In this document: positions 1-64,000 of the stretch, in pieces
How the letters are laid out: every line of letters starts with the position of its first letter
Position numbering within the stretch: position 1 is the first letter of the stretch
From: an uncultured Ignavibacteriales bacterium
Lineage (GTDB): Bacteria > Zixibacteria > MSB-5A5 > GN15 > FEB-12
Direction of reading: 5' to 3'
Length of the DNA: 64,000 bases
Assembly: GCA_964520865.1 (NCBI GenBank)
Contig: CAZFOY010000005.1
Coordinates: forward strand, 5,737 to 69,736
Position numbers and translations under genes: made by a program
The notes under the pieces: model-generated
The model's database searches: none
What the model saw: the letters and a program-made list of their open reading frames with translations, nothing else
Told to the model about the DNA's origin: nothing

Positions 1-1755
1 GACCTGAATCACACCCGAATCGGTGACGAGGGGCTGGCCCGGAAAGTTCGGATCAGGATTGGTCGACTCCCAGCCGTTGTACAGCCTGACGCCGTATCGT
101 CCGGCCGATGCCGCCGAATCGATCGACATCACCGCATACATAACGGCCGTCGTGTCTTCGACATTGACGACCGGTTCATTATTGAGACCGAACGCGACGA
201 CCCGGATCTCGCCCGGAGTCTGTCCGATATTATCGTACACGACATAATCGGGAATTCGCCCGGTCACCACGAATGAATCGACCGTGAAGAACAGGAAATT
301 ATAAGCGAGGTCAAACTGGATGCCGTAGACTGTTTTCGAAGTAACCAGATTGATCGGGAAGTAGATTCCTTCTTTGCCTCGCAAACCACCAACCGGATGC
401 TGTCCTTCGGCCGACGTTGAGAAGAGGCGATCGTATTCGATCGCTTTGACCGTGATCAAGACGGTAAGGGTATTGGAAGTCCCCCCCTTGTCATCGGTCG
501 CCTGGAATGTCGCGGCGAGAGTGCCGGATTGAGTGAAGTCCGGTGTGAAGCTAAACGTACCGGTCACCGAACCGGATCCGGTGACCTGATTGAAGGTCGC
601 GTTAGCAGGGAGCGAGGTGGCGTTGAGCGTGATTATATCGCCGGCGTCAACGTCGGTTGCCGTAACCGGGAAACTTACCGTCTCTCCCTGGCTTATAGTA
701 AATGGATTGCCGGACACCGCCTGTACCACCGGAGGATTATTGCCCGGAGTCGATCCTACCGTGACGGTCAAATCGACCGTCGACTGGGTCGTCCCGTTCG
801 ATGCCGTCAATCTATAGGTGGTCGTACTGGTGAGCGAAACGCTGGTATTCCCGGCCAGGGTGGTCGTTGAATACACCTGGGCACTGGTCGCGACATTCGT
901 GATTACGATCTGGGTGGCGTTCGATACATCCCACGACAGAGTCGTCTGACCGCCGCCTGCGGCCAAACTGGTAGGATTGGCCGTGAAGCTGTTAATGGTA
1001 GGATTCGCCGCGGCATTCGGATCGATTGTGACTATACCCGAACGAACCGAGAATCGAACGTCCCCTCCAATATCACCGGTCGGATCGCTGTATCGGTTGT
1101 ACTGACATCCGATCGCGAGCGGTGGAAAGACGGTCGTGTCGTAGAGCGTTTGTGAGTAGAACGACACAGTGGTCGAAGTTATTGAGCTTACCGAAGACGA
1201 CAATCGGAAGGGGAGCGAAAAGGCCGTCCCGGCCCCGGAATCTATTGCCGAATATCCGAAATTGATCGGATACATGTATAGAAGTATCCGCTTGTGGTTC
1301 GGGAGAGTGGGTTTCGTATCGTAGTTATCGGCTACGAGCAACACGTACTCCGGACTGAACTGCGAAAGCGGTTTGAGCCTCCCGCCGTTCGGATCATACT
1401 GGTAAAACGTATTGTAATTCGTATCAATGATAGAGTAATACGTAGTGTCCCAGGGGGTCACGGAAGAATCGATAACGTCGACATAATAGGATGTGTCGAT
1501 AGTAGTATCCGTAATCGGGTTAGTCAGGCTGAGCATCGTGCTGTCGAAATCCACGTACAGCTGCATCGCCGATACATCCTTTTCGTTCGTCATATAGATC
1601 GGCACGCTCACTGAGTCGCCCGGTCGTCCGGTCGTCGCCGTGACCCGGACCGTATCGGCTGGCGAAGGCGAGGGACCGCAGTCCTGTCCTCGTGAAACTG
1701 TAGTAAATATCAATGTAATCGCGAGACCCAGTAGCGCTGTCTTTAAGAGCCTCAT
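1..1755 (-). CDS. Secreted multi-module surface protein, N-terminal 585 aa only (C-terminus lies upstream of the window): signal peptide, cohesin-like module, Ig/cadherin-like repeats, second cohesin-like module
   Basis: Absent from the ORF track, apparently because it has no in-window stop. Hand check found no TTA/CTA/TCA at positions congruent to 1 mod 3 between 1 and 1755. ATG at 1755-1753 has GGAGG 6 nt upstream. N-terminus MRLLKTALLGLAITLIFTTVSRGQD is signal-like. GDSVSVPIYMTNEKDVSAMQLYVDFDSTML has the cohesin-like pattern. The last visible segment, ...GEIRVVAFGLNNEPV...GRYGVRLYNGWESTNPDPNFPGQPLVTDSGVIQV, looks like a second one. Confidence 0.75.
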   Translation of the reverse strand, partial: MRLLKTALLGLAITLIFTTVSRGQDCGPSPSPADTVRVTATTGRPGDSVSVPIYMTNEKDVSAMQLYVDFDSTMLSLTNPITDTTIDTSYYVDVIDSSVTPWDTTYYSIIDTNYNTFYQYDPNGGRLKPLSQFSPEYVLLVADNYDTKPTLPNHKRILLYMYPINFGYSAIDSGAGTAFSLPFRLSSSVSSITSTTVSFYSQTLYDTTVFPPLAIGCQYNRYSDPTGDIGGDVRFSVRSGIVTIDPNAAANPTINSFTANPTSLAAGGGQTTLSWDVSNATQIVITNVATSAQVYSTTTLAGNTSVSLTSTTTYRLTASNGTTQSTVDLTVTVGSTPGNNPPVVQAVSGNPFTISQGETVSFPVTATDVDAGDIITLNATSLPANATFNQVTGSGSVTGTFSFTPDFTQSGTLAATFQATDDKGGTSNTLTVLITVKAIEYDRLFSTSAEGQHPVGGLRGKEGIYFPINLVTSKTVYGIQFDLAYNFLFFTVDSFVVTGRIPDYVVYDNIGQTPGEIRVVAFGLNNEPVVNVEDTTAVMYAVMSIDSAASAGRYGVRLYNGWESTNPDPNFPGQPLVTDSGVIQV

Positions 1756-1807
1756 CTATACCTCCGTACTTCACGCATATCTTATTCCTTCACTACTTTC
1801 CCGCCGA

Positions 1808-4273
1808 TCACTTCAGGAGCATCATCTTCCTGGTCGACTGTCCGAAATCGGTTTCGATACGGTACAAATAGACGCCCGAGGCAACCGAGTTACCGCGATC
1901 GTCCTTACCGTCCCACACAACCGAGTGCACACCCGCCGGCAGGTTATCATTTATCAGTATGGAAACTTGTTTTCCGAGTACATTGTAAATCGTGAGCGCA
2001 ACCCGGCTGTTCGACGGCAGTTCGAAATCGATCCGCGTCTCCGGGTTGAACGGATTCGGGTAGTTCTGATGCAGGGTGAAGCTCGAAGGCAGCGAAGCAT
2101 CCTTCGCCAGTGTCGTGGCCATATCCTGACCATCGGCGCTGGCCATGCTCACCGAAGAAACAGCCACATCCTGCAATCCGGTCAGTCTGATCAGCGAGCT
2201 GGATCCGGATGGGAGCGTCTCGCCGTCGAGGCTGTACAGGAGCACCCGAACCTGATCGCCGTCGCGATCGTAGTCGACCGTCATGTTGCCGGTCAGATTT
2301 TCTATATTGTCCGCTCCGAAATCTTCGGAGGTCCGTAAGTTCAGTAAAACCGCGCCAACGGCACAGCCGGACCTGGTCATGACTTCCATCCCATTCCCAT
2401 GAGTCTCCGTACTGATTGACGCGGTCAAGTCTTCGCCTGATAAGGTCTTGGGGCTCGGAGTCGTCCCTGATATGACAATATTAATGAGGGAGACCAGATC
2501 CCCGATCGTCCCGCCTACATTGTCATGATTGACATCCGAATTGGCGCGCTGAAGCGGATTCAGCGGATATTTGATCGGATTCATGAAGAAATTCGTAAAG
2601 TAAATGACATCGCTGATCTCATAAGCCACTCCGTTGAGATTGATGTCGCCGACATTGATTTGTCCCAGGGAGAGTATGTTCACGAACCCGTTGTTGTACG
2701 TAATCGCCGTCTGCGGAATCTTGACGCCGGCTGAATCGGTCATGGTATTGTCGTTGAGCGTGCTGAAATCGAGGAACTGGAAATTTATCGGCGCATACAT
2801 GCCGCTCAGGCTGAGATCCGATGAGAGCGTGTAGCTTATCGTGGCGATCGCGCCGTCTCCCGCGCTCAAAGCGGCAGGCGTTCCGGACATATTCTCGACT
2901 CCCTTGATCCGCACATTGCCCGCAACACTGTTTTCGTCGAGCGTCGTGACGAAATACTCGAATCCGGCGCTGCGTGTCTGCTCATTCGTGATGTTGGTCA
3001 GCAACAGAGCCGACTTGTCGTAGTTGAACAGAATATCGAAAGAGTGCACCGGTAGCTTGTTGTCGAGCAGAAGATGATATTTGATCCTGTTTCCGGGATA
3101 GGCACTCACGGTGTCGAGGCTCAGCGTATATACCGAGGTCGGATTCAAGCGGATCTTCGAATCACTCGTATCGGCGTATCCCTGCGGATCGCTGGCAACG
3201 AACATAATATTGTAGATGCCGGTGTCCGCAAGCGAAGTATGCCAGCTGAGACGTCCCGGGTTGGCGTTATCGAAACTTGCTCCCGGAGGCAGCTCGCCAA
3301 CTTTCCAATGGATCGGCTCAAAATCAGGATCTTCGGCGGTGACTGAGAAGTCGACCATATCGCCGGACTCCGCTACGACAGAGTCGGCCACGGTTATGAC
3401 CGGCCGACGGTTCTTGTTCACCACCGCCACCGATACCGGAGCCTTGACCTGGGTATGGCCGTCGCTGGCCAGCAGGGTGAAGTTGAACGGCGATCCGTCA
3501 GACGAATACGGTCCGACAAAGTCCGGCTTCCACCTGAGCACCGCCGTGCCATCGTGATTGTCCTTGAAATAGACTCCGCTGGGGGCGTTCGAACAACTGA
3601 TTGTCAGGTTGTCACCGTCCGGATCCTTGGCCTTGAAATTCATTACAAGGCTGTCCCCCTCGAACAGGCGCTGCTCCGCAATCGGCTCGATCACCGGAGC
3701 CTGATTGGCGGCCACGACCGTCACTTTTCCAGCGACAAAAGCCGGCTTGATCGCGCGAGCGGTGGAGTTTTCGACGAAAAGCACCTGACCGCCGGGGGGA
3801 TAGAAAGCACTGTCGATCGTGCTGACCGTCCCGGTAGCAGCAGTCTTGGCAACGCCGAATACCACACTGCAGACCTGGCCGGTGCCCGGAGCGATCGGTT
3901 CCTCGAGAATGGTGAAAAACGTGACGAGGAATTTCCCCGAAGCAGTAGATGGATCTGACGGATTTATCAGTTTGTTGGCAATATAGGAACCCCGTGATTC
4001 GCTGAAGCTGATTGATTTCAGCTTAAGGACCGAAGTATCGTAGGCGATCGGTATTGACAGCGAGCTCACCGGTTCGTCATTCTCCATGTTGATTTTCACC
4101 ACTACATCCTGCCCGGGAGCAGCTGTGACTGAGTCGAGGTACAATCGGTCGAGCTGACCGAACGGGTCAGACTGGGCCGAGACCGAAAAGGGCAGACTCA
4201 GGATCAGTAAAACAGCGTAGAGTACTGCAAAGTACTTTATTGTTAAGTTCTTTGGTTCTCGTAAGTATACCAT
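1808..4273 (-). CDS. Secreted cohesin-like / cadherin-like x2 / cohesin-like / dockerin-like protein with T9SS C-terminal sorting domain
   Basis: ORF track 1808..4312. I prefer the ATG at 4273 (MVYLREPKNLTIKYFAVLYAVLLILSLPFSVSAQ, signal peptide) over the TTG at 4312. Cohesin-like: VTAAPGQDVVVKINMENDEPVSSLSIPIAYDTSVLKLKSISF. Dockerin-like two-repeat segment: DINLNGVAYEISDVIYF...DVNHDNVGGTIGDLVSLINIV. C-terminus: FTLHQNYPNPFNPETRIDFELP...GVYLYRIETDFGQSTRKMMLLK (T9SS type A CTD pattern). Confidence 0.88.
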   Translation of the reverse strand: MVYLREPKNLTIKYFAVLYAVLLILSLPFSVSAQSDPFGQLDRLYLDSVTAAPGQDVVVKINMENDEPVSSLSIPIAYDTSVLKLKSISFSESRGSYIANKLINPSDPSTASGKFLVTFFTILEEPIAPGTGQVCSVVFGVAKTAATGTVSTIDSAFYPPGGQVLFVENSTARAIKPAFVAGKVTVVAANQAPVIEPIAEQRLFEGDSLVMNFKAKDPDGDNLTISCSNAPSGVYFKDNHDGTAVLRWKPDFVGPYSSDGSPFNFTLLASDGHTQVKAPVSVAVVNKNRRPVITVADSVVAESGDMVDFSVTAEDPDFEPIHWKVGELPPGASFDNANPGRLSWHTSLADTGIYNIMFVASDPQGYADTSDSKIRLNPTSVYTLSLDTVSAYPGNRIKYHLLLDNKLPVHSFDILFNYDKSALLLTNITNEQTRSAGFEYFVTTLDENSVAGNVRIKGVENMSGTPAALSAGDGAIATISYTLSSDLSLSGMYAPINFQFLDFSTLNDNTMTDSAGVKIPQTAITYNNGFVNILSLGQINVGDINLNGVAYEISDVIYFTNFFMNPIKYPLNPLQRANSDVNHDNVGGTIGDLVSLINIVISGTTPSPKTLSGEDLTASISTETHGNGMEVMTRSGCAVGAVLLNLRTSEDFGADNIENLTGNMTVDYDRDGDQVRVLLYSLDGETLPSGSSSLIRLTGLQDVAVSSVSMASADGQDMATTLAKDASLPSSFTLHQNYPNPFNPETRIDFELPSNSRVALTIYNVLGKQVSILINDNLPAGVHSVVWDGKDDRGNSVASGVYLYRIETDFGQSTRKMMLLK

Positions 4274-4731
4274 GACAGACTCTTCTCGTGCAATTCCCAG
4301 ACCAATAGCCAACTTTCTTTGAGCAGACTCCAGCCGACCGCACAGGCGATCATCCTTGCTCGAAGCTACTCTGTCTGTAACCGTTAAATCCGTTTAATGG
4401 TCTGTATAATAGTGACTTACACGTCCACAACGTAGTCGATACCAATCAGGCTATGACATTCCCCCCGTTGATTGGAACGCGAAGTGAGAAGAGAGAGAGA
4501 TAGTATGTTGAGAACTTCGAAGTCGAACTATGCAATCCCGCAACACGGTGCATAACAGTCAAATTTCTTGGAAAGGCTTCCTTAATCCTTTCGCTGGCGA
4601 CCTCGCGAAGAAACATCCTGTTTCCTGTCAAGTTATCGTGGGTCATTTTGTAGTTCCGGGATTCAGCATGTTAACTACTTATCTACCAAATTCTTAACAA
4701 TCAAGTGCCCGCTCGTGGCGGGGTAAGTAAT

Positions 4732-4761
4732 CCCCGGAAAGGGGGTTAACCCTTTCCGGGG
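4732..4761 (-). terminator. Perfect 12-bp-stem hairpin 20 nt downstream of the 4781..7369 gene (candidate intrinsic terminator)
   Basis: ccccggaaaggg (4732-4743), loop ggttaa, ccctttccgggg (4750-4761). The trailing sequence on the minus strand is ATTACTTACCC, only weakly U-rich. Confidence 0.5.
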
Positions 4762-4780
4762 TAAAAGTAAACCGATCAGG

Positions 4781-7369
4781 TTACTTCAGGAGGACCATCT
4801 TCTTGGTTTCGCTGAAGTTGTTGGCAGTCAACTTGTAGAAGTAGACGCCGGAAGCCTGAGCGGAAGCATCCCAACTGAATGAGTGCTCACCAGCTTCGAA
4901 CGAACCGTCGAAGGTCTTGACCAGCTGACCAGCTATGTTGTAGATGGACAGGCTGACCTGAGCCTTGACCGGCAGGCTGAAGCCGATGGTGGTCGTCGGG
5001 TTGAACGGGTTCGGGTAGTTCTGAGCCAGGCTGAAGTTAGCCGGGAGCAGTTTCGCGTTAACCGTCGCACCGTCGACCGAAGCGAACTCGGAGCTAATGA
5101 CGTTGCCATTGGCACTGAGGACGTTACCGTTGAAGGTGTTACCTTCCATGCTGAAGACCAGAGCGTGAGTCACGTTGGCTTCGCGATCGAAGGCATACTT
5201 CAGTTCCATGTTATCCGCATGGAGTACCGGGGTGACATCACCCTGGTAGGTCACGAGAGCGGCACCAACCGTACCGTTGACCACGACATTGCCGCCGTCA
5301 GCAGTATAGGTGATCGACGCCGGGGCGAGCTTCGGATAAGGAAGCGCGTCACCCTGGATGACACGAATCAGGTAGACCAGGTCGGCAACCGACAGGGTAA
5401 GACCGTCATTGTTGACATCGGTGGCGGCAATCTGTCCCTGGAGATTGATGTGGAAAACACCAATACCATAGACAAAATAGTTGGAGAAGAGAACCGCATC
5501 CGCGATTTCATACTTCACGTTGTTCAGGTTGATATCACCACGAGCGTCGATCGAGTCGGAGCAAGCGATGTTGATGCAACCGTTCTGGAAGCTGACCGCG
5601 GGATACGCAGTCTTCGCGCCGGAACCGCAAGTACCATCCTGCGGACCCTGGTAGGTCGGATAACCGACGGTACCGTCGATGATGTCAATACCGTTCGGCG
5701 GGTTTAGCGAAGCATCGCCGGTATAAATATGCTCGGCGATAAGCAGGCTGTCACCAGAGGCGGTGGAAAGGGCATTGTCGCCGCAATCCAGCCAGAAGAA
5801 CCGAATCGGAATGACCTGGCACTGGAAGGTGCGGTCGTTGGTAACCAGGAAGTCGAGATTGAACAGCGTGGACGGTTTCGGATCAGCCTCGAAGCAGGAC
5901 GGATGATTCGGACCATTGTTCGTCTCGGCAATCGCAGTCACACGGAGCAAGCCACTCGGGCAGGAGCCGGAGCAGTTACCATCGGCGCCGTAACGATAGG
6001 TGAAATATTCCCATCCGCAACCAGCCGGACCCCAATCGTCACCGATGGAGGCGGTCTGGAAGGACAGCGCAGAGTTATCATAAGCGATCAGCATGTCGTA
6101 ACCACCGATCGGACCACCCTGGGCGGCCAACTGGACCGGAACGATTACGTGCTGACCCTGGAAGACAAAGTTGCCGGACTGGTCGCCAACGCAAGGAATA
6201 ACGACCTGATACTGCGAACCAATGATGACTGTCACGTCGAATGTGCAAGTCGACGACAGATTGCCATCAGAGCCTTCGACAGTGATCGGCCAGGTGCCAC
6301 CGGTCTGACCGGCGTTGAGATGGATAGTTCCATTCGGATCAACGGTAACCGCGTTTCCAGCATCTGCGGCTAAGAAAGCAGCGGCATCACTCAGCGTGAA
6401 GGTAACCGGATCGCAATCGTCGGTAGCCGTAGCGCTGACTGTTGCGCCAGTGCCGTTGGACATGCTGACGTCACCCGGGCAGGTCACAACCGGAGCTTCG
6501 TTGGTGAAGTTCAGGTTGACTGTCGAAACTGCGGAGTTGCAACCGGCACCGGTAGCAACGATATCAACGCTTACAGAAGCACCGACATCAGCCAGGGTGG
6601 GCGAGTAGGACCACACACCGTTGGCGTCGATGGTACCGATAGAGGCCGTCCAGCCCGTGATCGGGTTCGGCGGAGTCTGCGGCGTGACTTCATGAGCGTC
6701 GAAATCAAAAGTCATGACATCGCAGTGGCTTCCGGTAAGGGAAGTCGGAGCATTGTCGATGACCGGGGGCTGGCACGGAGGAACGCCTGCGATATAGCAG
6801 TACGGGCCGCCCCATTCCGGAGCTTCACTGGGGTTTCCACCACCGGGAGCCCAAACCCAAGCATGGTTCGGCTTGGCCCAGGTGGAGTCGATACAAAGAG
6901 TCTCGCCTTCGGCAATGTTACCGGTGGCGATAGTCACTGAAGGAGCATCAAAACCGATCGGAAGACCATAACCGGTGCTTTTTGCACCGCCGACGCCGAC
7001 CGTGTCAGCACCAGCGCCGTCGTTGGCGCCGTAGCCGCTCGTGAAAGCAAAGATCAGCGCGAAGTGGTCGCCGGTTGTCCAGCCACCGCCGTCGGAACCT
7101 GGCCAGGGAAGAGTATCAATCACGGGAATCGTGAATGAACCGCCACCCATGGTGTAGACTTTCCAGGCGTTGTCAATACCACCGATCGTGTAAGGACGAT
7201 CGTTGGTATAACGCATCGTGAAGACCACCGGCGCGCCCGCGATAATCGAATCCGGGGTGCCGTAGGTGCTCGTCACGTTGTCTACTGAGATGCTCACGGC
7301 ATTGGCAAGCCCAAATGAAACGACTAAAGATGCCAGTACCAGGAAAAATGAAATACGTTTCATTTTCAT
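4781..7369 (-). CDS. Secreted Ig-like / cohesin-like / dockerin-like protein with T9SS C-terminal sorting domain
   Basis: MKMKRISFFLVLASLVVSFGLANA signal peptide, with AGGAG upstream (start may be the second ATG at 7363). Cohesin-like: QYQVVIPCVGDQSGNFVFQGQHVIVPVQLAAQGGPIGGYDMLIAYDNSALSF. Dockerin-like: DINLNNVKYEIADAVLF...DVNNDGLTLSVADLVYLIRVI (about nt 5345-5545). CTD: FSLAQNYPNPFNPTTTIGFSLP...GVYFYKLTANNFSETKKMVLLK. Confidence 0.9.
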   Translation of the reverse strand: MKMKRISFFLVLASLVVSFGLANAVSISVDNVTSTYGTPDSIIAGAPVVFTMRYTNDRPYTIGGIDNAWKVYTMGGGSFTIPVIDTLPWPGSDGGGWTTGDHFALIFAFTSGYGANDGAGADTVGVGGAKSTGYGLPIGFDAPSVTIATGNIAEGETLCIDSTWAKPNHAWVWAPGGGNPSEAPEWGGPYCYIAGVPPCQPPVIDNAPTSLTGSHCDVMTFDFDAHEVTPQTPPNPITGWTASIGTIDANGVWSYSPTLADVGASVSVDIVATGAGCNSAVSTVNLNFTNEAPVVTCPGDVSMSNGTGATVSATATDDCDPVTFTLSDAAAFLAADAGNAVTVDPNGTIHLNAGQTGGTWPITVEGSDGNLSSTCTFDVTVIIGSQYQVVIPCVGDQSGNFVFQGQHVIVPVQLAAQGGPIGGYDMLIAYDNSALSFQTASIGDDWGPAGCGWEYFTYRYGADGNCSGSCPSGLLRVTAIAETNNGPNHPSCFEADPKPSTLFNLDFLVTNDRTFQCQVIPIRFFWLDCGDNALSTASGDSLLIAEHIYTGDASLNPPNGIDIIDGTVGYPTYQGPQDGTCGSGAKTAYPAVSFQNGCINIACSDSIDARGDINLNNVKYEIADAVLFSNYFVYGIGVFHINLQGQIAATDVNNDGLTLSVADLVYLIRVIQGDALPYPKLAPASITYTADGGNVVVNGTVGAALVTYQGDVTPVLHADNMELKYAFDREANVTHALVFSMEGNTFNGNVLSANGNVISSEFASVDGATVNAKLLPANFSLAQNYPNPFNPTTTIGFSLPVKAQVSLSIYNIAGQLVKTFDGSFEAGEHSFSWDASAQASGVYFYKLTANNFSETKKMVLLK

Positions 7370-7688
7370 CTCCTAATTACTTCGTTATCAAATATTGATG
7401 TAACTTTGACGGCTAACTTCAGACTCTTTTCCCCCTCATTGTCGTGGTGAATCGTCCGTGGGCGAGAGCCAACAAGCCTCGGGAAAATTTCGTACGACCA
7501 GGTTAAGAGCGAGTTAACAGTCCGTTCATTTGAGCGCGCGTTATTCACCCTTCTTTTAAACGTCCTCCTTTCCACTTTTTTGTCGTTAACAGGTTTTGTC
7601 GCTTACAGGCGACACTTCTTCTTGTTTATTCTCACTATTTTCAATTCGAGCAGTATTTTCGACGTGTAAAATGTGCGTTAATCGTCCG

Positions 7689-8630
7689 TCACATACAGTT
7701 ATTGGGACAGATGGCCGCACCGACGCCAAACATATAGTCGACCATCGCAATCACATCGCTGATATCCACCGTACCATCGCAGTTCACATCCCCGCTCAGG
7801 AACGGATCGGGGGCCGGCCCGGAGCCGAACATATATTCAACGAGATAGATCAAATCGCTGATGTCGACATTCTGGCCGGCATCACCGTCGATATTTCCAC
7901 AGGTATAGGCCGGCGGCTCCAGCACCGTGAGCGAACCATCATACACCTTCACATGAGCAGTATCCAGAACGGCAACCTGGATCGTGTCAATGCTCGTGGA
8001 ATCGCACGGTCCAAATGTGACGTGCACCCAGTTGACGCAAACATCCCCTATCCAGCCCTCACACAGATAGCAGTTGGTGTCGGGACGGTTCTCCTGAATC
8101 CAGGGGATGGAGGTTCCATCGGGGCGTGAGAGACTGAAATGGTCCTTGAAATCGGTCTGAACCAGGATATTCACGGTTCGTCGGGTGGTCGTGTCGGGCA
8201 TGTCCATCACATTGGCGAGAACTTTGATCAGCAGACCGCCCTGTTGTGGGGCTATGCCGCCGGGGCTGGCGAGATAGTGGGCGAGTCCGAATATATTCAA
8301 ATCACGGTTGGTACCTGAAATCGATGTCCCGCGGACGATATCCCATCCTCCGCAGAGGGTGCCTACAGTGTCGAGCAAGGTGTCGAGGGTCATAATGTCG
8401 GGAACGTCGAGCTGGAGCCAGAGATTGAACGCGGCTACCGTGTCGACCAGATTATCCAGATATATTGCTATGATCGAACCCTGCGTGCCGGAGGGCGCGG
8501 TCGTATCGGACACTTTTACAACTATATTCGGTATGCCGGCATGTGCGGGAGCCGAAAACGCCACAAGCGAAATCAGCACAACGAAGAAAACGAGAGAAAC
8601 GGTTTTAAGGGACGTACGGCAGAAAGTCAT
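7689..8630 (-). CDS. Secreted cohesin-like + C-terminal dockerin-like protein without T9SS sorting domain
   Basis: ORF track 7689..8681. The ATG at 8630 has AGGAGGAG 4-5 nt upstream and gives MTFCRTSLKTVSLVFFVVLISLVAFSAPAHA. Cohesin-like: IVVKVSDTTAPSGTQGSIIAIYLDNLVDTVAAFNLWLQLD. Dockerin-like: NIDGDAGQNVDISDLIYLVEYMF...DVNCDGTVDISDVIAMVDYMF. The protein ends ICPNNCM with no QNYPNPFNP-type tail. Confidence 0.85.
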   Translation of the reverse strand: MTFCRTSLKTVSLVFFVVLISLVAFSAPAHAGIPNIVVKVSDTTAPSGTQGSIIAIYLDNLVDTVAAFNLWLQLDVPDIMTLDTLLDTVGTLCGGWDIVRGTSISGTNRDLNIFGLAHYLASPGGIAPQQGGLLIKVLANVMDMPDTTTRRTVNILVQTDFKDHFSLSRPDGTSIPWIQENRPDTNCYLCEGWIGDVCVNWVHVTFGPCDSTSIDTIQVAVLDTAHVKVYDGSLTVLEPPAYTCGNIDGDAGQNVDISDLIYLVEYMFGSGPAPDPFLSGDVNCDGTVDISDVIAMVDYMFGVGAAICPNNCM

Positions 8631-9407
8631 AATCTCCTCCTGAAGGATCCGAGATGTTTTCAATATCAATCCCTTAGCCAAGCCTCTATAACATACTCCT
8701 GCGATAGACAGCGTCTATACAATACACGTAACGATGAAGTTTTTTGATTTTTAGCTTATTAGCTGTTGTACCAACTGTGTACCTGCTTGTAAATCTTAAG
8801 CCGCCCCCACAGCGGTCTTAAGAAAGAAGTATTTACAAAGACAGAGTTGCTCGGAAAGAGGTGACCCACGCGGGGTCAGTGTTGTTAAACTTTCTGGGTA
8901 GTGAACCTATCATCCGAGCAGAATATATGGCCTAAGGGTCCGATTGTCAATAGAAAAAAGGCAGTTTATTTCGCGGACTCCTGCCAGCGAAGATGTCATT
9001 CCTCCACGATTCGTATTAAAGAAGATCGCTTCGCACACATCCCCGTGTCGGCCGTTGTCAACCGGTGCGGTGCGCGAAGTCGTACTTGCTCCTTCAGCCT
9101 GTCCTGCAAGCAATATGCCGATTTGACCTGAACGCCCGGGAGTAATGTCGATGCGTCGGTCAATCTCCTCTGAGGTAACTGCTTGGCTGCCATCGCAAGC
9201 CGTAAAAGGGCGATTGAGTAAACCGACAAAGATGGAAACGATTCCGAGAGGTGCAGCTCTCAATGTGCAGGCTGATACACAATACGGTCGGACCTTCGAC
9301 GAGGACAATAAGAAGCGGTCTGCAAACTGTTCGAATTTTGCACATGCCGGAGACGGTCAGGCCGGATTTTCCTGCAAATTACGCCCCGGTTTTTTAGTTT
9401 GACATTC

Positions 9408-9435
9408 TCATCCGTTTGGCTATCATTTCATTCCA
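9408..9435 (+). promoter_or_regulatory. Sigma70-like promoter for the downstream hydrolase-fold gene
   Basis: TTGACA (9408-9413), 16-nt spacer, TATCAT. It lies inside the 5' end of the longest ORF (9416), which argues for the ATG at 9458 as the real start. Confidence 0.4.
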
Positions 9436-9457
9436 TAAAATAACCGCAGGATACCGG

Positions 9458-10372
9458 ATGCCCAGGCTGTCGCGTCAGACGAAAGAAACTATCAAGACCA
9501 TTGTGGTCTTAGTCATCGTTGCTCTCCTGTTGGTTGTCTATGTGATCTACCCCCTCAATCGAGTCAAGACGCTTATGGGCAGAGCTGACCTCGATTCTTA
9601 CAATCCCGACTCGCTCGCCGTGAACGATGTCTCTTTATTCCAGGAGGCCGGTCTCCCGGCCGATACATTTCGGGTCGATGCCGACGGCCTTACGACGGTC
9701 GCCGGAGTCTATATCCCCTGTAACACCGAGAATAACGAACACATACGAGGAACGGTACTTTTGCTTCCGCCGGAAGACAAGACGATCGACTCGCTTGTCT
9801 CCCTCGTGACCGAATTCCACGATTCCGGTTATGTCGTAGCGGCCTACGATCAGCGGGCCACCGGGTCATCGTCGGGGAAATACCACGGCGAGGGGCTGTA
9901 CGAGTCAAACGACCTGCAAGCCGTTATCAGTTATCTGGAGATCCGCGCCGAGATAATACACCCACTGACCGTAGTGGGCTTCAGACTGGGAGCGGACGCC
10001 AGTCTGCTGGCCGAACAGGAGGAAGGCAGGATCAATGCCGTGGTGGCGGTGAATCCGTACCTGACGACCCGCAATCTGCTCGATGAAACCAAGACCCGGA
10101 CAGGAACGCATTGGTTTCCTTTCTACCGCACGACCATGTTCTGGTGGTACAACATCCGCTCGAGTTACGCCGCGCAGAAGCGAACGGTCGATCAGATCAA
10201 GCCGGTTGTCTGTCGCACTCTCGTGCTCGTGCCTGAATCGCGCGAAACCACTCCCGCTGTCGAGAAGCTCAAGGATGTCTCACCTGCCGACAAACTCACT
10301 ATCGAGGCCCAGCCTCAAGGCCGCGATGAACTGAACCAGCGGATAATGTCATTTGTTGGCGGCGCAATGTAG
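9458..10372 (+). CDS. Membrane-anchored alpha/beta-hydrolase-fold protein, apparently lacking the catalytic Ser and His
   Basis: MPRLSRQTKETIKTIVVLVIVALLLVVYVIYPL is an N-terminal anchor. Fold pattern: GTVLLLPP...GYVVAAYDQRATGSSSG...DLQAVISYL...LTVVGFRLGADASLL...AVVAVNP. The nucleophile elbow reads G-F-R-L-G rather than G-x-S-x-G. Confidence 0.65.
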   Translation: MPRLSRQTKETIKTIVVLVIVALLLVVYVIYPLNRVKTLMGRADLDSYNPDSLAVNDVSLFQEAGLPADTFRVDADGLTTVAGVYIPCNTENNEHIRGTVLLLPPEDKTIDSLVSLVTEFHDSGYVVAAYDQRATGSSSGKYHGEGLYESNDLQAVISYLEIRAEIIHPLTVVGFRLGADASLLAEQEEGRINAVVAVNPYLTTRNLLDETKTRTGTHWFPFYRTTMFWWYNIRSSYAAQKRTVDQIKPVVCRTLVLVPESRETTPAVEKLKDVSPADKLTIEAQPQGRDELNQRIMSFVGGAM

Positions 10373-10562
10373 CCATAGCGCCATCCTGACAGTCGATTCT
10401 CTTTTTTCAGTCCTCACCGAAAATTCTAACGGAAAAGGCGATCAATTTGCCGCTGATTCTGTTACTACAGGCGAGTGCCTGAAAGAGATCGGCGAACCGG
10501 CCGTTGATTCAGGAACCGATTTACATATATTACTGTCCGACCAAACAAGGGAGTTTAGTAGA

Positions 10563-11753
10563 ATGAGCGCGATACAGATTGCTGATAATGTCTTTTCCGT
10601 CGGAGTGAAAGATCCCGAGCTGACCGTCTTTGATATCGTCATGCCGACCAAGCATGGCACGACTTATAACTCGTATCTGGTTCGAGGGTCCGAGAAGACA
10701 GCCTTGATCGACGGAGTGAAGGCGGGGTTTACCGAAGAATCGTTTGCGAATATTGCCGAAGTCTGCCCGATAAGCGACATCGACTACCTGATCGTCAACC
10801 ACAACGAACCGGACCACAGCGGGTCGATCCCGGCCTTGCTGGACAGGAATCCGAATCTCAAGCTGTATTGCTCGGGGCCGGCTATCCCGTTTCTTAACAA
10901 CATAATCAATCGGGAAAGCGATATCACCGGACTCAAGGACAATCAGACCCTTGAGCTTGGAGGAAAGACCCTCCTGTTCAAACTGATGCCCTACATGCAC
11001 TGGCCCGACACGATGATGGAGTTTCTCCCGGAGAACAACATTCTGTTCTCCAATGATGGTTTCGCAACCCACCTCTGTACCGATACACTCTATGCCGACG
11101 AAGCCGATTCAACCGATCTTGAATTCGAATTCAAATACTATTTCGATGCGATCATGCGGCCGTTTACCGGGTATATGCGGAGGAATCTGGTCAAGCTTGA
11201 CGAGTTGGATATCAAGATGCTTGCCCCCTCCCACGGCCCGGTCTTCCGAAATGAACCGAGGAAGTATATCGATCTCTATAAAGAATGGGCGGCCGACAAG
11301 AGCGAGGGGAAGAACCTTGTTACCATTTTCTACGCCACAAATTACGGCAACACCCGGCTGATGGCGGAATCGGTCAAAAAAGATCTCGAGACAACCGGTT
11401 TGCAGGTAGATCTGGTCGATGCCTCTTTCTTCAATGAGGAAATGTTCAGGGAGAGAATCGAATCAAGCCGAGCCGTGTTAATCGGTACTCCCACTTTCAA
11501 CGGCGATGCCGTTAAGCCGATCTGGGATCTGGTCAACCTTTTCTCGACCGTCTATTCAATCGGAAAGAAAGCAGCGGTGTTCGGTTCATACGGCTGGGGC
11601 GGAGAGGGGGCCAAGCTGGTCGCCGAGCGACTCGCCGGACTCAAGATGAAGGTATTCCAGGACAACTTCAGAGCCCGCTTGATCCCCTCGTCTACTGAAA
11701 TGGACGCAATCGACGAGTACAGCGACAAGCTGATCGAGTTCATCGGCAAGTAG
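10563..11753 (+). CDS. Flavodiiron protein (FprA/ROO type: metallo-beta-lactamase-like diiron domain + flavodoxin domain)
   Basis: ATG at 10563 with AAGGGAG about 10 nt upstream. MSAIQIADNVFSVGVKDPELTVFD..., diiron motif VNHNEPDHSG (H-x-E-x-D-H), C-terminal flavodoxin part LVTIFYATNYGNTRLMAE...IGTPTFNGD. The 70-codon upstream extension of the track ORF (10353) has no homologous character. Confidence 0.9.
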   Translation: MSAIQIADNVFSVGVKDPELTVFDIVMPTKHGTTYNSYLVRGSEKTALIDGVKAGFTEESFANIAEVCPISDIDYLIVNHNEPDHSGSIPALLDRNPNLKLYCSGPAIPFLNNIINRESDITGLKDNQTLELGGKTLLFKLMPYMHWPDTMMEFLPENNILFSNDGFATHLCTDTLYADEADSTDLEFEFKYYFDAIMRPFTGYMRRNLVKLDELDIKMLAPSHGPVFRNEPRKYIDLYKEWAADKSEGKNLVTIFYATNYGNTRLMAESVKKDLETTGLQVDLVDASFFNEEMFRERIESSRAVLIGTPTFNGDAVKPIWDLVNLFSTVYSIGKKAAVFGSYGWGGEGAKLVAERLAGLKMKVFQDNFRARLIPSSTEMDAIDEYSDKLIEFIGK

Positions 11754-12000
11754 CAGTGGACATAGATCCACCTGGGTCAACGACCTGATCACTTCGCGTA
11801 ATTTTCTTTCGCCCGAAAGTCGCTCACACTCAGTGCGAAAGAAAACTGCGAAATTAATATATCACTAAGCCTATCGCGACAAAACAGTTATCGGGGTGCT
11901 GTCGCGTTCACACGCGGCAGTCTGACGCCAAGTTTCGGTTGACCCACATTTCCGAGCGTGTATATTATTGTCTCTTTTATAGGGAGGAACGGGAATCAGA

Positions 12001-13566
12001 ATGGGCTGCCGCCTTATTTTCGCATTGGCGGTTTGGGGTGTGATGTCCGGCACCACTTGGGCTTCGCTGGGGTTGACACCTGAAAACTCGGTCATAATTC
12101 CGGAGATTACCGGCAACGTCCGCCAGGTTGGAATCGCCGACCTCGATCATGACGGGATCCTCGATCTGCTCGTCTGTGACAATCGGACAATCGTTGTCTA
12201 TTCGGTCGGCAGGGGATCAATCATCTTTCAATTTCATCTCGAATCGGATCCGCTCGATGTCGAGTTTCTTCTGGCCGATGTCAACGCCGACAGCATTCCT
12301 GATCTGGTCATCGGGCAGTACCTTGACTACCTACAAAAACCGCCGGATACGGTCTGCCGGATAGATCTGTTCGACGGCGCATCCGGCTTCGCTGGGCACG
12401 ATTCATGCTTCTATACAGCGAACCGCACTACTCCTGCGTCCTTTGGCGAACCGTTTCCATCGGTGGCACTGTCAGCTGGAGACTACGACGGCGATGGATT
12501 CAACGAACTCCGGGTGGCGTATCACCGGTACCAAACTCTAAACTTTTTTGGCACTGCTCGATTCAACAGTATCGGCGAAACGAGAACTTATCAGTCCTTC
12601 CCGACTTCGCCGCTCGACTCTATGCCGAGCTGCACCGATGCTCCTGTTCTCCTACGTACGGAAGATGGCCGTACACTTCAAGCAGTGACGAGGTATGAGG
12701 CTTCCGTGACCGCCGTCCCTTCGTCGGCAGAATACTCAACCACTCTGAGGTCTATGGTAGATGTCGTGAATGGTTCGGGGATGGCAGTAGCGACACTCGA
12801 AGATCACAGCAGCATGCCGTGCGTATCGGATTCGACTGAGCTGATAAGTATGTACCGGGCAGCAGAGGCAGGTAATCTGTATTCTTCGGACACGACCACC
12901 TCCGACTTACTGATCGATTACCGCGCCGCTTATCGCTGCTTCTCCGATGGTGCGGCCACTTTTGATTCCACCGAGCACACTTATCAGCTTTATCATCTTG
13001 ATGAATCTGACTCGCTGTTGTTTGTTCGGGAGATCCCGGACCTGGACGGCCTGGCGTGTCCGAAGTATCTCAAAGCGTATCCCCAGCAGTTGTTCGCCTT
13101 TGGTCGAAGCAGCGTCTATCAGGTTACGCCGCTCACGGGAAGTCTCGAGTCAATCGGCATTCTCCCCGACGTTGACACGATCTTGTGGAACAGCGGAACT
13201 GCGAATGCCGATTGCTTTGTCGTCGGAGTAAAGGGGAGCAAGATCGCCTGGCATCGAATCGATGAAGTGACCGATGTTCAAGATATCCCGGAAAACCTGC
13301 CTGACGGATTCGAGTTGGGGCGGATCTATCCCAACCCGTTCAACGCCGTGGTCACAATCCCGGTAACAATACCCCGGTCCGGACAGCTTTCCCTTGAGGT
13401 CTTCAATGTTCTGGGGCAATGCTTATATTCAATCGTGGACTCAAAGCAAGAGGCCGGAAGCAGGCTGTTCCGATGGGATGCGGGGAAATTCAGTTCAGGA
13501 GTCTACTTCGTTCGCGCGACGTTCGAAGGTCAGACCCGCACAACAAGAGCTGTCCTGCTCAAGTAA
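12001..13566 (+). CDS. Secreted FG-GAP/VCBS-repeat protein with T9SS C-terminal sorting domain
   Basis: Signal peptide MGCRLIFALAVWGVMSGTTWA. FG-GAP-like motifs: GIADLDHDGILDLLV, LLADVNADSIPDLVIG, AGDYDGDGFNELRV. CTD: FELGRIYPNPFNAVVTIPVTIP...GVYFVRATFEGQTRTTRAVLLK. Confidence 0.85.
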   Translation: MGCRLIFALAVWGVMSGTTWASLGLTPENSVIIPEITGNVRQVGIADLDHDGILDLLVCDNRTIVVYSVGRGSIIFQFHLESDPLDVEFLLADVNADSIPDLVIGQYLDYLQKPPDTVCRIDLFDGASGFAGHDSCFYTANRTTPASFGEPFPSVALSAGDYDGDGFNELRVAYHRYQTLNFFGTARFNSIGETRTYQSFPTSPLDSMPSCTDAPVLLRTEDGRTLQAVTRYEASVTAVPSSAEYSTTLRSMVDVVNGSGMAVATLEDHSSMPCVSDSTELISMYRAAEAGNLYSSDTTTSDLLIDYRAAYRCFSDGAATFDSTEHTYQLYHLDESDSLLFVREIPDLDGLACPKYLKAYPQQLFAFGRSSVYQVTPLTGSLESIGILPDVDTILWNSGTANADCFVVGVKGSKIAWHRIDEVTDVQDIPENLPDGFELGRIYPNPFNAVVTIPVTIPRSGQLSLEVFNVLGQCLYSIVDSKQEAGSRLFRWDAGKFSSGVYFVRATFEGQTRTTRAVLLK

Positions 13567-13587
13567 AGCGATCAATCCTGCAATGAA

Positions 13588-14496
13588 TTAGTACAGCCGT
13601 TCCCGTTTGGACAGGAAGGCGTAGAGGGCTTTGTCGAACGGCATGGCGGTGTCGATCGGAAAATAGTCGATATCGCTCTGCCGACAGGCGAGTGAGATCT
13701 CTTCGGCGAATGCCTTGACGTGCGCGGCGAAATCTTTCTTGATCTGATATGGAAGGGTAGTCAGTTCTTCGCCGGTCTCCATATCTTTGAAGACCGCCTC
13801 ACGCGGGAAGGCAAAGTCACGCTCGCGGGGATCGAGAATATGAAAGACGATGACCTCATGATTGTTGTACCGGAAGTGCTTCAGCCCGGAAATAATCTTA
13901 TCGGCGTCATCGAGCAGATCAGACAGGACTATCACCAACCCGCGTCGCTTGATCCGGTCGGCCATCTCATGCAGCGTGACTGAGACATCGGTTGTCTCCG
14001 AAGGATTCTGGCGGGCAATCTCATTGAGAATGACGTGCAAATGGCCCGATTTGGAGCGCGGCGGAATATATTTGCGGATCTGCTGGTCAAACGTCACCAG
14101 GCCGACCGCATCACGCTGACGAAGCATCATATACGAAAGTGCCCCGCAGAGCATTCCGGCGTAATCAAGTTTGCTGATCCGGTCGTCAGAGCGGTAAGCC
14201 ATCGAAGCTGAGCAGTCGAGCAAGAGATACCCCTTTAGGTTCGTTTCTTCTTCGTACTGCTTGATATAGAAGCGATCCGACTTGCCGTACACTTTCCAGT
14301 CGATATCGCGAATGCTGTCCCCCGGCATATACTGCCGGTGCTCGGCGAATTCAACCGAGAAGCCGTGGTACGGTGATTTGTGCAGGCCGGCGATGAATCC
14401 TTCAACCACCATGCGAGCCCGCATCTCCATCCCTTTGAGGCGGGAGACAATTTCCGGGTCGAGATATTTTCTGTAATCAGCGGCCATGGATACCAA
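13588..14496 (-). CDS. DUF58 (vWA-like) protein, usual partner of MoxR ATPases
   Basis: MRARMVVEGFIAGLHKSPYHGFSVEFAEHRQYMPGDSIRDIDWKVYGKSDRFYIKQYEEETNL is the canonical DUF58 N-terminal block. Confidence 0.9.
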   Translation of the reverse strand: MVSMAADYRKYLDPEIVSRLKGMEMRARMVVEGFIAGLHKSPYHGFSVEFAEHRQYMPGDSIRDIDWKVYGKSDRFYIKQYEEETNLKGYLLLDCSASMAYRSDDRISKLDYAGMLCGALSYMMLRQRDAVGLVTFDQQIRKYIPPRSKSGHLHVILNEIARQNPSETTDVSVTLHEMADRIKRRGLVIVLSDLLDDADKIISGLKHFRYNNHEVIVFHILDPRERDFAFPREAVFKDMETGEELTTLPYQIKKDFAAHVKAFAEEISLACRQSDIDYFPIDTAMPFDKALYAFLSKRERLY

Positions 14497-14497
14497 T

Positions 14498-15445
14498 TCA
14501 CTCTTTAAAGATGGCTACGGTGAGTTCTTTGCTTTCTGTCTTATACCCACGATACATCCCCTCGGTGTTGAAAGGGAGCGCAAAGTTGCAGTTTCGGTCG
14601 ATTGCGATCAGTCCGCCGGTACCACCGAGTCCGGTCAGTTTGTCTTTGATCACGAATTCAGCCGCTTCGGCCAGTGACAATCCTTTGTATTCCATCAGGG
14701 CATGCACGTGAAAGGCGGCGCAGGCGGTAATGAAATACTCACCATGCCCGGTGGACGAAACGGCGCAGGTCGCGTTATTGGCGTAGGTCCCTGCCCCAAC
14801 AATGGGTGAATCGCCCAGTCTGGTGTATCGTTTGTTGGTCATCCCTCCGGACGATGTCGCGGCCGCAAGATTTCCTTCGCGGTCGACTGCCACTGCACCG
14901 ACTGTGCCGTGCTTCTCGTCCGGAGTATGATCGAGCTGAGTGTGAGTCTTCTTCGAGGCTTCCTCCCGGCGGATGGCGTTCTGGAGCTGCCGCCAGCGCT
15001 GGTCGGTATAGAAATACTTGTCATCAACCAGCTTCATCCCCTGTTCTTTAGCGAACGCCTCGGCGCCATCGCAGGCCAGCAGGATATGCTCAGACCTGTC
15101 CATCACGAGTCGGGCAAGATCGATCGGATTGGCGATATGCCGTATCCCGGCCACCGCCCCGGAGTTGAGCGTCTTGCCGTCCATGATCGAAGCATCCTGT
15201 TCGTTGGTCCCTTCGTGCGTGAAGACCGCTCCCTTGCCGGCGTTGAATAGCGGACAGTCTTCCATTACATTGACAGCCGCCTGAACGGCATCAATGCCGG
15301 CGCCGTCCTTCGCCAGAACCTCGTACCCTGCTTCAATCGATTGAGTCAGGGCGGTCCGATACTCGTTTTCCATCTCCGGAGTCATCATGGTCCGAAGAAT
15401 CGTACCGGCTCCGCCGTGAATGACTATGCCAATTTGCGAAGACAC
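14498..15445 (-). CDS. Isoaspartyl peptidase / L-asparaginase (Ntn-hydrolase, plant-type asparaginase family)
   Basis: GIVIHGGAGT near the N-terminus. Autocleavage/nucleophile region DEKHGTVGAVAVD, then GGMTNKRYTRLGDSPIVGAG. GTG start, 1 nt from the downstream DUF58 gene. Confidence 0.9.
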   Translation of the reverse strand: MSSQIGIVIHGGAGTILRTMMTPEMENEYRTALTQSIEAGYEVLAKDGAGIDAVQAAVNVMEDCPLFNAGKGAVFTHEGTNEQDASIMDGKTLNSGAVAGIRHIANPIDLARLVMDRSEHILLACDGAEAFAKEQGMKLVDDKYFYTDQRWRQLQNAIRREEASKKTHTQLDHTPDEKHGTVGAVAVDREGNLAAATSSGGMTNKRYTRLGDSPIVGAGTYANNATCAVSSTGHGEYFITACAAFHVHALMEYKGLSLAEAAEFVIKDKLTGLGGTGGLIAIDRNCNFALPFNTEGMYRGYKTESKELTVAIFKE

Positions 15446-15451
15446 CTATAT

Positions 15452-16192
15452 TCAGTCCTTAGCTTTCGGTCGCTCAGTCTCGGCAGATGCATCGCCGCCT
15501 GATTTTGCGAGGTCGATGAATATGAGAAACGACATGTAGATAATAACAACCAGCAGTGTGACGCCGCTGATTGACAGAAGATCATCGAAGATCGAGTAGA
15601 ATCCCCACCCGGTCAGACCTATGTTGTGCCCCAGCACGGCGATACCGAATATCCAGTAGACATATTTCTTGGTACGGGGGGGAGCCGACGAGAACAAGAA
15701 GATCGCGCCGAGCGCGAAGAAAAGCAGCGTCTGTCCGTTGATATGAGTATGGGCCAGTCCGACGTTTCTCCGGAGATGCGTGAGCTGGTCCGGCGTTTCA
15801 TCGTCTTTGTCGCCGTCGTAACCGGACATGTCGATAGTCCGGTCACCGGACTCCTGCTCTCCGATCGCTTTCTTGACGGTAGAACTTTCTTCGGGAGAGG
15901 CCGTATCGAGATTGACTTCCTGCCCCTTCATCGTGGTATCCCAGATAGGGGCAAGTACCGCCGAAGAATCGTCATCGGTTATGTCCTCGACATCCTGCGG
16001 GAAATCGGAGGAATCGGCCGGTTGCGAATTATCCTGAGTGAGATAAGCCGGCAGATGGTTCGTATCTACCACGCCCTCATCGACATAATATATGAATGCC
16101 GCCCAGAGGGTGACGAAAAGCATTAGTGCGGTGAAAATAGCAACGAACAGCTTGCCGAAACCGGGAAGGTCAGACAGGCGATAGTTAAACAT
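15452..16192 (-). CDS. Integral membrane protein of unknown function with an acidic extracytoplasmic loop
   Basis: One N-terminal and about three C-terminal hydrophobic helices flank a D/E-rich segment (QPADSSDFPQDVEDITDDDSS...). Tightly packed between moxR and the asparaginase gene. No family recognised. Confidence 0.65.
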   Translation of the reverse strand: MFNYRLSDLPGFGKLFVAIFTALMLFVTLWAAFIYYVDEGVVDTNHLPAYLTQDNSQPADSSDFPQDVEDITDDDSSAVLAPIWDTTMKGQEVNLDTASPEESSTVKKAIGEQESGDRTIDMSGYDGDKDDETPDQLTHLRRNVGLAHTHINGQTLLFFALGAIFLFSSAPPRTKKYVYWIFGIAVLGHNIGLTGWGFYSIFDDLLSISGVTLLVVIIYMSFLIFIDLAKSGGDASAETERPKAKD

Positions 16193-16240
16193 AGATTATA
16201 CCTGAAATCGTGATACGGTCACACCCTACGCCCGGCGTAC

Positions 16241-17260
16241 TCAAGCCTTCTCCTTAACCGACTCGAGCAATCGCTTGATGATCTCCATCGAATCGACACC
16301 ATCAGCTTCGGCATTGAACGAAGTCACGATTCTGTGCCGAAGGACCGGATAGGCGGCGAAGCGGACGTCTTCCGGACCGGGAGTCGGCCTCCCTTCGAGA
16401 ATCGCTTTCGTCTTGGCCGCGAGAATGAGATACTGCGACGCGCGCGGTCCGGCACCCCAGTTCACCCAGTTCTTCACGAACTCAGGTGCGGTCGGTTCAT
16501 TCGGACGGGTCGCCCGAACGAGTGAAACGGCATATTCAATTAAGTGATCCGACACCGGCACTCTTCGCACGAGCTGCTGGAATCCGACAATATCTTCAGC
16601 CGAGAGGATCCGCTCAAGTTCGTAACTTAGTACGGCCGTAGTCGATTTCACGATTGACTGTTCTTCGGAAGAGGAAGGATAGTCAACGAACACGTTGAAC
16701 ATGAACCGGTCGAGCTGAGCTTCGGGAAGCGGATAAGTTCCTTCCTGTTCGATCGGGTTCTGGGTCGCCAGCACGAAGAAAGGTTCGTCGAGTTTGTATG
16801 TCGCGCCGGCCGCGGTGACCTCGTGCTCCTGCATTGCCTGAAGCAAAGCGGCCTGGGTTTTCGGAGGGGTGCGGTTGATTTCGTCGGCCAGGATGATGTT
16901 CGCGAATACCGGTCCTTTGACGAATCGGAACTGGCGCTTGCCGGTCGCGCGATCGTCGTCGATGATTTCCGTACCGGTGATATCCGACGGCATCAGGTCC
17001 GGCGTAAACTGAATGCGATTGAACTCAAGGTTCAGGACCCGGGCGAGCGTGGAAATGAGGAGGGTCTTGGCCAGTCCCGGCACGCCGACCAGAAGGCAGT
17101 GACCGGAGGACAAAAGCGAAATGAGTAGTTGCTCGATAACCTTTTCCTGACCGATGATAACCTTACCGATTTCTCCTTTGATGCGCTCATAGGCGGAATT
17201 GAGATTCTCAACGGCAGTCAGATCCGAGCGGACCTCTTGTGCAGACATCGACTCCTCCAT
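16241..17260 (-). CDS. moxR: MoxR-family AAA+ ATPase
   Basis: Walker A LLVGVPGLAKT, Walker B ILADEINR, then the typical MoxR continuation PPKTQAALLQAMQEHEVT...FFVLATQNPIEQEGTYPLPEAQLDRF. Confidence 0.93.
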   Translation of the reverse strand: MEESMSAQEVRSDLTAVENLNSAYERIKGEIGKVIIGQEKVIEQLLISLLSSGHCLLVGVPGLAKTLLISTLARVLNLEFNRIQFTPDLMPSDITGTEIIDDDRATGKRQFRFVKGPVFANIILADEINRTPPKTQAALLQAMQEHEVTAAGATYKLDEPFFVLATQNPIEQEGTYPLPEAQLDRFMFNVFVDYPSSSEEQSIVKSTTAVLSYELERILSAEDIVGFQQLVRRVPVSDHLIEYAVSLVRATRPNEPTAPEFVKNWVNWGAGPRASQYLILAAKTKAILEGRPTPGPEDVRFAAYPVLRHRIVTSFNAEADGVDSMEIIKRLLESVKEKA

Positions 17261-17400
17261 TCATAGTATGCGGCTCTATTTTGCGGTGTAATATCCCTTA
17301 TACAAGATTTACCGATCAAGATTGCGTGCAAGGGCTGGATTGTCAAAGTATTTCGTGGCGGGGAGGGGGAATCAACTTTCCAGAGGGAAAGACGTTAACC

Positions 17401-17592
17401 GGCTCAGATCATACTTTACTTAACTTATCAATTCTAAATCAAAAATAAACATGAGGTTAATATGCGATCTGGCTGTGGATAAACGAACGATGCAGTCCAC
17501 GATAACGACTGATTATGTCATTGTGTATGAATGACATAATCAGTTATCCACAATTTACGCCAGTTGTCCACAAACAGGGCTGTTTATCAACA
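17401..17592. other. Candidate chromosomal replication origin (oriC): AT-rich tract plus DnaA-box cluster
   Basis: Perfect DnaA boxes: TGTGGATAA 17474-17482 (reverse orientation) and TTATCCACA 17544-17552. One-mismatch boxes: TTGTCCACA 17564-17572 and TTATCAACA 17584-17592. The last three share orientation and are exactly 20 bp apart. AT-rich stretch at 17404-17462 (atactttacttaacttatcaattctaaatcaaaaataaac). Lies at the end of the rpmH...parAB gene block. Confidence 0.55.
17509..17543. repeat. Perfect 14-bp inverted repeat (7-nt spacer) abutting a DnaA box
   Basis: ctgattatgtcatt (17509-17522), gtgtatg, aatgacataatcag (17530-17543). The flanking gataac/gttatc extends it imperfectly to about 20 bp. 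Confidence 0.8.
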
Positions 17593-17596
17593 ATCC

Positions 17597-18040
17597 TTAG
17601 AACTTCTTCTTCTGATCGGAGGCGTATTCTTCTTCCTTGACCGCCTTTTCCACCGGCTTTTCCGGGGCGAGGAAACCGAGGTTCGGCTTGGTGTCTTTCA
17701 TATTGCAGGCACCGCAGAAGACCGCGCCCTGTTCGATCACCAGCGACTTGGTCCGTAAATCGCCTTCCATCTCACACTTAGCCTGAAGCTCTATCTTCTC
17801 GGTCGTGGTCACATTCCCGACCATCCGGCCGGCGATTATTGCGGAATCGGCTTCGATCTCAGCCTCAACCAACCCGGTGGCGCCAACCGTGACACAGTCC
17901 GAGCAGAGAATCTTCCCCTTCACTGTGCCGTCAACTCTCAAAGCTCCCTTGATGTCCAGTGTCCCGGTGATTACTGTGTCTTTCCCAATAATTGTGTTCA
18001 TCAAACCATCCACTTCGTTATTGTTGGTTTTTTTTATCAT
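17597..18040 (-). CDS. Bactofilin (polymer-forming cytoskeletal protein, DUF583)
   Basis: DTVITGTLDIKGALRVDGTVKGKILCSDCVTVGATGLVEAEIEADSAIIAGRMVGNV...EGDLRTKSLVIEQGAVFCG is the bactofilin beta-helix repeat pattern. An alternative start at M14 (18001) would remove the 23-nt overlap with the upstream gene. Confidence 0.9.
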   Translation of the reverse strand: MIKKTNNNEVDGLMNTIIGKDTVITGTLDIKGALRVDGTVKGKILCSDCVTVGATGLVEAEIEADSAIIAGRMVGNVTTTEKIELQAKCEMEGDLRTKSLVIEQGAVFCGACNMKDTKPNLGFLAPEKPVEKAVKEEEYASDQKKKF

Positions 18041-18806
18041 AAGGATTTTCCAATGGATCTATAGGTTCATCGTTTATCCTGATCTCATAGTGAAGATGCG
18101 GCGCGGTCGAGATGCCGGTATTGCCGCTGAGGGCAAGACGGGCGCCAGCCATCACCTTCTGTCCTTTCTTCACGAGCAGTTGCTCATTGTGTCCGTACAC
18201 CGTCTCCACGCTGTCGTTGTGCCGCAAGACCACCATGTATCCATAGGTGGAATCGTAATCCGCAAACTCAACCGTACCCGAAGCGGTCGCGAGGACCGGT
18301 GTCCCGATCGCACAGGCGATGTCTATCCCAGGATGATAGTGGTTATCATTCGCCGTGTCAAAGTCCTGAGTTATGAATCCTTGTATCGGCATTCCCGAGG
18401 GTAAAGATAAGTTGTCGGCGAGCGGTCGATCGACCGTAGCCCCTTCTTTTTGCTCCACCGAAGCGAAAATCGTGGAATCATCGGGTATTTCAGGGAAATC
18501 GATATTTATTCCGGCAATCTGGGTCAACCGTGTGACGATTTCGCGCGCTTTCACGAGATTGTCTTCGAGCAGCTGAACTTTATACTGATAGCGGAGCAGA
18601 CGTTGATTCTCGCGGGCGAGTTTGTCGGCTGTCGCGGCGCGCGTTAACACTTTGCCGTAGAACGCAAAGAAGACGATAATCCCGACAATCAGGAATGCTA
18701 TGAAACCGAGCACGAACTTGAGCACCCACTGCTTGATCCGAAATCCGCGCCTGCTCTCCGCACCGTCGGGGATCAGCATCACCGTAACATATTTGGATGC
18801 AGCCAT
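18018..18806 (-). CDS. M23 (LytM-type) metallopeptidase with N-terminal membrane anchor and coiled coil
   Basis: HPGIDIA and GNTGISTAPHLHYEIRIN zinc-binding motifs. TM segment FVLGFIAFLIVGIIVFFAFY. The ATG at 18806 lies 2 nt after the parB stop. Confidence 0.9.
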   Translation of the reverse strand: MAASKYVTVMLIPDGAESRRGFRIKQWVLKFVLGFIAFLIVGIIVFFAFYGKVLTRAATADKLARENQRLLRYQYKVQLLEDNLVKAREIVTRLTQIAGINIDFPEIPDDSTIFASVEQKEGATVDRPLADNLSLPSGMPIQGFITQDFDTANDNHYHPGIDIACAIGTPVLATASGTVEFADYDSTYGYMVVLRHNDSVETVYGHNEQLLVKKGQKVMAGARLALSGNTGISTAPHLHYEIRINDEPIDPLENPYDKKNQQ

Positions 18807-18808
18807 GT

Positions 18809-19657
18809 CTAACTTTCGATCTTCTTGAACAGCTCCAGCAGTCGCTCGAGGTCGTCGTCTCCATAGTATTCGATTTCGATCCGGCCTTGTTTCAGTCCCG
18901 GGTTGATTTTTACCGAGGTACCGAGCAGACGCTTCAAATAGTTTTCGAACTCGGTGAGGGCCGGAATCTTCTTTTTCGGAATCAGCCGGCGCTTTTTCGT
19001 TCGGCTGGTCACATGCTCCACTTCGCGCACCGACATCGAATCATTCACGATCTGTTCCGCCAGCTTGACCATCTCGACTTCGTTGTCGAGCGCAAGGATC
19101 GCGCGGGCGTGCCCTTCGGTCAGCTTGCCATGACGGATCATCGATTTGATCGAATCGGGAAGGGTGTTCAATCGAAGCATGTTGGTAACGGCGGAGCGGC
19201 TCCGGCCGACGCGGTCGCCCAGTTGCGCCTGGGTCAGGCCGCACTCTTCGATCAGCCGACGATATCCTTCGGCCGTTTCCATCGGGTTGAGATTCTCGCG
19301 CTGCAGGTTCTCGACCAGCGCCATCTCGAGCATCTGTGTGTCGGAGACGTCGTCCATCTGCAGCACCGGGACCTCGGTCATGCCGGCCAGACGGGCCGCG
19401 CGATAACGCCGTTCCCCCGCGATAATGGTAAACCCGGACCCATTAGGTCGAACAAGCAGCGGCTGCATGATGCCGTTCTCCTTGAACGACTGCGCCAGCT
19501 GCATCAGGCTCTCCTGGTCGAACTCCCGACGCGGCTGCATCGGGTTGGGTGCGATCCGGTCGAGCGAGATCGTCTTGAGTCTGCGCGTTTCTGCCGTCTG
19601 CGTATCGTCAGCGGGGATAAGCGCCCCGAGTCCTTTTCCTAATACCAGCTTGCTCAT
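18809..19657 (-). CDS. parB: Chromosome partitioning protein ParB (Spo0J)
   Basis: GKGLGALIP, PNPMQPRREFDQESLMQLAQSFKENGIMQPLLVRP...IIAGERRYRAARLAG, HTH region GLTQAQLGDRVGRSRSAVTNMLRL. Confidence 0.95.
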   Translation of the reverse strand: MSKLVLGKGLGALIPADDTQTAETRRLKTISLDRIAPNPMQPRREFDQESLMQLAQSFKENGIMQPLLVRPNGSGFTIIAGERRYRAARLAGMTEVPVLQMDDVSDTQMLEMALVENLQRENLNPMETAEGYRRLIEECGLTQAQLGDRVGRSRSAVTNMLRLNTLPDSIKSMIRHGKLTEGHARAILALDNEVEMVKLAEQIVNDSMSVREVEHVTSRTKKRRLIPKKKIPALTEFENYLKRLLGTSVKINPGLKQGRIEIEYYGDDDLERLLELFKKIES

Positions 19658-20412
19658 TGTGACAACACCTCTTTGGTAAGTGACATGTAATTTTCCGCTC
19701 CGGTCGACAGGATATCGTACAGGATGATCGGTTTGCCGAACGAAGGTGCTTCGGAGAGGCGCACGTTGCGCGAGATGACCGTGTCGTACACCTTCTTGTT
19801 GAAATGCTTGCGCACCTCTTCGGAAACCTGCCGCGACAGATTCAACCGGCCGTCGAACATCGTCAGCAGCACTCCTTCGATCTGCAGGGTCGGATTCAAA
19901 TTATCCTGCACCAGTTTCACCGTGTTCATCAGCTGCCCGAGTCCTTCGAGGGCATAGTACTCGCACTGAATTGGTACGATGATCGAGTCGGCCGCCGTCA
20001 ACGAATTAATCGTCAGCAGTCCGAGCGAAGGGGGACAGTCAATGATGATGTATTCGTATTCGTCTTTGATCTCGGAGAGTGCACTCTTCAGTCTCGTCTC
20101 GCGGGCGATCATACTCACCAGCTCGACTTCGGCGCCGACCAGGGAGATCGACGACGGCACCAGGGTGAGGTACTGAAGATCGGTGGCCCGGATAACTTCG
20201 CGGATCGGCCGCGCCCCCAGAAGGATATCATAGACCGATGATTCTATTTTGTTCTTATCGACTCCGAGCCCGCTGGTCGAGTTGGCCTGCGGGTCCATAT
20301 CGATCAAGCAGGTCTTGTGCTCGGCCGCCGCCAGGCAGGAGCTGAGATTGATAGCCGTTGTCGTTTTTCCCACACCACCCTTTTGATTGGTAATGGCGAT
20401 TATTTTATTCAC
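19654..20412 (-). CDS. parA: Chromosome partitioning ATPase ParA (Soj)
   Basis: Deviant Walker A NQKGGVGKTTT. ParA-typical DMDPQANST, IIIDCPPSLG. 4-nt overlap with parB. Confidence 0.95.
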   Translation of the reverse strand: MNKIIAITNQKGGVGKTTTAINLSSCLAAAEHKTCLIDMDPQANSTSGLGVDKNKIESSVYDILLGARPIREVIRATDLQYLTLVPSSISLVGAEVELVSMIARETRLKSALSEIKDEYEYIIIDCPPSLGLLTINSLTAADSIIVPIQCEYYALEGLGQLMNTVKLVQDNLNPTLQIEGVLLTMFDGRLNLSRQVSEEVRKHFNKKVYDTVISRNVRLSEAPSFGKPIILYDILSTGAENYMSLTKEVLSQ

Positions 20413-20501
20413 CTAACACTCCTTGTTACGCATATCAAGCTATCCCAAAAGAGATTAAACTGCCTCAAAATACGAATCAACTAAAAAACTCAAGCCTTGC
20501 A

Positions 20502-21125
20502 CTACTTTCTTGTCATAAGCGTAAATGACTTCGCTACATCGGACTCCCCCGACCGATATCTGACCGTCTCGGCACGAATTGAACCCGGAAGGTTCAACCC
20601 CTCGGGCGAAGCATAGTAGATGAAACTCCCGCGGTCGGCAAGACAGGGAAGGATCTTCTTCAGCAGCGGGGGGGTGAGGCGGACGAGGCGGAGAGTGATC
20701 AGATCGAACGAGCTGGGCGACTTGAATTCTTCAAATGTCCTGTTTTCGATTCTTATATTACTGCCGGACAATTCACTCAGCGACGATGTTATCCGATCCA
20801 AAGCCGCTGCTTTCTTAGTCGTTCGTTCCACCAGGACGGCCTCGCCTATCGGCTGAGTGAGCAGGATCGGAAAGGCGGGGAATCCGCCGCCAGTCCCGAT
20901 ATCAAGGTAATGGGAAACCGGACCGGAATCGATCAAATCGAACGGAAGTAAAGACTCGGCAGTCAGCCGCCTGAGATCATCGCGCGATGTTTCACGTGAA
21001 ACCAGGTTGACCCGGGAATTTTCTTCAAGAAGGGCATCGAAATACGATTCGAGCTTTCCCGCCGGATCATACTTCTCCAAAACGGAAGCAATATCGAGCG
21101 TAATCTCTCGGAAAGCAGGAATCAT
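20502..21125 (-). CDS. rsmG: 16S rRNA (guanine527-N7)-methyltransferase RsmG (GidB)
   Basis: NSRVNLVSRETSRDDLRRLTAESLL...YLDIGTGGGFPAFPI is the GidB pattern. 4-nt overlap with mnmG. Confidence 0.9.
   Translation of the reverse strand: MIPAFREITLDIASVLEKYDPAGKLESYFDALLEENSRVNLVSRETSRDDLRRLTAESLLPFDLIDSGPVSHYLDIGTGGGFPAFPILLTQPIGEAVLVERTTKKAAALDRITSSLSELSGSNIRIENRTFEEFKSPSSFDLITLRLVRLTPPLLKKILPCLADRGSFIYYASPEGLNLPGSIRAETVRYRSGESDVAKSFTLMTRK
20988..21003. promoter_or_regulatory. parS centromere-like site (15/16 match to TGTTTCACGTGAAACA)
   Basis: TGTTTCACGTGAAACC inside the rsmG coding region, 0.6 kb from parA. Confidence 0.65.
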
Positions 21126-22990
21126 TGGGCGTTGGCCTTGAATCGCTTGAGATAAACTGAGAGAACTGCGACATCGCCGGGCGTCACTCCTTCGAGCCGA
21201 CCAGCCTGACCGAGAGAACCGGGGCGATAGCGCGAGAGCTTCTCCAGAGCTTCGGTCTTGAGCCCTTTGATTTCACCGAAATCGAACTGCTCCGGAATCC
21301 GTTCCTTTTCCATCCGCTTGAACTTGTCGATCTCGCGCTGCTGTTTGGCAATGTAGCCGTGATATCTAATATGAATCGCCGCCCGTTCCAGAATCTCCGG
21401 ATCGGTGGAGAACTCGCCGTTGAATCTGGCCAGAATCGGAATCACCTCATTAATAGTGACACCTGGCTGTTTGAGCAGCTCTTCCAGACTGACCTTATCT
21501 TTCTTGACGAATCGTCCGCCGAGATCTCCGAGTTCGCTGACTGCGACCCGCTTGCGCCTAAGCAACGAAATTTCTTTCTCGGTCTTCTCTCGGATATCCG
21601 CGAACGAACTGAATTCCTTGTCTGAGATCAGATTATACCTCCTGGCGTACTCATGCAGGCGGTCGCGGGCGTTATCCTCACGGAGAGCCAGTCGGTACTC
21701 AGCCCGGGAAGTGAACAGCCGATAAGGTTCAGTGGTAGACCGGGTGGTCAGATCATCGATCATCACCCCGATGTATGCTTCCGACCTGTCCAATACGAAC
21801 GGCGGTTCCTTCTCGATCGAAAGGACGGCATTGATCCCGGCCATCAAACCCTGCCCGGCTGCTTCTTCGTATCCCGAAGTTCCATTGATCTGCCCGGCCA
21901 GGAACAGTCCGGGGAGCCGTCTTGTCTCGAGCGACTGCTTGATCTGGTAAGCCGGGCAATAATCGTACTCGACTGCGTAGCCCGGTCTGACGATTTCGAC
22001 ATGCTCAAGTCCGGTCACCGTCCGGATCGCCTCGAATTGGACATCTTCCGGGAGCGATGTCGAGAAGCCGTTGGGGTATATCTCGTTAGTGCCGTTGCCT
22101 TCCGGTTCAAGGAAGAGCTGGTGGCGCTCCTTATCGGCGAATCGGTAGAACTTGTCCTCGATCGATGGGCAGTATCTCGGTCCCTTTGAGTCGATCTGAC
22201 CGGAGAAGATGGGAGAGCGGTGGAAATTAGCCGAGATGATCTCGCGCGTCCGCTCGGTTGTGTAGGTCAGGTGACAGGGGATCTGTTCGAAGGGAGCTCG
22301 CTCGCTCCGGGTAGAGAAAAACGGAATCGGCTCTTCGCCCGGCTGTATTTCACACTTTGACCAGTCGATTGTATCGCCGTTGAGTCGGGGCGGGGTTCCG
22401 GTCTTGAGCCGGCCGAGTTCAAACCCGATTTCCCAAAACGAATCGGACAGCCTGTACGCGGCATCTTCGCCGATTCGACCTGCCTTGATCTTCTTCTCAC
22501 CGATATGAATCAGCCCGCCAAGAAATGTTCCGGTGGCGATTACGACCGCTCTCGATGAAATCGGCTCACCGGTCTCAAGACGGATGCCGGATGTACTGCC
22601 ATCGGAAACGAGAATCTGACCGGCCAGCCCCTGGATCACTTCGATCCGGCGATTCGCTTCGACCGCCGCGACCACGTACTCGTTATATTTGATTCGATCG
22701 GCCTGGGCGCGGGTCGACCAGACGGCCGGACCTCGGGAGAGGTTGAGCCGGCGGAACTGGATCCCGGTGGCATCGATCGCCTCGGCCATCAGCCCACCGA
22801 GAGCATCGATTTCCTTTACCAGGTGAGATTTGCCGATTCCGCCGATCGCCGGATTGCAGGACATCAGCGCCAACTTCCCGGCATCCATCGTAACGATCGC
22901 CGCCGTTTTGCCCATGCGGGCAACCGCAAGCGCGGCTTCGACCCCGGCGTGCCCGCCACCGATCACTATTACATCATAATCGTATGTCAT
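21122..22990 (-). CDS. mnmG: tRNA uridine-5-carboxymethylaminomethyl modification enzyme MnmG (GidA)
   Basis: YDVIVIGGGHAGVEAA FAD motif and full-length GidA similarity (SCNPAIGGIGKSHLVKEIDALGG..., GQINGTSGYEEAAGQG). Confidence 0.96.
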   Translation of the reverse strand: MTYDYDVIVIGGGHAGVEAALAVARMGKTAAIVTMDAGKLALMSCNPAIGGIGKSHLVKEIDALGGLMAEAIDATGIQFRRLNLSRGPAVWSTRAQADRIKYNEYVVAAVEANRRIEVIQGLAGQILVSDGSTSGIRLETGEPISSRAVVIATGTFLGGLIHIGEKKIKAGRIGEDAAYRLSDSFWEIGFELGRLKTGTPPRLNGDTIDWSKCEIQPGEEPIPFFSTRSERAPFEQIPCHLTYTTERTREIISANFHRSPIFSGQIDSKGPRYCPSIEDKFYRFADKERHQLFLEPEGNGTNEIYPNGFSTSLPEDVQFEAIRTVTGLEHVEIVRPGYAVEYDYCPAYQIKQSLETRRLPGLFLAGQINGTSGYEEAAGQGLMAGINAVLSIEKEPPFVLDRSEAYIGVMIDDLTTRSTTEPYRLFTSRAEYRLALREDNARDRLHEYARRYNLISDKEFSSFADIREKTEKEISLLRRKRVAVSELGDLGGRFVKKDKVSLEELLKQPGVTINEVIPILARFNGEFSTDPEILERAAIHIRYHGYIAKQQREIDKFKRMEKERIPEQFDFGEIKGLKTEALEKLSRYRPGSLGQAGRLEGVTPGDVAVLSVYLKRFKANAQ

Positions 22991-23114
22991 TTATGGCAGT
23001 ATATCTTTATCTCAGCAGTTTGTCGAATATAGAAGGCCAATTTAGGCCATTTCGACCGGCAATTCAACAGCTATTATACGAACGGGAGAGGTTTGTTTCG
23101 CAGACCAGAGAGGA

Positions 23115-23130
23115 TGTTTCACGTGGAACG
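23115..23130. promoter_or_regulatory. parS-like site (14/16 match)
   Basis: TGTTTCACGTGGAACG in the mnmE-mnmG intergenic spacer. Confidence 0.45.
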
Positions 23131-23139
23131 TTGCGAGGG

Positions 23140-24612
23140 CTACTTACCGATGCAGAACTTGGCGAAAATGCGCCCGAGGATATCCTCGTTATAGACTTTG
23201 CCGGTGATTTCGTCGATGCAATTTACCGCCTGGCGAAGATCAAAAGCGGTAAGCTCCGGCGTCTCACCTTGCGTGATTTTCTTGCGGGCGGCCCGAAGGT
23301 GCTTCAGCGAGGCGGTCAGTTTCTGATGATGGCGGGCTGAAGTCACGATGACGCCCGAAGTCAGGTCAGGCATTCCCACATTAATATAGTGTACGAGTCT
23401 CTTCTTGAGTTGATCGATACCCACTCCGGTCTTGCAGGAGACGCTCAGATGGTCATTAGCCTCAGGGAATTCCACTTTCGCAGACTTCCTTATGCAGTCT
23501 AATTTATTGCCTAACAGAAGCATACGTTCGCTGTTCAGTTCCTGCACATCGCTTTCAAGTTGCTTGCGCCAGGATTTTTGAGTGAGATCCGTCATCCAGA
23601 CTATCAGATCCGCCGTCTCCATGATTTTCCGCGCCGACTTCTGACCTTCCTTTTCAATTCGTCCCGATGTCTGCCTGAGCCCGGCCGTATCGATCAGGTT
23701 GACTTTGAAACCTTCCAGATCGATCCACTCCGACAGGTAGTCCCGGGTGGTCCCGGCAGTCGGCGTCACCAGGGCGCGCTCCTGCTTCAAAAGCAGATTG
23801 AAAAGAGAGGATTTCCCTGCATTCGGTCGTCCGCTGATGACTATACGAAATCCCTCGTTGATTATCCGGCCGCTGACATATGTCTCAGCCAGCTCTTTGA
23901 TGCTTCGTTCTACAATTGTTATATTATTTGACAGCTTAGCTTTATCTGCCGGATCAAGCTCGTCCTCCGGATAGTCGATCGAAGCTTCAACTTCGGCAAT
24001 AACACCTATCATCATGTCTCGCAAGTTCTTAATATGTTCATGATAAGGTCCGAGGAGGTGACTTTTCGCCGCAGAGTACGAGCTTTCGGTATTGGCGGCA
24101 ATGATCTCGGCGACCGCCTCGGCTCTCGTTAGATCAATCCTGCCCGCGAGGAAAGCAAGCCTGGTGAATTCTCCCGGCTCAGCGATTCTCACCGACTCGG
24201 CGGTGATTACATCCTGTATCGATTTGACCACCTGGCGCCCGCCGTGGCAATAGATCTCCACCTGGTCTTTGCCGGTGTACGAATGATTCTCCGGCATGTA
24301 GACCGCCATGATTTCATCGATGACTTCGCCGTCTTTATTCCGGAAGTAGCCATAGTGCATGTGGAACGGTGCGAACTCAACTTTGTCCGCCGATTTCGGG
24401 CTGAAATGCTGCAGGAGGATGGATCGGCTGCGGGGGCCGGCGATTCGCAACGCCGCAATACCCCCTTCACCGGGAGGAGTTATGACCGCAACGATAGTAT
24501 CGTTGTCGAGAGAAGATCCGTTCTTTTTTTTTTCACTGCCATCGAAAGAGTGCACTCCTCTACGCGGTCTTGACGTCAGGATTCTTAATCGCCTTGCGCT
24601 TGAACGCGACAT
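23140..24612 (-). CDS. mnmE: tRNA modification GTPase MnmE (TrmE); 5' end uncertain
   Basis: DTIVAVITPPGEGGIAALRIAGP, G-domain GRPNAGKSSLFN...DTAGLR, C-terminal FCIGK. The track start (24612) overlaps yidC by 53 nt and adds an Arg-rich extension. See the finding on the A10 tract. Confidence 0.9.
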   Translation of the reverse strand: MSRSSARRLRILTSRPRRGVHSFDGSEKKKNGSSLDNDTIVAVITPPGEGGIAALRIAGPRSRSILLQHFSPKSADKVEFAPFHMHYGYFRNKDGEVIDEIMAVYMPENHSYTGKDQVEIYCHGGRQVVKSIQDVITAESVRIAEPGEFTRLAFLAGRIDLTRAEAVAEIIAANTESSYSAAKSHLLGPYHEHIKNLRDMMIGVIAEVEASIDYPEDELDPADKAKLSNNITIVERSIKELAETYVSGRIINEGFRIVISGRPNAGKSSLFNLLLKQERALVTPTAGTTRDYLSEWIDLEGFKVNLIDTAGLRQTSGRIEKEGQKSARKIMETADLIVWMTDLTQKSWRKQLESDVQELNSERMLLLGNKLDCIRKSAKVEFPEANDHLSVSCKTGVGIDQLKKRLVHYINVGMPDLTSGVIVTSARHHQKLTASLKHLRAARKKITQGETPELTAFDLRQAVNCIDEITGKVYNEDILGRIFAKFCIGK

Positions 24613-26317
24613 AGTCCAGGAGCGAGAAGAACGCGAAACAGGTCCAGTACAAGACGAGTCCGGCCGAGAACCGGTAGAACAGGAAGCCCATGAAGAGCGG
24701 CATGACGTATCCCATCATCTTGTTCTGCTGGGTCGACGCCATCGTCAGTTTCTGGGAGAGGAACTGTCCAACGATCATGATGACGACAAGGATGATGTAC
24801 GGATCCGTGAAGCTGCTTGCTCCGCGTGAAAGGTCGGTGATGAACCAGACGAAATTCGCGTTGCGAAGGAGAATGGTCGAGCGAAAGACCGAGAAGAGTG
24901 CAAAGAACAAGGGCATCTGGGGAAGCATCGGGAGACAGCCGGAGATCGGGTTCACCCCGTGCGTTTTGTACAATCGCATCATCTCCTGATTCATCGCCTG
25001 TGGATTCTTCTTATGCTTCTGCTTCAGCTCTTCGATCTTCGGCTGCAGCTCCTTCATCGCGTTCATCGATTTGAACGACTTCATCGACAGCGGCATCGTA
25101 ATAATCTTGATAAGCAAGGCGAAAATGATGATCACCAGCCCGTAGTTCGGGATAACCTTGTACATGCGCGGAAGCAGCCACATGATGCCAACTGCGAACG
25201 GCTTGATTATCCACCCGACAAACGGGGTGGTACCTATGCCGAGAATGTCCTGTAATCCGATATGATAGCTGGCCATCAGATTGTAGTCGAGCGGCCCGAC
25301 GAACACGCTGAAGGTGTCGGCAAACTGGCCGACCGCGGCAAAAGGCATCTCAACGCCGGCCGTGATCAGCTTCTGTTCGATCGATTTACCGTCGACCATG
25401 ATCTTATCTTTGGACCCTCGGGCAAGTACAGCGTCGGCTTCCCGGTTACGCGGAATGATCACGGCGGCAAAGTATTTGGATCTTACGCCGGCCCAGGATG
25501 AATTGCCCGGGAGCACCTGACTGAGTTTATCGTCTTTGAAGTCCTTCAGCGTCTCACGGCTGCCCGCCTGCATCGCCACCGCTTCCATAGCTTGATAGTC
25601 CGTTTCCGGCTGAGGTTCGGTGACACCGAGCGGTGTATTCCACATTAATGTATACTGGCGTTCGAATCCGAGCTTCACCCGGTTCTTTACTTCGACTACA
25701 AGATTGAAGTTGTACTTGTTCGGATAGAAGCTGTAGTGCTTAATGATCTCCCCGCCGTCTTTCGAAACGTAGGTATAGGTCAGGTTGACGGTATCGCTTG
25801 TGGCATCGTATTTCCCCGGCGACAGACTGCACTGATAGTTGACGCGGCTCGAGGAGAACGATCCTCCGGCAAACGATGCTTCGGGGGTGGCCGACTCGGC
25901 CGCCGGGAGCATCTCGATCTCGCCACCATCGCGATAATAGTAGTTGCGGAGTTTGAGTGACACCGGTCCGCCGCCGAACGAAGTGAGGATGGCCGTATAC
26001 TGCCGGGTGTTGACCACGACCGTGTCATGTGTCATCGCTTCCGTTGCTGTCATCGTGCTCTCAGGCTTAGCCTGTTCCGGTGCGGCCGCAGTGGAAGGTG
26101 AAGTTGAACTGGCGACTGTGGTATCAGTCACCTTGAAAGTGTCGACAGCATTGTGAGCCTGTTGGTATTCACGGCCGAGCGAGTCAATGACCATATCTTC
26201 TTTGCCGCTCGTTTTTTCCGGACTTGGTTTGTACAGCCCGAGGAATTCCATGATGGGGAAATAGAAGATGAGGAGAAGTGCGAGAATTGCTACCAGTATT
26301 ATAGTCTTCTTGTCCAA
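24560..26317 (-). CDS. yidC: Membrane protein insertase YidC (long periplasmic domain form)
   Basis: N-terminal TM, large periplasmic domain, conserved C-terminal core ...KSMNAMKELQPKIEELKQKHKKNPQAMNQEMMRLYKTHGVNPISGCLPMLPQMPLFFALF... Confidence 0.95.
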   Translation of the reverse strand: MDKKTIILVAILALLLIFYFPIMEFLGLYKPSPEKTSGKEDMVIDSLGREYQQAHNAVDTFKVTDTTVASSTSPSTAAAPEQAKPESTMTATEAMTHDTVVVNTRQYTAILTSFGGGPVSLKLRNYYYRDGGEIEMLPAAESATPEASFAGGSFSSSRVNYQCSLSPGKYDATSDTVNLTYTYVSKDGGEIIKHYSFYPNKYNFNLVVEVKNRVKLGFERQYTLMWNTPLGVTEPQPETDYQAMEAVAMQAGSRETLKDFKDDKLSQVLPGNSSWAGVRSKYFAAVIIPRNREADAVLARGSKDKIMVDGKSIEQKLITAGVEMPFAAVGQFADTFSVFVGPLDYNLMASYHIGLQDILGIGTTPFVGWIIKPFAVGIMWLLPRMYKVIPNYGLVIIIFALLIKIITMPLSMKSFKSMNAMKELQPKIEELKQKHKKNPQAMNQEMMRLYKTHGVNPISGCLPMLPQMPLFFALFSVFRSTILLRNANFVWFITDLSRGASSFTDPYIILVVIMIVGQFLSQKLTMASTQQNKMMGYVMPLFMGFLFYRFSAGLVLYWTCFAFFSLLDYVAFKRKAIKNPDVKTA

Positions 26318-26370
26318 ATTAACGTCCCTGTAGTATGTCCAATGATCTTTTATACTTCGCTTGCTTACGG

Positions 26371-26640
26371 TTATTCGACCGGATCATAGCCGCCTTCGTG
26401 CCAGGGGTGGCATTTCAGTATCCGCTTGACTGCCAACAGGCTGCCACGAAAAGCCCCGTACTTTTTGAGCGCATCCTCAGCATAATGAGAGCAGGTCGGC
26501 TCGAACCGGCACTGATTGCCAATGATCGGGGATAACGTGTAGCGGTACAAGTAGATAACAAATATCAGCGGATAGGCAAGATAGTGCGACAGGCTATGTC
26601 GAGGGGCGGATGCGGTCAAATATTCCACGGATTTCAGCAT
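26371..26640 (-). CDS. yidD: Membrane protein insertion efficiency factor YidD
   Basis: YRYTLSPIIGNQCRFEPTCSHYAEDALKKYGAFRGSLLAVKRILKCHPWHEGGYDPV. Confidence 0.9.
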   Translation of the reverse strand: MLKSVEYLTASAPRHSLSHYLAYPLIFVIYLYRYTLSPIIGNQCRFEPTCSHYAEDALKKYGAFRGSLLAVKRILKCHPWHEGGYDPVE

Positions 26641-26941
26641 CTATAGTTCTAAATTCAGGTTCGCGCCTGGTCGCTTTGGGCAAGACCGCGATCCTGATTC
26701 CAGCCGGTAAACCTGTCCGATTCAGCCGCACAGCTTCGCGGACGAGTCGTTTCACCCGGTTGCGTTTCGATGCCGTGCCGAAATGGCGTGATACCAGCAC
26801 ACCGTATTTGAACTGCTCACTCCTGTTCCAGACGACGGTCACCAGTTCCCCTGATATACGGTGGCCGGAGTTGAGCAGTTCACCGATTTCTCGGGCGCTC
26901 TTCAGGCTCAATGATCGGGGGAGTCTATTTCTTACGGCCAA
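26594..26941 (-). CDS. rnpA: Ribonuclease P protein component RnpA
   Basis: Position between rpmH and yidD. Basic protein with [17 protein letters not shown]...[14 protein letters not shown] (RNR-motif region). TTG start overlapping the rpmH tail. Confidence 0.85.
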
Positions 26942-27077
26942 CTTTGACGGTTAGTCTTTTTCTGCCTTTGGCGCGACGGCGGGCCAGTACTTTACGACCA
27001 CCCTTGGTAGCCATCCGGGCGCGGAAGCCGTGGTCGTTAAGCATCTTTTCGTTCGACGGTTGAAACGGTCTCTTCAT
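26925..27077 (-). CDS. rpmH: 50S ribosomal protein L34
   Basis: Below the track length cut-off, translated by hand: [50 protein letters not shown] (50 aa). Confidence 0.9.
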
Positions 27078-27227
27078 AGTCGGTAAACCCTTAGTTTAAG
27101 CGAAGCAATATAACCGATTAATGTGACTCGTCAAGACATTAATTCCCCTGTGACAGGCTCTTCCGCTCGAGGAACGTTGCGGGGCCGCTTGCGGTTACAC
27201 TGAATCGCGCGTGCGCTTTGTCGCGAA

Positions 27228-27256
27228 TTGACAAAACGGCAAAACTGGATTATACT
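27228..27256 (+). promoter_or_regulatory. Near-consensus sigma70 promoter of greA
   Basis: TTGACA (27228-27233), 17-nt spacer, TATACT (27251-27256). The greA ATG is only 11 nt after the -10 hexamer. Confidence 0.6.
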
Positions 27257-27267
27257 ACTCCTTACTT

Positions 27268-27744
27268 ATGAGCGAACCACTGTACATGTCCAAGGAAGGC
27301 CTCCAGAAAATGGAGGCGGAGCTCAACCGGCTCAAATTCGAAGAACGGCCCAAAATAGTCGGCGAGATCAAAAGAGCCCGCGAATTGGGTGATCTGTCCG
27401 AAAACGCGGAATACCACGCCGCCAAAGAAGCCCAGAAACACCTTGAGAACAAGATCGTCCAGCTTCAGGACAAACTCTCCCGGGTTCAGATAGTCGATGC
27501 CGATCAGATCCCCGGCCACAAAGTCTATCTGTTCGCCAAAGTGCTGGTCAAAGACCACCGCAACGGCGAGGAGATCCTTTATACGATTGCCCCCCCCGAC
27601 GAGGTGGATGTCGACAACGATGTTATTTCTGTCAAGTCGCCAATCGGCGCCGGATTATTGGGTAAAGAAGTAGGGGACGTGGTCGAGATAAGAGTACCGG
27701 CAGGTCTGCTCAAGTACGAGATTCTGAATATCACACGCGACTGA
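27268..27744 (+). CDS. greA: Transcription elongation factor GreA
   Basis: MSKEGLQKMEAELNRLKFEERPKIVGEIKRARELGDLSENAEYHAAKEAQ..., full-length GreA. Confidence 0.95.
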   Translation: MSEPLYMSKEGLQKMEAELNRLKFEERPKIVGEIKRARELGDLSENAEYHAAKEAQKHLENKIVQLQDKLSRVQIVDADQIPGHKVYLFAKVLVKDHRNGEEILYTIAPPDEVDVDNDVISVKSPIGAGLLGKEVGDVVEIRVPAGLLKYEILNITRD

Positions 27745-27776
27745 GTTCAATACAACAGGGTCCGTCGATTCACAGG

Positions 27777-28022
27777 CTATTCTTCGTATTCGCCGAATAG
27801 ATCCTCCGACATATCATTTTCTTCGTAATATCCGTCCTCTTCCGCCTCGTTGTATCCGGCGGCGAGGTTGGCACACTCCAGAGAGCAGAAATACTCATCG
27901 CCCTGCATGACAGGGTCGCTCTCGATCTTCTCGTTGCATTGCGCACAATACATCGGTGCCTTACTCCCTTGTTTAATGGCGCGCCCGGCGGCGCTGTTGG
28001 ATATTTTGCGTCTACGTTCCAC
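27777..28022 (-). CDS. Small Cys4 (CxxC...CxxxC) zinc-ribbon-like protein with acidic tail
   Basis: YCAQCNEKIESDPVMQGDEYFCSLEC followed by the D/E/Y-rich tail EAEEDGYYEENDMSEDLFGEYEE. The real start may be the ATG at 27953 (AAGGGAG upstream). TTGACA-17-TAAGAT promoter-like element at about 28050-28078 on the minus strand. Confidence 0.55.
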   Translation of the reverse strand: MERRRKISNSAAGRAIKQGSKAPMYCAQCNEKIESDPVMQGDEYFCSLECANLAAGYNEAEEDGYYEENDMSEDLFGEYEE

Positions 28023-28137
28023 AGTTATCGGTTAAGCGCTCGTAATCTTAAACGCTCAAAATCTATGTGTCAATACATTTTTGGGTCGATTTTAGTTCCA
28101 GTGTACAGAGGGAAATAGCGCCCTGGCAAGGGATAAT

Positions 28138-29538
28138 TCAGACGTCTGAGCCGGTCCGGAGCGACGCCTGCTCCGTACGGGCGAAGAGGAAGAACAGGGC
28201 GAGTGAGAGAGCGAGGCCCGGGAAGATCGGTTGGATTCCGAACCAGTAGCCACCCCCCGAAGTCAGGTGCTTGCTCAAATACCAGATCAGGGCAATTCCT
28301 CCGCTCCCGGCGATAGAGATGAGCGCGGCGGTCGAAGGAAGACGGCGCTTCCCCACGAACGAGAAGAAGACCGGCACCAGAAGGGCTGGCGTGCCGATCG
28401 TCCCGAACAGGTACCAGATCTGGACGATCGAGCGAAATTTGAGAACGAGCAAAACGGCCACCACCGTAGTAACCACCAGACCGATCCGGGTATAGCGGGT
28501 CACCTTGTCTTCGGAGATCGGAAAAAGGCGCATGACGATATCCCGGCTGAAGGTCGAAGCGGCGATGAAGGCGTACGAGTCAATGGTAGACATGACGGTC
28601 GCCAGAAGAGCCAGGGCGAACAGCCCCAGCAAGCCGGGTGGCAGCACTTTCAAGGCAAGCGCCGGATACGACCCGACTGGGTTGGCCAGATCGGGAAGGA
28701 TCGCCCGGGCATATAAACCGCAGAAAGTTGTCATAAAATCGAAAAAGGCCCAGAAGGCAATCGAAATGAGAATACCGTTGCGGGCAACCTTAATATCTTT
28801 CGCCGCATAGCACCGTTGATAGAAAGCCGGCTCTATTAATGTGGCGAGGGCGATGAAATACCAGGAGATGATATACCATTTTGAATTGCCGCCGTTCCAG
28901 GTGAAGAGATCAGACGGAACATGGTCGATCAGATACGAGATACCGCCGTATTTCGATACGAGCAAGATCAGTAAGGCGGCGAACCCGAGGAACATCAGCA
29001 CGAACTGAAAGAGATCGGTCCTCACTACCGACTTGAATCCTCCGGTGTAGACGTAGACGACCGAAAATAGTGTCCCGGCCAGAATCCCCTGCCAGAATTG
29101 CCAGCCGAAGAGATACTGCGTCAAGGTTCCAATGCCGAGGATATAGGCGGCGGGGACGGTCATGAAATAAATGATGACCGACCCGGCGAGGGCGGTCTTG
29201 TTGTCGTAAGCACGGGCGAGTTGATCGGGGATAGTGAGAAGCTGCGAGTCGCGCGCTTTCTTCGCGAGGTACAGTGCGAACAAGAAGGCAGCCAGATAGT
29301 ACGGCAGTCCGAACACCAGCCAGTTGGACAAACCGAACCGGTAGCTGTACTCACCGACGCCGAGGATCCCACCGTACCAGGTGGAAACGAGCGATGCCAC
29401 GAATCCGGGCATGGTGAGCGCCCGGCCGCCGAGGATCAGCTCGGCGGCCGATTCATCACGGCGCGTGCTCTTGATCAGTCCCAGGACAAGCAGGACGACC
29501 AGATAGACAATGATCAGGCTGTAGTCAATCCAGTGCAT
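28138..29538 (-). CDS. Sodium:solute symporter family (SSF) transporter, co-transcribed with the riboswitch-controlled receptor
   Basis: About 13 predicted TM helices with SSF-like blocks (GGRALTMPGFVASLVSTWYGGILGVGE...). The start is 6 nt after the receptor stop. Confidence 0.8.
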   Translation of the reverse strand: MHWIDYSLIIVYLVVLLVLGLIKSTRRDESAAELILGGRALTMPGFVASLVSTWYGGILGVGEYSYRFGLSNWLVFGLPYYLAAFLFALYLAKKARDSQLLTIPDQLARAYDNKTALAGSVIIYFMTVPAAYILGIGTLTQYLFGWQFWQGILAGTLFSVVYVYTGGFKSVVRTDLFQFVLMFLGFAALLILLVSKYGGISYLIDHVPSDLFTWNGGNSKWYIISWYFIALATLIEPAFYQRCYAAKDIKVARNGILISIAFWAFFDFMTTFCGLYARAILPDLANPVGSYPALALKVLPPGLLGLFALALLATVMSTIDSYAFIAASTFSRDIVMRLFPISEDKVTRYTRIGLVVTTVVAVLLVLKFRSIVQIWYLFGTIGTPALLVPVFFSFVGKRRLPSTAALISIAGSGGIALIWYLSKHLTSGGGYWFGIQPIFPGLALSLALFFLFARTEQASLRTGSDV

Positions 29539-29544
29539 GGAAGG

Positions 29545-32091
29545 CTAAAACAGCTCCAGCTTGAGTTGGCCGTAGAACGATCGGGTTGACGCAATGTAAT
29601 ACTCCGCCCATCCGTCGACAACCGTTCTGCCATTGTCGTCGTAGGCGAAATCACCGCCGTAGCCCGAAGTCTCGAACTTCTTGTCGAACAGATTGTCGAT
29701 CTTCCCTTCGAACACCAAATTCCCCGCACCGAGCAGATTGCCGATCGTATACGACGCTGATATGGCCGAGACGGTGAATGGATCTACCGCGAGACTCTCT
29801 ACATTCCAGAGTTCGGCGTACTGCTTGCCGGCGTACCTCAGGCGATAGGTAACGCGCGCCCGGCCCGTCTTGTAGTCGAGAAGCACATTTCCGAGATAAT
29901 CGGGAAAGAACGGAATCGTTTTGTCTTTGTAGTCGACACTGAATCCATCGACATCGGCTACAAAATCCCTCACCCGATTGTAGCTGTAAGCGAAGTTAGT
30001 GCTCACCGTGAACTTCGGATTGAACTGATACGCTCCATTCAGCTCAACTCCCGCGTGCACCGAGCGCTTCGCATTGATCGTTATAGCAATACCGGTGTTC
30101 GGATTGATTCCGCCGTACGGCAGGATTTCGTTCTTGAACTCCATCCAGTAGAAATTGACGCCCAACGAATATCTTCCCGGTCGGTAGTTGCTCCCCAACT
30201 CCAGATCGTAAACGCGCTCCGATTTCGCTGTCGGATCTCCAAATTGGTATGTTGTTACTCCGTTTGAAACGGTAGAGTCGAGAATGGTCAGCGAAGGGAC
30301 CACGCTCGGATCGCCGGCGTCATAAATGGCGGCATCGCTTGGCGTGCGGGATGCTATCGAGAAGTTGGTATAGAGATTGAGGGCGTCATTGCAGGCATAG
30401 TTGAATCCGATTCGTGGCGAGAAGAACGCCCAGTTGACATTATATTTGTATCCGGGGAACGGAAGCATCCGCTCCTGGTCGAAATCGTATTTTAGGAATC
30501 TGAACTGTGCCGTCACCTGCGTGCTCAGCTTGTCGTTGAACTTGTAGTACTCCTGACCGTAGATGGAGCCGACATACTTCTTCCCGTTGTACTGATAATA
30601 TCTGTGGCGCGGATCGAGCGACCCGGTGACATGCTCGGCGTACACCACCTGTCCCCAGTGATCTGAATTGAAATAGTAGAAAGAACCTCCGATAGAGTGT
30701 TTCCCTCGGCTCCAGATCATGTCCAGTCGGGGATTCCAGCCGGTCTGATTCTTGTTCACCCACTGCTGACGAACGACATTGCCGGAATCGTACGGCATCG
30801 AAGTCGCGGGGTTGATATCGATGTACGTGCTGTCGATACCGTAGTCTGATAACGCGCTATTCGCCTTCAGCTGCTCGTAGTAGCCGTCGCCATGGATATG
30901 GTAGAGGGTATTGTAGAGTGTGATGCGATCGGTTAAGCGATATGTATTTTGCAACTGATAGTGGGGCTGATTGAAATTGTCCGTCTCGTTGTCGTAGGTC
31001 AGCGGATTGTAGCGATAGTCTTTCGCAATCTCATCGCGCGGCGCACCGTAATACGCCAGGTGCATACGCATCGGGCCGCCGTAGACGTACAGCTCGGTCG
31101 TCATCCTCGGATCGAGGCGGGCGAGCGAGAAATAGTACGACCAACCGTCATACCAGCTGTCGTGGCGAAATCCCCCCGTGCGTTGTTTGGAGAACCGTCC
31201 GCCGAATTGCCAGGTCCCGTTGATGAGACCGGACGAGTACTCGACCGACTGCTTGTACATATCGCTAATTCGATTGCCGTTGAATGTATAGTCGCCGTAG
31301 CCGGAGACAATCGAAGCTTCGCGCTGGTTGCTCAGTGCGCTGGTAACAATGTTGACCGTCCCGCCGAACGAAGCATCGCCGTAGAGCGAATTCCCCACCC
31401 CGCGCTGGATCTGAATATCTGAGACGTTGGCGGCGAAATCGGGCAGATCGACAAAATAGGTGGCCTGGTCTTCCGGATCGTTCAGCGGCACGCCGTTGAT
31501 GTACGTCACGATCCGCTTGTCATCAAATCCGCGGATCTTCATGTAGCTGTAGCCGAGCGAAGATCCGGCGTCGGAATAGGCATACAGGTTCGGCGTCGAT
31601 TCGAGAAGAAGCGGGAATTCATCGACCGTGTAGTCACGCTTGATATCATCCTGAGAGAAATTGTCGAATGCGATCGGGGTGATCCCTTCTTCGGCCCGGT
31701 CTGAGCGCACGAGAATGTCCTGACCGCGGTAGTATCGTGGCTGAAGAACGACGAGACTCGGTACTTTGGTCAGCTCGAATTGTTTCGAGAGGAAGCCGAC
31801 CGAAGAAAACGTAAGGCGCGAGACACCTTCGGGCAAAGACAGCGAATACTTGCCGTTTGCATCGGTGATCGTACCGACGCCGGAGAGATTGGTGACGACC
31901 GAGGCTCCGACAATCGGATCTCCATTTTGATCGGCGACAGTGCCGGTGGCTGTTTCAGTTGCGCGTGCGGCCCCGACAAGAAGGAGCAAAGCGACAATTG
32001 GGAGGCAGAATTGGACAATGAATCTCATTCGAATCGCTCGAACGAGTGCGGAATCGAGCGGTCTGCTCGACTGTGAGAGTTTGTGGGTCAT
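29545..32091 (-). CDS. TonB-dependent outer-membrane receptor with N-terminal carboxypeptidase-regulatory-like domain
   Basis: GTVADQNGDPIVGASVV...GKYSLSLPEG (CarbopepD_reg-like). Plug: IRGFDDKRIVTYINGVPLNDPE...IQRGVGNSLYGDASFGGTVNI. Barrel ending ...YGQLKLELF. GAGG 9 nt before the ATG at 32091. Confidence 0.92.
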   Translation of the reverse strand: MTHKLSQSSRPLDSALVRAIRMRFIVQFCLPIVALLLLVGAARATETATGTVADQNGDPIVGASVVTNLSGVGTITDANGKYSLSLPEGVSRLTFSSVGFLSKQFELTKVPSLVVLQPRYYRGQDILVRSDRAEEGITPIAFDNFSQDDIKRDYTVDEFPLLLESTPNLYAYSDAGSSLGYSYMKIRGFDDKRIVTYINGVPLNDPEDQATYFVDLPDFAANVSDIQIQRGVGNSLYGDASFGGTVNIVTSALSNQREASIVSGYGDYTFNGNRISDMYKQSVEYSSGLINGTWQFGGRFSKQRTGGFRHDSWYDGWSYYFSLARLDPRMTTELYVYGGPMRMHLAYYGAPRDEIAKDYRYNPLTYDNETDNFNQPHYQLQNTYRLTDRITLYNTLYHIHGDGYYEQLKANSALSDYGIDSTYIDINPATSMPYDSGNVVRQQWVNKNQTGWNPRLDMIWSRGKHSIGGSFYYFNSDHWGQVVYAEHVTGSLDPRHRYYQYNGKKYVGSIYGQEYYKFNDKLSTQVTAQFRFLKYDFDQERMLPFPGYKYNVNWAFFSPRIGFNYACNDALNLYTNFSIASRTPSDAAIYDAGDPSVVPSLTILDSTVSNGVTTYQFGDPTAKSERVYDLELGSNYRPGRYSLGVNFYWMEFKNEILPYGGINPNTGIAITINAKRSVHAGVELNGAYQFNPKFTVSTNFAYSYNRVRDFVADVDGFSVDYKDKTIPFFPDYLGNVLLDYKTGRARVTYRLRYAGKQYAELWNVESLAVDPFTVSAISASYTIGNLLGAGNLVFEGKIDNLFDKKFETSGYGGDFAYDDNGRTVVDGWAEYYIASTRSFYGQLKLELF

Positions 32092-32189
32092 GACAGTAAC
32101 CTCGCTTAGAACGCTTCAGGGTTAAGCAAGATTCCGTCCTGAATCGATAGGTCGGCCAGATACTGGCTCAGGGGATGCGGTTGACATCT

Positions 32190-32270
32190 CCGTTTCCCTA
32201 CGCCGGTATTATCCGGATCAGGTCGAGGGGGTATGATCTCAGGCGGTCGTTATTACGCCACCCCCAACGG
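32190..32270 (-). promoter_or_regulatory. TPP (THI-box) riboswitch aptamer
   Basis: Minus-strand RNA: CCGUUGGGGGUGGCGUAAUAACGACCGCCUGAGAUCAUACCCCCUCGACCUGAUCCGGAUAAUACCGGCGUAGGGAAACGG. It contains the conserved GGGGUG, CUGAGA, ACCC, ACCUGAUC-GGAUAAU-CC-GCGUAGGGAA blocks and a closing P1 (CCGUU/AACGG), about 98 nt upstream of the receptor ATG. Confidence 0.9.
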
Positions 32271-32441
32271 AATTTGTGTTTCTGGGAATAATTACGGCCC
32301 GGCCCGACGGAAAGGCAAGGGGAAAATGCAGGATCCCGATCACTCAGCAGATCGTTTTGGCATGCCCCGAGCCGGCCTATGATTCGGTGAGACGATACGT
32401 ATAGTAGATAGTATCCGAGAATAGACACCAGGAGGTCGGAT

Positions 32442-32870
32442 TTGGAAAGAGATAAGCTGATTGAATTCACTGTCTTCCTATTACGCGTGGTTGTGGGACT
32501 GCTGTTCTTCCAGCACGGGAGTATGAAGTTCCTCGGCTGGTTCGGCGGCATGCCGGGCGGTGAGCCGGGCGCCACGGCACCCTTATTCACGCAGGTTGGG
32601 CTGGCCGGCGTGCTCGAGTTCTTCGGCGGAATTGCGATTATGTTTGGATTGTTCACCCGCACTGTGTCATTCATCCTGTGCGGTGAAATGGCTGTTGCTT
32701 ACTGGCAATTCCATTTCCCACAGGGAACCTGGCCGATCGTCAATCATGGTGAGCCGGCCGTCCTCTTTTGTTTCATTTTCTTGTTCCTGGCGGCCTATGG
32801 AGGGGGCAATTGGAGTGTCGATGCACTGATCCGTCGAAAGGGGACCAAAACGGTTCCTGATCCCGCTTAG
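32442..32870 (+). CDS. DoxX-family membrane protein
   Basis: LRVVVGLLFFQHGSMKFLGWFGG...GVLEFFGGIAIMFGLFTR. TTG start with AGGAGG 6 nt upstream. Confidence 0.85.
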   Translation: MERDKLIEFTVFLLRVVVGLLFFQHGSMKFLGWFGGMPGGEPGATAPLFTQVGLAGVLEFFGGIAIMFGLFTRTVSFILCGEMAVAYWQFHFPQGTWPIVNHGEPAVLFCFIFLFLAAYGGGNWSVDALIRRKGTKTVPDPA

Positions 32871-33014
32871 GATCGTTCATCGCGCTCACACACGACGTTT
32901 CGACCCTCGATTGTCCGCTGCTACGGTTCTTTCTTGTTAAAGTCCGCGCGATCGAGTACTTTTGTATCACGCTCCGTTACGCAGGGAGCCGCCAACCAAC
33001 CGGAGGAATCTGCC

Positions 33015-33953
33015 ATGTCTCAGAATCAAAAGCTGCACGTCGTCCTCGGCACCGGTCAGCTCGGCCGCGCGGTCATCGATGAACTTGTCGCCCGAGGTGA
33101 ATCGGTTCGAGCTGTCAGCAGATCGAAAAGAGTACCCCTGCCGAAAGGAGTTGAGTTCGTTTCCGCCAATCTCACCGACAAGGCGGCGACGGTACGTGCC
33201 TGTGCCAATGCGTCGGTTGTATATCACTGCGCCTCTCCTCCGTACAGCGCCTGGGGAACACTCGTGATGCCGATGATGGAGACTATTATCGAAGCAGTGG
33301 CGGAGACGGGTGGCAGAATTGTCTACGGCGATAACGTGTACATGTACGGGGAGGTCGAAGGACCGATCACTGAAAACCTTCCCAACAACGCAACCGGCAT
33401 CAAGGGAAGAGTCCGGGCCAAGGCCGCGTTCAGTCTGATGGAAGCTCACAAATCCGGAAAAGTGAAGAGCACGATCGGACGCGCCTCCGATTTCTTCGGT
33501 CCGGGCGTTTTCATGTCGCTTATGGGAGAGCAGGTGATCGGACGCGCGATCAGAGGAAAAATTGTCAGTCTCCTGGGAGATCCTGACGCACCGCACTCAT
33601 ACACCTATATTACGGACTTCGCGAAAGCGCTGGTTTTGCTGGGGGAAAGGGACGAAGCGCTCGGGCATGTCTGGCATGTGCCGAACGACCGCGCGATCAC
33701 GACATTCAATTTCGTCGAGGCTATTTTCGAGGCTGCAGGCAGAAAACCGAAGGTTCGGATCGTCCCACGCTGGCTGACAAATCTGATGGCGCTCTTCAGT
33801 CCCATACTTCGCGAACTGAAAGAAACCGACTATCAGCGCGCGAGGCCGTTCATAGTCGACAGCAGCAATTTCATATCCACATTCAAACTTGAACCGACAC
33901 CGACTGCGGAAGCGATCAGGCAGACGGTCGCATGGTACAAAGAAAACGCGTAG
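33015..33953 (+). CDS. NAD(P)-binding epimerase/dehydratase-type (atypical SDR/NmrA-like) oxidoreductase
   Basis: ATG at 33015 with GGAGGA 7 nt upstream. Rossmann motif VVLGTGQLGRAVIDELVARG. Confidence 0.8.
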   Translation: MSQNQKLHVVLGTGQLGRAVIDELVARGESVRAVSRSKRVPLPKGVEFVSANLTDKAATVRACANASVVYHCASPPYSAWGTLVMPMMETIIEAVAETGGRIVYGDNVYMYGEVEGPITENLPNNATGIKGRVRAKAAFSLMEAHKSGKVKSTIGRASDFFGPGVFMSLMGEQVIGRAIRGKIVSLLGDPDAPHSYTYITDFAKALVLLGERDEALGHVWHVPNDRAITTFNFVEAIFEAAGRKPKVRIVPRWLTNLMALFSPILRELKETDYQRARPFIVDSSNFISTFKLEPTPTAEAIRQTVAWYKENA

Positions 33954-33966
33954 TCGAGTCAGCCGT

Positions 33967-34977
33967 TTACAGCGGCGCTTCCGGGTCCTTGATTTCCTTC
34001 AAATACTCCGCAGATTCCTCAGGCGGTGTCGTGTTGATAAAAATCCCCGAACCGATTTCAAATCCCGCTGAAATCGTCACTTTCGGTATGATGATGAAAT
34101 ACCAATGCAGATATCGCGTGTCTTCGTCACCGATGGGTGAAGACCGGATGATATAGTTGTAGTCCGGGTTGTGCAAACCGATATACAGCTTGCCCATCAC
34201 CGTGCGGAGGACTCTCGCGAGATCTTCGATCTCTTCGTCAGTTATCGAGACGTAGCTTGCCATATGACGGCGTGGATAGATCCTTGTTTCGAACGGAGAT
34301 CTGGCGGCAAACGGACAGAAAGCGACAAAATGATCGGATTCGATCACGATCCTGCTCTTCTGCTTGAGCTCTTCCGCCAGCATGTCACAAAACACACAGG
34401 TACCGTACTTGTCGTAATGAAGTACCGCCTGGTCGATGGGATACCGGATGTGGGGTGGTACGATAGGCGTCGCGATTATCTGTGAGTGTGGATGCTCCAG
34501 CGACGTCCCGGCGCGTTCACCATGGTTACGAAAGATCATGACCAGATTGATTTTGTCGTTCCTGCTGATATCGATCTGGCGCTGACGATAGGCGCGAAGA
34601 ACCCGGACGACTTCCGGAACTGACATCGTGCCGATCGTCTGATTGTGCAGAGGATGCTCGATCACGACCTCCGCGATGCCGAACCCATTCGCCTTGAGGA
34701 AACCGCCCACATGCTGCCGTTCCGGACCGGTGTCCGAACGGAGCGCGGCGTACTTGTTCGGGACAACCCGCACCTGCCAATCACCATCGGAAGGATAGGT
34801 GAGAACCGGTGTGACGATATGCTCATCGTTGCCTTTACAGAAAGGGCAATCTGACTTGTAGGGCGGCATTCCACCAGGTTTCGGTCTGTTCTTGCGAAAA
34901 TCAGATGGCCGCCCACCGCGCCCGGGAGCCATAATCACCCATTCTTTGGAAGCCTGATTTTGACGGAATTCCGGCAT
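33967..34977 (-). CDS. GalT-family (HIT superfamily) hexose-1-phosphate nucleotidyltransferase
   Basis: Zinc motif DCPFCKGNDEH and active-site SLEHPHSQIIATP (H-x-H-x-Q). Confidence 0.85.
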   Translation of the reverse strand: MPEFRQNQASKEWVIMAPGRGGRPSDFRKNRPKPGGMPPYKSDCPFCKGNDEHIVTPVLTYPSDGDWQVRVVPNKYAALRSDTGPERQHVGGFLKANGFGIAEVVIEHPLHNQTIGTMSVPEVVRVLRAYRQRQIDISRNDKINLVMIFRNHGERAGTSLEHPHSQIIATPIVPPHIRYPIDQAVLHYDKYGTCVFCDMLAEELKQKSRIVIESDHFVAFCPFAARSPFETRIYPRRHMASYVSITDEEIEDLARVLRTVMGKLYIGLHNPDYNYIIRSSPIGDEDTRYLHWYFIIIPKVTISAGFEIGSGIFINTTPPEESAEYLKEIKDPEAPL

Positions 34978-35147
34978 GTTATTACCTCCATGGCCTTGTC
35001 AGGCAAAATCTTAACATATAGCTGCGAGAAAAGCGCGTTTTGCCTGCGCGTCAATTAATATACTGTAACACCGATCGTCCCGCCAGGTTTGGGACTCTTT
35101 TCTCGATTTTCTCCGAAAACTCCGCTTGCACAATGAAACTTCACTGA

Positions 35148-35177
35148 GTTTATTATCGTATATTTACGATAATAAAC
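35148..35177. promoter_or_regulatory. Perfect 13-4-13 AT-rich palindrome (candidate operator) immediately upstream of arsM
   Basis: gtttattatcgta tatt tacgataataaac, ending 23 nt before the arsM ATG and overlapping possible -10 hexamers. Confidence 0.5.
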
Positions 35178-35199
35178 CTATGGCAAAGCGAGGAGACCA

Positions 35200-36036
35200 A
35201 TGTCAGAAAGAAGATCTAATGAAGAAATTCGGCAGGCGGTAAGGAAGCAGTACGGCGAGGCAATCACATCGTCATCCGGATGTTGCGGATCGGGCAATCT
35301 CAAGTCGACTGAGAACGCGACTTCTGAAATGACCAGGCTGGCCGGATACGATCAAAGTGAACTCAGCGGTGTCGCGGGCGAAGTTACTTCATTCGGCTGC
35401 GGCAATCCGATCGCATTTATGGAATTACAGCAAGGCGAGGCCGTTCTCGATCTCGGTTCCGGCGCCGGGCTCGATCTGATTCTTGCTTCAAAGAAAGTCG
35501 GTCCGAACGGAAAGGTGATTGGGCTGGACATGACACCTGAAATGATCGAAACAAGCCGCCGTAACCTGGCCGCAGCCGGGGTAACGAATGCTGAAGTTCG
35601 CCAGGGAGAAATGGAACAGATGCCGGTAAAGGACGAAGAAGTCGACTGGATCATGTCAAATTGCGTGATAAACCTTTCTCCGGAAAAGGAAAAGGTCTTC
35701 GCCGAGGCATTCCGGGTTCTCAAGCCGGGTGGACGGATCCTTGTTTCGGATATAGTGGCCGGCGATTTGCCGGAGGCGATTCGTAACGATCTGCTTTCGT
35801 GGGTAGGGTGTATTGCCGGCGCGATCGGTGAAGAAGAATATATACAGATGGTCAAGGATGCCGGTTTCGAAGATGTCAGGATTGTTGATCGACTCGATTA
35901 CACTTCTGAATCTCTAAAGACTCTCGCCGGTGATGCGACTGGTTGCGGCTGCGGATCCTCCCTGCCGGAAAAGCTGATCGCGCAGAACGCCGGGCGGATC
36001 GCATCGGTCAGACTGCACGCTCGCAAACCGAGATAG
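35200..36036 (+). CDS. arsM: Arsenite S-adenosylmethionine methyltransferase (ArsM-like)
   Basis: SSGCCGSG, TSFGCGNP, SAM motif VLDLGSGAGLD, WVGCIAGA, and a C-terminal GCGCG Cys cluster. This is the characteristic ArsM cysteine layout. Confidence 0.85.
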   Translation: MSERRSNEEIRQAVRKQYGEAITSSSGCCGSGNLKSTENATSEMTRLAGYDQSELSGVAGEVTSFGCGNPIAFMELQQGEAVLDLGSGAGLDLILASKKVGPNGKVIGLDMTPEMIETSRRNLAAAGVTNAEVRQGEMEQMPVKDEEVDWIMSNCVINLSPEKEKVFAEAFRVLKPGGRILVSDIVAGDLPEAIRNDLLSWVGCIAGAIGEEEYIQMVKDAGFEDVRIVDRLDYTSESLKTLAGDATGCGCGSSLPEKLIAQNAGRIASVRLHARKPR

Positions 36037-36120
36037 TACAACACCACACTCGCCCGATGCAATTGAAAGAGGGTGACAATCGTCACCCTCTTGGTGCATT
36101 ACTCGAGCCGGTAAGATCGA

Positions 36121-37038
36121 TCATCTGCGGTGATGCGCCCCACCTTCAGATGACGGGTGTGAGTGGCCGCCGCTCTCATGTCGCTGTTGTGCTCTTGGCG
36201 CTTCGGCATGTGATCGGTGAGCTGCTCGCTCGCGGTCGACTCTTTGGTGATACTCGCCTCTTGAGACGAGCACTTTCTTTTTGACCGTTCTCTCGTGGCG
36301 GGCCACGACCTTCTGCTGCTCGGCATGCAAGTTCATCCGTTTATAGTCCCGTTGCCCCATATGCACCGGACGGGTCTCGTTTTTCACGACCGCCACCTTG
36401 TTCGATGTGTGTTGGCGGACAACTCCGAGGTCCGGCTGATGTCCGAAGTCATGCGCTCGGTCCATGTGCGGAGCATCAGGTCTGGATCCGACCCGGTACC
36501 GGCCGATGTTTTCCCGGCCGAAGTCCTTCAACTTGACGACCGTCCAGGCCCGGGAATCATGGTCGGCCCATGGTTCCGACCAGCTCATGCCATCAGGCGG
36601 GATAGGCGCCCACGCGCTATAATCTCCCCAGGTATCCCACTCGACTCGGGCCGGTGACCAGGTGTCGCCCGGGACCCAGAACCATCCTATGCCGTCACGA
36701 TATCCCCATTCCCCGTAATGGTAAACGAGCCATCCGTAAGGTTCATAGGAGACCCAAGCCCAGTCCGGATCGGACCAGGCCCAATGGCCATAGTCGAACG
36801 GCGCCCAGCCGGGCGTTACCCACGGCTGCCAGACTCGTCCGTACGGCTGAACATTGATCCAGTCGCCGTAACCGGACAGATAGGTAACATCGCTTCCATT
36901 GTATTCGGCGCCGGAGTCGACCTGTGCGTCGTTCACGAACCCACTACACCCTGAGAACAGAAAGACAGCCGCTGTGAGCGCCGTGAGGCCCAATAGGAGC
37001 CTTGGCTTGCTCGGTAGAATCTTAATTGCTGCTTTCAT
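36121..37038 (-). CDS. Lipoprotein with Trp/Tyr/Pro-rich repeats and a basic His-rich tail
   Basis: Lipobox-like VFLFSGC. Repeats of the type WQPWVTPGWAPFDYGHWAWSDPDWAWVSYEPYGWLVYHYGEWGY. C-terminus RSHAEAPRAQQRHESGGHSHPSSEGGAHHRR. Confidence 0.7.
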   Translation of the reverse strand: MKAAIKILPSKPRLLLGLTALTAAVFLFSGCSGFVNDAQVDSGAEYNGSDVTYLSGYGDWINVQPYGRVWQPWVTPGWAPFDYGHWAWSDPDWAWVSYEPYGWLVYHYGEWGYRDGIGWFWVPGDTWSPARVEWDTWGDYSAWAPIPPDGMSWSEPWADHDSRAWTVVKLKDFGRENIGRYRVGSRPDAPHMDRAHDFGHQPDLGVVRQHTSNKVAVVKNETRPVHMGQRDYKRMNLHAEQQKVVARHERTVKKKVLVSRGEYHQRVDRERAAHRSHAEAPRAQQRHESGGHSHPSSEGGAHHRR

Positions 37039-37290
37039 TTCTTACCTCGATTCTTTCCATTTCGAGTTGCACCTGTTAAAACAATTTTGAAGGGTCCAAT
37101 GTTGCATTGCAACATAACTCTTTCTTGGCGATGCAATCCGGCGGGACGAGCGATTGAGATTTGCGGAACAAAAGTCGCGCCTCGCAGGTTACCTAAGATG
37201 GTGTAGACAGGCCCATTTTACTCGCCTGACAAAAGTGTATGCCGACAGATCCAAACCGAAAGTAAGCGCTGAATACAGCGCCGTGAATTC

Positions 37291-37905
37291 ATGAGTATCC
37301 TCTGGTCAAAGTTGGCCCTCATAGCCATTACCGTATATTTCCTGGTTCGCCTCGGGCCGCTCTTCGTGAATTGGTACCGAAGATCCGGGGGGGAGATCCT
37401 CGATCATCCGTCGGGACTGTTTCAACATCTCCCGCACGTCGCGATGTTGCTTCATTCGCTACTGGCGCTGTGCGTGATGATAGATCTGAATCCCCTCCCG
37501 TTCCTTCCCGATACGCAACTCACGCAGAAACTGAACGGTCCCGCACCGGAGATGATATCGATAGCCGGTCTACTCTAATATATAGCCGCGAACATCAACC
37601 GATGGCGATCGGTTAGGGAATTGAAGGAGTCGTTCGAAAAGGAGGTGATCATCAAAAGCGATCACCATCTGATTACTTCAGGACCATACCAGTTCTTCCG
37701 TCATCCTATCTACGTCGGGAATATCTTTGCCGAATTAAGCATCGGCGTGACATTGATGTACTGGCCGCTGATCTTGTTTCCCCTGATAATCAGCTTCCCC
37801 CTCTGGCATTTGCGGGTCATGAAAGAGGAACAGATGCTGGTGCGCAACTATCCGGTCGAGTATCGGGACTATATCTGCTGTGTGAAGAGATGGGGCTTCT
37901 TCTAG
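37291..37905 (+). pseudogene. Isoprenylcysteine carboxyl methyltransferase (ICMT/PEMT)-family membrane methyltransferase interrupted by one in-frame TAA (37576-37578)
   Basis: Track ORFs 37291..37578 and 37621..37905 are in the same frame. Read through, the junction is ...ISIAGLL*YIAANINRWRSVRELKESFEKEVIIKSDHHLITSGPYQFFRHPIYVGN..., which is colinear with intact family members. Confidence 0.7.
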
Positions 37906-38855
37906 GGCTTTCCCTGTGTTTTCTGAGCATTGTATGCCTGCCGGAGTATATCCAGCATGCGGAATCCAAGCGTTGAGTCGACACTGAACAACTTCTGCAA
38001 CGTGCTGTCGCTTTGAGGGATCTTTCCTCCCAGGCTGTAGGCAACCCCGAGCGAGACCATTGCCGGATAGAAAGTGCTGTCGACGTCGATCGCCTGCTTG
38101 AATCGCTCGATGGCTTCGGGATACTGCTTCTGTCGGAGATAGACCATCCCGAGTAGTTGAGCGCACTCTTTGTGCTTCGGATTAATCTTCAACGCCGTCT
38201 TGAAGCTCGCTATAGCGCTGTCCATATCTCCGAGATTGCGTTGTACCGTTCCCATGCGATAATAGACATCATCGGTTCGCATCCCCAATTGCGTGGATCT
38301 CCGGAAATAGACAAGGGCCGTGTCGTAGTTTTCGGCCGCGGCATAAGCGTTGGCGAGGCTATACGCGACGGTCGCGTTTTTCGGTTGCTTCAGCACCGCC
38401 CGACTCAGCAGATCGATCGCCTTGCTGGTCCGTCCCACTTTGGAGTATTCCTGGCCGAGATTCGTCATGTACAGGGCGTTGCCGGAGTCATACTTCAAAG
38501 CTTCTTCATAGTACTTGATCGCTTCTCCGGAGTTGCCGGCATCGCTGGCCATGACAGCCAGATTGTTGCATATCTGGGGATCGCTGCTGTCGATCTGGTA
38601 AGCGCGATCAAAATATGCTTTCGCCTGTTTCTGATCCCCGAGGGCGGAGTAGATTACCCCAAGGTTCTTTATGGACAGGAAGTTGTCTTTATCGAGTCGA
38701 AGCGCCGCGAGGAAGGCCGTTCTTGCCGTCTTGTAGTCGTTGTGAATCATCGCCTTCCCCCCCCTGGTCAGGTAGATAGAAACCGAATCCTGGGCGATGG
38801 CTCTGGTGCTGAGACCCACGAAAAGCAGTACTGTAACTAAGATAAATCGGCGCAT
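37902..38855 (-). CDS. Secreted tetratricopeptide-repeat (TPR) protein
   Basis: ATG at 38855 with AGGAG upstream gives MRRFILVTVLLFVGLSTRAIAQ. Multiple 34-aa TPR units follow (AYFDRAYQIDSSDPQICNNLAVMASDAGNSGEAIKYYEEALKYD...). Confidence 0.85.
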   Translation of the reverse strand: MRRFILVTVLLFVGLSTRAIAQDSVSIYLTRGGKAMIHNDYKTARTAFLAALRLDKDNFLSIKNLGVIYSALGDQKQAKAYFDRAYQIDSSDPQICNNLAVMASDAGNSGEAIKYYEEALKYDSGNALYMTNLGQEYSKVGRTSKAIDLLSRAVLKQPKNATVAYSLANAYAAAENYDTALVYFRRSTQLGMRTDDVYYRMGTVQRNLGDMDSAIASFKTALKINPKHKECAQLLGMVYLRQKQYPEAIERFKQAIDVDSTFYPAMVSLGVAYSLGGKIPQSDSTLQKLFSVDSTLGFRMLDILRQAYNAQKTQGKP

Positions 38856-38940
38856 AAATCTCCTATCGGTTATACAGCGACTATAATAACTCTTTCCCGA
38901 ATTCAGGTCAACACTGCCGACAGGCGGCCGAGCCGACCGG

Positions 38941-39492
38941 CTACATTTCGAAATCAACCGGCAGCATATCGTAGAAGTGGAAGACGGAGCAGAAGTTATC
39001 TCCCGGGCCGAACCCTGCCTGCGAGATCAGCTGTATTTTCCCGGTGTCGGATTTGACGAAGGTCGAAACGCCCGGCTGCGGGCCGCCTTTTTCGTTCTCA
39101 AAACCGAGGTCACGGTTAAAACTGCTTCCTTTGGCCGAGTACATCTTGAAATTCCATTTCCGCTGAGCGGCGAATTTCCGCTGCACGGCCGGATCGTCCG
39201 GGCTTACGACGGCAAAGCCGGCCTTCTTCTCGATATGCTTGAAGATGCCGTTGTAACCGTCGGCCCACATCGTACAATAAGGACAGGATTTCCCCATGTT
39301 GTGGACCAGTACCAGATACTTCTTCTTCCCGAACAACTTCGAAAGTTTGACCTTACGTCCGCCCGGGACAAGAAAGGTGTAGTCTTCGATCGGGCGCTTG
39401 AGCGACGTCTTTCGGAGGTCGGCCAGTTCCTTGTTCAGGTTCATGATGCGATGCTCGAGGCGTTCGATTCGTTTTTGATTTTTCGGCGCCAT
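38941..39492 (-). CDS. DUF899-type thioredoxin-like protein
   Basis: N-terminal coiled segment, then DYTFLVPGGRKVKLSKLFGKKKYLVLVHNMGKSCPYCTMWADGYNG, colinear with the DUF899 pattern. Confidence 0.7.
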   Translation of the reverse strand: MAPKNQKRIERLEHRIMNLNKELADLRKTSLKRPIEDYTFLVPGGRKVKLSKLFGKKKYLVLVHNMGKSCPYCTMWADGYNGIFKHIEKKAGFAVVSPDDPAVQRKFAAQRKWNFKMYSAKGSSFNRDLGFENEKGGPQPGVSTFVKSDTGKIQLISQAGFGPGDNFCSVFHFYDMLPVDFEM

Positions 39493-39704
39493 AGCTCTGC
39501 ATGCTCCTTATGGTTAATTGAGTTAAATCTGAATCATTATACGGCCGGTTGGCGGCGGGGTTTGAACCTGGCTGCGGCGAACTGAGGGGCCGTCGGGTCG
39601 TTTCTTCTGCGGAGGACCCTGAAGCCGAAAGTGCAACGGCTCACCTGTCGGCGAACCGATCAGCGTTAAAGTGAAAACTCAAAGACGCTTAAAAGAAGGG
39701 TAAT

Positions 39705-39728
39705 TTCCAATTCTTCCGTGAATTGGAA
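39705..39728 (-). terminator. Intrinsic terminator of rex
   Basis: Minus strand: TTCCAATTC acggaa GAATTGGAA, followed by ATTACCCTTCTTTTAAGCGTCTTTGAGTTTT. Begins 11 nt after the rex stop. Confidence 0.65.
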
Positions 39729-39739
39729 GAGCAGTATAC

Positions 39740-40402
39740 TTATTTCGCTTTCTTTGGTGTATGATTGTTCATCATCGCGAAAGAAAGATACTCGAGCTCC
39801 ATCGACATGTTCTCGTTGCGCAGATAAACGTTCGGGGGAACCCGCAGGTTGATCGGAGCGAAATTCAAAATCGCCTTAACCCCTGCCCGACAGATGTCAT
39901 CGACAATATACTGGGCCACCGTCGCAGGAACGGCCAGGATGACGATCTCGATACCGCAATCACGGATCTCCGTCTCGAGATTGGCGATGTCCGATACCGT
40001 GATCCCTTTGTGATTGGATCCTATCTTCCGCTGATCGTTATCGAACACCTTGATGATGCTGAAGCCCTGCTTGGCAAACTCTTTGTAACTGACGAGCGCC
40101 GATCCAATATTACCAACGCCGATAAGCGCAACCTTCCATTCCCTATTGATGCCGAGGATATCGGCGATCTTCTGCTTGAGTTCGGCTACGTTGTATCCCA
40201 GACCGCGCGTTCCGAAGGACCCGAAGAACGAGAGGTCCTTTCTGACCTGGGCCGGAGTGAGTTTCTCCCGCTTGGCCAACTCCTTGGATGACACCGTCTC
40301 GTAGTTTTCCTTTTCAAGCAGCGACAATGTGCGGTAGTACATTGACAACCGATGGATCGTTGACTCTGAGATGCGCTTGGACATACTACTGCTTAAAGGC
40401 AC
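39740..40402 (-). CDS. rex: Redox-sensing transcriptional repressor Rex
   Basis: ISESTIHRLSMYYRTLSLLEKEN...ELAKREKLTPAQVRKDLSFFGSFGTRGLGYNV, Rossmann VALIGVGNIGSAL. The start is either GTG 40402 or ATG 40384. Confidence 0.93.
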   Translation of the reverse strand: MPLSSSMSKRISESTIHRLSMYYRTLSLLEKENYETVSSKELAKREKLTPAQVRKDLSFFGSFGTRGLGYNVAELKQKIADILGINREWKVALIGVGNIGSALVSYKEFAKQGFSIIKVFDNDQRKIGSNHKGITVSDIANLETEIRDCGIEIVILAVPATVAQYIVDDICRAGVKAILNFAPINLRVPPNVYLRNENMSMELEYLSFAMMNNHTPKKAK

Positions 40403-40448
40403 TTTTAGATGAACTCCTTTGCCTGGTTATCGGCAGCTTTTTCTGACA

Positions 40449-40464
40449 TGTGAAATGCTTCACA
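40449..40464. promoter_or_regulatory. Rex operator (ROP box)
   Basis: TGTGAA-ATGC-TTCACA, a perfect match to both conserved half-sites of the Rex operator TGTGAA-N4-TTCACA. It is positioned over the predicted rex transcription start. Confidence 0.75.
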
Positions 40465-40468
40465 AGAA

Positions 40469-40497
40469 ATTATATCTTTTTGTCACAATTCTGTCAA
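40469..40497 (-). promoter_or_regulatory. Consensus sigma70 promoter of rex
   Basis: Minus strand: TTGACA (40497-40492), 17-nt spacer, TATAAT (40474-40469). Confidence 0.75.
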
Positions 40498-40605
40498 GAA
40501 AAATCTCCCCGCAGGCGTCGGAAGCCAATTGTATCCTATTACAATGTAATTCGTTACATGACAGTTATCAGGGCAATAGAGAGCGGATTACTCGCCCAAT
40601 CGAAA

Positions 40606-41760
40606 TCAGGCGACAATTTGGCGAGGAAGTTGCCCGGAAAGTCGGGCAAGAACTTCATAGTTGATGCTGTTGGCCCACCCGGCCAGTTGCTCGGCGGAAA
40701 TTGTCTCGCTGTGACTCTGGCCGATCAGAACGGCCTCCGCTTCGAGGTTCACCTGGTGGATGTCCGTAACATCTATCATTGTGATATCCATACAGATACG
40801 CCCACGCACCGGTGCCCGCTTACCCTGTACCAGAACATAAGCCTGATTGGACAACGCTCTCGAGTAGCCGTCGTAGTAGCCAACCGGCAGAATGCCCAGC
40901 CTGGTGGCCGAAGTTGTCCGGTAGGTGCAGCCGTACCCGATGAAAGCATCCGGCGGTAGCGACTTCAGCTGGGTGATGCGTGCTTTCCAGGCAAGTACCG
41001 GGGTGAAGATGCTGTTCTCTCCACCACGGAGTCGGTACGAGACATAGGTTTCCTTGGATGGCCAGTGACCGTATACGGAGATGCCGGGGCGGACCATTTC
41101 GAAATGCGTCTTCTTGAAAAGAATCGTCGCCGCCGATGAAGCAGTGTGTCGGATGGCCGGCTTGATGCGAAGCGCCTCCAGTTTCTTGACCATCTGCTTG
41201 AACAACTTCAACTGGTGCTCGGCGTACTCATGACTTGTCGTATCTTCGATATTGGCAAAATGCGTGTAGGCGGCATAAGGCTTCTGCAGTGACTCGAACT
41301 TGCGATAGATCTCGGCAAGCGGTGGAAGTTCCTCTTCGCTGAGTCCCTGACGATTGGTACCGGTTTCGAGCTTGAGATGAGTCTTGATCTGACGCCCGTG
41401 CTGGTCGCCAAGCTCTCCCAATTTCTGTAAAAACTCACGGTTGAACACAGCCGGCTCAAGATCATACTCGAACACAGCGTCGGTGTCATCCAGAAGCACC
41501 GGACCGAGTACGAGGATATTCTTCTTCCATCCTGCGGCACGGCACTGGGCGCCTTCTTCGACCGAGTGCACCGTGAGGTATCCGACCGCGTCGTTGTCGG
41601 CAACCATGCGAACGATCTCTTTGAGCCCGTGACCGTAGGCATTTCCTTTGACCGATATTGCGAGAATCTTCCCCGGCGCAAGCGTGGCAAGCGAATGAAT
41701 ATTGCCCGCCAGAGCCGATCGAGACAGCTCTATCCAACTTAGTTTCCTGGATCCTTCCAT
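40606..41760 (-). CDS. alr: Alanine racemase
   Basis: PLP-lysine motif AISVKGNAYGHG and full-length colinearity (..VRPGISVYGHWPS.., ..GYGCTY.., ..VGYYDGYSRALSN.., ..GRICMD..). Confidence 0.93.
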   Translation of the reverse strand: MEGSRKLSWIELSRSALAGNIHSLATLAPGKILAISVKGNAYGHGLKEIVRMVADNDAVGYLTVHSVEEGAQCRAAGWKKNILVLGPVLLDDTDAVFEYDLEPAVFNREFLQKLGELGDQHGRQIKTHLKLETGTNRQGLSEEELPPLAEIYRKFESLQKPYAAYTHFANIEDTTSHEYAEHQLKLFKQMVKKLEALRIKPAIRHTASSAATILFKKTHFEMVRPGISVYGHWPSKETYVSYRLRGGENSIFTPVLAWKARITQLKSLPPDAFIGYGCTYRTTSATRLGILPVGYYDGYSRALSNQAYVLVQGKRAPVRGRICMDITMIDVTDIHQVNLEAEAVLIGQSHSETISAEQLAGWANSINYEVLARLSGQLPRQIVA

Positions 41761-41859
41761 GCTGAACCTATAACGACCGTGGTCCCGACTTCCAACTAAA
41801 AGATTCTTCTGTCTTTATCATCAGCAGTATTATACCCCGGAGCAACCATGAGAGCGGAT

Positions 41860-41887
41860 AAAAAGAAAGCCCGGATTCCGGGCTTTC
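41860..41887 (-). terminator. Intrinsic terminator of the rubrerythrin-like gene
   Basis: Minus strand: GAAAGCCCGG aat CCGGGCTTTC followed by TTTTTAT. Confidence 0.8.
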
Positions 41888-41910
41888 GAATTCATCTATC
41901 GACCTGTCTG

Positions 41911-42396
41911 CTACCTGTACTTCTTGCGCATCTCGTCGATAATCCGCATGTGTCCTTCTTCGAACCCGGAGAGCTGTTCGAACATCTTTCGGCCTTCGGG
42001 CGTATCCACTTTGTCCTTCGCCGCATCGAACAACTCATGCGCTTCTTTTTCCAGTCTGAAAGCGATATCCAGAATAGCCTTCATCGAACCGGCCGAGACC
42101 ACCTCATCGATCAGCTCCCGATGTTGTTCGCTCATTTCTTCGGTAATCTCCGGCAAACCCTCCTGTTTGAGGATGTCGGCGGTGCTGATCCATTTCTCGC
42201 TTCGCACCAGCGAATCGAACTGCCGCTCCAGAATATGAAAGTGATCTTTCTCTTCGAGGGCGAGTTTCTCGAGCACATCCTTATGTTCGGCGGCCTGGTT
42301 CTTGCGCGATGCCTCCCGGTAAAAGACATAACTGGCCACTTCGGACTGGATACCGGCGGTCAGGGCCGACAGGGTATCGGGGTGGACAGGTGACAT
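41911..42396 (-). CDS. Ferritin-like diiron protein (rubrerythrin domain without rubredoxin domain)
   Basis: Paired E...ExxH-type helices: EVASYVFYREAS...EEKDHFHILERQ and ...RLEKEAHELFD...FEEGHMRIIDE. Confidence 0.8.
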   Translation of the reverse strand: MSPVHPDTLSALTAGIQSEVASYVFYREASRKNQAAEHKDVLEKLALEEKDHFHILERQFDSLVRSEKWISTADILKQEGLPEITEEMSEQHRELIDEVVSAGSMKAILDIAFRLEKEAHELFDAAKDKVDTPEGRKMFEQLSGFEEGHMRIIDEMRKKYR

Positions 42397-42597
42397 AGGC
42401 TTGGTTCCTTAAACAGATAAGTTTACTCTTCTTGACTGACGATAAAGTTACAAATTTCACAAAGTTTGTCAAGCGTCTATCGGGGGAATCTGGCCCGAAC
42501 CGACCATGATCCGGTGCAGTTCGAGTGCGCCGCAGGCCGATCCGGCAAGATTTCTCTTGCACCTTTCCTCCCAAAGTTGGTTTATTCGATCAAAGCA

Positions 42598-43287
42598 GTG
42601 AAAGACTCCTTTTCAAAAAACTCGATAGAACTTCACGGGCAGATTCTCGAAGCATGCGAGCTTTACGACCGTGACGCCGATGATATTACGGTCGTGGCCG
42701 TCACCAAAACTCATCCCGCAGGCACAATTCGAACCTCCGTCGCCGCCGGTTATCACAATATCGGCGAGAGTCGAGTCCAGGAGGCTGAGGCAAAAATAGT
42801 CGATGTCGGCCGGATCGCGCGGTTTCATCTGATCGGCCATCTCCAGACCAACAAGGTCAAAAGAGCGGTTGAGCTTTTCGATGTTATTCAGTCGGTCGAT
42901 TCCCTGAAACTGGCCGAAGAGATCGACCGTCGAGCCGCCGAACAGGGTCGGATGATGGAGTGCCTCATCGAGGTAAATTGCTCCGGCGAAAGCCAAAAAT
43001 ACGGCGTGCCGCCGGAGGACTGTCTGGAACTGATCAAACGAGTCAATGACCTCGCGAATATCAACCTGACCGGCTTGATGACGATCGGCCCGCATGTTGA
43101 GGACGAAGAGAAGATCCGGCTTGCCTTTCGCCAGTGCCGAACGCTCTTCGAGCAGGGGGAGAATTTCGTCGGCGACCAGTTCGACACCCTGTCGATGGGG
43201 ATGACCGATGATTTCTCTCTGGCGATTGCCGAAGGCTCGACGATGATCCGGATCGGCTCAGCTCTGTTCGGCCCCCGCGAGAGCTAA
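42598..43287 (+). CDS. yggS: YggS-family pyridoxal-phosphate homeostasis protein
   Basis: ITVVAVTKTHP (PLP lysine), GESRVQEAEAKI, HLIGHLQTNKVK, SMGMTDDF, IRIGSALFG. The GTG at 42598 gives a family-typical length. The track ORF starts at 42466. Confidence 0.88.
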   Translation: MKDSFSKNSIELHGQILEACELYDRDADDITVVAVTKTHPAGTIRTSVAAGYHNIGESRVQEAEAKIVDVGRIARFHLIGHLQTNKVKRAVELFDVIQSVDSLKLAEEIDRRAAEQGRMMECLIEVNCSGESQKYGVPPEDCLELIKRVNDLANINLTGLMTIGPHVEDEEKIRLAFRQCRTLFEQGENFVGDQFDTLSMGMTDDFSLAIAEGSTMIRIGSALFGPRES

Positions 43288-43501
43288 GAGAAGCTGTTTC
43301 TCGGCAACAGCTTGCCGCCTCACCGACAGCCCGTTTAACTCCCGGCCGAAAAACTGATTGTCCCGCTTAATTTTTCCCGTCAACGTACGATAATAGAAGT
43401 AAGGTGTCTCTGAATGAAACTGCTCGATTTTCGAACAGCTTCCGCCGGGACAGCTTCTACCGTAAGCGAAAACAAATAACCTTAAGATAGGTGAGTATGC
43501 T

Positions 43502-44617
43502 ATGGACCTGTCACCGAATGATATCCGCAATTACGAATTCTCGAATCAGATGCGCGGATACGACAAGGAGGAAGTCGACAGCTTCCTCGACCGGATAGCC
43601 GAGGCTCTGGAGAAAGTCAAGCAGGACAATCTGAAACTGTCTATGGATAATGATTCGCTGAAAGCGCAGCTGGCCGGTCTGAGACAGTTCGAAGATAGCA
43701 TCAAGAATGCCGCCATCGACGCCCGGCGCAATGCCGATTCCACGATCGCCGCCGCGAAAAAAGAAGCCGAACAGATGCTCGGCAAAGCGAAGGCGGAATC
43801 GGAGAAACTGCTCGGCAATCACGAGAAGAAAATCCAGGAACTGAAAACCCGTCTGGCCGAGTTGGAAGCGACCAGGAAGTCCTACTTCTCCAAACTTCGC
43901 AACCTGATCAATTCGCACATGCAGATGCTCGACGAATCTTCGATTCCGGATATCAAGAAAGATATCAGCGGGCACGAAGAGTCCTCGGAGCCGAAGATAG
44001 AGCGGAAGAACGTCTACACCCCGCCCGGGGAGAAGGCAACGCCCGGACCGGCTAACGGAGACAATATCGAAGTTACCGAGACGACCGAAGTAACCCGTGG
44101 CGAGATGGAGACGATCGCTTCGAAGCCGCAGCATCAGCCGATCAGAACGGAAGAAGCGAATGCGGCGGGTGATATCGTTCCCGCCGAAGACGAACAGAAT
44201 CCGCCGGCGCCGGTCGCGAAAAAGCCGATCGATCCGGAACTTGCAGCCGCCCTGGCCAACTACAAATCAAAGTCCCAGGGAGAGGTGCAAATGCCGCAGT
44301 CGGAAGCTCCGGTCCCTCGCCAGGGTGAAATTCACGAAACGACTACTCGGGCCGAGGATATCCCGGACGGGTTCGTAACGCCGCATATGGACGGTCCTTC
44401 GGACTCGGAAGAAGAACCGGATACCGGCAAGGTGCAGGTTTCTCCCGACTCTCAGGATACGCCGACCGAACATAACGACATCGACATCGACACTCCGATC
44501 GTGGCCGAAAAAACGAAGAAGAACGACTCCGGCGATAACGGTATCGATATCGCCCAGGAACTCGACAACGTTGTCGCCAAGTTCGAAGAAGAGATGACCA
44601 AGGCGGAAAAAGGCTAA
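43502..44617 (+). CDS. divIVA: DivIVA-domain protein with long acidic, probably disordered C-terminal half
   Basis: MDLSPNDIRNYEFSNQMRGYDKEEVDSFLDRIAEALEKV followed by coiled coil. Confidence 0.9.
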   Translation: MDLSPNDIRNYEFSNQMRGYDKEEVDSFLDRIAEALEKVKQDNLKLSMDNDSLKAQLAGLRQFEDSIKNAAIDARRNADSTIAAAKKEAEQMLGKAKAESEKLLGNHEKKIQELKTRLAELEATRKSYFSKLRNLINSHMQMLDESSIPDIKKDISGHEESSEPKIERKNVYTPPGEKATPGPANGDNIEVTETTEVTRGEMETIASKPQHQPIRTEEANAAGDIVPAEDEQNPPAPVAKKPIDPELAAALANYKSKSQGEVQMPQSEAPVPRQGEIHETTTRAEDIPDGFVTPHMDGPSDSEEEPDTGKVQVSPDSQDTPTEHNDIDIDTPIVAEKTKKNDSGDNGIDIAQELDNVVAKFEEEMTKAEKG

Positions 44618-44639
44618 GAAAATTCCCACCTCATGATAC

Positions 44640-44683
44640 GAAGACCGGCCACCAAGTCCCATCACGGCCGGTCTTCCTTTTTG
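44640..44683 (+). terminator. Intrinsic terminator of divIVA
   Basis: gaagaccggcc (44640-44650), 15-nt loop, ggccggtcttc (44666-44676), then CTTTTTG. Confidence 0.8.
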
Positions 44684-44797
44684 CACACTAATTCTTGACA
44701 TTCCCGGACGGCAGCAGCTTTTTGCTGACAACCCGGTTCACAGTGCTATATTCCACAAAGGAACCTTCAATCACGAACATTAAGCAGGAGCTTGACT

Positions 44798-45628
44798 ATG
44801 CAAACGGTCGCGGAATTTCATAAGATGCTGGACGAAGCGGTGGCTTTCATCAAGAAGCAGGTCAGTTTTGAGCCGAAGATCGGCATCATTCTCGGCACCG
44901 GACTCGGATCGCTGGTCGATGGTATTGAGATGGTCGATACGGTCGGCTACGACAAGATTCCGCACTTTCCCGTATCAACCGTAGAATCACATGCCGGAAG
45001 ACTGCTGTTCGGCAATCTCCGCGGCAAGAAAGTAGTCTGCATGCAAGGACGGTTTCATTTCTACGAAGGCTACTCGTTTCAGCAGATCGCCTTTCCGGTT
45101 CGCGTGATGAAAGCGCTCGGCATGGAGACACTCATCGTGTCCAACGCCGCCGGAGGTATGAATCCGAATTTCCGCCCCGGTGACATCATGCTCATCAAAG
45201 ACCATATCAACTTCTTCCCCGGCAATCCGCTGATCGGCCCGAACGACGACAAATGGGGGGATCGCTTCCCGGATATGTACGAAGTTTACAATCGGAAATA
45301 TATCGACCTGGCCAAGCAGGTAGCACTCGAACAGAAACTCCGTCTTCAGGAAGGGGTTTACGTCGGATTGACCGGACCTTGCCTGGAGACGGCCGCGGAG
45401 TATCGGATGTTCCGTGGGTTCGGAGCAGATGCGGTCGGGATGTCGACCGTTCCCGAGGTTCTGGCGGCGCATCATCAGCACAGCAAGATCCTTGCGTTCT
45501 CGATCATCACCGATATGGGCCTGCCGGACAATATGCATCCTTGTTCGCTGGACGATGTGATCGGGACAGCTTCGCGGACCGAGCCGAAGCTCCGTGACCT
45601 GATCGCCGGGTGCGTGGAGAAGATGTAG
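44798..45628 (+). CDS. punA: Purine nucleoside phosphorylase (trimeric PunA/PNP-I family)
   Basis: GIILGTGLG, HAGRLLFGNLRGKKVVCMQGRFHFYEGY, VGMSTVPEV. AGGAG 9 nt upstream of the ATG at 44798. Confidence 0.92.
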   Translation: MQTVAEFHKMLDEAVAFIKKQVSFEPKIGIILGTGLGSLVDGIEMVDTVGYDKIPHFPVSTVESHAGRLLFGNLRGKKVVCMQGRFHFYEGYSFQQIAFPVRVMKALGMETLIVSNAAGGMNPNFRPGDIMLIKDHINFFPGNPLIGPNDDKWGDRFPDMYEVYNRKYIDLAKQVALEQKLRLQEGVYVGLTGPCLETAAEYRMFRGFGADAVGMSTVPEVLAAHHQHSKILAFSIITDMGLPDNMHPCSLDDVIGTASRTEPKLRDLIAGCVEKM

Positions 45629-45708
45629 GCCGAATTTCCTGAAACATTCTCTGGACTATTGAGTCCAATTATATACATACGCTCTGACAAAGAACATCTC
45701 GACAGGAG

Positions 45709-47400
45709 GTGAATGTGCGAAGTATCGGAAGAAGGACCGGCCGATGCCTGAGCGGGATCATCGTTCTGGTCATCCTATCAACGACCGTTGTATCGGCGGC
45801 AACGCCCGATTTACACGATAAACTCAACGAGTTTCTTAAGGCGGCGCACGAAGTTCAGAATTTCCAGGGGGCGGTGCTGGTCGCCAAGAAAGGCGTCCCG
45901 ATACTAAGTGCCGGGTACGGGATGGCCAATATCGAGCTGAATGTCCCGAACACCGATTCAACCGAATTCCTCATCGGCTCGATAACCAAACAGTTCACCG
46001 CCGTGGCGATCATGCAGCTGGTGGAAGCCGGAAAGCTAAAGGTCAGCGATACGATCACGAAATATCTACCTGACTATCCGAAAGAAAACGGCGACAAGAT
46101 AACGATCAAGAACCTTCTCACGCATACTTCGGGTATTCCCAACTACACCGATCTGCCCGATCTGGATAAACGCAAATTCATTCCCATCACTGTCGACTCG
46201 CTGATCGCCACTTTTTCCAGCCGTCCGCTGCAATTCGTGCCGGGCGCCCGATTCAGCTACAGCAACTCGAATTTCGCAGTCCTTGGCGCGATAATCGAGA
46301 AAGTATCAGGCGAGACATACGCCGACTATCTCAGCAAGCATATATTCGATCCACTTCATTTGACTCACACCGGGTACACCGACAACCGCGCCATCCTTCC
46401 CAATCGTGCATCAGGTTACTTCGAAGATGACAGCGGTCGGCTGGTCAATGCCGATCGGGTGGAAATGAGCTTCCCCTATGCAGCAGGTGCCCTCTATTCC
46501 GATGTTGGCGATCTGTCGAAATGGGATCAGGCGCTGTATACCAACAAGCTGCTGTCCAGGAAGTCGCGCGAGGAAATGTTTACACCGTATCGCGATCACT
46601 ATGGTTACGCTTTTCTCAACGACACTATCTTCGGGCACCGTCGCATCTGGCACAACGGTGCGATCGACGGATTCCACAGTATTATCGCCCGGTTCGTGGA
46701 CGACTCCCTGTGCATAATCATCCTCAGCAACAATCTCACCGCGCCGGTTGAGATGATCTCGCAACAGCTGGCGGCTATTATTTTCAACCAGCCGTACGAT
46801 GTTCCGGTCGCAAAGAAGCCGATCGATATCGACCCGCGCACATTACAGCAATATGTCGGCGTCTATCAAATCGAGCCGGGCTCATACCGGGTGATCACTT
46901 CCAGTGCCGCCAAGCTCTATTCTCAGCGAACCGGGGGAAGGCAGCTCTTGCTCGAACCTGAAGCTGCTGACAAGTTCTATCTCGACTACGACAACTCAAC
47001 TACTGTCACGTTCCTCCGCAATGACAGCAATCAGGTGTATGCCCAGATCATGCACCAGGGTGGTGTCGATGATACCGCACAGATGCTCAGCGGCCCGATT
47101 GCCGACAGTATCATGGCGGAGAGAACAATCGCGAAGGTCGATCCTAAAATCTACGACGATTATGTCGGCGAGTACCAGCTTATGCCGGGGTTTATTCTCA
47201 CGATCACCCGTCGCGGAGACCGGATTTTCGCGCAGGCCACCAATCAGGGAGAGAACGAGATCTTCCCCAGTTCGGACACCGAGTTCTTCCTGAAGGTTGT
47301 CGATGCCCAGATCAAATTCCAGCGTGATTCGACCGGCCAGGTAACCGGGCTGACGCTGTATCAGGCGGGACAAGTTTTGCCTGCCTCGAAAATAAAGTAG
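45709..47400 (+). CDS. Secreted serine hydrolase of the beta-lactamase / PBP (class C-like) family with C-terminal tandem accessory domains
   Basis: Signal peptide. S-x-x-K motif GSITKQFTA. YSNSNF (Y-x-N). Two similar C-terminal repeats (YVGVYQIEPGSY... / YVGEYQLMPGF...). Confidence 0.85.
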   Translation: MNVRSIGRRTGRCLSGIIVLVILSTTVVSAATPDLHDKLNEFLKAAHEVQNFQGAVLVAKKGVPILSAGYGMANIELNVPNTDSTEFLIGSITKQFTAVAIMQLVEAGKLKVSDTITKYLPDYPKENGDKITIKNLLTHTSGIPNYTDLPDLDKRKFIPITVDSLIATFSSRPLQFVPGARFSYSNSNFAVLGAIIEKVSGETYADYLSKHIFDPLHLTHTGYTDNRAILPNRASGYFEDDSGRLVNADRVEMSFPYAAGALYSDVGDLSKWDQALYTNKLLSRKSREEMFTPYRDHYGYAFLNDTIFGHRRIWHNGAIDGFHSIIARFVDDSLCIIILSNNLTAPVEMISQQLAAIIFNQPYDVPVAKKPIDIDPRTLQQYVGVYQIEPGSYRVITSSAAKLYSQRTGGRQLLLEPEAADKFYLDYDNSTTVTFLRNDSNQVYAQIMHQGGVDDTAQMLSGPIADSIMAERTIAKVDPKIYDDYVGEYQLMPGFILTITRRGDRIFAQATNQGENEIFPSSDTEFFLKVVDAQIKFQRDSTGQVTGLTLYQAGQVLPASKIK

Positions 47401-47427
47401 CAGAAGACCTTTTCCAAAACCAATAAG

Positions 47428-47469
47428 GCCCGCGACGGCAGATTCCCGTTGCGGGCTTTGTGGTTTTTG
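47428..47469 (+). terminator. Intrinsic terminator of the serine hydrolase gene
   Basis: gcccgcgacgg cagattc ccgttgcgggc (11-bp stem with one G-U pair), then TTTGTGGTTTTTG. Confidence 0.85.
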
Positions 47470-47482
47470 TTACCTTGCAGGT

Positions 47483-47854
47483 ATGTACAACGAAACGGTT
47501 CTGGACCATTTCAAGAATCCCCGCAACACGGGAGAAATCGCCGACGCCGACGGTGTCGGGAGCATGGGAAATCCGAATTGCGGCGATGTTATGAAGGTCT
47601 ATATAAAAGTGGTCGACGGTCACCTGGCGGAGGTTAAATACAAGACGTTCGGCTGCGCGGCGGCGATTGCAACCAGCTCAATAGCATCGGAGATGGTTCA
47701 AGGCAAAACGCTCGAAGAAGCTGCGAAGTTGACGCGTGAAGAAGTTGCCGAAGCCTTGAACGGACTACCTCCGGAAAAGATGGCCTGCTCGAATCTGGCT
47801 CCCGATGCGATCCGTGCCGCTATCGAAGACTATCGTGCGAAGAAGCTTTCTTAG
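47483..47854 (+). CDS. iscU: Fe-S cluster assembly scaffold IscU/NifU N-terminal-type
   Basis: LDHFKNPRN.G, NPNCGD, FGCAAAIATSS, and C-terminal conserved Cys (MACSNLA). Confidence 0.9.
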   Translation: MYNETVLDHFKNPRNTGEIADADGVGSMGNPNCGDVMKVYIKVVDGHLAEVKYKTFGCAAAIATSSIASEMVQGKTLEEAAKLTREEVAEALNGLPPEKMACSNLAPDAIRAAIEDYRAKKLS

Positions 47855-47878
47855 CCTGAACGCCCATCCTCAAGCCTC

Positions 47879-48661
47879 CTAAATCAACTCGAACAACGAT
47901 TCCTCGAATTCATACACCGGCTCGAAACCGAGCTTCTCGTAGGATCGAAGAGCCGGCAGGTTGTCGTTCTTGACGTTGAGGCAGATTGTCCGGCTGCCGG
48001 GATCCAGATCGGCGATCAGTTTCGACGTTACCAACGTTCCCAGTCCGCGGCCGCGCACGTCCGGATCGGTGGCGATACTTCCCAGCACAGCCATCTTGTG
48101 TTCGTCGGAATTCACGTGGATTCCCGCCACCGATAGGAGCCTCCCCCCTTCTTCGTATCCGAAGTACTTCCCCGTTTCCAGCATTCGCGGCGTAAAATAG
48201 CACTCAGGATAAGCGCGGTGATAGAGTTGTCGAACTCTGTGTACATCGGACGGTTTCAATCTGCGGACCCGTTCGTCGTCGGGCTGTAAATTGAAACTGC
48301 CGAGCTTCATACGCAGAAGTGTTCCGAAACTGCTTTCTCGGTACTGCTTTTGAAGTTGGGAGCGGGATTCTGTGCGAAAATGACAGAAGAATCTTGCCGG
48401 TAGGAGATCCATCAGACTGTCAAGAAAAGGGGCGAAACGTTCGGTCAGTCCCAGAGCAAGCACCACCGGCGTGTCACCTCCGGAGTAGATAAGTACAACT
48501 TCAAGAACATGCGCTCGTTCTTCGTAGTCGACCGCCCACTGACAATGTTCGAAAAAGAAGTCGTCAAGATCACCAATATGATAGGCGAACAGGACTGGGT
48601 CTTTCTCAAAATGTTCGAGGAGTCGCTTCTTGTCGGTTGAGAATATAAGCATCGCGATCAC
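47879..48661 (-). CDS. GNAT-family N-acetyltransferase (C-terminal acetyltransferase domain)
   Basis: AVLGSIATDPDVRGRGLGTLVTSKLIADL...NDNLPALRSYEKLGFE (acetyl-CoA binding R-x-x-G-x-G). Confidence 0.8.
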   Translation of the reverse strand: MIAMLIFSTDKKRLLEHFEKDPVLFAYHIGDLDDFFFEHCQWAVDYEERAHVLEVVLIYSGGDTPVVLALGLTERFAPFLDSLMDLLPARFFCHFRTESRSQLQKQYRESSFGTLLRMKLGSFNLQPDDERVRRLKPSDVHRVRQLYHRAYPECYFTPRMLETGKYFGYEEGGRLLSVAGIHVNSDEHKMAVLGSIATDPDVRGRGLGTLVTSKLIADLDPGSRTICLNVKNDNLPALRSYEKLGFEPVYEFEESLFELI

Positions 48662-48685
48662 ATGCAGCGGACATAATCGGTTCTA

Positions 48686-49177
48686 CTATCTCTTGTAACC
48701 GATCTTCCGGAGAAACGCCTGTCGATCTTTCTTGTCATCCTCTCCCTCGACTGCAAGCGGAGTCTCCCCGTCGATCACACCAAGAACGCCGCGGCCGAGA
48801 TCGGTTTGTCCCACTACCACCTCAAGCGGATTCGCCGTAGCACAGAAGATGTGGCAGACTTCATCGACTTGCTTCACGCGGTTGAGCACATTGATCGGAA
48901 AGCCGTCGGTCATGTAAATGAAGAACGTATGTCCGCAGGCGACATCGAACGCTGCCTGCGACGCCAGTTCTTCCATCTTCGGATCGTTGCCGTCGTGGCG
49001 GATCAGTCTCTTTTGCGAGGCCTCGCAGAAAGCGATACCGAACTTGAGCGATGTCGACGAGGTTACCAGGGCTTCGTACAGATCCTCAACCGTCTTGATG
49101 AAATGCGATTGCCCGAATATGATGTTGCACCCTTCGGGTATGTCAATCTTCACGACTTTCGTTCGGAAATTAGTCAT
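48686..49177 (-). CDS. Adenosine-specific-kinase-family protein (Pfam Adenosine_kin-like)
   Basis: [23 protein letters not shown]...[10 protein letters not shown]...[18 protein letters not shown]...[13 protein letters not shown]...GVLGVIDG...FLRKIGYK. Matched to the family from memory only. Confidence 0.6.
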
Positions 49178-49985
49178 TGCTATTCTCCTTGAACAAATCG
49201 TCCGAAAGGCCGCTGTTCACCACCGGATTTCGATAGTACTCCGTCCCTGAAAGAGAGACGCCGATCAGGAACATTGCCTTGGCCGACAGCTCAATGTCGA
49301 ACTGTCTCGGAAACCAATATCCATCGTCGGTCGGTCCGTACATGATCGTCATCCGTAGTTCGTTCATTTTGAACATCGCCTTGCGGACAAGTTTAGCCGG
49401 CGAGAAATCGACTTCAACCAGGTGAAACGACTCGGCATCGATATAGTAATCGCCGTTGATGTATTGTTCGTCTTCTTCCTTTGCTTCCACACGGAAGTGA
49501 TAGCAGGTATAGTTTCCGATCTGCTGATTAGCCACTCCCTTGTAAGTAATCGTGTAGTGGACGCGTTCGTCGGGATAAAACGGCTTCAGCATGTCGTACG
49601 AGATGTCCTTCGCCTTGCGGCTTATCCGTTTCTCCTGTCGGCTGGCCGCTTCCTTCTCCAGCTTGTCTTCACTCTGGAGTTCACCGTTCTTGTAGTAGGT
49701 CAGATATTTCTCTTTGAACAGTGCGGTGTCGTCTTCGTACTTGACGAAGATCTTCTTGAGGAACCGGACCTTCTGCTTCAGTTCTCCGTTATCGTTTCTG
49801 TCCCCTTCGATATACTCAGCGTCGAAAGTAACATCATGCACTTCCGATCTCTGTTTGCGATCGACAGAGAGGATGCGATCTATCAGCGCCTCCGGGTCGA
49901 TTCCCTGATCGTCCTGGGCTCGAACAATCTGCCGACCGGTTCCGACCAGCAGAATGAATGCAATCAGCAGATACATTCGCTTCAT
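49170..49985 (-). CDS. Secreted hypothetical protein
   Basis: The ATG at 49985 gives [24 protein letters not shown]. No family recognised. 8-nt overlap with the downstream gene. Confidence 0.65.
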
Positions 49986-50007
49986 TATCCGGATACTTCC
50001 TCTCAGT

Positions 50008-51993
50008 CTATTTGATGATGACATCGCGAATCGTGTCGCCCGGGAGAATGCTCTCCGCGACATCCATGCCGGATATTACCTGTCCAAAGACGGTATAGCG
50101 GCCGACAAGATGCGGCTGGGGCGACAGGGTGATGAAGAATTGAGATCCACCGGTGTCTTTACCCGAGGTAGCGATTCCGACGGTACCTCTTTCGTACGGG
50201 AGGCTCGAATATTCGTCCCGAATAAAATAGCCGGGGCCTCCCCAACCGGTGCCAAGGGGATCTCCCCCCTGAATGACGAAATTGGAGATGACACGGTGAA
50301 AGATGAGCCCGTTGTAGAAGCCCTTGGTGGCAAGGTGAATGAAATTCAACACGGTCAGCGGGGCAGTTTCGAAATACAATTCCATCTCGATATTACCTTT
50401 GTTGGTGGTAATCATCGCGCTCGGATTGGTCTTATAATCGCGAATCCCCTTTTCGATAGTCGAAACACTCAACTTCGTCTCCGCCGGCGGGACCTGCTTG
50501 AAGCGATTTTCTCCGAGAAGCTGCTTGTATTCGTTGGCCGCGTCCAGCCGGACGACATAGGCCGGGTCGAGGATTCCCTTGATCAACAGCTCGCGCGCCG
50601 CGGTGTCTTCCTTGTTTTCTTCGATAAACGGCACCGATGCTTCGACGAGCGATCGACGCACGTCCACTTCGGTCTTCTCTCCTGCCGCCATCATGTCATT
50701 CATTTTGGGAAGATACGACTGGAGTTTCCCGGTACTGATCTTGTCGATAGCGAGCGATTGTAGGACGAAGTTGCTGTCAGTCAGCGCCTTGTCGATGTAA
50801 AACGTCATGTTCTGTGCATCGAGCGTCGTCAGCGCATCGAACGCCGCCGCCCTCACGGAAGGATCGGGATCGTTGAACAGGACGCCGAGCCGCGAGGTCA
50901 CGGTCGGATTGCCGACAATACCATACGCTTCGGCGCAGGCTGCTTTGACGGCCGGGCTGTGGAACAGGGCCAGAGAATCGATCAGGCTGATCGCTCGATC
51001 TCCCTGAACGGTAGCGAGATATTTTATGACGCTGCACACCGTATTGTCCGATGGATTGTCTTCGAGCAACTCCTCGGCTCTGGGGACGCCGTCCGGGTTC
51101 TTCTGACGAATCAGGGCGCTCAGCAGGTCCATCCGGAGCAACTCATCGTTTTCATTCTCAAGTTTTCTGACGAGACGGTTTCTGGCGTCCGGATCGGATT
51201 TGCGCGCAAGTTCTCGTATCGCCTGTGCGACCACTCCCTTGTCCCCGTCGTTCAGTGCAATGGTGAGGTACCGGATCGACTCATGACCATCGGACAAGCC
51301 GATACCGTGAACGGCGAGCGACCGAATCCAGGGATCACTGTCGGCGAGGTGGTCGGCGTAGATTTCAGTCGCGTTCTTCACGCCGAGCCTCGAGAGCGCA
51401 TACACGGCAGCTTGCTCCACCTCCTCGTCTTTCTCGTCTGAGAGGAAATCCATCAGGGCCGGTCCGCTGTCTTTCGCGCCGGCCTTTGCCAGTGCATAGC
51501 AGGCCGCCTCGCGAACTTCGGGCGACGGATGCGTGAGATAGCCGGTGAGTTGACTGATGACGTCGGTCATACTGCTGTCCATCAGCCATCCGGCCGCCTG
51601 TACCGCCCGTGCGCCGACCCGGGCCGGATAATCGTAGGCATCATCGAGCAGCATCCGCGCATATTCCTTCTCGCCGGTCAGACCGAGTCCGGTGACAGCT
51701 GCGGCCGCCACATCCATATCATCCGAGTTCACCAGGTCATAGAGCAGCTTACCGGAACCGGGAGTGCCGATCCGGCCGATCGCCAGGGCCGCTCGCGCTC
51801 TTACCTGCGGAACGGTATCTTTGAGATATTCCTGCAACCGCGCGTCGAACTCTCTCCGATCCTCCAGATGGGTAATCTCAGCCGCCTTTTCCGCGAATCC
51901 CTTCACGTGAAAGCGATCGTACAGGAAATAGGCTGCAGCCGCCAGCACGAGCAGCAGGAGGAGGGTTGCGATTCTCTTGACTATAGACTTCAT
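50008..51993 (-). CDS. Membrane-anchored HEAT-repeat protein fused to a C-terminal cyclophilin-type peptidyl-prolyl isomerase
   Basis: N-terminal anchor MKSIVKRIATLLLLLVLAAAAYFLY. About 450 aa of HEAT/PBS-lyase-like repeats (VRARAALAIGRIG..., VREAACYALAKAG..., WIRSLAVHGIGL...). C-terminal GNIEMELYFETAPLTVLNFIHLATKGFYNGLIFHRVISNFVIQGGDPLGTGWGGPGY...GGSQFFITL. Confidence 0.88.
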   Translation of the reverse strand: MKSIVKRIATLLLLLVLAAAAYFLYDRFHVKGFAEKAAEITHLEDRREFDARLQEYLKDTVPQVRARAALAIGRIGTPGSGKLLYDLVNSDDMDVAAAAVTGLGLTGEKEYARMLLDDAYDYPARVGARAVQAAGWLMDSSMTDVISQLTGYLTHPSPEVREAACYALAKAGAKDSGPALMDFLSDEKDEEVEQAAVYALSRLGVKNATEIYADHLADSDPWIRSLAVHGIGLSDGHESIRYLTIALNDGDKGVVAQAIRELARKSDPDARNRLVRKLENENDELLRMDLLSALIRQKNPDGVPRAEELLEDNPSDNTVCSVIKYLATVQGDRAISLIDSLALFHSPAVKAACAEAYGIVGNPTVTSRLGVLFNDPDPSVRAAAFDALTTLDAQNMTFYIDKALTDSNFVLQSLAIDKISTGKLQSYLPKMNDMMAAGEKTEVDVRRSLVEASVPFIEENKEDTAARELLIKGILDPAYVVRLDAANEYKQLLGENRFKQVPPAETKLSVSTIEKGIRDYKTNPSAMITTNKGNIEMELYFETAPLTVLNFIHLATKGFYNGLIFHRVISNFVIQGGDPLGTGWGGPGYFIRDEYSSLPYERGTVGIATSGKDTGGSQFFITLSPQPHLVGRYTVFGQVISGMDVAESILPGDTIRDVIIK

Positions 51994-52065
51994 ATGCGCC
52001 TCAAATCTATGCTACATATACAGAAGCGTCAACATTTAATCTGGCCCGCGAAGAGTAGGAAAACC

Positions 52066-52099
52066 CAATCAAAAACCCCTGACCATCGATCAGGGGTTT
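52066..52099 (-). terminator. Intrinsic terminator after the HmuY-like gene
   Basis: Minus strand: AAACCCCTGA tcgatgg TCAGGGGTTT followed by TTGATTGGGTTTT. Confidence 0.8.
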
Positions 52100-52125
52100 G
52101 CAGAAAACCGTACTGTTCAACCGGT

Positions 52126-53193
52126 TTACAGCTTGGACCAGACGAAAGTATAATGACCGCTGGTGGGAACGCCGCCGATATTGGCATAGTAACTGTCTAT
52201 CCGAACTTTATATACCGCTCCGGCCGTGCGCACGAGATAGACGTGTGCTTTCGAGGTCAACTGGTGGCTCGTGCTGTTGTAATTGTACCAATCGGTAAGA
52301 GCGGAACCCGGAATGTCGGGGAACATTGGCGCCCCAACCGGTTGAGAGGTGAAGCCGTTTATGTCTCGGGGGTCGCTCAGGGTGGTATAGGCCTGGAATG
52401 CTTCGCATCCTCCGGAACCGTTCGGACCGCTATTCTGCATCACGTTGTAGTTGCTGAAACCAAGATCCCAGTCAAGAGAACTTCTCGGGTCCGATGGGTT
52501 GACTTGTGTTCCTGTCGAAAAGTCAAAGTAACCGGTTCCGGTCCCGGCGACAACCTGTGAATGCAGTACCGGCCCGGGGAGGCTGAGTGATCCGGCCGTG
52601 TCCTGATAATAGTATGTAAGATAAACTGTTCCCATGTCCGGCGGCATAGTAGCCCCGACCAAAGAATCGATCTGGAATTTGACGTAGTGTTGTCCCGTAG
52701 CATCCTTCATCGAATAGACATCGCGAGTTATTTCAACTGTATGATTGGTCATGTTGTACGTGTACCAGTTGCTGATGAAGTAGTCGATAAAGTCGGAGGT
52801 CCAATTGGCTCCCAGCGTGTCGCCGATGCCGACGGAGTCAAAATTCATGACTCCCAGATCCGCCCCTTCGACATCCCCGTTGTTCACAGTCGATGTTCCT
52901 CCGTTCAGCTTGATTACTTCCCGCTTGAATGCGATATCCCAGATATCGGCAGCCGGTTTCGGCGTTCCGTTGGATACGGTGTCGTGTGCCCCAAACGAGA
53001 AATAGGCAAAATTGTTGTAGTCCGAGGCGTCGATAACGGTAGTCCAATAGCCTCCGGTAGAGTCCCAGGTCGAGGTAGCAGTACTGGAATGAGTCGGTCC
53101 GCCGGAACTGACCGGATTGTTGTTGCTACTGCCACAACCGATCATTCCAAATGCGAACAGCATTAGAATCGAGAACGTAAGTAAGAGCTTCAT
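52126..53193 (-). CDS. Lipoprotein with two tandem HmuY-like domains
   Basis: Lipobox FGMIGC. TTVIDASDYNNFAYFSFGAHDTV...IWDIAFKREVIKLNGG...HYVKFQIDS resembles P. gingivalis HmuY (TVTIDASKYETWQYFSF...NWDMALHRYDVRLNCG...IAKVQFTDY). A second copy follows: GYFDFSTG...DWDLGFSNYNVMQNSG...VYKVRIDSYY. Confidence 0.7.
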   Translation of the reverse strand: MKLLLTFSILMLFAFGMIGCGSSNNNPVSSGGPTHSSTATSTWDSTGGYWTTVIDASDYNNFAYFSFGAHDTVSNGTPKPAADIWDIAFKREVIKLNGGTSTVNNGDVEGADLGVMNFDSVGIGDTLGANWTSDFIDYFISNWYTYNMTNHTVEITRDVYSMKDATGQHYVKFQIDSLVGATMPPDMGTVYLTYYYQDTAGSLSLPGPVLHSQVVAGTGTGYFDFSTGTQVNPSDPRSSLDWDLGFSNYNVMQNSGPNGSGGCEAFQAYTTLSDPRDINGFTSQPVGAPMFPDIPGSALTDWYNYNSTSHQLTSKAHVYLVRTAGAVYKVRIDSYYANIGGVPTSGHYTFVWSKL

Positions 53194-53204
53194 ATGAGTC
53201 TCCT

Positions 53205-55430
53205 TCAGTGTTTCAATCCGAAATCGTATTTCAGCCCCGCAAAGACTTCAAAGCCGGGCCAGTAACCATAAGTAACATTGGTTGTGTTCAGAAGGTTCTC
53301 GAATCGCAGGGAGGCCTCGAATCCGTTCTGGAATCTCTTGAATAGGTTGACGTTAAGCTGCGTTCGTGACGGCGCCTCTTCCGGCGCACCTTCGTTACCT
53401 CCAGTGTTCGTGATCGGTACCCAGAGTTTCGGCGACTGGTAGAATCCCCAGAGTGTTGCGCCGGCGTTCCATCGATTGATTGTCCCGGTCAGATAGCACT
53501 TGACTGTGTGGTCGGGGTTGTTGAGAAGTTTCTGGTGAGTCTCCAGATTGCGGGTGTAGAGATAGTCATAGGAGAGCGAGAAGTCCAGAGCCCGGCTCAG
53601 GCGTACTCGCGACTCCCATTCAATCCCCTTGGTAACCGCATTCTCGATATTTTGATAGACGTACACGCCGCGCCAATACGGATCGGGGAAGCCGATCAGG
53701 GTGAAATCGATGAGGTTGTGGAGCCGGTTATAGAAGAAGGTGATTCGATGCATCCCGATCGACCCGTACGAAAACTCCGCCGATACCGAGCTGTTGACCG
53801 AAGTCTCCTGTTTCAATTTCGAAAAATCCAGCCCGGTGAGATCGTACGGTGAGTATTGGATGGCCGATCCGCCGTAGACGATGTAGCCGGCGGCGGTGTG
53901 ATCGAAAATGAAGTACTGCTCCTTCAGCGATGGCGCCCGGAAACCTCGTCCGATAAACCCGCGAAACTTGAGTCCTTCGCTCGGTTGAAACATGACATTC
54001 AACGATGGATTCACGTGATTGCCGAACGAGCTGTGATGTTCGTATCTGACGCCCCCGACAAAATTCAGGGCATTGATCGGCGAGTATTCGTACTGCAGAT
54101 AGCTCGCCACCGATTTATCGGCCCGCGCCTGGTCGATCAACTCGCTCGATGTCAGATCCTGGTAATCGTAGTCGAGTCCGTAAGTTGCTACGTGATGATG
54201 ACCGATGACATAGTTCGCGGTGTAGGAAGCTTCAAAGAAGGCATCTTTGGTAATCGACGTATCTACCCAGTATGATTGAGCATACTTGTTCCAGGCGTGA
54301 TCGTAGTATGTTCCGAACAGACGAAGTTTCATCGAATACTTATCGCCGGACATATACTCGAGGCTGGTCGAGCCTTCGTAATGCTTGTTTACTTCGTCAT
54401 CATCGTATGTATACGTCGTGTCCTCGTTGACATTTTTCGCCACGATCTCCGATTCGATCCATTTCTTGTTCTCGTACATGAAGCGGCCTGAACCGGAGAC
54501 TCTCCATTTATCAGAAAGCAGGTGGGTGATCTTGTTCGAGAGATTGACCCGGCGAATTCGTTCTTCCCCGTTCGTCTGGGGAGTAGATTTGTTGAGGTCG
54601 AATCCCTGTGTCGAGAAGTACTTCCCGCCCAGAGTGAGGCCGGTGCGGCTTCCGCCGTACTGCAGGTCGAACGATGGATTCGAGCTGGTATGGCTGCCGT
54701 AGTCGAAATACAGGCTTCCCTTCCCTGTACTCATCTCCGGTTGCCTGGTGATGATGTTTATTACCCCGCCCATTGCGTCGGAACCGTACAACGTGGAACC
54801 GGTTCCTTTGACAATTTCTATCTTCTTGACGTTTTCCAGTGAATACTGGCTTAGATCTATCGACCCACGCACCCTTCCGACCGCGCGCTCTCCATCGACC
54901 AGGACAAGGACTCGATCGTTATCGATTCCTCTGATGGTCGCCCCCTGGCCGGAGAGGTCCTGATTAATGTTGATGCCTATGGACGATGAAAGCGCTTCAT
55001 CGACAGTAGTAGCGCCGGTTCGTTTGAAATCACGCTGGCTGACCACCTCCGTCTCCACTGGTACATCCTTTAACAGGTGGGGTGAACGGGTCCCGGTGAC
55101 GACAACATCGTTCAGAACCCAGGGGGACGGGTGCAGGAAGACGTCTTGAGTCTGAGTACCGGACAGAGACACGGCAGTCGTGTCGCTCAAGTCGTAAGAA
55201 ACGTGAGAGATGACCAGGTGGTAAAGACCGTCCGGAATATCTGCGAAGCTGTAAATCCCCTGTTTATTCGTACGGGTAGTCTTGCCGGTCTCGATTATTC
55301 TTACGTTGGCGTTGTCGATCGGATTGTTGGTTTCGGAATCGAGAACCCGTCCGGTCAGTTCCGCACCAGCGGCCGCGACTCCTGAAATGATAAAGGCAAG
55401 CAGAAACAGTCCCGTAACAATCCTTGTCAT
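53205..55430 (-). CDS. TonB-dependent outer-membrane receptor with carboxypeptidase-regulatory-like N-terminal domain
   Basis: GRVLDSETNNPIDNANVRI...GIYSFADIPDGLYHL. Plug: IRGIDNDRVLVLVDGERAVGR...IEIVKGTGSTLYGSDAMGGVINI. Barrel ending ...FAGLKYDFGLKH. Confidence 0.9.
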   Translation of the reverse strand: MTRIVTGLFLLAFIISGVAAAGAELTGRVLDSETNNPIDNANVRIIETGKTTRTNKQGIYSFADIPDGLYHLVISHVSYDLSDTTAVSLSGTQTQDVFLHPSPWVLNDVVVTGTRSPHLLKDVPVETEVVSQRDFKRTGATTVDEALSSSIGININQDLSGQGATIRGIDNDRVLVLVDGERAVGRVRGSIDLSQYSLENVKKIEIVKGTGSTLYGSDAMGGVINIITRQPEMSTGKGSLYFDYGSHTSSNPSFDLQYGGSRTGLTLGGKYFSTQGFDLNKSTPQTNGEERIRRVNLSNKITHLLSDKWRVSGSGRFMYENKKWIESEIVAKNVNEDTTYTYDDDEVNKHYEGSTSLEYMSGDKYSMKLRLFGTYYDHAWNKYAQSYWVDTSITKDAFFEASYTANYVIGHHHVATYGLDYDYQDLTSSELIDQARADKSVASYLQYEYSPINALNFVGGVRYEHHSSFGNHVNPSLNVMFQPSEGLKFRGFIGRGFRAPSLKEQYFIFDHTAAGYIVYGGSAIQYSPYDLTGLDFSKLKQETSVNSSVSAEFSYGSIGMHRITFFYNRLHNLIDFTLIGFPDPYWRGVYVYQNIENAVTKGIEWESRVRLSRALDFSLSYDYLYTRNLETHQKLLNNPDHTVKCYLTGTINRWNAGATLWGFYQSPKLWVPITNTGGNEGAPEEAPSRTQLNVNLFKRFQNGFEASLRFENLLNTTNVTYGYWPGFEVFAGLKYDFGLKH

Positions 55431-55481
55431 AGATTCTCCATCTCGTTACGGGAAGCAAAAAAGGGTAAAATGGGCCCCCAG

Positions 55482-55499
55482 TGTCATGTATCTGTCATG
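55482..55499. promoter_or_regulatory. Direct repeat TGTCATG-N4-TGTCATG upstream of the receptor/HmuY operon
   Basis: tgtcatg at 55482-55488 and 55493-55499 (11-bp periodicity), 52-69 nt upstream of the receptor ATG. Confidence 0.35.
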
Positions 55500-55573
55500 G
55501 TCGAAAAAAGTACGAGGGATTCCGACAGCCGCCGCAAGATGTCATTACACAGCGAGTTGTCGATCGGTAAAGA

Positions 55574-56548
55574 TCAGCGCGAATATTTCCTGGCGGCCTT
55601 CTCGAACTTCGCCCGTGTGCGGCTTTTGATCAGTTTGTCGAGCCGGCGGATATCATCTTCGGAAAGACGGTTCAGCTTGTCCGGAAATTTACCCGACGCG
55701 ATCTCTCTAAACAGCTTGTCCATGCGTGTCCGGGTCGACTTATCCACTATCCGCGGGCCGTTCAGCAGTGAGCCATACCGTGCGGCAACCGAAATTCGGT
55801 GGTACATTCCCTCGACTCCGAACTTGCGAATTAAGTCGATAATGAGGTCGAGCTGATAGGCAACCTCGAGATAAGCATTCTCTGCCGGGATTCCATTTTT
55901 CAGCAAGGTGTCGAATCCAGCGATGATCAACTCGGCCATTCCGCCGCACAGGACGGCCTGTTCGCCGAACAAATCACCGACCGCTTCATTCCGGAAGGTC
56001 GTTTTCACGAGCCGCTTTCGGGCAAATCCGAGCGCCCGGGCCAGTTTGAACGCGGTACCGGCAGCCTTTCCGGTGGAGTCCCGGTGAACGGCATAGAATG
56101 CTGAGAGGTCCCGTTCGCCGAGGTACTTGGCACGCACGGCGATTCCGGGAGCATGAGGCGCAAGGAGGATTACATCGCAGTTCCTCGGCGGCTTTACGAA
56201 CCCAAAGTGTACCGAGAGGCCGTGCAAAAACACCAGCGTGCTTCCCGGCTTCAGGTTCTCCCTGATCTCTTGTTCGTAAATGCGACCGTGGAGATGATCG
56301 GGCAACGCCATCACTATAAGTGTAGCCTGACTGGTTGCTTCGCCGACAGTGCCTATCTCAGTGAATTTGTCTTTTCGTGCCCGCGTTCTGGATTTGGAGT
56401 TTCGCTTCAGACCAAGCAGAACGCGGAAGCCTGAATCGCGAAGATTCAGCGCTATCGCCCGGCCCTGTGAACCGTATCCAAGGACAGCGATCGCGGCATT
56501 TTTTCGTTTCGCGGAAGGCATAGATGCAATATACTTGCAGAGATTCAA
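55574..56548 (-). CDS. ilvC: Ketol-acid reductoisomerase (class I)
   Basis: NAAIAVLGYGSQGRAIALNLRDSG, ...PHAPG..VR..Y...G.., ...FGEQAVLCGG.... The start may be the ATG at 56521. Confidence 0.85.
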   Translation of the reverse strand: MNLCKYIASMPSAKRKNAAIAVLGYGSQGRAIALNLRDSGFRVLLGLKRNSKSRTRARKDKFTEIGTVGEATSQATLIVMALPDHLHGRIYEQEIRENLKPGSTLVFLHGLSVHFGFVKPPRNCDVILLAPHAPGIAVRAKYLGERDLSAFYAVHRDSTGKAAGTAFKLARALGFARKRLVKTTFRNEAVGDLFGEQAVLCGGMAELIIAGFDTLLKNGIPAENAYLEVAYQLDLIIDLIRKFGVEGMYHRISVAARYGSLLNGPRIVDKSTRTRMDKLFREIASGKFPDKLNRLSEDDIRRLDKLIKSRTRAKFEKAARKYSR

Positions 56549-56573
56549 TTGTCCAACGGGAAGAATCGATTCG

Positions 56574-57458
56574 ATGGAACAGTCTCATTTCGAATGTCTG
56601 CGGAAAATTGTTGAAGCTGCCTTAAAAGAGGACGTCAACAAAGGGGATCTTACTTCCCTGGCCTGCCTTGAACCGAATCCGATGAAAGCAAACATCGTGG
56701 CCAAGTCGGACGGGATCCTGTCCGGAGTGAAACCCGCGCTGCTCACGTTTGACATTGTCGACTCGGCGAATGTCGTTCGTCCACTGAAAAGCGATTCCGA
56801 GTCTTTCTCCAAAGGGGACGTGATCTTTGAGCTGGAAGGCTTCAATCAGACTCTTCTCACTGCCGAGCGGACGGCTCTCAATTTCCTCGGTCACCTCAGT
56901 GGAATCGCGACCCTCACCGGTAAGTTCGTGGACCAGGTCAAAGGCACGCGATGCCGCATCCTGGATACGAGGAAGACGGCGCCGGGGCTCCGCATGCTCG
57001 AAAAGGCGGCAGTGGTCGACGGCGGCGGCTGCAACCATCGATTCGGGCTCTACGACATGGTGCTTATCAAGGACAACCACATCGCTTCGGCCGGATCGAT
57101 CGCCGAAGCAGTCAAACGAACGAAGGAGTTTCTTACAACCCCGGAATTTCGGCTACAATTCGATGCCAGGGCGGAAGACATTCAGATTGAAGTCGAGGTT
57201 GCAACTGAATCGCAGCTTCGCGAAGCTATCGAATCCGGGATCACGCGGATTCTTTTGGATAATCAGTCGAACGATGGACTGGCTCAATTGGTCTCGGTCG
57301 CCCGACAACTGAACGACGCGGTCGAACTCGAAGCTTCAGGAAATGTCAGCCTCGATTCGGTAGCCAGAGTCGCCGCAACCGGTGTCGACTACATCTCGAT
57401 TGGTGCTCTCACCCATTCCGCAATCTCCTCGGACTTCTCAATGAAGGCGGTCGAATAG
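56574..57458 (+). CDS. nadC: Nicotinate-nucleotide pyrophosphorylase (quinolinate phosphoribosyltransferase)
   Basis: ALKEDVNKGDLTS, LTAERTALNFLGHLSGIAT, ILDTRKTAPGLRMLEKAAVVDGGGCNHRFGLYDMVLIKDNHI. The ATG at 56574 avoids the antisense overlap with ilvC. Confidence 0.93.
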   Translation: MEQSHFECLRKIVEAALKEDVNKGDLTSLACLEPNPMKANIVAKSDGILSGVKPALLTFDIVDSANVVRPLKSDSESFSKGDVIFELEGFNQTLLTAERTALNFLGHLSGIATLTGKFVDQVKGTRCRILDTRKTAPGLRMLEKAAVVDGGGCNHRFGLYDMVLIKDNHIASAGSIAEAVKRTKEFLTTPEFRLQFDARAEDIQIEVEVATESQLREAIESGITRILLDNQSNDGLAQLVSVARQLNDAVELEASGNVSLDSVARVAATGVDYISIGALTHSAISSDFSMKAVE

Positions 57459-57463
57459 TCTCA

Positions 57464-58465
57464 ATGCATGCTTCGGATCTCGAGGATTTCGCCGAACGGA
57501 TTCTTCTCCGAATCCGGAAGAAGCAGAATAAACCGGTCCCGATAACTGCCCTGTCCAAAGATTTGAAGATTTCGGAGAGCAATGTAGCGGAGGGGGTGAA
57601 AGTCATCCGTTCATGGGGCTATCGGATCAAGAAGCGGCGAAGCGGAGATATTGTTTTCGTTTCGGCGCCGGACAGCATGATAGCCACTGAGATCGGGCAC
57701 AATCTCAAAACGAAATTGATCGGGCGGAAGATTTACGCCTTTCAAAGTGTGAAGTCTACCAACGACCTCGCTGCACAACTGGCAGAACAGGGAGAACCGG
57801 AAGGTACGATCGTAACGTCGGAACAGCAGACAGTCGGCAGGGGGAGACTCGGCCGCAAATGGCATTCGCCGCCCAAGTCGGGGATCTATGTTTCAGTTAT
57901 TCTCCGCCCGAAATTCAAGCCTGAGTTGGCGCCCGGTCTCTCGGTGATGACCGCCCTCGCCCTGCGCGACGCCATTCACTCAATTTGCCCGGGAGAAGTT
58001 CGAATCAAATGGCCCAATGATATCCTGATCGCCAATAGAAAAACAGCCGGAATCCTGACCGAGCTGTATGCCGACAAAGAGAAGATTGATTTCGTTATCA
58101 TCGGCGTTGGCATCAACGTCAATATGAAAGCTGAGGAGTTTCCCGCCGATCTTCGCGCAACCGCTACTTCAATTCGCCGAGTCAACAAGCGTCGGGCCGA
58201 CAGGATCCAACTTCTGCAGTCATTTCTGAAGTGTCTCGAGAAGGAGTATGAACGCTATCGTAAGGATCAGCTGGCCGGTTCACTCAAGCGGATCAGGCGG
58301 CATTCCTCGTTGATCGGGACGACGGTTGAACTGAATATGGGGCGTCAGACTATTCGGGGGAAAGCGGTTGACATCGACAAGAGCGGGGCTCTGGTCGTCG
58401 ACATCGACGACCGACAGGTGTCGGTTGCAGGGGGAGAGGTTACGGTTGTTAAGGATATCGACTGA
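57464..58465 (+). CDS. birA: Bifunctional biotin-protein ligase / biotin operon repressor BirA (with N-terminal HTH)
   Basis: HTH: ITALSKDLKISESNVAEGVKVIRSWGYRI. Ligase: TSEQQTVGRGRLGRKWHSPPKSGIYVSVIL...KWPNDILI..RKTAGILTE. Confidence 0.92.
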   Translation: MHASDLEDFAERILLRIRKKQNKPVPITALSKDLKISESNVAEGVKVIRSWGYRIKKRRSGDIVFVSAPDSMIATEIGHNLKTKLIGRKIYAFQSVKSTNDLAAQLAEQGEPEGTIVTSEQQTVGRGRLGRKWHSPPKSGIYVSVILRPKFKPELAPGLSVMTALALRDAIHSICPGEVRIKWPNDILIANRKTAGILTELYADKEKIDFVIIGVGINVNMKAEEFPADLRATATSIRRVNKRRADRIQLLQSFLKCLEKEYERYRKDQLAGSLKRIRRHSSLIGTTVELNMGRQTIRGKAVDIDKSGALVVDIDDRQVSVAGGEVTVVKDID

Positions 58466-58908
58466 GGGCTGCTTTAGATTCGATTAGGCTTGTTACTTGA
58501 CAGGTGAGTGGACGGGTAAAGCTTCCAGGGGGAGGTGTGTCAGTTGGAGCAAGCTTTATACAGTGGACGACCCCTAATCCCGGTCGTCAAAGCCTGCCCC
58601 AACCTGACAGCAAACGGCCCCATAAACACCACTAATCCGTCTCCCCCGAAAGAAGCTTCTACTTATTTATATAGGCATCCCCCCTGTCAAATTGTGGCAG
58701 TACAACTCCACCAAAATGGACAATTTCAACGACGACAGACAGTCCCCTGATCGTTCGAAATATCGGCGCAACACTCTGATGTGCAACATCTTAATATGTC
58801 ACCTCGCATAAGTAGATTGTACCTTTTCGAGAAAAAGTATGAAGTTGATTTTGGATAAATTCGATAATTGAGGGGTAATTGGTGGGAAATACAGTTCGAG
58901 CAGTAAGC

Positions 58909-59430
58909 CTATTGGGCTCTTCGTATTCCGGCAACAATAATCGGAACCAGGACGACCTGAAGAGCAATGCCCGGCAGACCAGTCACTATCGCACCACCGG
59001 TCGAAAAGTAGGTTGCGGCAGTATAGGGGAGTTTCATAAACAATCCGAGCAGAATCAACCCAAGTCCGAACATGACCCGTCCGGCGATCATGGCCAGAAT
59101 CAGTGCGATATAAATGTTAAGTCGTAGGCGGACATAACAGAGGCCCGCGATCAGACCGTAGAGGGGAAGCTCAAGCGACATCAACGGAACGGCATATGTA
59201 GGCGGCATTCCGGTCAGCAGAAAGGAAAGCCCGGGGGCAAGCAGGCCGACCACGACTCCGGCGGCCGGCCCGACCAGAAAACCGGCCAGCAGCACCGGGA
59301 TGTGCATTGGCAAAAAAATCCGTCCGGCAATTCCGAAAGCATGAAAGCCGATCGGCAAGAGAATGGCGAGCGCCAAATACAACGCCACATGGGCTATGAA
59401 TTTAGCTCTGGCTGGAAGGGGGGGTGGCAC
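58909..59430 (-). CDS. ECF-transporter S-component-like membrane protein (substrate unknown)
   Basis: Six hydrophobic helices. FLPMHIPVLLAGFLVGPAAGVVVGLLAPGLSFLLTGMPP...MSLELPLYGLIAG matches my memory of the generic ECF S-component family. It is not a BioY sequence. Confidence 0.6.
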   Translation of the reverse strand: MPPPLPARAKFIAHVALYLALAILLPIGFHAFGIAGRIFLPMHIPVLLAGFLVGPAAGVVVGLLAPGLSFLLTGMPPTYAVPLMSLELPLYGLIAGLCYVRLRLNIYIALILAMIAGRVMFGLGLILLGLFMKLPYTAATYFSTGGAIVTGLPGIALQVVLVPIIVAGIRRAQ

Positions 59431-59440
59431 GGCTAAGTGA

Positions 59441-60046
59441 TCACTTCACATTCGAAGCCATCGCCAGGTAGAGTCCGGTGTGATCCTGCACCGAAACTTC
59501 TTCGAATTTGCTGTTGTTCAACATCTTCCGAAGGGACGATTCAGGCGGCAGGACGTCATTCTCGACCGCTCCGCCGATTCCGAGATGAACATCGGCAAGC
59601 TCCTTGGACGAAATCAGATGGATGATGTAGAACATAGCACCCGGCTTCAGCACGCGATGGGTCTCATCGATCGCCCTTTGCTGGTCGGTGAAGTGCGGAA
59701 AGGCTGAGAAGGCCACGGCCATGTCGAAGCTTGAATCGCCGAAGGGAAGGGCCGAAGCATCGGCGTCGACAACGTTGACGTTAGCGAAGGGGAAGTTCCT
59801 GTGAGCCTTCTGGGCCATTTCGTAAGAAAAGTCCACTCCGGTTACCGAGCCGGTATCCCCGACCATACGCCTGAGCATGTCGAAGAGCACCCCGGTCCCG
59901 CAACCGAGGTCCAATATATCCATGCCGGAGTTGACCTTAAGTTTCTCGACGATATGGGTGAGTCGTTCCATATCCTCGGCCGTGAACATGAGGTCCCATT
60001 CCGCCGCCAGATCATCGAAGAATTTCTGGTGTTTGTCGTGCGACAT
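59441..60046 (-). CDS. Class I SAM-dependent methyltransferase
   Basis: SAM motif ILDLGCGTGVLFDML, post-I VTGVDFS, LKPGAMFYIIH. Confidence 0.85.
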   Translation of the reverse strand: MSHDKHQKFFDDLAAEWDLMFTAEDMERLTHIVEKLKVNSGMDILDLGCGTGVLFDMLRRMVGDTGSVTGVDFSYEMAQKAHRNFPFANVNVVDADASALPFGDSSFDMAVAFSAFPHFTDQQRAIDETHRVLKPGAMFYIIHLISSKELADVHLGIGGAVENDVLPPESSLRKMLNNSKFEEVSVQDHTGLYLAMASNVK

Positions 60047-60226
60047 AGTGCAAAAATATCTTCGAAGAGGAGTATGTCAAGAAGATTCGACCTCCTTTTC
60101 CCGCTTTTGGATCTTTGTCGAAATTAAGTTGTTCTCCGGGAAAAGTGATACTGGAATCACTGTTTTCCGGGTGTGGAGAGGGCGGGAATTATGTATATTA
60201 CGTGATTCGACTTTTTCGGAGCAGTT

Positions 60227-63088
<2,862 letters not shown>

Positions 63089-63094
63089 GGCAGC

Positions 63095-63946
63095 GTGCCG
63101 GAACTTCCCGAAGTTGAAACGGTGGCCCGCACCCTGCGCGAGCTTATCGTCAGACGGACTTTCGAATCCGTCAGCGTCAAAGCGCCAAAGAGTTCTATAT
63201 TCCTGAGCAAAGCATTCAAGAAGAGGTCCTTCTCGGACGTACTGAAAGGGAGGTCCGTCCTGTCGGTCGGCAGGCGAGGAAAGAACCTGCTTATCTCCCT
63301 GTCGGGCGAAGTCACCTTGTGGGTACATCTGAAAATGACGGGGCAGTTCAGATGTATTGAGACCCCCGTGCCGCGCGACAAGCACGACCTGGTCGTTTTC
63401 ACTTTTCAGGGCAGATCGGAACGAAATCGAATGATCGAGCTGCGGTTCAACGACTACCGGCGATTCGGCAGGCTTCGTCTCTTTCCTGATGCAGAGCTCT
63501 GGCAGCAACCGGGACTACGGGGTCTTGGACCGGAGCCGCTGGAGATGTCGGCGGAGGAATTTGTCACAATCTGCTATCGGCGCCCGAGAATGATAAAGCC
63601 GGCCTTACTCGATCAAAGCTTCATCGCCGGAATCGGTAATATCTACGCGGATGAAGCGCTGTACGCGGCGCGAATTCATCCGTCGCGACCTACCACTTCG
63701 ATATCAAAGGCCAAACTTCGTGAGCTTCATTCGCATATCCAAAGACTGCTGCGCTTTGCGATTAGCAAGATGGGTACGTCGGTTGACAGCTTCGCCGGCG
63801 TGAACGGTGAGGCTGGACAGTTCCAGAAGTACCTCAAGGTATATGCCAGGGAGGGGGAGCCCTGTTCTCGCTGCGGTACTAAGATCGTCAGGAAGAAGAT
63901 GGGTGCTCGCTCGGCGCATTTCTGTCCGCGATGTCAGCGGAAATAG
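63095..63946 (+). CDS. mutM: Formamidopyrimidine-DNA glycosylase (Fpg/MutM)
   Basis: MPELPEVETV N-terminus, H2TH region LLDQSFIAGIGNIYADEALYAARIHP, C-terminal zinc finger CSRCGTKIVRKKMGARSAHFCPRCQ. Confidence 0.95.
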   Translation: MPELPEVETVARTLRELIVRRTFESVSVKAPKSSIFLSKAFKKRSFSDVLKGRSVLSVGRRGKNLLISLSGEVTLWVHLKMTGQFRCIETPVPRDKHDLVVFTFQGRSERNRMIELRFNDYRRFGRLRLFPDAELWQQPGLRGLGPEPLEMSAEEFVTICYRRPRMIKPALLDQSFIAGIGNIYADEALYAARIHPSRPTTSISKAKLRELHSHIQRLLRFAISKMGTSVDSFAGVNGEAGQFQKYLKVYAREGEPCSRCGTKIVRKKMGARSAHFCPRCQRK

Positions 63947-63981
63947 ACACTCGCGTAATATAAATGGGCATAAGAAAACCC

Positions 63982-64000
63982 ACCCCGCACGAAGCGGGGT
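63982..64000 (+). terminator. Hairpin after mutM (possible terminator, truncated by the window end)
   Basis: accccgc acgaa gcggggt. The following sequence is not visible. Confidence 0.4.

Follow-up and report, generated by a model that had tools for sequence, protein, structure and literature searches.

At the beginning of the 64-kb stretch of DNA analyzed here (the window), four adjacent minus-strand open reading frames, G1 to G4, occupy the coordinates proposed in a first-pass annotation and contain all of the peptide segments quoted there (Table 1). Orthologues start at the same methionine (MTF... for G4 and MVYL... for G2), and the start codons chosen earlier are therefore supported. As had also been proposed, each protein has a predicted signal peptide, called on visual inspection and on helices at the N termini of AlphaFold models, and searches with Pfam and TIGR04183-type profiles found no catalytic domain in any of the four. 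Positions 1 to 8700 are identical in DNA to another contig, which supplies the complete G1, a protein of 890 aa whose dockerin, cohesin-like X domain, and secretion tail lie past the start of the window. The earlier count of three dockerins and two type IX tails holds for G2 to G4 and for G2 and G3, respectively, but full-length G1 has both; thus, the dockerin is present in all four proteins and the tail in three of the four.

Based on hhalign and profile comparisons, G1, G2, and G3 are paralogues, and they share an architecture of N-terminal module, two Ig domains, cohesin, dockerin, beta-sandwich X, and secretion tail. The four genes open a conserved Zixibacterial operon, in which the order is G4, G3, (G2), G1, and a giant Ig-repeat protein. 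Synteny with related genomes, a matter raised by the first-pass annotation, is evident in five Zixibacterial loci (L001, L003, L007, L086, and L087) that keep the order G4, G3, G1, giant Ig-repeat protein. G3 has at least 519 homologues; most of the 120 listed cover 95 to 100% of it, and, barring three closer relatives, these are 41 to 56% identical to it. We take the organism to have an outer membrane because the window encodes TonB-dependent receptors; no type IX machinery genes were found within the 64-kb window.

Table 1. Features of the locus, ordered from the promoter-like site toward the window start
Feature	Position	Strand	Description and basis
Promoter-like site	8922..8950	-	TTGACA, 17 nt, TATATT; 11/12 consensus matches
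Structured 5' leader upstream of G4	8631..8921	-	~290 nt, conserved
G4	7689..8630	-	313 aa; predicted signal peptide, one cohesin, C-terminal dockerin; no type IX secretion tail
G4 cohesin	7911..8534	-	Residues ~33-240; AlphaFold + Foldseek, hhalign
G4 terminal dockerin	7692..7904	-	Residues ~243-313; two F-hand repeats; family profile vs PDB
G3	4781..7369	-	862 aa; predicted signal peptide, N domain, two Ig, cohesin, dockerin, X, secretion tail
G3 N-terminal beta domain	6770..7297	-	Residues 25-200; all-beta in AlphaFold model
G3 tandem Ig-like (Big_9/cadherin-like)	6215..6772	-	Residues 200-385
G3 cohesin	5558..6217	-	Residues 385-604; profile vs PDB, hhalign
G3 internal dockerin	5324..5560	-	Residues 604-682; 13-residue Ca loops DINLNNVKYEIAD, DVNNDGLTLSVAD
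G3 X beta-sandwich	5036..5326	-	Residues 682-778; AlphaFold, hhalign
G3 type IX secretion type A C-terminal sorting domain	4784..5038	-	TIGR04183, PF18962
G2	1808..4273	-	821 aa; predicted signal peptide, cohesin 1, two Ig, cohesin 2, dockerin, X, tail
G2 cohesin 1	3719..4168	-	Residues ~36-185; Pfam Cohesin, best stretch residues 46-155
G2 tandem Ig (Big_9/He_PIG)	3140..3721	-	Pfam
G2 cohesin 2	2654..3142	-	Residues ~378-540; second Pfam Cohesin stretch
G2 internal dockerin	2438..2662	-	Residues ~538-612; loops DINLNGVAYEISD, DVNHDNVGGTIGD
G2 X beta-sandwich	2078..2440	-	hhalign
G2 type IX secretion type A C-terminal sorting domain	1811..2077	-	TIGR04183
G1 (partial)	1..1755	-	First 585/890 aa; predicted signal peptide, cohesin 1, Ig-like, Big_9, cohesin 2
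G1 cohesin 1	1021..1659	-	Residues ~33-245; Pfam Cohesin, best stretch residues 36-94
G1 Big_9 Ig domain	451..741	-	Pfam
G1 cohesin 2	1..438	-	Residues 440-585, reaching window edge; second Pfam Cohesin stretch + sequence pattern

Cohesins, dockerins, and secretion tails

The first-pass annotation had recognized a cohesin-like pattern in each gene, and cohesins are now supported in all four proteins. The evidence is a Pfam match in G1 and G2, family profiles in G3, and an AlphaFold model searched with Foldseek in G4. Profile matches are significant for both the cohesins and the dockerins. Pfam Cohesin (PF00963) is above its gathering score in partial G1 (32.9 bits) and in G2 (59.3 bits for the whole protein), with two stretches in each. 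The first of the G2 cohesins is N-terminal and has no dockerin after it; the second matches it closely (hhalign probability, 98.5%), and a G2 orthologue shows a weak Pfam Cohesin match downstream of its Ig domains. G1 cohesin 1 matches the G2 cohesins at ~93% hhalign probability. By itself, G3 has no match to Pfam Cohesin; 25 of 56 G3 orthologues do at an E value of ≤0.1, all 21 PDB matches of a diverse G3-cohesin profile are cohesins (best, 5lxv_A; E = 8.1e-5), and the module aligns with G2 cohesin 2 at 99.2 to 99.4% hhalign probability. The AlphaFold model of G4 (pLDDT, 89.6) has cohesins for all of its top 50 Foldseek matches in the PDB, the best being 6kgc_A (E = 1e-8; TM, 0.82), and the G4 cohesin likewise aligns with G2 cohesin 2 (95.9%). 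The N-terminal beta domain of G3 is possibly a degenerate cohesin: it aligns with the C-terminal part of G2 cohesin 1 at 92.5% hhalign probability, over only 59 columns. A domain of this type is also found by itself, joined to a secretion tail.

Family profiles of the G4 dockerin and of the internal G2 and G3 dockerins match type I dockerins of known structure, which supports these assignments. G4 alone scores 16.4 bits against the Pfam dockerin model, below the cut-off of 22.9, and Pfam Dockerin_1 matches 21 of 57 G4 orthologues; the G4-dockerin family profile matched 21 PDB chains, all of them dockerin modules or dockerin-bearing enzymes (best, 5lxv_B; E = 6.7e-5). The module is flanked by Cys244 and Cys312, and both columns are near-invariant in orthologues. 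Neither G2 nor G3 alone matches Pfam Dockerin_1. A 52-sequence profile of the internal dockerins, which took in the G2 module, has dockerins in places 1 to 12 of its PDB matches, the best being 5nrk_B with both repeats aligned (E = 2.5e-5), and the G2 dockerin matches that of G3 (hhalign, 99.5%), that of G4 (95.9%), and 5m2o_B (phmmer; E = 0.035). The Ca loops of G2 and G3 have 13 residues, one above the canonical 12, a difference from cellulosomes. Across all six frames of the 64-kb window, the Ca-loop motif is restricted to G2, G3, G4, and one FG-GAP protein. Within G3, conservation peaks in the dockerin, ahead of the secretion tail, with 55% of dockerin columns at least 90% conserved; such conservation of an embedded module fits a constrained interface.

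The X domains of G3 and G2 match each other at 98.7% (hhalign). Beyond X, the tails of G2 and G3 score 38 and 57 bits against TIGR04183 (cut-off, 23), and that of G3 also scores 44.6 against PF18962 (cut-off, 27); the full-length G1 tail, read from the identical contig, is above the curated cut-off too.

The cohesin-dockerin-X unit

The run of cohesin, dockerin, and X was found in more than 1,300 protein clusters and is the usual setting of an internal dockerin: among 209 internal dockerins, 161 have a cohesin directly before them (median gap, 2 aa) and 153 have X after them (median gap, 7 aa). This near-linkerless setting speaks against the idea that the G2 and G3 dockerins are free, cellulosome-style plugs. 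Is the embedded dockerin a plug at all? Its placement is no less compatible with a fixed unit within one molecule than with a free plug, and the run could equally be a structural unit locked in cis. In that case, the dockerin of G1 to G3 would serve as a hub for Ca binding, held tight between the cohesin of its own chain and X, with two faces of the duplicated F-hand in use, and would give type IX-exported adhesins a rigid base; there would be no intermolecular network, and only the terminal dockerin of the G4 type, if any, would be a true plug. The contiguity of the three modules argues for such a clamp, as do the invariant residues at the junctions (D608, R610, G673, D674, and K680 in G3), the presence of one to four units per protein, which resembles structural repeats, and the N-terminal parts of unit-bearing proteins, which are adhesin-like (Ig, HYR, PKD, and SBBP) and contain no enzymes. 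Because Pfam scores G1 X as Cohesin, the dockerin may even have cohesin-like modules on both sides; however, X is only weakly tied to cohesin in G2 (68% to G1 X) and G3 (<1%). Furthermore, a separate class of proteins carries dockerin-X repeats with no cohesin ahead of them, and AlphaFold, an alignment of 56 sequences notwithstanding, gives a pLDDT below 50 over the G3 dockerin, so the model predicts no dockerin contacts and no confident packing on the neighboring modules. We consider a clamp of this kind possible though doubtful.

The endings of these proteins bear on a second idea. Among 142 unit-bearing proteins, the C terminus is a secretion tail in 102 and a G4-type dockerin in 29, and the two never occur together; by analogy, the two endings parallel the anchored and docked components of cellulosomes. 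In the 102 proteins, giants of ~3,000 aa included, the unit lies immediately before the tail, and the units would therefore sit at equal height above the membrane. Cohesin and dockerin of the same chain might then bind in trans between neighboring anchored molecules and build a self-assembling coat, an S-layer-like lattice or fibrils, with a structural or protective role rather than one in enzyme display. The encoding of several paralogues by one operon would suit a coat, as would the very strong conservation of the internal dockerin across paralogues and orthologues, as if many proteins shared one partner type. Against it, linkers of 2 to 7 residues raise a steric question, and the terminal dockerins borne by enzymes suggest that the function involves display, at least in part. 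We judge a coat of this sort improbable.

A putative surface assembly and its relatives

The evidence on cargo is drawn from other Zixibacterial genomes. In related Zixibacteria, a G4-type dockerin forms the C-terminal end of two subtilases (Peptidase_S8), a metallo-beta-lactamase-fold protein, a DUF1028 hydrolase, and a GSDH-type dehydrogenase; genes for some of them adjoin those of tail-carrying cohesin-dockerin-X proteins. The first-pass annotation had envisaged further dockerin-bearing proteins as possible cargo, and these candidate enzymes bear it out for related genomes, but no dockerin-bearing enzyme was found within the 64-kb window.

We posit that type IX-anchored G1 to G3 are linked to G4 and to enzymes by putative cohesin-dockerin contacts, a reading that seems to us evenly balanced between right and wrong; within it, we infer the export route, the anchoring, the orientation on the cell, and every binding event with its specificity. 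G1, G2, and G3 would be exported by Sec and next by the type IX secretion system, the C-terminal sorting domain would be cut off, and the new C terminus would be attached to the outer membrane, in keeping with the tail processing established for type IX secretion in Porphyromonas (PMC8545088, PMC4804311). X, dockerin, and cohesin would thereby end up beside the membrane, with the Ig stalk and the N-terminal cohesin facing outward. Ca-dependent cohesin-dockerin contacts would join the surface proteins noncovalently: we predict that the canonical terminal dockerin of G4 docks in the cohesins of the anchored proteins, that the G4-type dockerins of subtilases and other enzymes dock likewise, and that the membrane-proximal cohesin-dockerin-X units either cross-link neighboring anchored proteins or stiffen each base. 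Since G4 and the enzyme cargo carry no secretion tail, they have no known means of crossing the outer membrane.

Could the proteins be plain adhesins? Their cohesin-like folds would then be generic beta-sandwich or ligand-binding modules (e.g., binding glycans or minerals), the dockerin-like segments would be Ca-dependent stabilizers only, and cohesin-dockerin recognition would not take place. Ig- and cadherin-like stalks and a giant Ig-repeat neighbor are typical adhesin features, the G3-type cohesin has a strongly conserved Cys-rich insertion (WEYFTYR...CPSGLLR...ETNNGxxHP), and noncellulosomal cohesins and dockerins are widespread and mostly uncharacterized (PMC9012536). Yet cohesin and dockerin co-occur in the same protein and the same locus far above chance, the C-terminal tail and the terminal dockerin are mutually exclusive, and unrelated enzymes carry the terminal dockerin like a portable tag, a distribution not easily explained unless a receptor exists. 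We regard plain adhesins as very unlikely.

The preferred reading, enzymes and G4 docked on anchored proteins, invites comparison with cellulosomes (clostridial and ruminococcal; types I, II, and III; CipA and ScaA-E). Both have homologous cohesin and dockerin modules and cell-anchored, noncatalytic, multicohesin proteins (the anchoring being predicted for the locus), and in both cellulosomes and Zixibacteria a duplicated F-hand dockerin sits at the extreme C terminus of enzymes. The dockerin and its adjacent X sandwich recall cellulosomal X-Doc dyads, except that X follows the dockerin here rather than preceding it. Unlike in cellulosomes, most of the dockerins here are internal, fused directly between cohesin and X; the host is diderm, with a type IX tail as the predicted anchor in place of SLH domains or sortase; and the candidate cargo consists of proteases and oxidoreductase-like enzymes. 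No glycoside hydrolase or carbohydrate-binding module was found in the locus or in unit-bearing proteins.

Archaeoglobus fulgidus AF2375 carries a cohesin and a dockerin on one chain, and the modeled G4 cohesin fits the structure of an A. fulgidus cohesin, 2xdh (TM, 0.81; rmsd, 2.7 Å). AF2375 and AF2376 are reportedly among the noncellulosomal cohesin/dockerin proteins treated by Peer et al. in 2009. Some ANME proteins also combine both modules on one polypeptide, outside cellulose degradation (PMC9012536). The A. fulgidus and ANME proteins differ from those of the locus in being archaeal, without type IX secretion, and without a fixed cohesin-dockerin-X unit or a conserved multiparalogue operon.

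The FCB group is the superphylum around Fibrobacteres, Chlorobi, and Bacteroidetes. Within this group, to which the host of the locus also belongs, an in silico "cellulosome-like" complex for degradation of noncellulosic polymers has been proposed for "Candidatus Stygibacter" (Cloacimonadota), with a scaffoldin-like cohesin protein that has a conserved surface-attachment C-terminal domain of the type IX secretion kind and with signal-peptide enzymes, S8 peptidases included, that bear C-terminal dockerins (PMC8542988). The first-pass annotation's view of the scaffold as novel is narrowed by this proposal and stands at the experimental level: the literature searched holds no experimental description of a type IX-anchored cohesin-dockerin scaffold. 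The Stygibacter scaffoldin is a single protein of 3,755 aa that combines tandem cohesins with CBM2/CBM3, whereas the locus has three paralogues of 820 to 890 aa, each with an internal dockerin, adds a small cohesin-dockerin protein, and lacks a CBM; neither the cohesin-dockerin-X unit nor the conserved operon appears in the Stygibacter description (PMC8542988). The locus proteins also resemble type A cargo of type IX secretion (gingipains, SprB-like adhesins, and GhpA) in the C-terminal TIGR04183/PF18962 domain, in their Ig-like stalks, and in sharing an operon with giant repeat proteins. They differ in having both cohesin and dockerin, the use of which by known type IX cargo is unreported experimentally in the literature searched.

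Promoter-like site and leader upstream of G4

Both hexamers of the promoter-like site are unchanged in five other aligned Zixibacterial loci (L001, L003, L004, L086, and L087), in four of which the proteins are only ~40 to 55% identical to those of the window. In the leader that follows, the motifs CnCGGAUGAURGGU and UUCCGA(G) are invariant and could pair as a helix, P1; its further parts are a variable hairpin (P2), AUACUUC, a two-tier hairpin (P3), ACAGG, GGCUAAGG, and the ribosome-binding site AGGAGGA. The leader has no Rfam match at an E value of ≤1. Each locus has a single copy of its motif, with none elsewhere in the 1.45 Mb of sequence searched, and all matches complete enough for reading sit upstream of G4 orthologues. 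P3 folds at the same leader position in 11 lineages despite their differing sequences (z scores, -1.3 to -4.5).

Modules of the Four-Gene Locus

The first-pass annotation had described four minus-strand genes (here G1 to G4) encoding cohesin-like and dockerin-like modules, two of them with type IX secretion tails and none with a catalytic domain. This module-bearing four-gene locus is confirmed: all four open reading frames (ORFs) were found with the bounds it assigned, every peptide segment it quoted is present, and G1, the first ORF, continues beyond the window start. Orthologues share start methionines with these gene calls, and the bounds listed for G4 and G2 are therefore favored over longer, TTG-initiated ORFs. 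Based on a regular-expression scan of six frames across the 64 kb, the Ca-loop motif is confined to G2, G3, G4, and one FG-GAP protein; thus, the motifs are not background. Plus-strand antisense ORFs overlapping the four genes are without support, and the 56-aa ORFs that annotation pipelines place between the genes are spurious and not conserved. The spacers within the operon are unusually long (up to ~800 bp in relatives), and an Rfam search of them gave no match.

Coordinates of the genes, modules, and neighboring features discussed in the text
Feature	Sequence	Position	Strand	Remarks
G1 (partial)	window	1-1755	-	
G1 (full)	L085	3267-5939		890 aa
G2	window	1808-4273	-	
Spacer	window	4274-4780		507 bp
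G3	window	4781-7369	-	
Internal dockerin of G3	window	5324-5560		residues 604-682
Cys-rich insertion of G3-type cohesin	window	5900-6010		residues ~452-490
Spacer	window	7370-7688		319 bp
G4	window	7689-8630	-	
Sigma-70-like promoter and structured 5' leader	window	8631-8950	-	~290-410 nt; upstream of G4 orthologues
FG-GAP repeat protein with secretion tail	window	12001-13566	+	3.4 kb from operon
Sodium:solute symporter	window	28138-29538		
TonB-dependent receptor	window	29545-32091		
TPP riboswitch	window	32178-32275	-	74 bits
HEAT repeat-cyclophilin protein	window	50008-51993	-	661 aa
Cluster of G4-type-dockerin products	L012	2-9537		
Cluster of G4-type-dockerin products	L005	809-11060		
Dockerin_1 proteins and 1,644-aa protein	L089	7977-14935		Zixibacteria CP070766.1

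The annotation had staked its assignments on profile matches to the cohesin and dockerin families, and significant matches to both were found. The Pfam Cohesin gathering score (PF00963, 24.1 bits) is exceeded by G1 (32.9), G2 (59.3), and full-length G1 (56.8); the G3 and G4 proteins alone gave no PF00963 match above this cut-off. At the family level, 25 of 56 G3 orthologues match Pfam Cohesin at E ≤ 0.1, and all 21 PDB matches of A9, a diverse 22-sequence profile of the G3-type cohesin, are cohesins, including those of C. thermocellum CipA and one of A. fulgidus (best, 5lxv_A, E = 8.1e-5; the alignment covers mainly the first ~60 residues). By hhalign, A9 matches the second cohesin of G2 (99.2%), which matches the Pfam-positive first cohesin of G2 (98.5%). 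The AlphaFold model of G4 (57-sequence alignment; pLDDT 89.6, pTM 0.70) consists of a beta-sandwich at residues 36-237 and then three helices, and cohesins fill all 50 top places when it is compared with the PDB by Foldseek. We thus class the G3 module as a cohesin by profile-level homology and the G4 module as a cohesin by its modeled fold. A full-length G3 family profile gave no cohesin or dockerin match in the PDB; isolated-module profiles from more diverse sequences succeeded. A Cys-rich segment (CGWEYFTYRYG..C...CPSGLLRV..AETNNGPNHP), nearly invariant, is inserted in the G3-type cohesin; it is found neither in the second cohesin of G2 nor in canonical cohesins.

The gathering score of PF00404 (22.9 bits) is unreached by G4 (16.4) and full-length G1 (18.0), and G2 and G3 have no PF00404 match at E ≤ 1. 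The G4 family profile matches 21 PDB chains (best E, 6.7e-5), each of them a dockerin module or an enzyme that bears one, and 21 of 57 G4 orthologues match PF00404 itself (best E, 3.7e-7). With a profile built from 52 sequences of the G2/G3-type internal module, type I dockerins take the top 12 PDB places (best, 5nrk_B, E = 2.5e-5), in an alignment that spans both repeats with a one-residue insertion per Ca loop. Judged by these family profiles, the G4 and internal G2/G3 modules are dockerin homologues. Within the Ca loops, little or no variation is seen in the D/N at positions 1, 3, and 5 or in the closing D. This D, canonically at position 12, occupies position 13 in each of the two loops of G2 and of G3; the G4 loops have 14 and 12 residues, and G1 has two loops of 12 residues, the second degenerate. 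The C-terminal, G4-type dockerin contains the motif D-I-x-D-L-x-Y-L-V-x-Y-M-F-x-G-G-P, with conserved cysteines on both flanks. Conservation in the G3 family peaks in the internal dockerin, where 55% of columns are ≥90% conserved (versus 37% in the tail and 28% in the cohesin). Despite this, it is the sole AlphaFold region with pLDDT below 50.

The type IX tails reported for two in-window genes exceed the curated cut-off of TIGR04183 (23 bits), with 38 bits for G2 and 57 for G3; full-length G1 also has a tail, which scores 28.3 bits on PF18962 (cut-off, 27). G4 has no type IX sorting domain. The signal peptides of G1 to G4 were assigned by inspection. No glycoside hydrolase (GH) or carbohydrate-binding module (CBM) domain was found in G1 to G4, in keeping with the claim that they lack catalytic domains, and among the window ORFs scanned there is no gene for the type IX translocon or attachment complex.

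A JGI contig (L084), DNA-identical to window positions 1-8700, extends past the window start, and full-length G1 was read from it and from a Logan contig (L085) with an identical G2. Its second cohesin is followed by a dockerin with 12-residue loops (18 bits on Dockerin_1; E = 2e-6 with a local G4-type HMM) and then by X, our name for the beta-sandwich between the internal dockerin and the secretion tail of G1 to G3. In G1, X is scored as Cohesin by Pfam (residues 682-776), and the G1 dockerin may be flanked by two cohesin-derived sandwiches. The G1 X (residues 652-800) is weakly related to the equivalent G2 and G3 modules (hhalign to G2 X, 68%). A giant gene starts 24 bp downstream of G1 and encodes a signal peptide and at least 20 tandem Big_9/He_PIG repeats in at least 1,898 aa; from the G4 start to the end of the window-identical contig, the operon measures at least 15 kb. 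Giant proteins returned by the representative search were rejected as orthologues, having only Ig repeats in common with this one.

G1 to G3 follow one plan: signal peptide, N-terminal cohesin (in G3, a divergent N-terminal beta domain), two Ig domains, cohesin, dockerin, X, and secretion tail. G4 consists of a signal peptide, a cohesin, and a terminal dockerin. G2 and G3 have their entire C-terminal half in common, and local profile-profile comparison by hhalign matches their cohesins (99.4%), dockerins (99.5%), X modules (98.7%), and second and first Ig domains (97.2% and 91.3%). Given these matches and the same module order in G1, the three genes are tandem paralogues.

Distribution of the Cohesin-Dockerin-X Unit and Candidate Cargo

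In the G4 90% cluster, one member bears the annotation candidate division Zixibacteria, and named homologues are nearly all Zixibacteria or GN15, with a few labeled Calditrichaeota, FCB group, Phycisphaerae, or just "bacterium." The homologues of G3 number at least 519; among the 120 listed, 95-100% coverage is the norm, and identity is 41-56% save in three closer relatives. When genome contigs were scanned with the G3 alignment, the tail motif QNYPNPFN dominated the output, and ~10 of 80 loci were useful. The synteny that the annotation proposed to check is there: the order G4, G3, G1-like gene, giant gene is kept at ~43% protein identity (L001, L086, and L087), and G2 is an additional paralogue of the window's lineage (window, L003, and L007). 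Outside the locus, the window consists of housekeeping chromosome (YidC, MnmE, MnmG, UvrA, and Fpg), which makes a mobile-element or phage origin unlikely.

When the G3 dockerin module was run with HMMER against all 1.84 billion representatives (E ≤ 1e-3), it gave 1,333 clusters at 50% identity, and the scale of more than 1,300 clusters with a fused cohesin-dockerin-X unit suggests importance. When local HMMs were mapped onto the best 142 of the 1,333 clusters, 209 internal dockerins were located, 161 of them with a G3-type cohesin immediately before them (median gap, 2 aa) and 153 with X after them (median gap, 7 aa), at one to four units per protein. The C-terminal ending is a secretion tail in 102 of the 142 proteins and a G4-type dockerin in 29; none has both. 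Pfam assigned Ig, HYR, PKD, SBBP, and Laminin_G domains to 34 unit-bearing proteins and found in them no catalytic domain and no GH or CBM. Would the membrane-proximal units cross-link neighboring proteins, or would they stiffen the base? We posit one or the other; the chief alternative would make the internal dockerin a structural hub clamped in cis. Mean-field DCA for cohesin-dockerin contacts in 255 units (effective number, ~205; 383 columns) was underpowered, its top pairs being gap or register artefacts.

G4-type dockerins also terminate enzymes that are candidate cargo, namely, two Peptidase_S8 proteins and glucose/sorbosone-dehydrogenase (GSDH)-like, DUF1028 Ntn-hydrolase, and metallo-beta-lactamase-fold proteins. 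These come from other Zixibacterial loci and metagenomic proteins, with none in the 64-kb window, and no GH or CBM occurs among the dockerin-bearing enzymes sampled. At L005, genes for the dehydrogenase and one subtilase flank the gene for a protein with HYR, a cohesin-dockerin-X unit, and a secretion tail.

Several related arrangements were seen. The L012 and L005 clusters, from other Zixibacteria, encode two subtilases and GSDH-like, BNR, and Ig-repeat proteins with G4-type dockerins, adjoin genes for secretion-tail proteins, and may supply this system with cargo. At L089, the 1,644-aa protein comes after a pair of small Dockerin_1 proteins (195 and 378 aa); it has three cohesin-dockerin units and a fourth internal dockerin, and a terminal dockerin replaces its secretion tail. 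The window's FG-GAP protein, whose location is conserved in L003, the closest relative, is probably a further surface protein of the neighborhood.

Proposed Assembly and Relation to Known Systems

Among natural "plug and socket" proteins, cohesin-dockerin pairs are the best known, and to our knowledge very little has been learned of what they do outside cellulose degradation. The best-supported reading of the locus is an enzyme-free, surface-anchored cohesin-dockerin scaffold, for which we infer binding and display from the modules. Type IX export and C-terminal fixing are established in Porphyromonas (PMC8545088 and PMC4804311), and on that basis we propose that type IX secretion exports G1 to G3 and anchors them via the C terminus. 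Terminal dockerins, both that of G4 and those on enzymes whose genes lie elsewhere, would then plug into the cohesins of G1 to G3. The interpretation offered by the first-pass annotation is thus partly supported, by the modules and their synteny.

The G1 to G4 modules are homologous to cellulosomal cohesins and dockerins. In contrast to a cellulosome, there is no GH or CBM here, the mode of anchoring differs, and the dockerins are mostly internal; thus, the locus is not a cellulosome. Noncellulosomal cohesin-dockerin proteins have been reported from A. fulgidus and ANME archaea (PMC9012536). The annotation knew of no experimental description of a type IX-anchored cohesin-dockerin scaffold, and the papers joining cohesin, dockerin, and type IX secretion, in the portions consulted, do not appear to contain one. 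There is, however, an in silico forerunner: the cellulosome-like complex of "Ca. Stygibacter," the nearest published idea, whose scaffoldin carries a conserved C-terminal attachment domain (PMC8542988). The literature searched yielded no paper connecting dockerins with Zixibacteria, and the leading papers found on Zixibacteria, Ignavibacteria, Calditrichaeota, and KSB1 do not mention dockerins.

If the assembly model is true, it would show how an uncultured FCB-group phylum organizes its cell surface and how an outer-membrane bacterium displays enzymes, notably proteases, noncovalently on type IX-anchored proteins. A compact, phylum-conserved operon with three dockerin flavors and about eight cohesin-like modules makes a small binding matrix feasible, and the locus could yield new orthogonal cohesin-dockerin pairs for protein engineering.

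The Leader RNA and Other Features of the Window

Conservation in the ~370 nt upstream of G4 exceeds that of the coding sequence: over this stretch, window and L003 are nearly identical, whereas their G4 proteins are 75% identical. The same leader occurs at L001, L003, L004, L086, L087, L090, L091, L094, and L096-L099. The promoter, TTGACA-17-TATATT, is invariant across five other aligned loci, four of which have proteins only ~40-55% identical; the leader motifs CnCGGAUGAURGGU and UUCCGA(G) are likewise invariant, and two hairpins keep their position and change their sequence. When metagenome contigs were scanned for the pattern, 10 leader loci came up, each of which, where readable in full, precedes a G4 orthologue; the core motif has no other occurrence in the 1.45 Mb of sequence scanned, and an Rfam search of the leader gave no match. 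RNAalifold on a MAFFT alignment recovered helix P1 alone because a sequence-only aligner misaligns the hairpins, and per-lineage folding was therefore used. We propose that the leader is a cis-regulatory RNA, a candidate new one that is open to testing.

We also entertain, as an improbable whole, a reading in which Zixibacteria have a two-tier system of surface display with no characterized counterpart: the portable, tail-adjacent cohesin-dockerin-X unit would let all anchored proteins be cross-linked with one another, the disulfide-closed canonical dockerin would target tail-less enzymes (proteases and others) to the surface by cohesin capture (perhaps with type IX coexport), and the leader RNA, of a kind not described before, would control the operon of at least 15 kb as either a riboswitch or a processive antiterminator.

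Elsewhere in the window, a TPP riboswitch lies directly upstream of genes for a TonB-dependent receptor and a sodium:solute symporter, an arrangement that suggests thiamine-regulated uptake across both membranes. Another gene encodes an uncommon fusion of six HEAT repeats with a C-terminal cyclophilin-type peptidyl-prolyl isomerase.

Follow-up and report, generated by a model that had tools for sequence, protein, structure and literature searches.

A conserved three-box DnaA element with a candidate bending site at the parAB-bactofilin gene end of Zixibacteria

Directly after the parA-parB-M23 peptidase-bactofilin genes of Zixibacteria lies a small non-coding element in which three DnaA boxes, two direct (B and C) and one inverted (D), keep a fixed geometry around a palindrome that resembles a site for a DNA-bending protein. 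That the element is functional and under strong selection is clear and well supported, since it is conserved across the phylum, and DnaA almost certainly binds it. We tentatively describe it as a phylum-conserved module of three boxes, organised by a bend site and tied to the partition/bactofilin gene end, that acts either in DnaA regulation or as a replication origin. To a site outside the origin that controls DnaA, or is linked to partition, we give an even chance.

To our knowledge, the details of replication control have been worked out in only a handful of cultured model bacteria, and the accessory loci for DnaA (datA, DARS and the Bacillus clusters) are regarded as lineage-specific additions. 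Should the element be an origin, its three boxes, its lack of DnaA-trios and its firing head-on into rpmH-parB would make it an unusually minimal oriC, and it would offer a compact, testable origin for bacteria not yet grown. Should it not be one, it would represent the first locus of the datA/DARS kind to be conserved throughout a phylum, would carry a symmetric site to which a homodimeric IHF-like protein binds, and would imply that sites of DnaA control can have an ancient history and a connection with chromosome segregation. Both the 20/70-bp geometry and the symmetric palindrome lend themselves to direct, inexpensive in vitro experiments with recombinant DnaA and HU/IHF homologues.

Boxes and gene neighbourhood in the window

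The window, that is, the whole 64-kb stretch of DNA analysed, carries four DnaA boxes exactly where a first-pass annotation of this DNA had placed them (Table 1; primed letters denote the boxes as they stand in the window). As that annotation also stated, the last three boxes share one orientation with their starts exactly 20 bp apart, and the 13-mer CAGTTRTCCACAA occurs twice. The start of D' lies exactly 70 bp from that of C', and boxes C and D are exact reverse complements of each other. C' and D' are the only perfect DnaA boxes in the 64 kb. When up to one mismatch is allowed, the window contains 18 boxes, compared with 9.4 ± 3.0 in shuffled sequences, and four of them fall within 119 bp, an arrangement with a Poisson probability of approximately 4e-9 per 119-bp stretch and approximately 2e-6 for the whole window. 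These four boxes, three of them conserved, form a non-coding DnaA-box cluster of the kind by which origins are recognised, and being the sole such cluster in the 64 kb they provide one argument for an origin at this place. A second argument comes from the neighbouring AT-rich tract, whose description was likewise accurate: its A+T content is 78%, compared with 46% for the window, and is unmatched by any other stretch of 59 bp there. That the richest AT tract of the window flanks box D, on the side that is correct for an unwinding element, favours the origin and speaks against a control site.

Table 1. Positions of the element and of neighbouring features in the window.
Feature	Position	Strand	Remarks
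Whole spacer, bactofilin stop (17597) to MoxR start (17260)	17261..17596		336 bp
AT-rich tract, candidate unwinding element	17404..17462		On the D' side, as expected for an unwinding element
Palindrome 2	17434..17460		Weaker second motif copy; 13-16 bp beyond D'; score 10.3
Box D' TGTGGATAA (plus-strand letters)	17474..17482	-	Perfect DnaA box, inverted relative to A'-C'
Palindrome 1, TAWSnnnTTGnnnnnCAAnnnnWTA	17514..17538		25 bp; putative homodimeric IHF/HU-like site
Box C' TTATCCACA	17544..17552	+	Perfect DnaA box; start 20 bp from B'
Box B' TTGTCCACA	17564..17572	+	Outer of the two conserved direct DnaA boxes
Box A' TTATCAACA	17584..17592	+	One-mismatch DnaA box; bactofilin stop codon 4 bp away
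parA-parB-M23 peptidase-bactofilin genes	17597..20412	-	Assigned with Pfam; transcription runs into the element
parS-like site TGTTTCACGTGAAACC	20988..21003		1 mismatch; inside rsmG
parS-like site TGTTTCACGTGGAACG	23115..23130		2 mismatches; mnmE-mnmG spacer

Using Pfam we recovered the origin-proximal gene set reported for this region, in the order rnpA-yidD-yidC-mnmE-mnmG-rsmG-parA-parB, with all genes on the minus strand. The M23 peptidase and bactofilin genes that follow parB, neither of which the first-pass annotation had named, were identified in the same way, and a gene for a MoxR-type ATPase begins on the far side of the spacer. The rpmH gene itself was called only on an identical contig (L001), and upstream of it lies greA, not dnaA. 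Of the genes that usually indicate an origin, parAB, rsmG, mnmG and rpmH are neighbours of the element and dnaA and dnaN are not; the element stands at the 3' end of the set and not at its rpmH end. Two parS-like sites, 3.4 and 5.5 kb from the element, were confirmed, compared with 0.21 matches expected in the window, and their presence beside a conserved origin-proximal gene set is again in line with an origin. Within the 336-bp spacer no parS-like 16-mer was found with up to three mismatches allowed, the closest one being that at 3.4 kb.

Conservation of the geometry and of the palindromes

A ParB search, reduced to one genome per species, assigned the window to the candidate phylum Zixibacteria and yielded 19 relatives with 58-94% ParB identity, two of them with closed chromosomes. 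All 19 loci have the genes from rnpA to bactofilin in unchanged order, and MoxR comes next in nearly all of them. The triad with the same 20-bp and 70-bp spacing is present in 17 of the 18 ParB-found genomes that include the spacer; in the closed chromosomes it is located at ~3,145,617-3,145,715 (complement) of CP070756.1 and at ~1,390,227-1,390,325 of OY760907.1. Read on the par strand, box B has the consensus TGTGGAnAA, with T, G, T, G, A and A invariant in 18 genomes, and box C, which starts 20 bp after B, the consensus TGTGGAtAA, with TGTGGA-A invariant in the same number. Box D (TTaTCCACA on this strand) starts 70 bp after C and is inverted in every genome. The interval between C and D measures 61 bp in 17 of 18 genomes, with zero length changes, and the length of the whole spacer in the relatives ranges from 240 to 490 bp. 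The exception, locus L015, displays a different two-box arrangement in a 243-bp spacer and counts against an origin at this position. Box A' is shared only by the closest relatives (the window, L001-L004 and L126) and does not appear as a conserved column among 68 non-redundant sequences.

This deep conservation with fixed geometry would be natural for oriC, and it is the first point against a control site, since it is much deeper than that of accessory DnaA loci and such as an essential element would show; the accessory loci known to us are conserved only within families or orders. A second point of the same kind comes from the scarcity of comparable clusters. Clusters of at least three boxes were absent from 58 parB loci of Verrucomicrobia (approximately 870 kb) used as a control, and in three Firmicutes control loci they were present at dnaA. 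A metagenome scan using the geometry alone, with the pattern TGTNGANA-N12-TGTGGANA-N62-TTNTCCACA, returned 115 contigs, about 62 of which show the Zixibacteria gene order. Most of the remaining contigs carry dense classical origins from other phyla, situated beside dnaA or in the dnaA-dnaN spacer. Among these controls and the inspected metagenome contexts, clusters of at least three good boxes otherwise occur only at true origins.

The same classical origins also show how much the Zixibacteria element differs from them. They contain 8-14 perfect boxes, clear runs of TAG/CTA trinucleotides and AT stretches of 85-100%, and the element is far sparser, with three conserved boxes. Further weak DnaA boxes conserved in register between or beside the triad were not found, the mean number of matches being about 4 of 9 or fewer, and the element has no conserved array of weak sites. 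Outside palindrome 1 the sequence between C and D is unconserved, the remaining 30 bp being fixed in length only. A constant 61-bp length combined with free sequence is more readily explained by a looping constraint than by an array of weak sites, and we take the geometry to suggest a looped complex.

The element does not depend on the gene that follows it. In four loci (L082, L108, L138 and L171) a convergent gene, in two of them encoding a CRP/FNR-like regulator, replaces MoxR; the triad is kept and the spacer stays at 300-445 bp. Because the triad persists beside a convergent downstream gene, the element belongs to the par-bactofilin end and is not an operator of MoxR.

Boxes aside, strong conservation between C and D is confined to palindrome 1. 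Its centre is located 26 bp after the start of C, and it is invariant in the 18 ParB-found genomes; among the 68 non-redundant sequences, positions A35, T57 and T42, which were not forced by the search pattern, are kept in 100%, 98% and 95%, respectively. In the window the palindrome forms part of a longer, perfect inverted repeat with 14-bp arms (17509-17522 and 17530-17543), and the corresponding single-strand hairpin in this genome has a predicted energy of -18.4 kcal/mol (z = -4.35). Each half of the palindrome reads CAA-N4-WTA and fits the CARNNNNTTR core of the IHF consensus WATCARNNNNTTR. The inner TT/G and CA/A steps are 9 bp apart, as are the two kinks of IHF (PMC9519438). Palindrome 1 may thus consist of two inverted IHF-like half-sites for a homodimeric IHF/HU-like bending protein. 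The palindrome bases are fixed without covariation, which argues for a dimeric DNA-binding protein rather than an RNA stem.

The motif recurs on the other side of box D. In 34 of the 68 sequences the best match to it lies at offsets 111-114, where palindrome 2 is found, and 49 of the 68 score above the 95th percentile of shuffled sequences; a third copy follows approximately 65 bp beyond palindrome 2 in some sequences. Palindrome 2 is overlapped by a predicted sigma-70-like promoter that runs from 17460 to 17431 on the minus strand, towards MoxR. In the window as a whole the motif is enriched about four-fold, mostly in other spacers, and the factor that binds it is probably a general one.

From these features we propose that the element may serve as a platform of fixed geometry for DnaA at the 3' end of the parAB-M23 peptidase-bactofilin set of Zixibacteria. 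DnaA would occupy the two direct boxes B and C, 20 bp apart, and the inverted box D, 70 bp from C, and a dimeric IHF/HU-like protein on the palindrome just after C would bend the DNA sharply. The bend would bring the DnaA bound at D alongside that bound at B and C, giving a small, defined DnaA complex. Such a complex would most likely have DnaA itself, or the partition region close by, as its target and would not open DNA for replication, in a role comparable to those of datA and DARS in Escherichia coli, the DnaA-box clusters of Bacillus subtilis and the centromere DnaA boxes of Caulobacter.

The element as a candidate origin

The principal alternative, which we consider rather unlikely although clearly stronger than any other, is that the element is the chromosomal oriC of Zixibacteria, separated from dnaA, at which DnaA bound to B, C and D together with a bending protein would open the tract at 17404-17462 and launch bidirectional forks. 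This was the proposal of the first-pass annotation, whose description of the boxes and of the AT-rich DNA is correct; the step from there to oriC finds no support in the DnaA-trios, the base skew, the small number of boxes or the orientation of the genes.

The absence of dnaA from the surroundings, also reported there, was borne out. Neither dnaA nor dnaN occurs in the window or in the 5 kb past its right end, and none was found within 10 kb of parB in any of the 19 relatives. The same DnaA search recovered dnaA in the three Firmicutes loci, which served as a positive control, and the result is compatible with an origin that has become detached from dnaA. A look-up of the leftmost large protein, made while seeking dnaA, gave no match. 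One contig of the scan, L109, carries a box pair at 70 bp beside dnaA-dnaN and was considered as a dnaA locus of Zixibacteria; it was rejected, as its gene content (an EF-P gene beside an EarP-like gene, gyrB, topA and the DnaA sequence itself) points to a beta- or gammaproteobacterium. The genome paper on RBG-1 mentions neither an origin nor a skew.

The AT-rich flank varies among the relatives. Beyond box D the DNA is very AT-rich in the window and in L002, L003 and L014, and moderately so in most other relatives. In 10 of 14 related loci a 50-bp stretch of the spacer ranks among the top four of the 20-kb locus in A+T content, often directly beyond box D, which would suit an unwinding element. 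Against this, in the L006 clade and in L020 the flank has only 45-55% A+T, not exceeding background, and no AT-rich tract is present in L082 and L108.

The basal unwinding system of bacterial origins consists of a DnaA box pair, DnaA-trios and AT-rich DNA (PMC8287927). The orientation of box D agrees with it, in that trios and the AT tract would lie on the outer side. Following the published rule (a minimum of three NAN repeats no more than 16 bp from a box, on the strand that the box's orientation dictates; PMC8287927), with the orientation taken from R1 of E. coli and checked on the classical origins of the metagenome scan, we found trios to the right of D in 47% of the 68 sequences, compared with 48% of shuffles, and to the left of B in 22%, compared with 35%. 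The trios near both outer boxes are thus at the level of chance, and the direct boxes of Zixibacteria have 11 bp between them instead of at most 3 bp, whereas the unwinding system is plain in the origins from other phyla caught by the scan. Read off the sequence of the window, a run of five trios begins 18 nt from D.

Base skew offers no help to the origin either. The 64-kb window has no GC-skew minimum at 17.5 kb, and 13 of 14 genomes show no change from negative to positive skew across the spacer. What looked like a switch in L016 vanishes once gene strand is considered. In a regression of third-position skew on gene strand, a single-direction model (residual sum of squares 492) fits better than an origin at the spacer (534) or no model (581), although gene-specific composition confounds what is a weak signal. 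These tests span 20-64 kb, and we count their outcome as a lack of support for an origin at the spacer and not as disproof.

The direction of the genes is a further difficulty. From rpmH to MoxR they all read one way through the element, so that a fork leaving an origin at this place would meet at least 10 genes head-on, rpmH, rnpA and yidC among them; some lineages have flanking genes that converge on the element. In every well-studied case known to us, the gene set is read away from the origin. The ancestral position of the origin is the rpmH end of the set, and the element occupies the parB end. The chance frequency of trios, the lack of a conserved strong AT element, the missing skew switch and the one-way genes together favour a non-origin role.

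The plan of the oriC of E. coli bears on both sides of this question. It combines convergent box arrays with an IHF site (PMC5742627), and the element resembles it in its facing boxes, in a putative IHF-type site just inside a strong box, in a spacing that is fixed across relatives and in being detached from dnaA near mnmG/rsmG; mioC is transcribed into oriC as the par-side gene is transcribed into the element. The E. coli origin differs in its 12 boxes, conserved weak sites among them, in its AT-rich 13-mer repeats and in gidA reading away from it (PMC5742627), whereas the Zixibacteria element has three conserved boxes, no conserved weak sites, a variable AT flank and the genes from mnmG to parB reading in.

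Known DnaA-control loci, transcription and RNA structure

Three boxes with a bend site appear, by analogy, to match parts of known DnaA-control loci. Minimal datA consists of three essential boxes with a single IHF site. It follows a tRNA operon, read-through from which controls the binding of IHF, and looping by IHF has been proposed to join the DnaA bound on both sides (PMC5742627, PMC10950094). The Zixibacteria element likewise has three boxes, with a putative IHF-type site between them, just downstream of a transcription unit. It departs from datA in the orientation of its boxes, since the essential boxes of datA all point in one direction (PMC5742627) and box D is inverted in every Zixibacteria genome. 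In the MG1655 sequence the starts of datA boxes 2 and 3 are 162 bp apart. The single IHF site of datA contrasts with two or three copies of the palindrome motif here, where the IHF/HU-like site is putative. As far as we know, conservation of datA does not extend beyond close relatives of E. coli.

The core of DARS also contains three boxes, one of them opposed, with identical spacing in DARS1 and DARS2, and DARS2 needs IHF (PMC5742627). A three-box core with one inverted box is what we find in Zixibacteria, with B and C in direct orientation and D opposed to them. DARS is compact, the starts of boxes I and II being 14 bp apart in E. coli, compared with 20 and 70 bp between the starts of the Zixibacteria boxes, and in the latter the bend site sits between C and the inverted box. 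Since orientation and spacing together equal neither those of datA nor those of DARS, the comparison also weighs against a control site.

For a link to partition, the nearest parallel is Caulobacter crescentus, where, as related in PMC6399470 from the work of Mera et al. (2014), DnaA boxes at the centromere/par locus approximately 8 kb from the origin act on segregation and not on unwinding. Both cases place DnaA boxes at a par locus. The Caulobacter boxes lie within the parS region, whereas the parS-like site closest to the Zixibacteria element is 3.4 kb away.

In B. subtilis, DnaA-box clusters occur outside oriC, one of them within the gene set from rpmH to mnmG, and we know of no fixed geometry or bend site in these clusters. 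They are non-coding and origin-proximal and, according to work cited in PMC5742627, repress untimely initiation. The element resembles them as an origin-proximal, non-coding group of DnaA boxes that, on the preferred reading, lies outside oriC. It shares its list of parts with oriC, datA, DARS and the Caulobacter boxes and is a member of none of these classes.

An improbable alternative is a transcriptional one, in which DnaA at the element acts as a roadblock or terminator of the par-bactofilin transcript, or as an operator of MoxR, and couples expression to the cell cycle. The element occupies precisely the gap that separates the end of one gene set from the beginning of the next, the bactofilin transcript has no predicted intrinsic terminator, and copies of the palindrome motif are found in other promoter-bearing spacers of the window (4394, 4671, 20432, 34988, 40531 and 58768). 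DnaA roadblocks also exist at gene ends of E. coli, at asnC and at datA box 2 (PMC10950094). A roadblock, however, needs neither three boxes nor an inverted partner at 70 bp nor a bend site, and a MoxR promoter operator is ruled out because the boxes are kept where a convergent gene, CRP/FNR-like or other, takes the place of MoxR. A transcriptional role could coexist with either the control-site or the oriC reading.

A structured RNA or DNA hairpin, such as a 3' UTR element or a terminator, with the boxes as stem arms, is very improbable: the reverse complementarity of C and D, the good fold in this genome and some variant pairs compatible with G-U pairing on the par strand are outweighed by the lack of any match to an Rfam 15 family (best E-value 2.9, far below gathering scores), by a consensus fold reduced to a trivial C-D stem with a covariation term of -0.19 kcal/mol and variable pairs broken in 3-4 of 18 sequences, by the lack of a terminator-like site on the par strand, by an inner hairpin conserved as fixed palindrome bases with no compensatory change, and by direct box B (and A here), whose 20-bp phasing a stem would leave unexplained.

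A high-scoring copy of the palindrome motif inside mnmE, conserved in eight genomes, is explained by the coding sequence of the GTPase G4 motif.

Gene context of the element and the par locus

In the window and in 19 of 19 related Zixibacteria loci found through a ParB search (L002-L020), parB is followed directly by genes for an M23 peptidase and a bactofilin, an arrangement that hints at a link between partition and cell shape or polar scaffolding in these bacteria. The pair is reminiscent of the cell-shape genes of Helicobacter, and the position of the bactofilin beside parAB is reminiscent of Myxococcus. A DivIVA-domain protein, whose gene adjoins that of a YggS-like PLP-binding protein, adds a further polar or cell-division scaffold to the neighbourhood of the par genes.

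The genes that follow the element, which holds three conserved DnaA boxes, look like the beginning of a MoxR-VWA gene set of the Bat-like kind. Among them, the 246-aa protein belongs to no Pfam family, and the gene for the asparaginase_2-type enzyme is inserted in some lineages only. In two Zixibacteria lineages, represented by the metagenome contigs L082 and L108, the MoxR gene set is replaced by a convergent gene for a CRP/FNR-family regulator, located right after the box triad.

On the coding strand, the third-position GC skew ranges from +0.03 to +0.10 for bactofilin, parB, parA and rsmG (17597-21125) vs a mean of -0.08 for the other window genes, almost all of which are negative. The value for parB is positive in the relatives too. 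The positive skew of the par region is a gene-specific feature of codon usage, and as such it can mimic a local change in skew.

Features of the window and of the sequences L082, L108 and L200 (regulator coordinates on L082 and L108 are in pattern-forward orientation)
Feature	Sequence	Coordinates	Strand	Details
M23 peptidase and bactofilin genes	window	17597-18806	-	
MoxR AAA+ ATPase; 246-aa protein; asparaginase_2-type enzyme; DUF58/VWA protein	window	13588-17260	-	after the element
CRP/FNR-family regulator	L082	2714-3385		
CRP/FNR-family regulator	L108	2392-3195		
DivIVA-domain protein	window	43502-44617	+	371 aa; ~26 kb from the par genes
TPP riboswitch	window	32178-32275	-	Rfam RF00059, 74 bits, E = 1e-12
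TonB-dependent receptor	window	29545-32091		
Listed ORF	window	32198-32674		
Region with type IX-sorted large proteins	window	1808-7369		
Region with type IX-sorted large proteins	window	12001-13566		
Region with type IX-sorted large proteins	L200	1112-5158		

The palindrome beyond the element

Further spacer copies of the 25-bp palindrome TAWSnnnTTGnnnnnCAAnnnnWTA lie at 4394, 4671, 20432, 34988, 40531 and 58768, including one 20 bp upstream of parA and one upstream of a Rex-like gene. These copies, together with an excess of matches in the window (11-15 per strand vs 1-5 in shuffles), suggest that the palindrome is recognised by a general protein that binds or bends DNA at many places. A very high-scoring match inside mnmE (23499-25), conserved at this position in 8 relatives, falls on the codons of the GTPase G4 motif (LLGNKLD) and hence most likely reflects constraint on the coding sequence.

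Origins of other phyla

The metagenome pattern scan also returned textbook origins beside dnaA from other phyla on 12 contigs, human-gut contigs among them (L083, L085, L090, L094, L104, L110, L118, L122, L130, L141, L162 and L173). Their 8-14 perfect boxes form two convergent arrays, and they also have a G+C-rich spacer followed by TAG or CTA trinucleotide runs, and pure AT stretches. For the basal unwinding system, they offer useful positive examples from bacteria that have not been cultured.

Transport and surface proteins

Downstream of the TPP riboswitch lie the genes for a TonB-dependent receptor and a sodium:solute symporter, which suggests thiamine-related uptake. The listed ORF is probably not a real gene, because the riboswitch overlaps it. 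Several large proteins bear type IX secretion C-terminal sorting domains, accompanied by cohesin, FG-GAP and Ig-like domains. These sorting domains fit an assignment to the FCB group, as do an HmuY-like protein of the window and two TonB-dependent receptors, also in the window, whose N-terminus is carboxypeptidase-regulatory-like.

Follow-up and report, generated by a model that had tools for sequence, protein, structure and literature searches.

The DNA analysed here, a 64-kb stretch referred to as the window, carries what is likely a two-gene operon for thiamine scavenging, repressed by a TPP riboswitch, in a Zixibacteria-like bacterium of the FCB group. A TPP aptamer is followed by genes for a TonB-dependent receptor (TBDR) and a carrier of the sodium:solute symporter family (SSF), and the riboswitch and the order of TBDR and SSF in relatives support the outer-membrane/inner-membrane route of thiamine-related uptake that a sequence-only reading of this DNA had predicted. 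Coordinates are collected in Table 1.

Table 1. Features of the TBDR–SSF locus and its leader in the window
Feature	Position	Strand	Details
Candidate sigma-70-like promoter	32289..32318	(-)	-35 TTGCCT 32313-32318; 18-nt spacer; -10 TAATTA 32289-32294
TPP riboswitch aptamer (THI element)	32178..32275	(-)	RF00059; P1 UUCCGUU/AACGGAG; CUGAGA motif 32237-32242
Small hairpin GGAGAUG...CAUCCCC	32171..32191	(-)	Overlaps 3' strand of P1; in 9/9 clade leaders
Variable spacer hairpin GCCAG-UAUC-UGGC	32155..32167	(-)	Folds in 9/9 leaders though sequences differ
Sequestor hairpin	32088..32142	(-)	5' arm UCAGGACGGAAUCUUGCUU pairs with AAGCGAGGUUACUGUCAUGA
TonB-dependent outer-membrane receptor (TBDR), 848 aa	29545..32091	(-)	Pfam PF13715, PF07715, PF00593
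Inner-membrane sodium:solute symporter family (SSF) carrier, 466 aa	28138..29538	(-)	PF00474, 123.6 bits, E = 1.2e-35

In the proposed scheme, the receptor would capture thiamine, perhaps with phosphate esters of it as well, on the outer membrane and deliver it to the periplasm with TonB energy; the SSF carrier would then move it over the inner membrane by Na+ symport, and a thiamine pyrophosphokinase (TPK) encoded elsewhere would turn it into TPP. At high TPP, the ligand would bind the aptamer and P1 would close, leaving the downstream arm complementary to the Shine-Dalgarno sequence (the anti-SD arm) free to form a hairpin of ~20 bp over the SD and the receptor AUG and so block initiation. 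The SSF gene is probably translated by coupling to the TBDR gene, since it lacks an SD at a suitable distance and begins 6 nt past the receptor stop, and its expression would fall with that of the receptor. At low TPP, the 5' strand of P1 ((A/G)UUCCGU) may perhaps pair with ACGGAAU of the anti-SD arm, weakening the sequestor.

The aptamer and its expression platform

Rfam cmscan of the whole window returned RF00059 (TPP) with 74.1 bits, above the gathering score of 54.3 (E = 9.9e-13), in a match that spans the full model (positions 1–105), encloses the THI box previously placed at 32190–32270 on the minus strand, and represents the sole Rfam family found in the 64 kb. Helices P1–P5 were recovered from nine leaders using RNAalifold. 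A stretch of 86 nt separates the Rfam match, at its 3' end, from the TBDR ATG (32091). The candidate promoter was missed by a consensus promoter scan; a CTTGC(C/G)-N17/18-TAnnTT element recurs at equal distance upstream of the aptamer in nine related leaders, and the transcript, if this promoter is used, would start a few nucleotides upstream of the aptamer. A 158-aa minus-strand reading frame overlapping the riboswitch (32198–32674) was rejected as spurious, the real gene being a divergent DoxX gene on the plus strand (32442–32870).

Between the aptamer and the SD (GAGGT, 32099–32103, 7 nt before the TBDR ATG), the leader is predicted to form several hairpins. The small hairpin, with 88.9% of cells paired across the clade leaders, may have a role in the platform, and its CAUCCCC strand is also complementary to GGGGGUG in P2 (5' strand), with which it might pair instead. 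One covarying pair was detected in the spacer hairpin (AU:4, CG:2, UA:1, UG:1). The sequestor hairpin, part of the RNAalifold consensus and present in 9/9 clade leaders, covers the SD and the UG of the start codon (32089–32091) with 16–20 bp, whereas the sequences of the apical stem and loop vary from leader to leader. Its core is predicted at -17.0 kcal/mol in the window and at -13.5 to -19.5 kcal/mol over the nine leaders, with 96.5% of cells paired, versus 30–47% when the 3' partners were slid (three platform helices taken together). The core pairs are invariant in these leaders, and covariation therefore speaks neither for nor against them. The SD was paired in every MFE fold and in every aptamer-constrained fold.

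A terminator scan from the aptamer to the TBDR ATG revealed no intrinsic terminator which, together with the conserved hairpin over the SD and start codon, suggests that control in the window clade is probably translational, as had been proposed from the apparent lack of a terminator. Judged from the leaders, platform type differs between clades, with obvious intrinsic terminators in another, more distant clade of relatives and none in that of the window. This use of transcription termination by sister clades is consistent with transcript-level control, by Rho-dependent termination or decay of untranslated mRNA, being primary in the window clade as well and the sequestor secondary. Translational control by the E. 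coli tbpA and thiM TPP riboswitches is coupled to changes in mRNA level, as stated in PMC11487190; the sequestor core, moreover, is without covariation, and the anti-sequestor model is thermodynamically unconvincing. The anti-sequestor helix was not significant against shuffles (205/500 reached the observed value), and most of the nine leaders still had the SD partly paired in constrained folds that included it. We nevertheless consider primary transcript-level control unlikely, given a leader that lacks an intrinsic terminator and keeps a long hairpin over exactly the SD and AUG in all nine clade leaders. Occlusion of the ribosome binding site, the reading we prefer, can coexist with a transcript-level layer.

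The gene pair and its recurrence

The reading frames and Pfam domains agree with the earlier description of the gene pair. Six nucleotides (29539–29544) separate the TBDR stop from the SSF ATG, with no promoter or terminator between the two genes, consistent with a single transcript. The receptor comprises CarboxypepD_reg (residues 49–108), Plug (138–245) and TonB_dep_Rec_b-barrel (359–801) domains; a signal peptide (approximately residues 22–44) and a candidate TonB box (QDILVRSDR, 124–132) were read from the sequence. The 86% identical ortholog at locus L002 retains the N-terminal extension and lacks an internal Met, which supports the ATG at 32091 as the receptor start.

The order TPP riboswitch, TBDR, SSF was found at 15 other loci from Zixibacteria and unclassified MAGs (L002, L004–L008, L012–L014, L016, L020, L021, L025, L035 and L036). 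Across them SSF identity is 48–97% and TBDR identity 32–90%, both proteins diverging together, and TBDR orthologs at 30–90% identity always flank the SSF. The two genes are likewise adjacent on truncated contigs and paired in Calditrichaeota MAGs (L009, P0068), and are merged into single gene calls in Eisenbacteria and another high-GC lineage; the Eisenbacteria TBDR so merged scores 342 bits, versus 67 bits for the other TBDR of the window. At L001, a 67% identical SSF ortholog stands without a TBDR or a riboswitch.

The carrier and its probable substrate

On a neighbour-joining tree and with a family HMM, the window SSF belongs to a distinct SSF subfamily, apart from both ThiV/SSSP and PanF. 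On the HMM, scores of subfamily members start at 327 bits, compared with 144 for PanF, 86 for SAR11 ThiV and 22 for SSSP. By BLAST the window protein matches PanF with 104 bits, SAR11 ThiV with 45 bits (24% identity), Dur31 with 40 bits and an SSSP with 24 bits, and it falls below the NCBIfam cut-offs for panF (TIGR02119, 122 versus 328 bits) and PutP. The suggestion that the carrier might be a ThiV is thus ruled out by its separate clade and low similarity. The unwound region of TM1 reads T-W-Y-G-G in the subfamily (W54, Y55; E63 is a further residue of the subfamily), versus S-D-M-S-G in PutP and T-Y-I-S-A in PanF. Coupling to Na+ is suggested by S317/T318, conserved in the family and aligned with the Na2-site pair S340/T341 of PutP, and by an AF2 model (pLDDT 90.5) with an SLC5/LeuT fold and TM-scores of 0.77–0.85 to SGLT2, CHT1, SiaT and SMCT1.

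The substrate had been left as thiamine, HMP or thiazole. Genes for TPK (PF04263 + PF04265) overlap or abut those of subfamily members scoring 521–600 bits on the family HMM, in three arrangements: SSF followed by TPK in Elusimicrobiaceae, TPK followed by SSF in Marinimicrobia, and a third at L033. Together with the published Caldithrix abyssi locus (below), this adjacency narrows the choice toward intact thiamine, the most likely substrate in preference to HMP or thiazole. The TPK-linked relatives share only 33–44% identity with the window SSF, a distance over which specificity could have changed. At L031 and L034, SSF members lie directly behind a TPP riboswitch without a TBDR, which also points to thiamine.

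Import by the pair of a precursor or degradation product of thiamine (HMP, AmMP, FAMP or a thiazole moiety), as proposed for SAR11 ThiV, is improbable. SSF carriers under TPP riboswitches have been linked to HMP uptake in SAR11 (PMC11452348), and the window contains no TPK gene, nor do the Zixibacteria operons that were sampled; the window also holds no thi gene. However, the window SSF lies outside the ThiV/SSSP clade, the enzyme that adjoins its own subfamily acts on thiamine itself, the SSF was next to thiD, tenA, thiM or thiE at 0 of ~30 loci inspected, and PMC5317091 notes a similarity of the partner TBDR to the thiamine receptor of Bacteroides. Far less probable still is transport of another vitamin-like solute such as pantothenate, the riboswitch controlling the receptor only or being incidental. 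The best characterised relatives are indeed PanF, PutP and the SMVT and CHT1 structures, but the panF equivalog cut-off is missed by a wide margin, the subfamily stands sharply apart from PanF, two independent links to thiamine (riboswitch and TPK) recur across phyla, and the gene spacing indicates one transcript. The window SSF is a candidate Na+:thiamine symporter.

Comparison with known systems

The pairing is not without precedent. In C. abyssi, Cabys_3975–3977 were described as a TPP riboswitch followed by genes for a TBDR, a sodium-solute symporter and TPK, and taken to supply thiamine to an organism that is probably auxotrophic (Kublanov et al. 2017, PMC5317091), in one paragraph of genome annotation without a family definition, experiment or platform analysis. 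Riboswitch, TBDR and symporter come in the same order in that related FCB-group phylum, whereas the window operon is without a TPK gene; orthology to the Cabys proteins is inferred via other Calditrichaeota sequences. The locus is thus another member of a kind known since 2017.

Bacteroides also combines a TPP riboswitch, an outer-membrane TBDR and an inner-membrane carrier, in OMthi (BT2390)–PnuT (BT2396)–TPK (tnr3) operons (Rodionov 2002; Costliow and Degnan 2017, PMC5613172). Genetics implicated BT2390/OMthi and PnuT in thiamine uptake, the transporters of both membranes mattering at thiamine concentrations of 100 nM or less (PMC5613172). In contrast, the inner-membrane part in the window is an SSF (PF00474) carrier, a putative Na+ symporter, rather than the PnuT facilitator, TPK is missing from the operon, and the receptor, with its N-terminal CarboxypepD_reg domain, has 848 aa versus ~741 aa for BT2390. 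Transcripts of riboswitch-adjacent transporters in B. thetaiotaomicron changed little with thiamine (PMC5613172); an aptamer beside a transporter gene is therefore no guarantee of strong regulation.

SSF carriers under THI elements had been taken to be uncharacterised, but genetic evidence connects Dur31/SSSQ with the uptake of thiamine (PMC5997356), and whole-cell measurements have been made of an HMP uptake ascribed to SAR11 ThiV (PMC11452348). The ThiV proteins of M. flagellatus and SAR11 are placed in the SSSP clade (PMC4260697), thiV being credited to Carini 2014 as cited in PMC11223231. These ThiV/SSSP/SSSQ carriers (Dur31; M. flagellatus, SAR11_0811, algae, Candida) share with the window carrier the SSF fold, TPP riboswitch control and a link to thiamine or HMP transport, but belong to a different SSF clade, and a TBDR partner is not reported for them in the literature found; HMP is the substrate assigned to the protein of SAR11. 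By sequence and fold, PanF, PutP and the SLC5 carriers SMVT and CHT1 are the nearest characterised relatives, and the Na2-site Ser-Thr pair is common to the window SSF and PutP. Unlike PanF and PutP, however, the window SSF falls below every equivalog cut-off and carries the family-specific TM1 motif, and the genomic links of its subfamily are to thiamine rather than to pantothenate or proline.

A TPP riboswitch ahead of receptor and carrier genes

The sequence-only reading had placed a THI-box aptamer upstream of a gene for an 848-aa TonB-dependent receptor (TBDR), followed after 6 nt by a gene for a 466-aa protein of the sodium:solute symporter family (SSF), and had seen no obvious terminator in the leader. 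Analysis of the window with Rfam cmscan returned RF00059 as the sole family matched, with a score above its gathering threshold, and both open reading frames were recovered with the expected domains and spacing. The aptamer contains the motifs CUGAGA and ACCUGAUC-GG-UAAU-CC-GCGUAGGGA of the pyrimidine- and pyrophosphate-sensor helices; alignments of 7 and 9 homologous aptamers show no variation in these motifs, and helices P1-P5 were recovered by RNAalifold. The aptamer and the TBDR start codon are separated by 86 nt, with GAGGU 7 nt before the ATG; a terminator scan found no terminator-like site in this gap, and no promoter or terminator of note was found between the TBDR and SSF genes. The start of the receptor at 32091 is backed by an ortholog (86% identical, locus L002) in which the N-terminal extension is kept and no internal Met occurs. 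Because the cmscan, reading-frame, spacing and start-codon results agree, the original observation is confirmed in every particular. A 158-aa minus-strand reading frame over the aptamer was rejected as spurious, the true adjacent gene being a DoxX gene that runs divergently on the plus strand.

Its class is defined by an N-terminal plug and a C-terminal 22-strand beta-barrel, and the receptor matches the Pfam domains for both (PF07715, 46.8 bits, 138-245; PF00593, 107.4 bits, 359-801). Ahead of the plug, reading by eye gives a hydrophobic stretch, MRFIVQFCLPIVALLLLVGAARA, that may be a signal peptide, and a candidate TonB box, QDILVRSDR (124-132). No NCBIfam model specific for this receptor was found, the best being TonB-hemin (82 bits versus a cut-off of 317). 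Location directly behind a TPP riboswitch, one mark expected of a thiamine-specific TBDR (OMthi/BT2390, omr1), was found in the window and at 15 related loci.

Positions of features in the window and at related loci (prefixed by locus name)
Feature	Position	Strand	Remarks
TPP riboswitch RF00059	32178-32275	-	74.1 bits (gathering score 54.3), E = 9.9e-13, model 1-105 of 105
TBDR, 848 aa	29545-32091	-	CarboxypepD_reg, Plug, TonB_dep_Rec_b-barrel domains (Pfam)
SSF, 466 aa	28138-29538	-	PF00474, 123.6 bits (gathering score 22.8)
Promoter-like TTGACA-17-TAAGAT	28045-28073
Small acidic Cys-rich ORF (MYCAQCNEKIESDPVMQGDEYFCSLECANL...)	27777-27953	-	58 aa from ATG; no Pfam match
Second TBDR, 741 aa	53205-55430	-
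HmuY-like protein	52126-53193	-
Vitamin-related cluster	56349-59430
ECF-transporter S component	58909-59430	-	No specificity assigned
Por_Secre_tail proteins (three)	1808-7369, 12001-13566
Terminators of the second clade	L004:7424-7470, L005:7358-7400, L006:7378-7420, L007:203-260, L008:7381-7420		GC-rich stem plus U-run
Direct tandem repeats	L001:9640-9990		~120 bp (GCACCCCTGTCATCCTCGCGCAGGCGGGGAGCCAGGCGACGGACC...)
SSF of L001	L001:10001-11395
Duplicated motif	L025:3030-3135		Two copies of ~40 nt (GACCGTCAGGTCACA..CTCGACTT.GTCGAGCGC)
TPP riboswitch	L034:214-312	-
TPP riboswitch	L034:681-782	+
SSF with overlapping CARME gene	L028:5001-7818

Since a promoter-like site lies between the SSF stop codon and the next reading frame, a small Cys-rich ORF, the riboswitch unit comprises just the two transporter genes. 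A gene of 50-60 aa was called beside greA at L020, L021, L025, L035 and L036. The window covers housekeeping genes near the replication origin (rnpA, yidD, yidC, mnmE, mnmG, rsmG, parA and parB, with greA, galT, alr and uvrA farther away). A scan of essentially all of its ORFs of at least 90 aa turned up no gene for thiamine biosynthesis, thiamine salvage or a thiamine kinase in the 64 kb, and Pfam detected neither PF04263 nor PF04265, the domains of thiamine pyrophosphokinase (TPK), nor a PnuT-type domain. A second TBDR gene, whose product scores 67 bits against the first TBDR, is followed by one for a HmuY-like protein; the two probably serve haem uptake and have no connection with the riboswitch operon. 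Elsewhere, a vitamin-related cluster encodes a nadC-like quinolinate phosphoribosyltransferase, a birA-like biotin ligase and an ECF-transporter S component. Three large secreted proteins have Por_Secre_tail domains (T9SS C-terminal sorting), consistent with a member of the FCB group that has type IX secretion; the best matches of both operon proteins are in Zixibacteria and FCB-group MAGs.

Expression platforms of the two clades

The proposal of translational control had come from the same early reading. We defined the platform of the window's clade on an alignment of nine leaders. Its elements are a small hairpin, GGAGAUG/CAUCCCC, a spacer hairpin of variable sequence in which one pair covaries, and a long hairpin formed by UCAGGACGGAAUCUUGCUU with AAGCGAGGUUACUGUCAUGA, so that the Shine-Dalgarno sequence (SD) and the start codon's UG are buried. 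The long hairpin is part of the consensus structure from RNAalifold, and the individual sequences form it at -13.5 to -19.5 kcal/mol. Of its cells, 96.5% are paired, versus 30-47% for the three platform helices together with slid partners, and every MFE fold and every aptamer-constrained fold has the SD paired. Covariation is uninformative on this hairpin because its core never varies. The proposal thus gains support from a conserved predicted hairpin with an invariant core, which covers the SD and AUG in all nine leaders and is the single element that argues for the predicted TPP-dependent output.

How the SD might be released is a matter of hypothesis. The P1 5' strand, (A/G)UUCCGU, would act as an anti-sequestor by pairing with ACGGAA(U/C) (ACGGAAU in the proposed scheme); this candidate pairs in 63/63 cells, with AU, GU and GC at one position. 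When compared with shuffles the pairing is not significant, being indistinguishable from chance, and in constrained folds it is energetically incomplete, freeing the SD only in part. Pairing of GGGGGUG with CAUCCCC was considered as an alternative. Control in the window's clade may also be kinetic, exerted co-transcriptionally, or include a further layer of Rho action or decay. As for the second gene, translational coupling of the SSF to the receptor is plausible, since GGAG lies as far as 15 nt before the SSF ATG and the start is just past the receptor stop.

Members of a second clade (L004-L008; SSF ~50% identical) have a clear intrinsic terminator right after the aptamer, e.g. AAGCCC...GGGCUUUUUUGUU in L005-L008. 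Set beside the SD-covering leaders of the window's clade, these terminators look like the result of a natural exchange of platforms on aptamers that are nearly identical. The pair, terminator versus SD sequestor with orthologous genes, would be convenient for studying exchange of riboswitch output.

A receptor-carrier module with a separate carrier subfamily

The riboswitch-TBDR-SSF order was found at 15 further independent loci (L002, L004-L008, L012, L013, L014, L016, L020, L021, L025, L035 and L036), three of which (L006, L008 and L020) are on complete Zixibacteria chromosomes. Genome- and metagenome-wide pattern scans gave 11 and 8 loci, respectively, and wider sampling consisted of 12 exact-protein look-ups. 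Across the 15 loci, identity to the window proteins ranged from 48 to 97% for the SSF and from 32 to 90% for the TBDR, the two diverging in step. Adjacent TBDR and SSF genes were also seen on incomplete contigs, including Calditrichaeota and Ignavibacteria MAGs, and two cluster representatives are merged gene calls: P0333 has a TBDR C-terminus followed by an SSF, and P0245 (NOT34640.1, 1238 aa, Candidatus Eisenbacteria) has the reverse order, SSF then TBDR, so that the pairing persists in high-GC lineages with either gene order. The Eisenbacteria TBDR scores 342 bits against the window receptor, versus 67 bits for the window's own second TBDR. Recurrence, joint divergence and this difference in score argue that TBDR and SSF are a co-inherited module and not chance neighbours.

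The single exception was L001, where an SSF 67% identical to that of the window occurs with neither TBDR nor riboswitch; a search in E-value mode found no weak riboswitch there. Tandem repeats upstream of this SSF suggest a rearrangement or repeat insertion at the 5' end of the operon. At L025, the 5' end of the receptor gene has a duplicated motif that may be a small repeat insertion; the gene call for this receptor begins out of frame with the conserved SD-ATG and is 105 aa longer, at 953 aa.

The carrier had been thought a possible ThiV, and its placement relative to PanF and ThiV was therefore examined. It scored under every NCBIfam equivalog cut-off, including panF (TIGR02119, 122 versus 328.05) and PutP (90 versus 516), and a PanF identity was rejected on that margin. 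With reference SSF sequences from the supplement of PMC11452348, BLAST gave 104 bits to E. coli PanF, 74 and 48 to two PutP proteins, 45 to SAR11 ThiV (24% identity), 40 to Candida Dur31 and 24 to an oomycete SSSP. When 1.84 billion cluster representatives were searched exhaustively, 318 clusters matched the window SSF at E <= 1e-30. Of the 150 best cluster matches, 108 were full-length proteins; a neighbour-joining tree of these, the window SSF and the references placed the window SSF and the 108 proteins in one clade, apart from PanF/PutP and from ThiV/SSSP/SSSQ. A profile HMM of this clade gave its members at least 327 bits, PanF 144, PutP 122-131, ThiV 86, SiaT 65 and SSSP 22. Membership in ThiV/SSSP was likewise rejected, with BLAST closer to PanF than to SAR11 ThiV and the clade excluding ThiV, SSSP and SSSQ. 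The ThiV reference in these comparisons was that of SAR11; Rodionov's M. flagellatus ThiV was placed in SSSP through a passage of McRose et al. that equates the two (PMC4260697), and a passage by Rodionov's co-authors cites Carini's SAR11 paper for thiV (PMC11223231). Because ThiV is equated with SSSP and the window SSF sits in a separate subfamily, the ThiV idea was abandoned; the carrier belongs to a distinct, widely distributed SSF subfamily.

Features of the subfamily are a TM1 signature, T-W-Y-G-G (W54, Y55), a conserved E63 and a TM8 Ser-Thr pair, S317/T318, with S in 102/109 and T in 83/109 sequences. This pair aligns with PutP S340/T341, which we take to be Na2-site residues. A confident AlphaFold2 model of the SSF (pLDDT 90.5, pTM 0.89) gives TM-scores of 0.77-0.85 when superposed on SGLT2, CHT1, SiaT and SMCT1; the model and its fold matches point to a generic SLC5/LeuT fold and nothing more specific. 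Names of cluster members gave no functional annotation for distant representatives.

For the substrate, contigs of the most distant subfamily members were found by profile homology search and examined. In Elusimicrobiaceae the SSF gene overlaps a downstream TPK gene (PF04263 + PF04265), in Marinimicrobia a TPK gene lies upstream and has one base in common with the SSF start, and at L033 TPK is 64 nt ahead of the SSF. On a Tara Oceans contig (whose SSF match also occurs in NCBI and ENA) and on one from Cloacimonetes, the SSF is directly behind its own TPP riboswitch, with no TBDR. The family HMM gives these distant TPK- or riboswitch-linked carriers 521-600 bits, and the TM1 motif is kept in 6/6; the window SSF is 33-44% identical to the TPK-linked members. 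No TPK gene was found downstream of the SSF in the Zixibacteria loci, TPK being adjacent only in more distant subfamily members, nor among ten ORFs downstream of the SSF at eight of the more distant TBDR-SSF loci (HTH/M78, radical SAM, SIMPL or unmatched). Pairing of an SSF with thiD, tenA, thiM or thiE was found in no case among roughly 30 loci. Intact thiamine is favoured over HMP or thiazole because TPK uses thiamine itself and because such pairings are absent. The earlier functional reading, thiamine-related uptake by a TBDR and an SSF, therefore appears essentially right, and TPK linkage in relatives narrows the likely substrate of the window SSF to thiamine itself.

Two further arrangements were observed. 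L034 (Cloacimonetes) has two divergent TPP riboswitches, one directly before the SSF and the other facing a gene that runs off the contig end. At L028, a Bdellovibrionota MAG, a subfamily SSF overlaps a downstream CARME gene (carnosine N-methyltransferase, PF07942), with neither TPP riboswitch nor TPK.

On balance we lean towards a joint reading in which the window SSF belongs to an unnamed bacterial Na+:thiamine symporter family, distinct from ThiV/SSSP, PnuT, ThiT and ThiBPQ, that replaced PnuT beside an OMthi-type receptor in FCB lineages, with riboswitch output rewired between termination and SD-AUG sequestration within one phylum. As part of the same reading, the family would extend to a few hundred 50%-identity clusters in Zixibacteria, Calditrichota, Ignavibacteria, Eisenbacteria, Marinimicrobia, Cloacimonadota, Elusimicrobiota and Bdellovibrionota.

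Comparison with known systems

Surveys of B1 auxotrophy in metagenomes use thiB, thiT, thiV, pnuT, cytX and omr1 (e.g. PMC10881298). If the joint reading is true, a defined inner-membrane thiamine carrier family joins the short list of bacterial B1 importers, and current surveys miss this SSF subfamily; B1 acquisition would then be misjudged in sediment, groundwater and gut lineages such as Zixibacteria, Marinimicrobia and Elusimicrobia, because gene lists without the subfamily would miss its carriers. The main residual value of the locus lies in defining this putative thiamine-carrier family, absent from current B1-gene surveys.

The general picture is unchanged, as both architecture and interpretation have been published for Caldithrix abyssi and, with PnuT, for Bacteroides. 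In C. abyssi (Cabys_3975-3977), a TPP riboswitch lies 163 nt upstream of a TonB-dependent receptor highly similar to BT2390 (Kublanov et al. 2017, PMC5317091); in Bacteroides, riboswitch-linked OMthi-PnuT-TPK operons are genetically implicated in thiamine uptake (PMC5613172). Since these arrangements were already reported, the window locus is a further member of a published architecture. Like the C. abyssi type, the window combines a riboswitch with TBDR and sodium-solute symporter genes in a single transcription unit; unlike it, the unit has no TPK gene. In contrast to the Bacteroidota operons, its second gene encodes a PF00474 SSF and not PnuT. Its carrier family is unnamed and of putative function.
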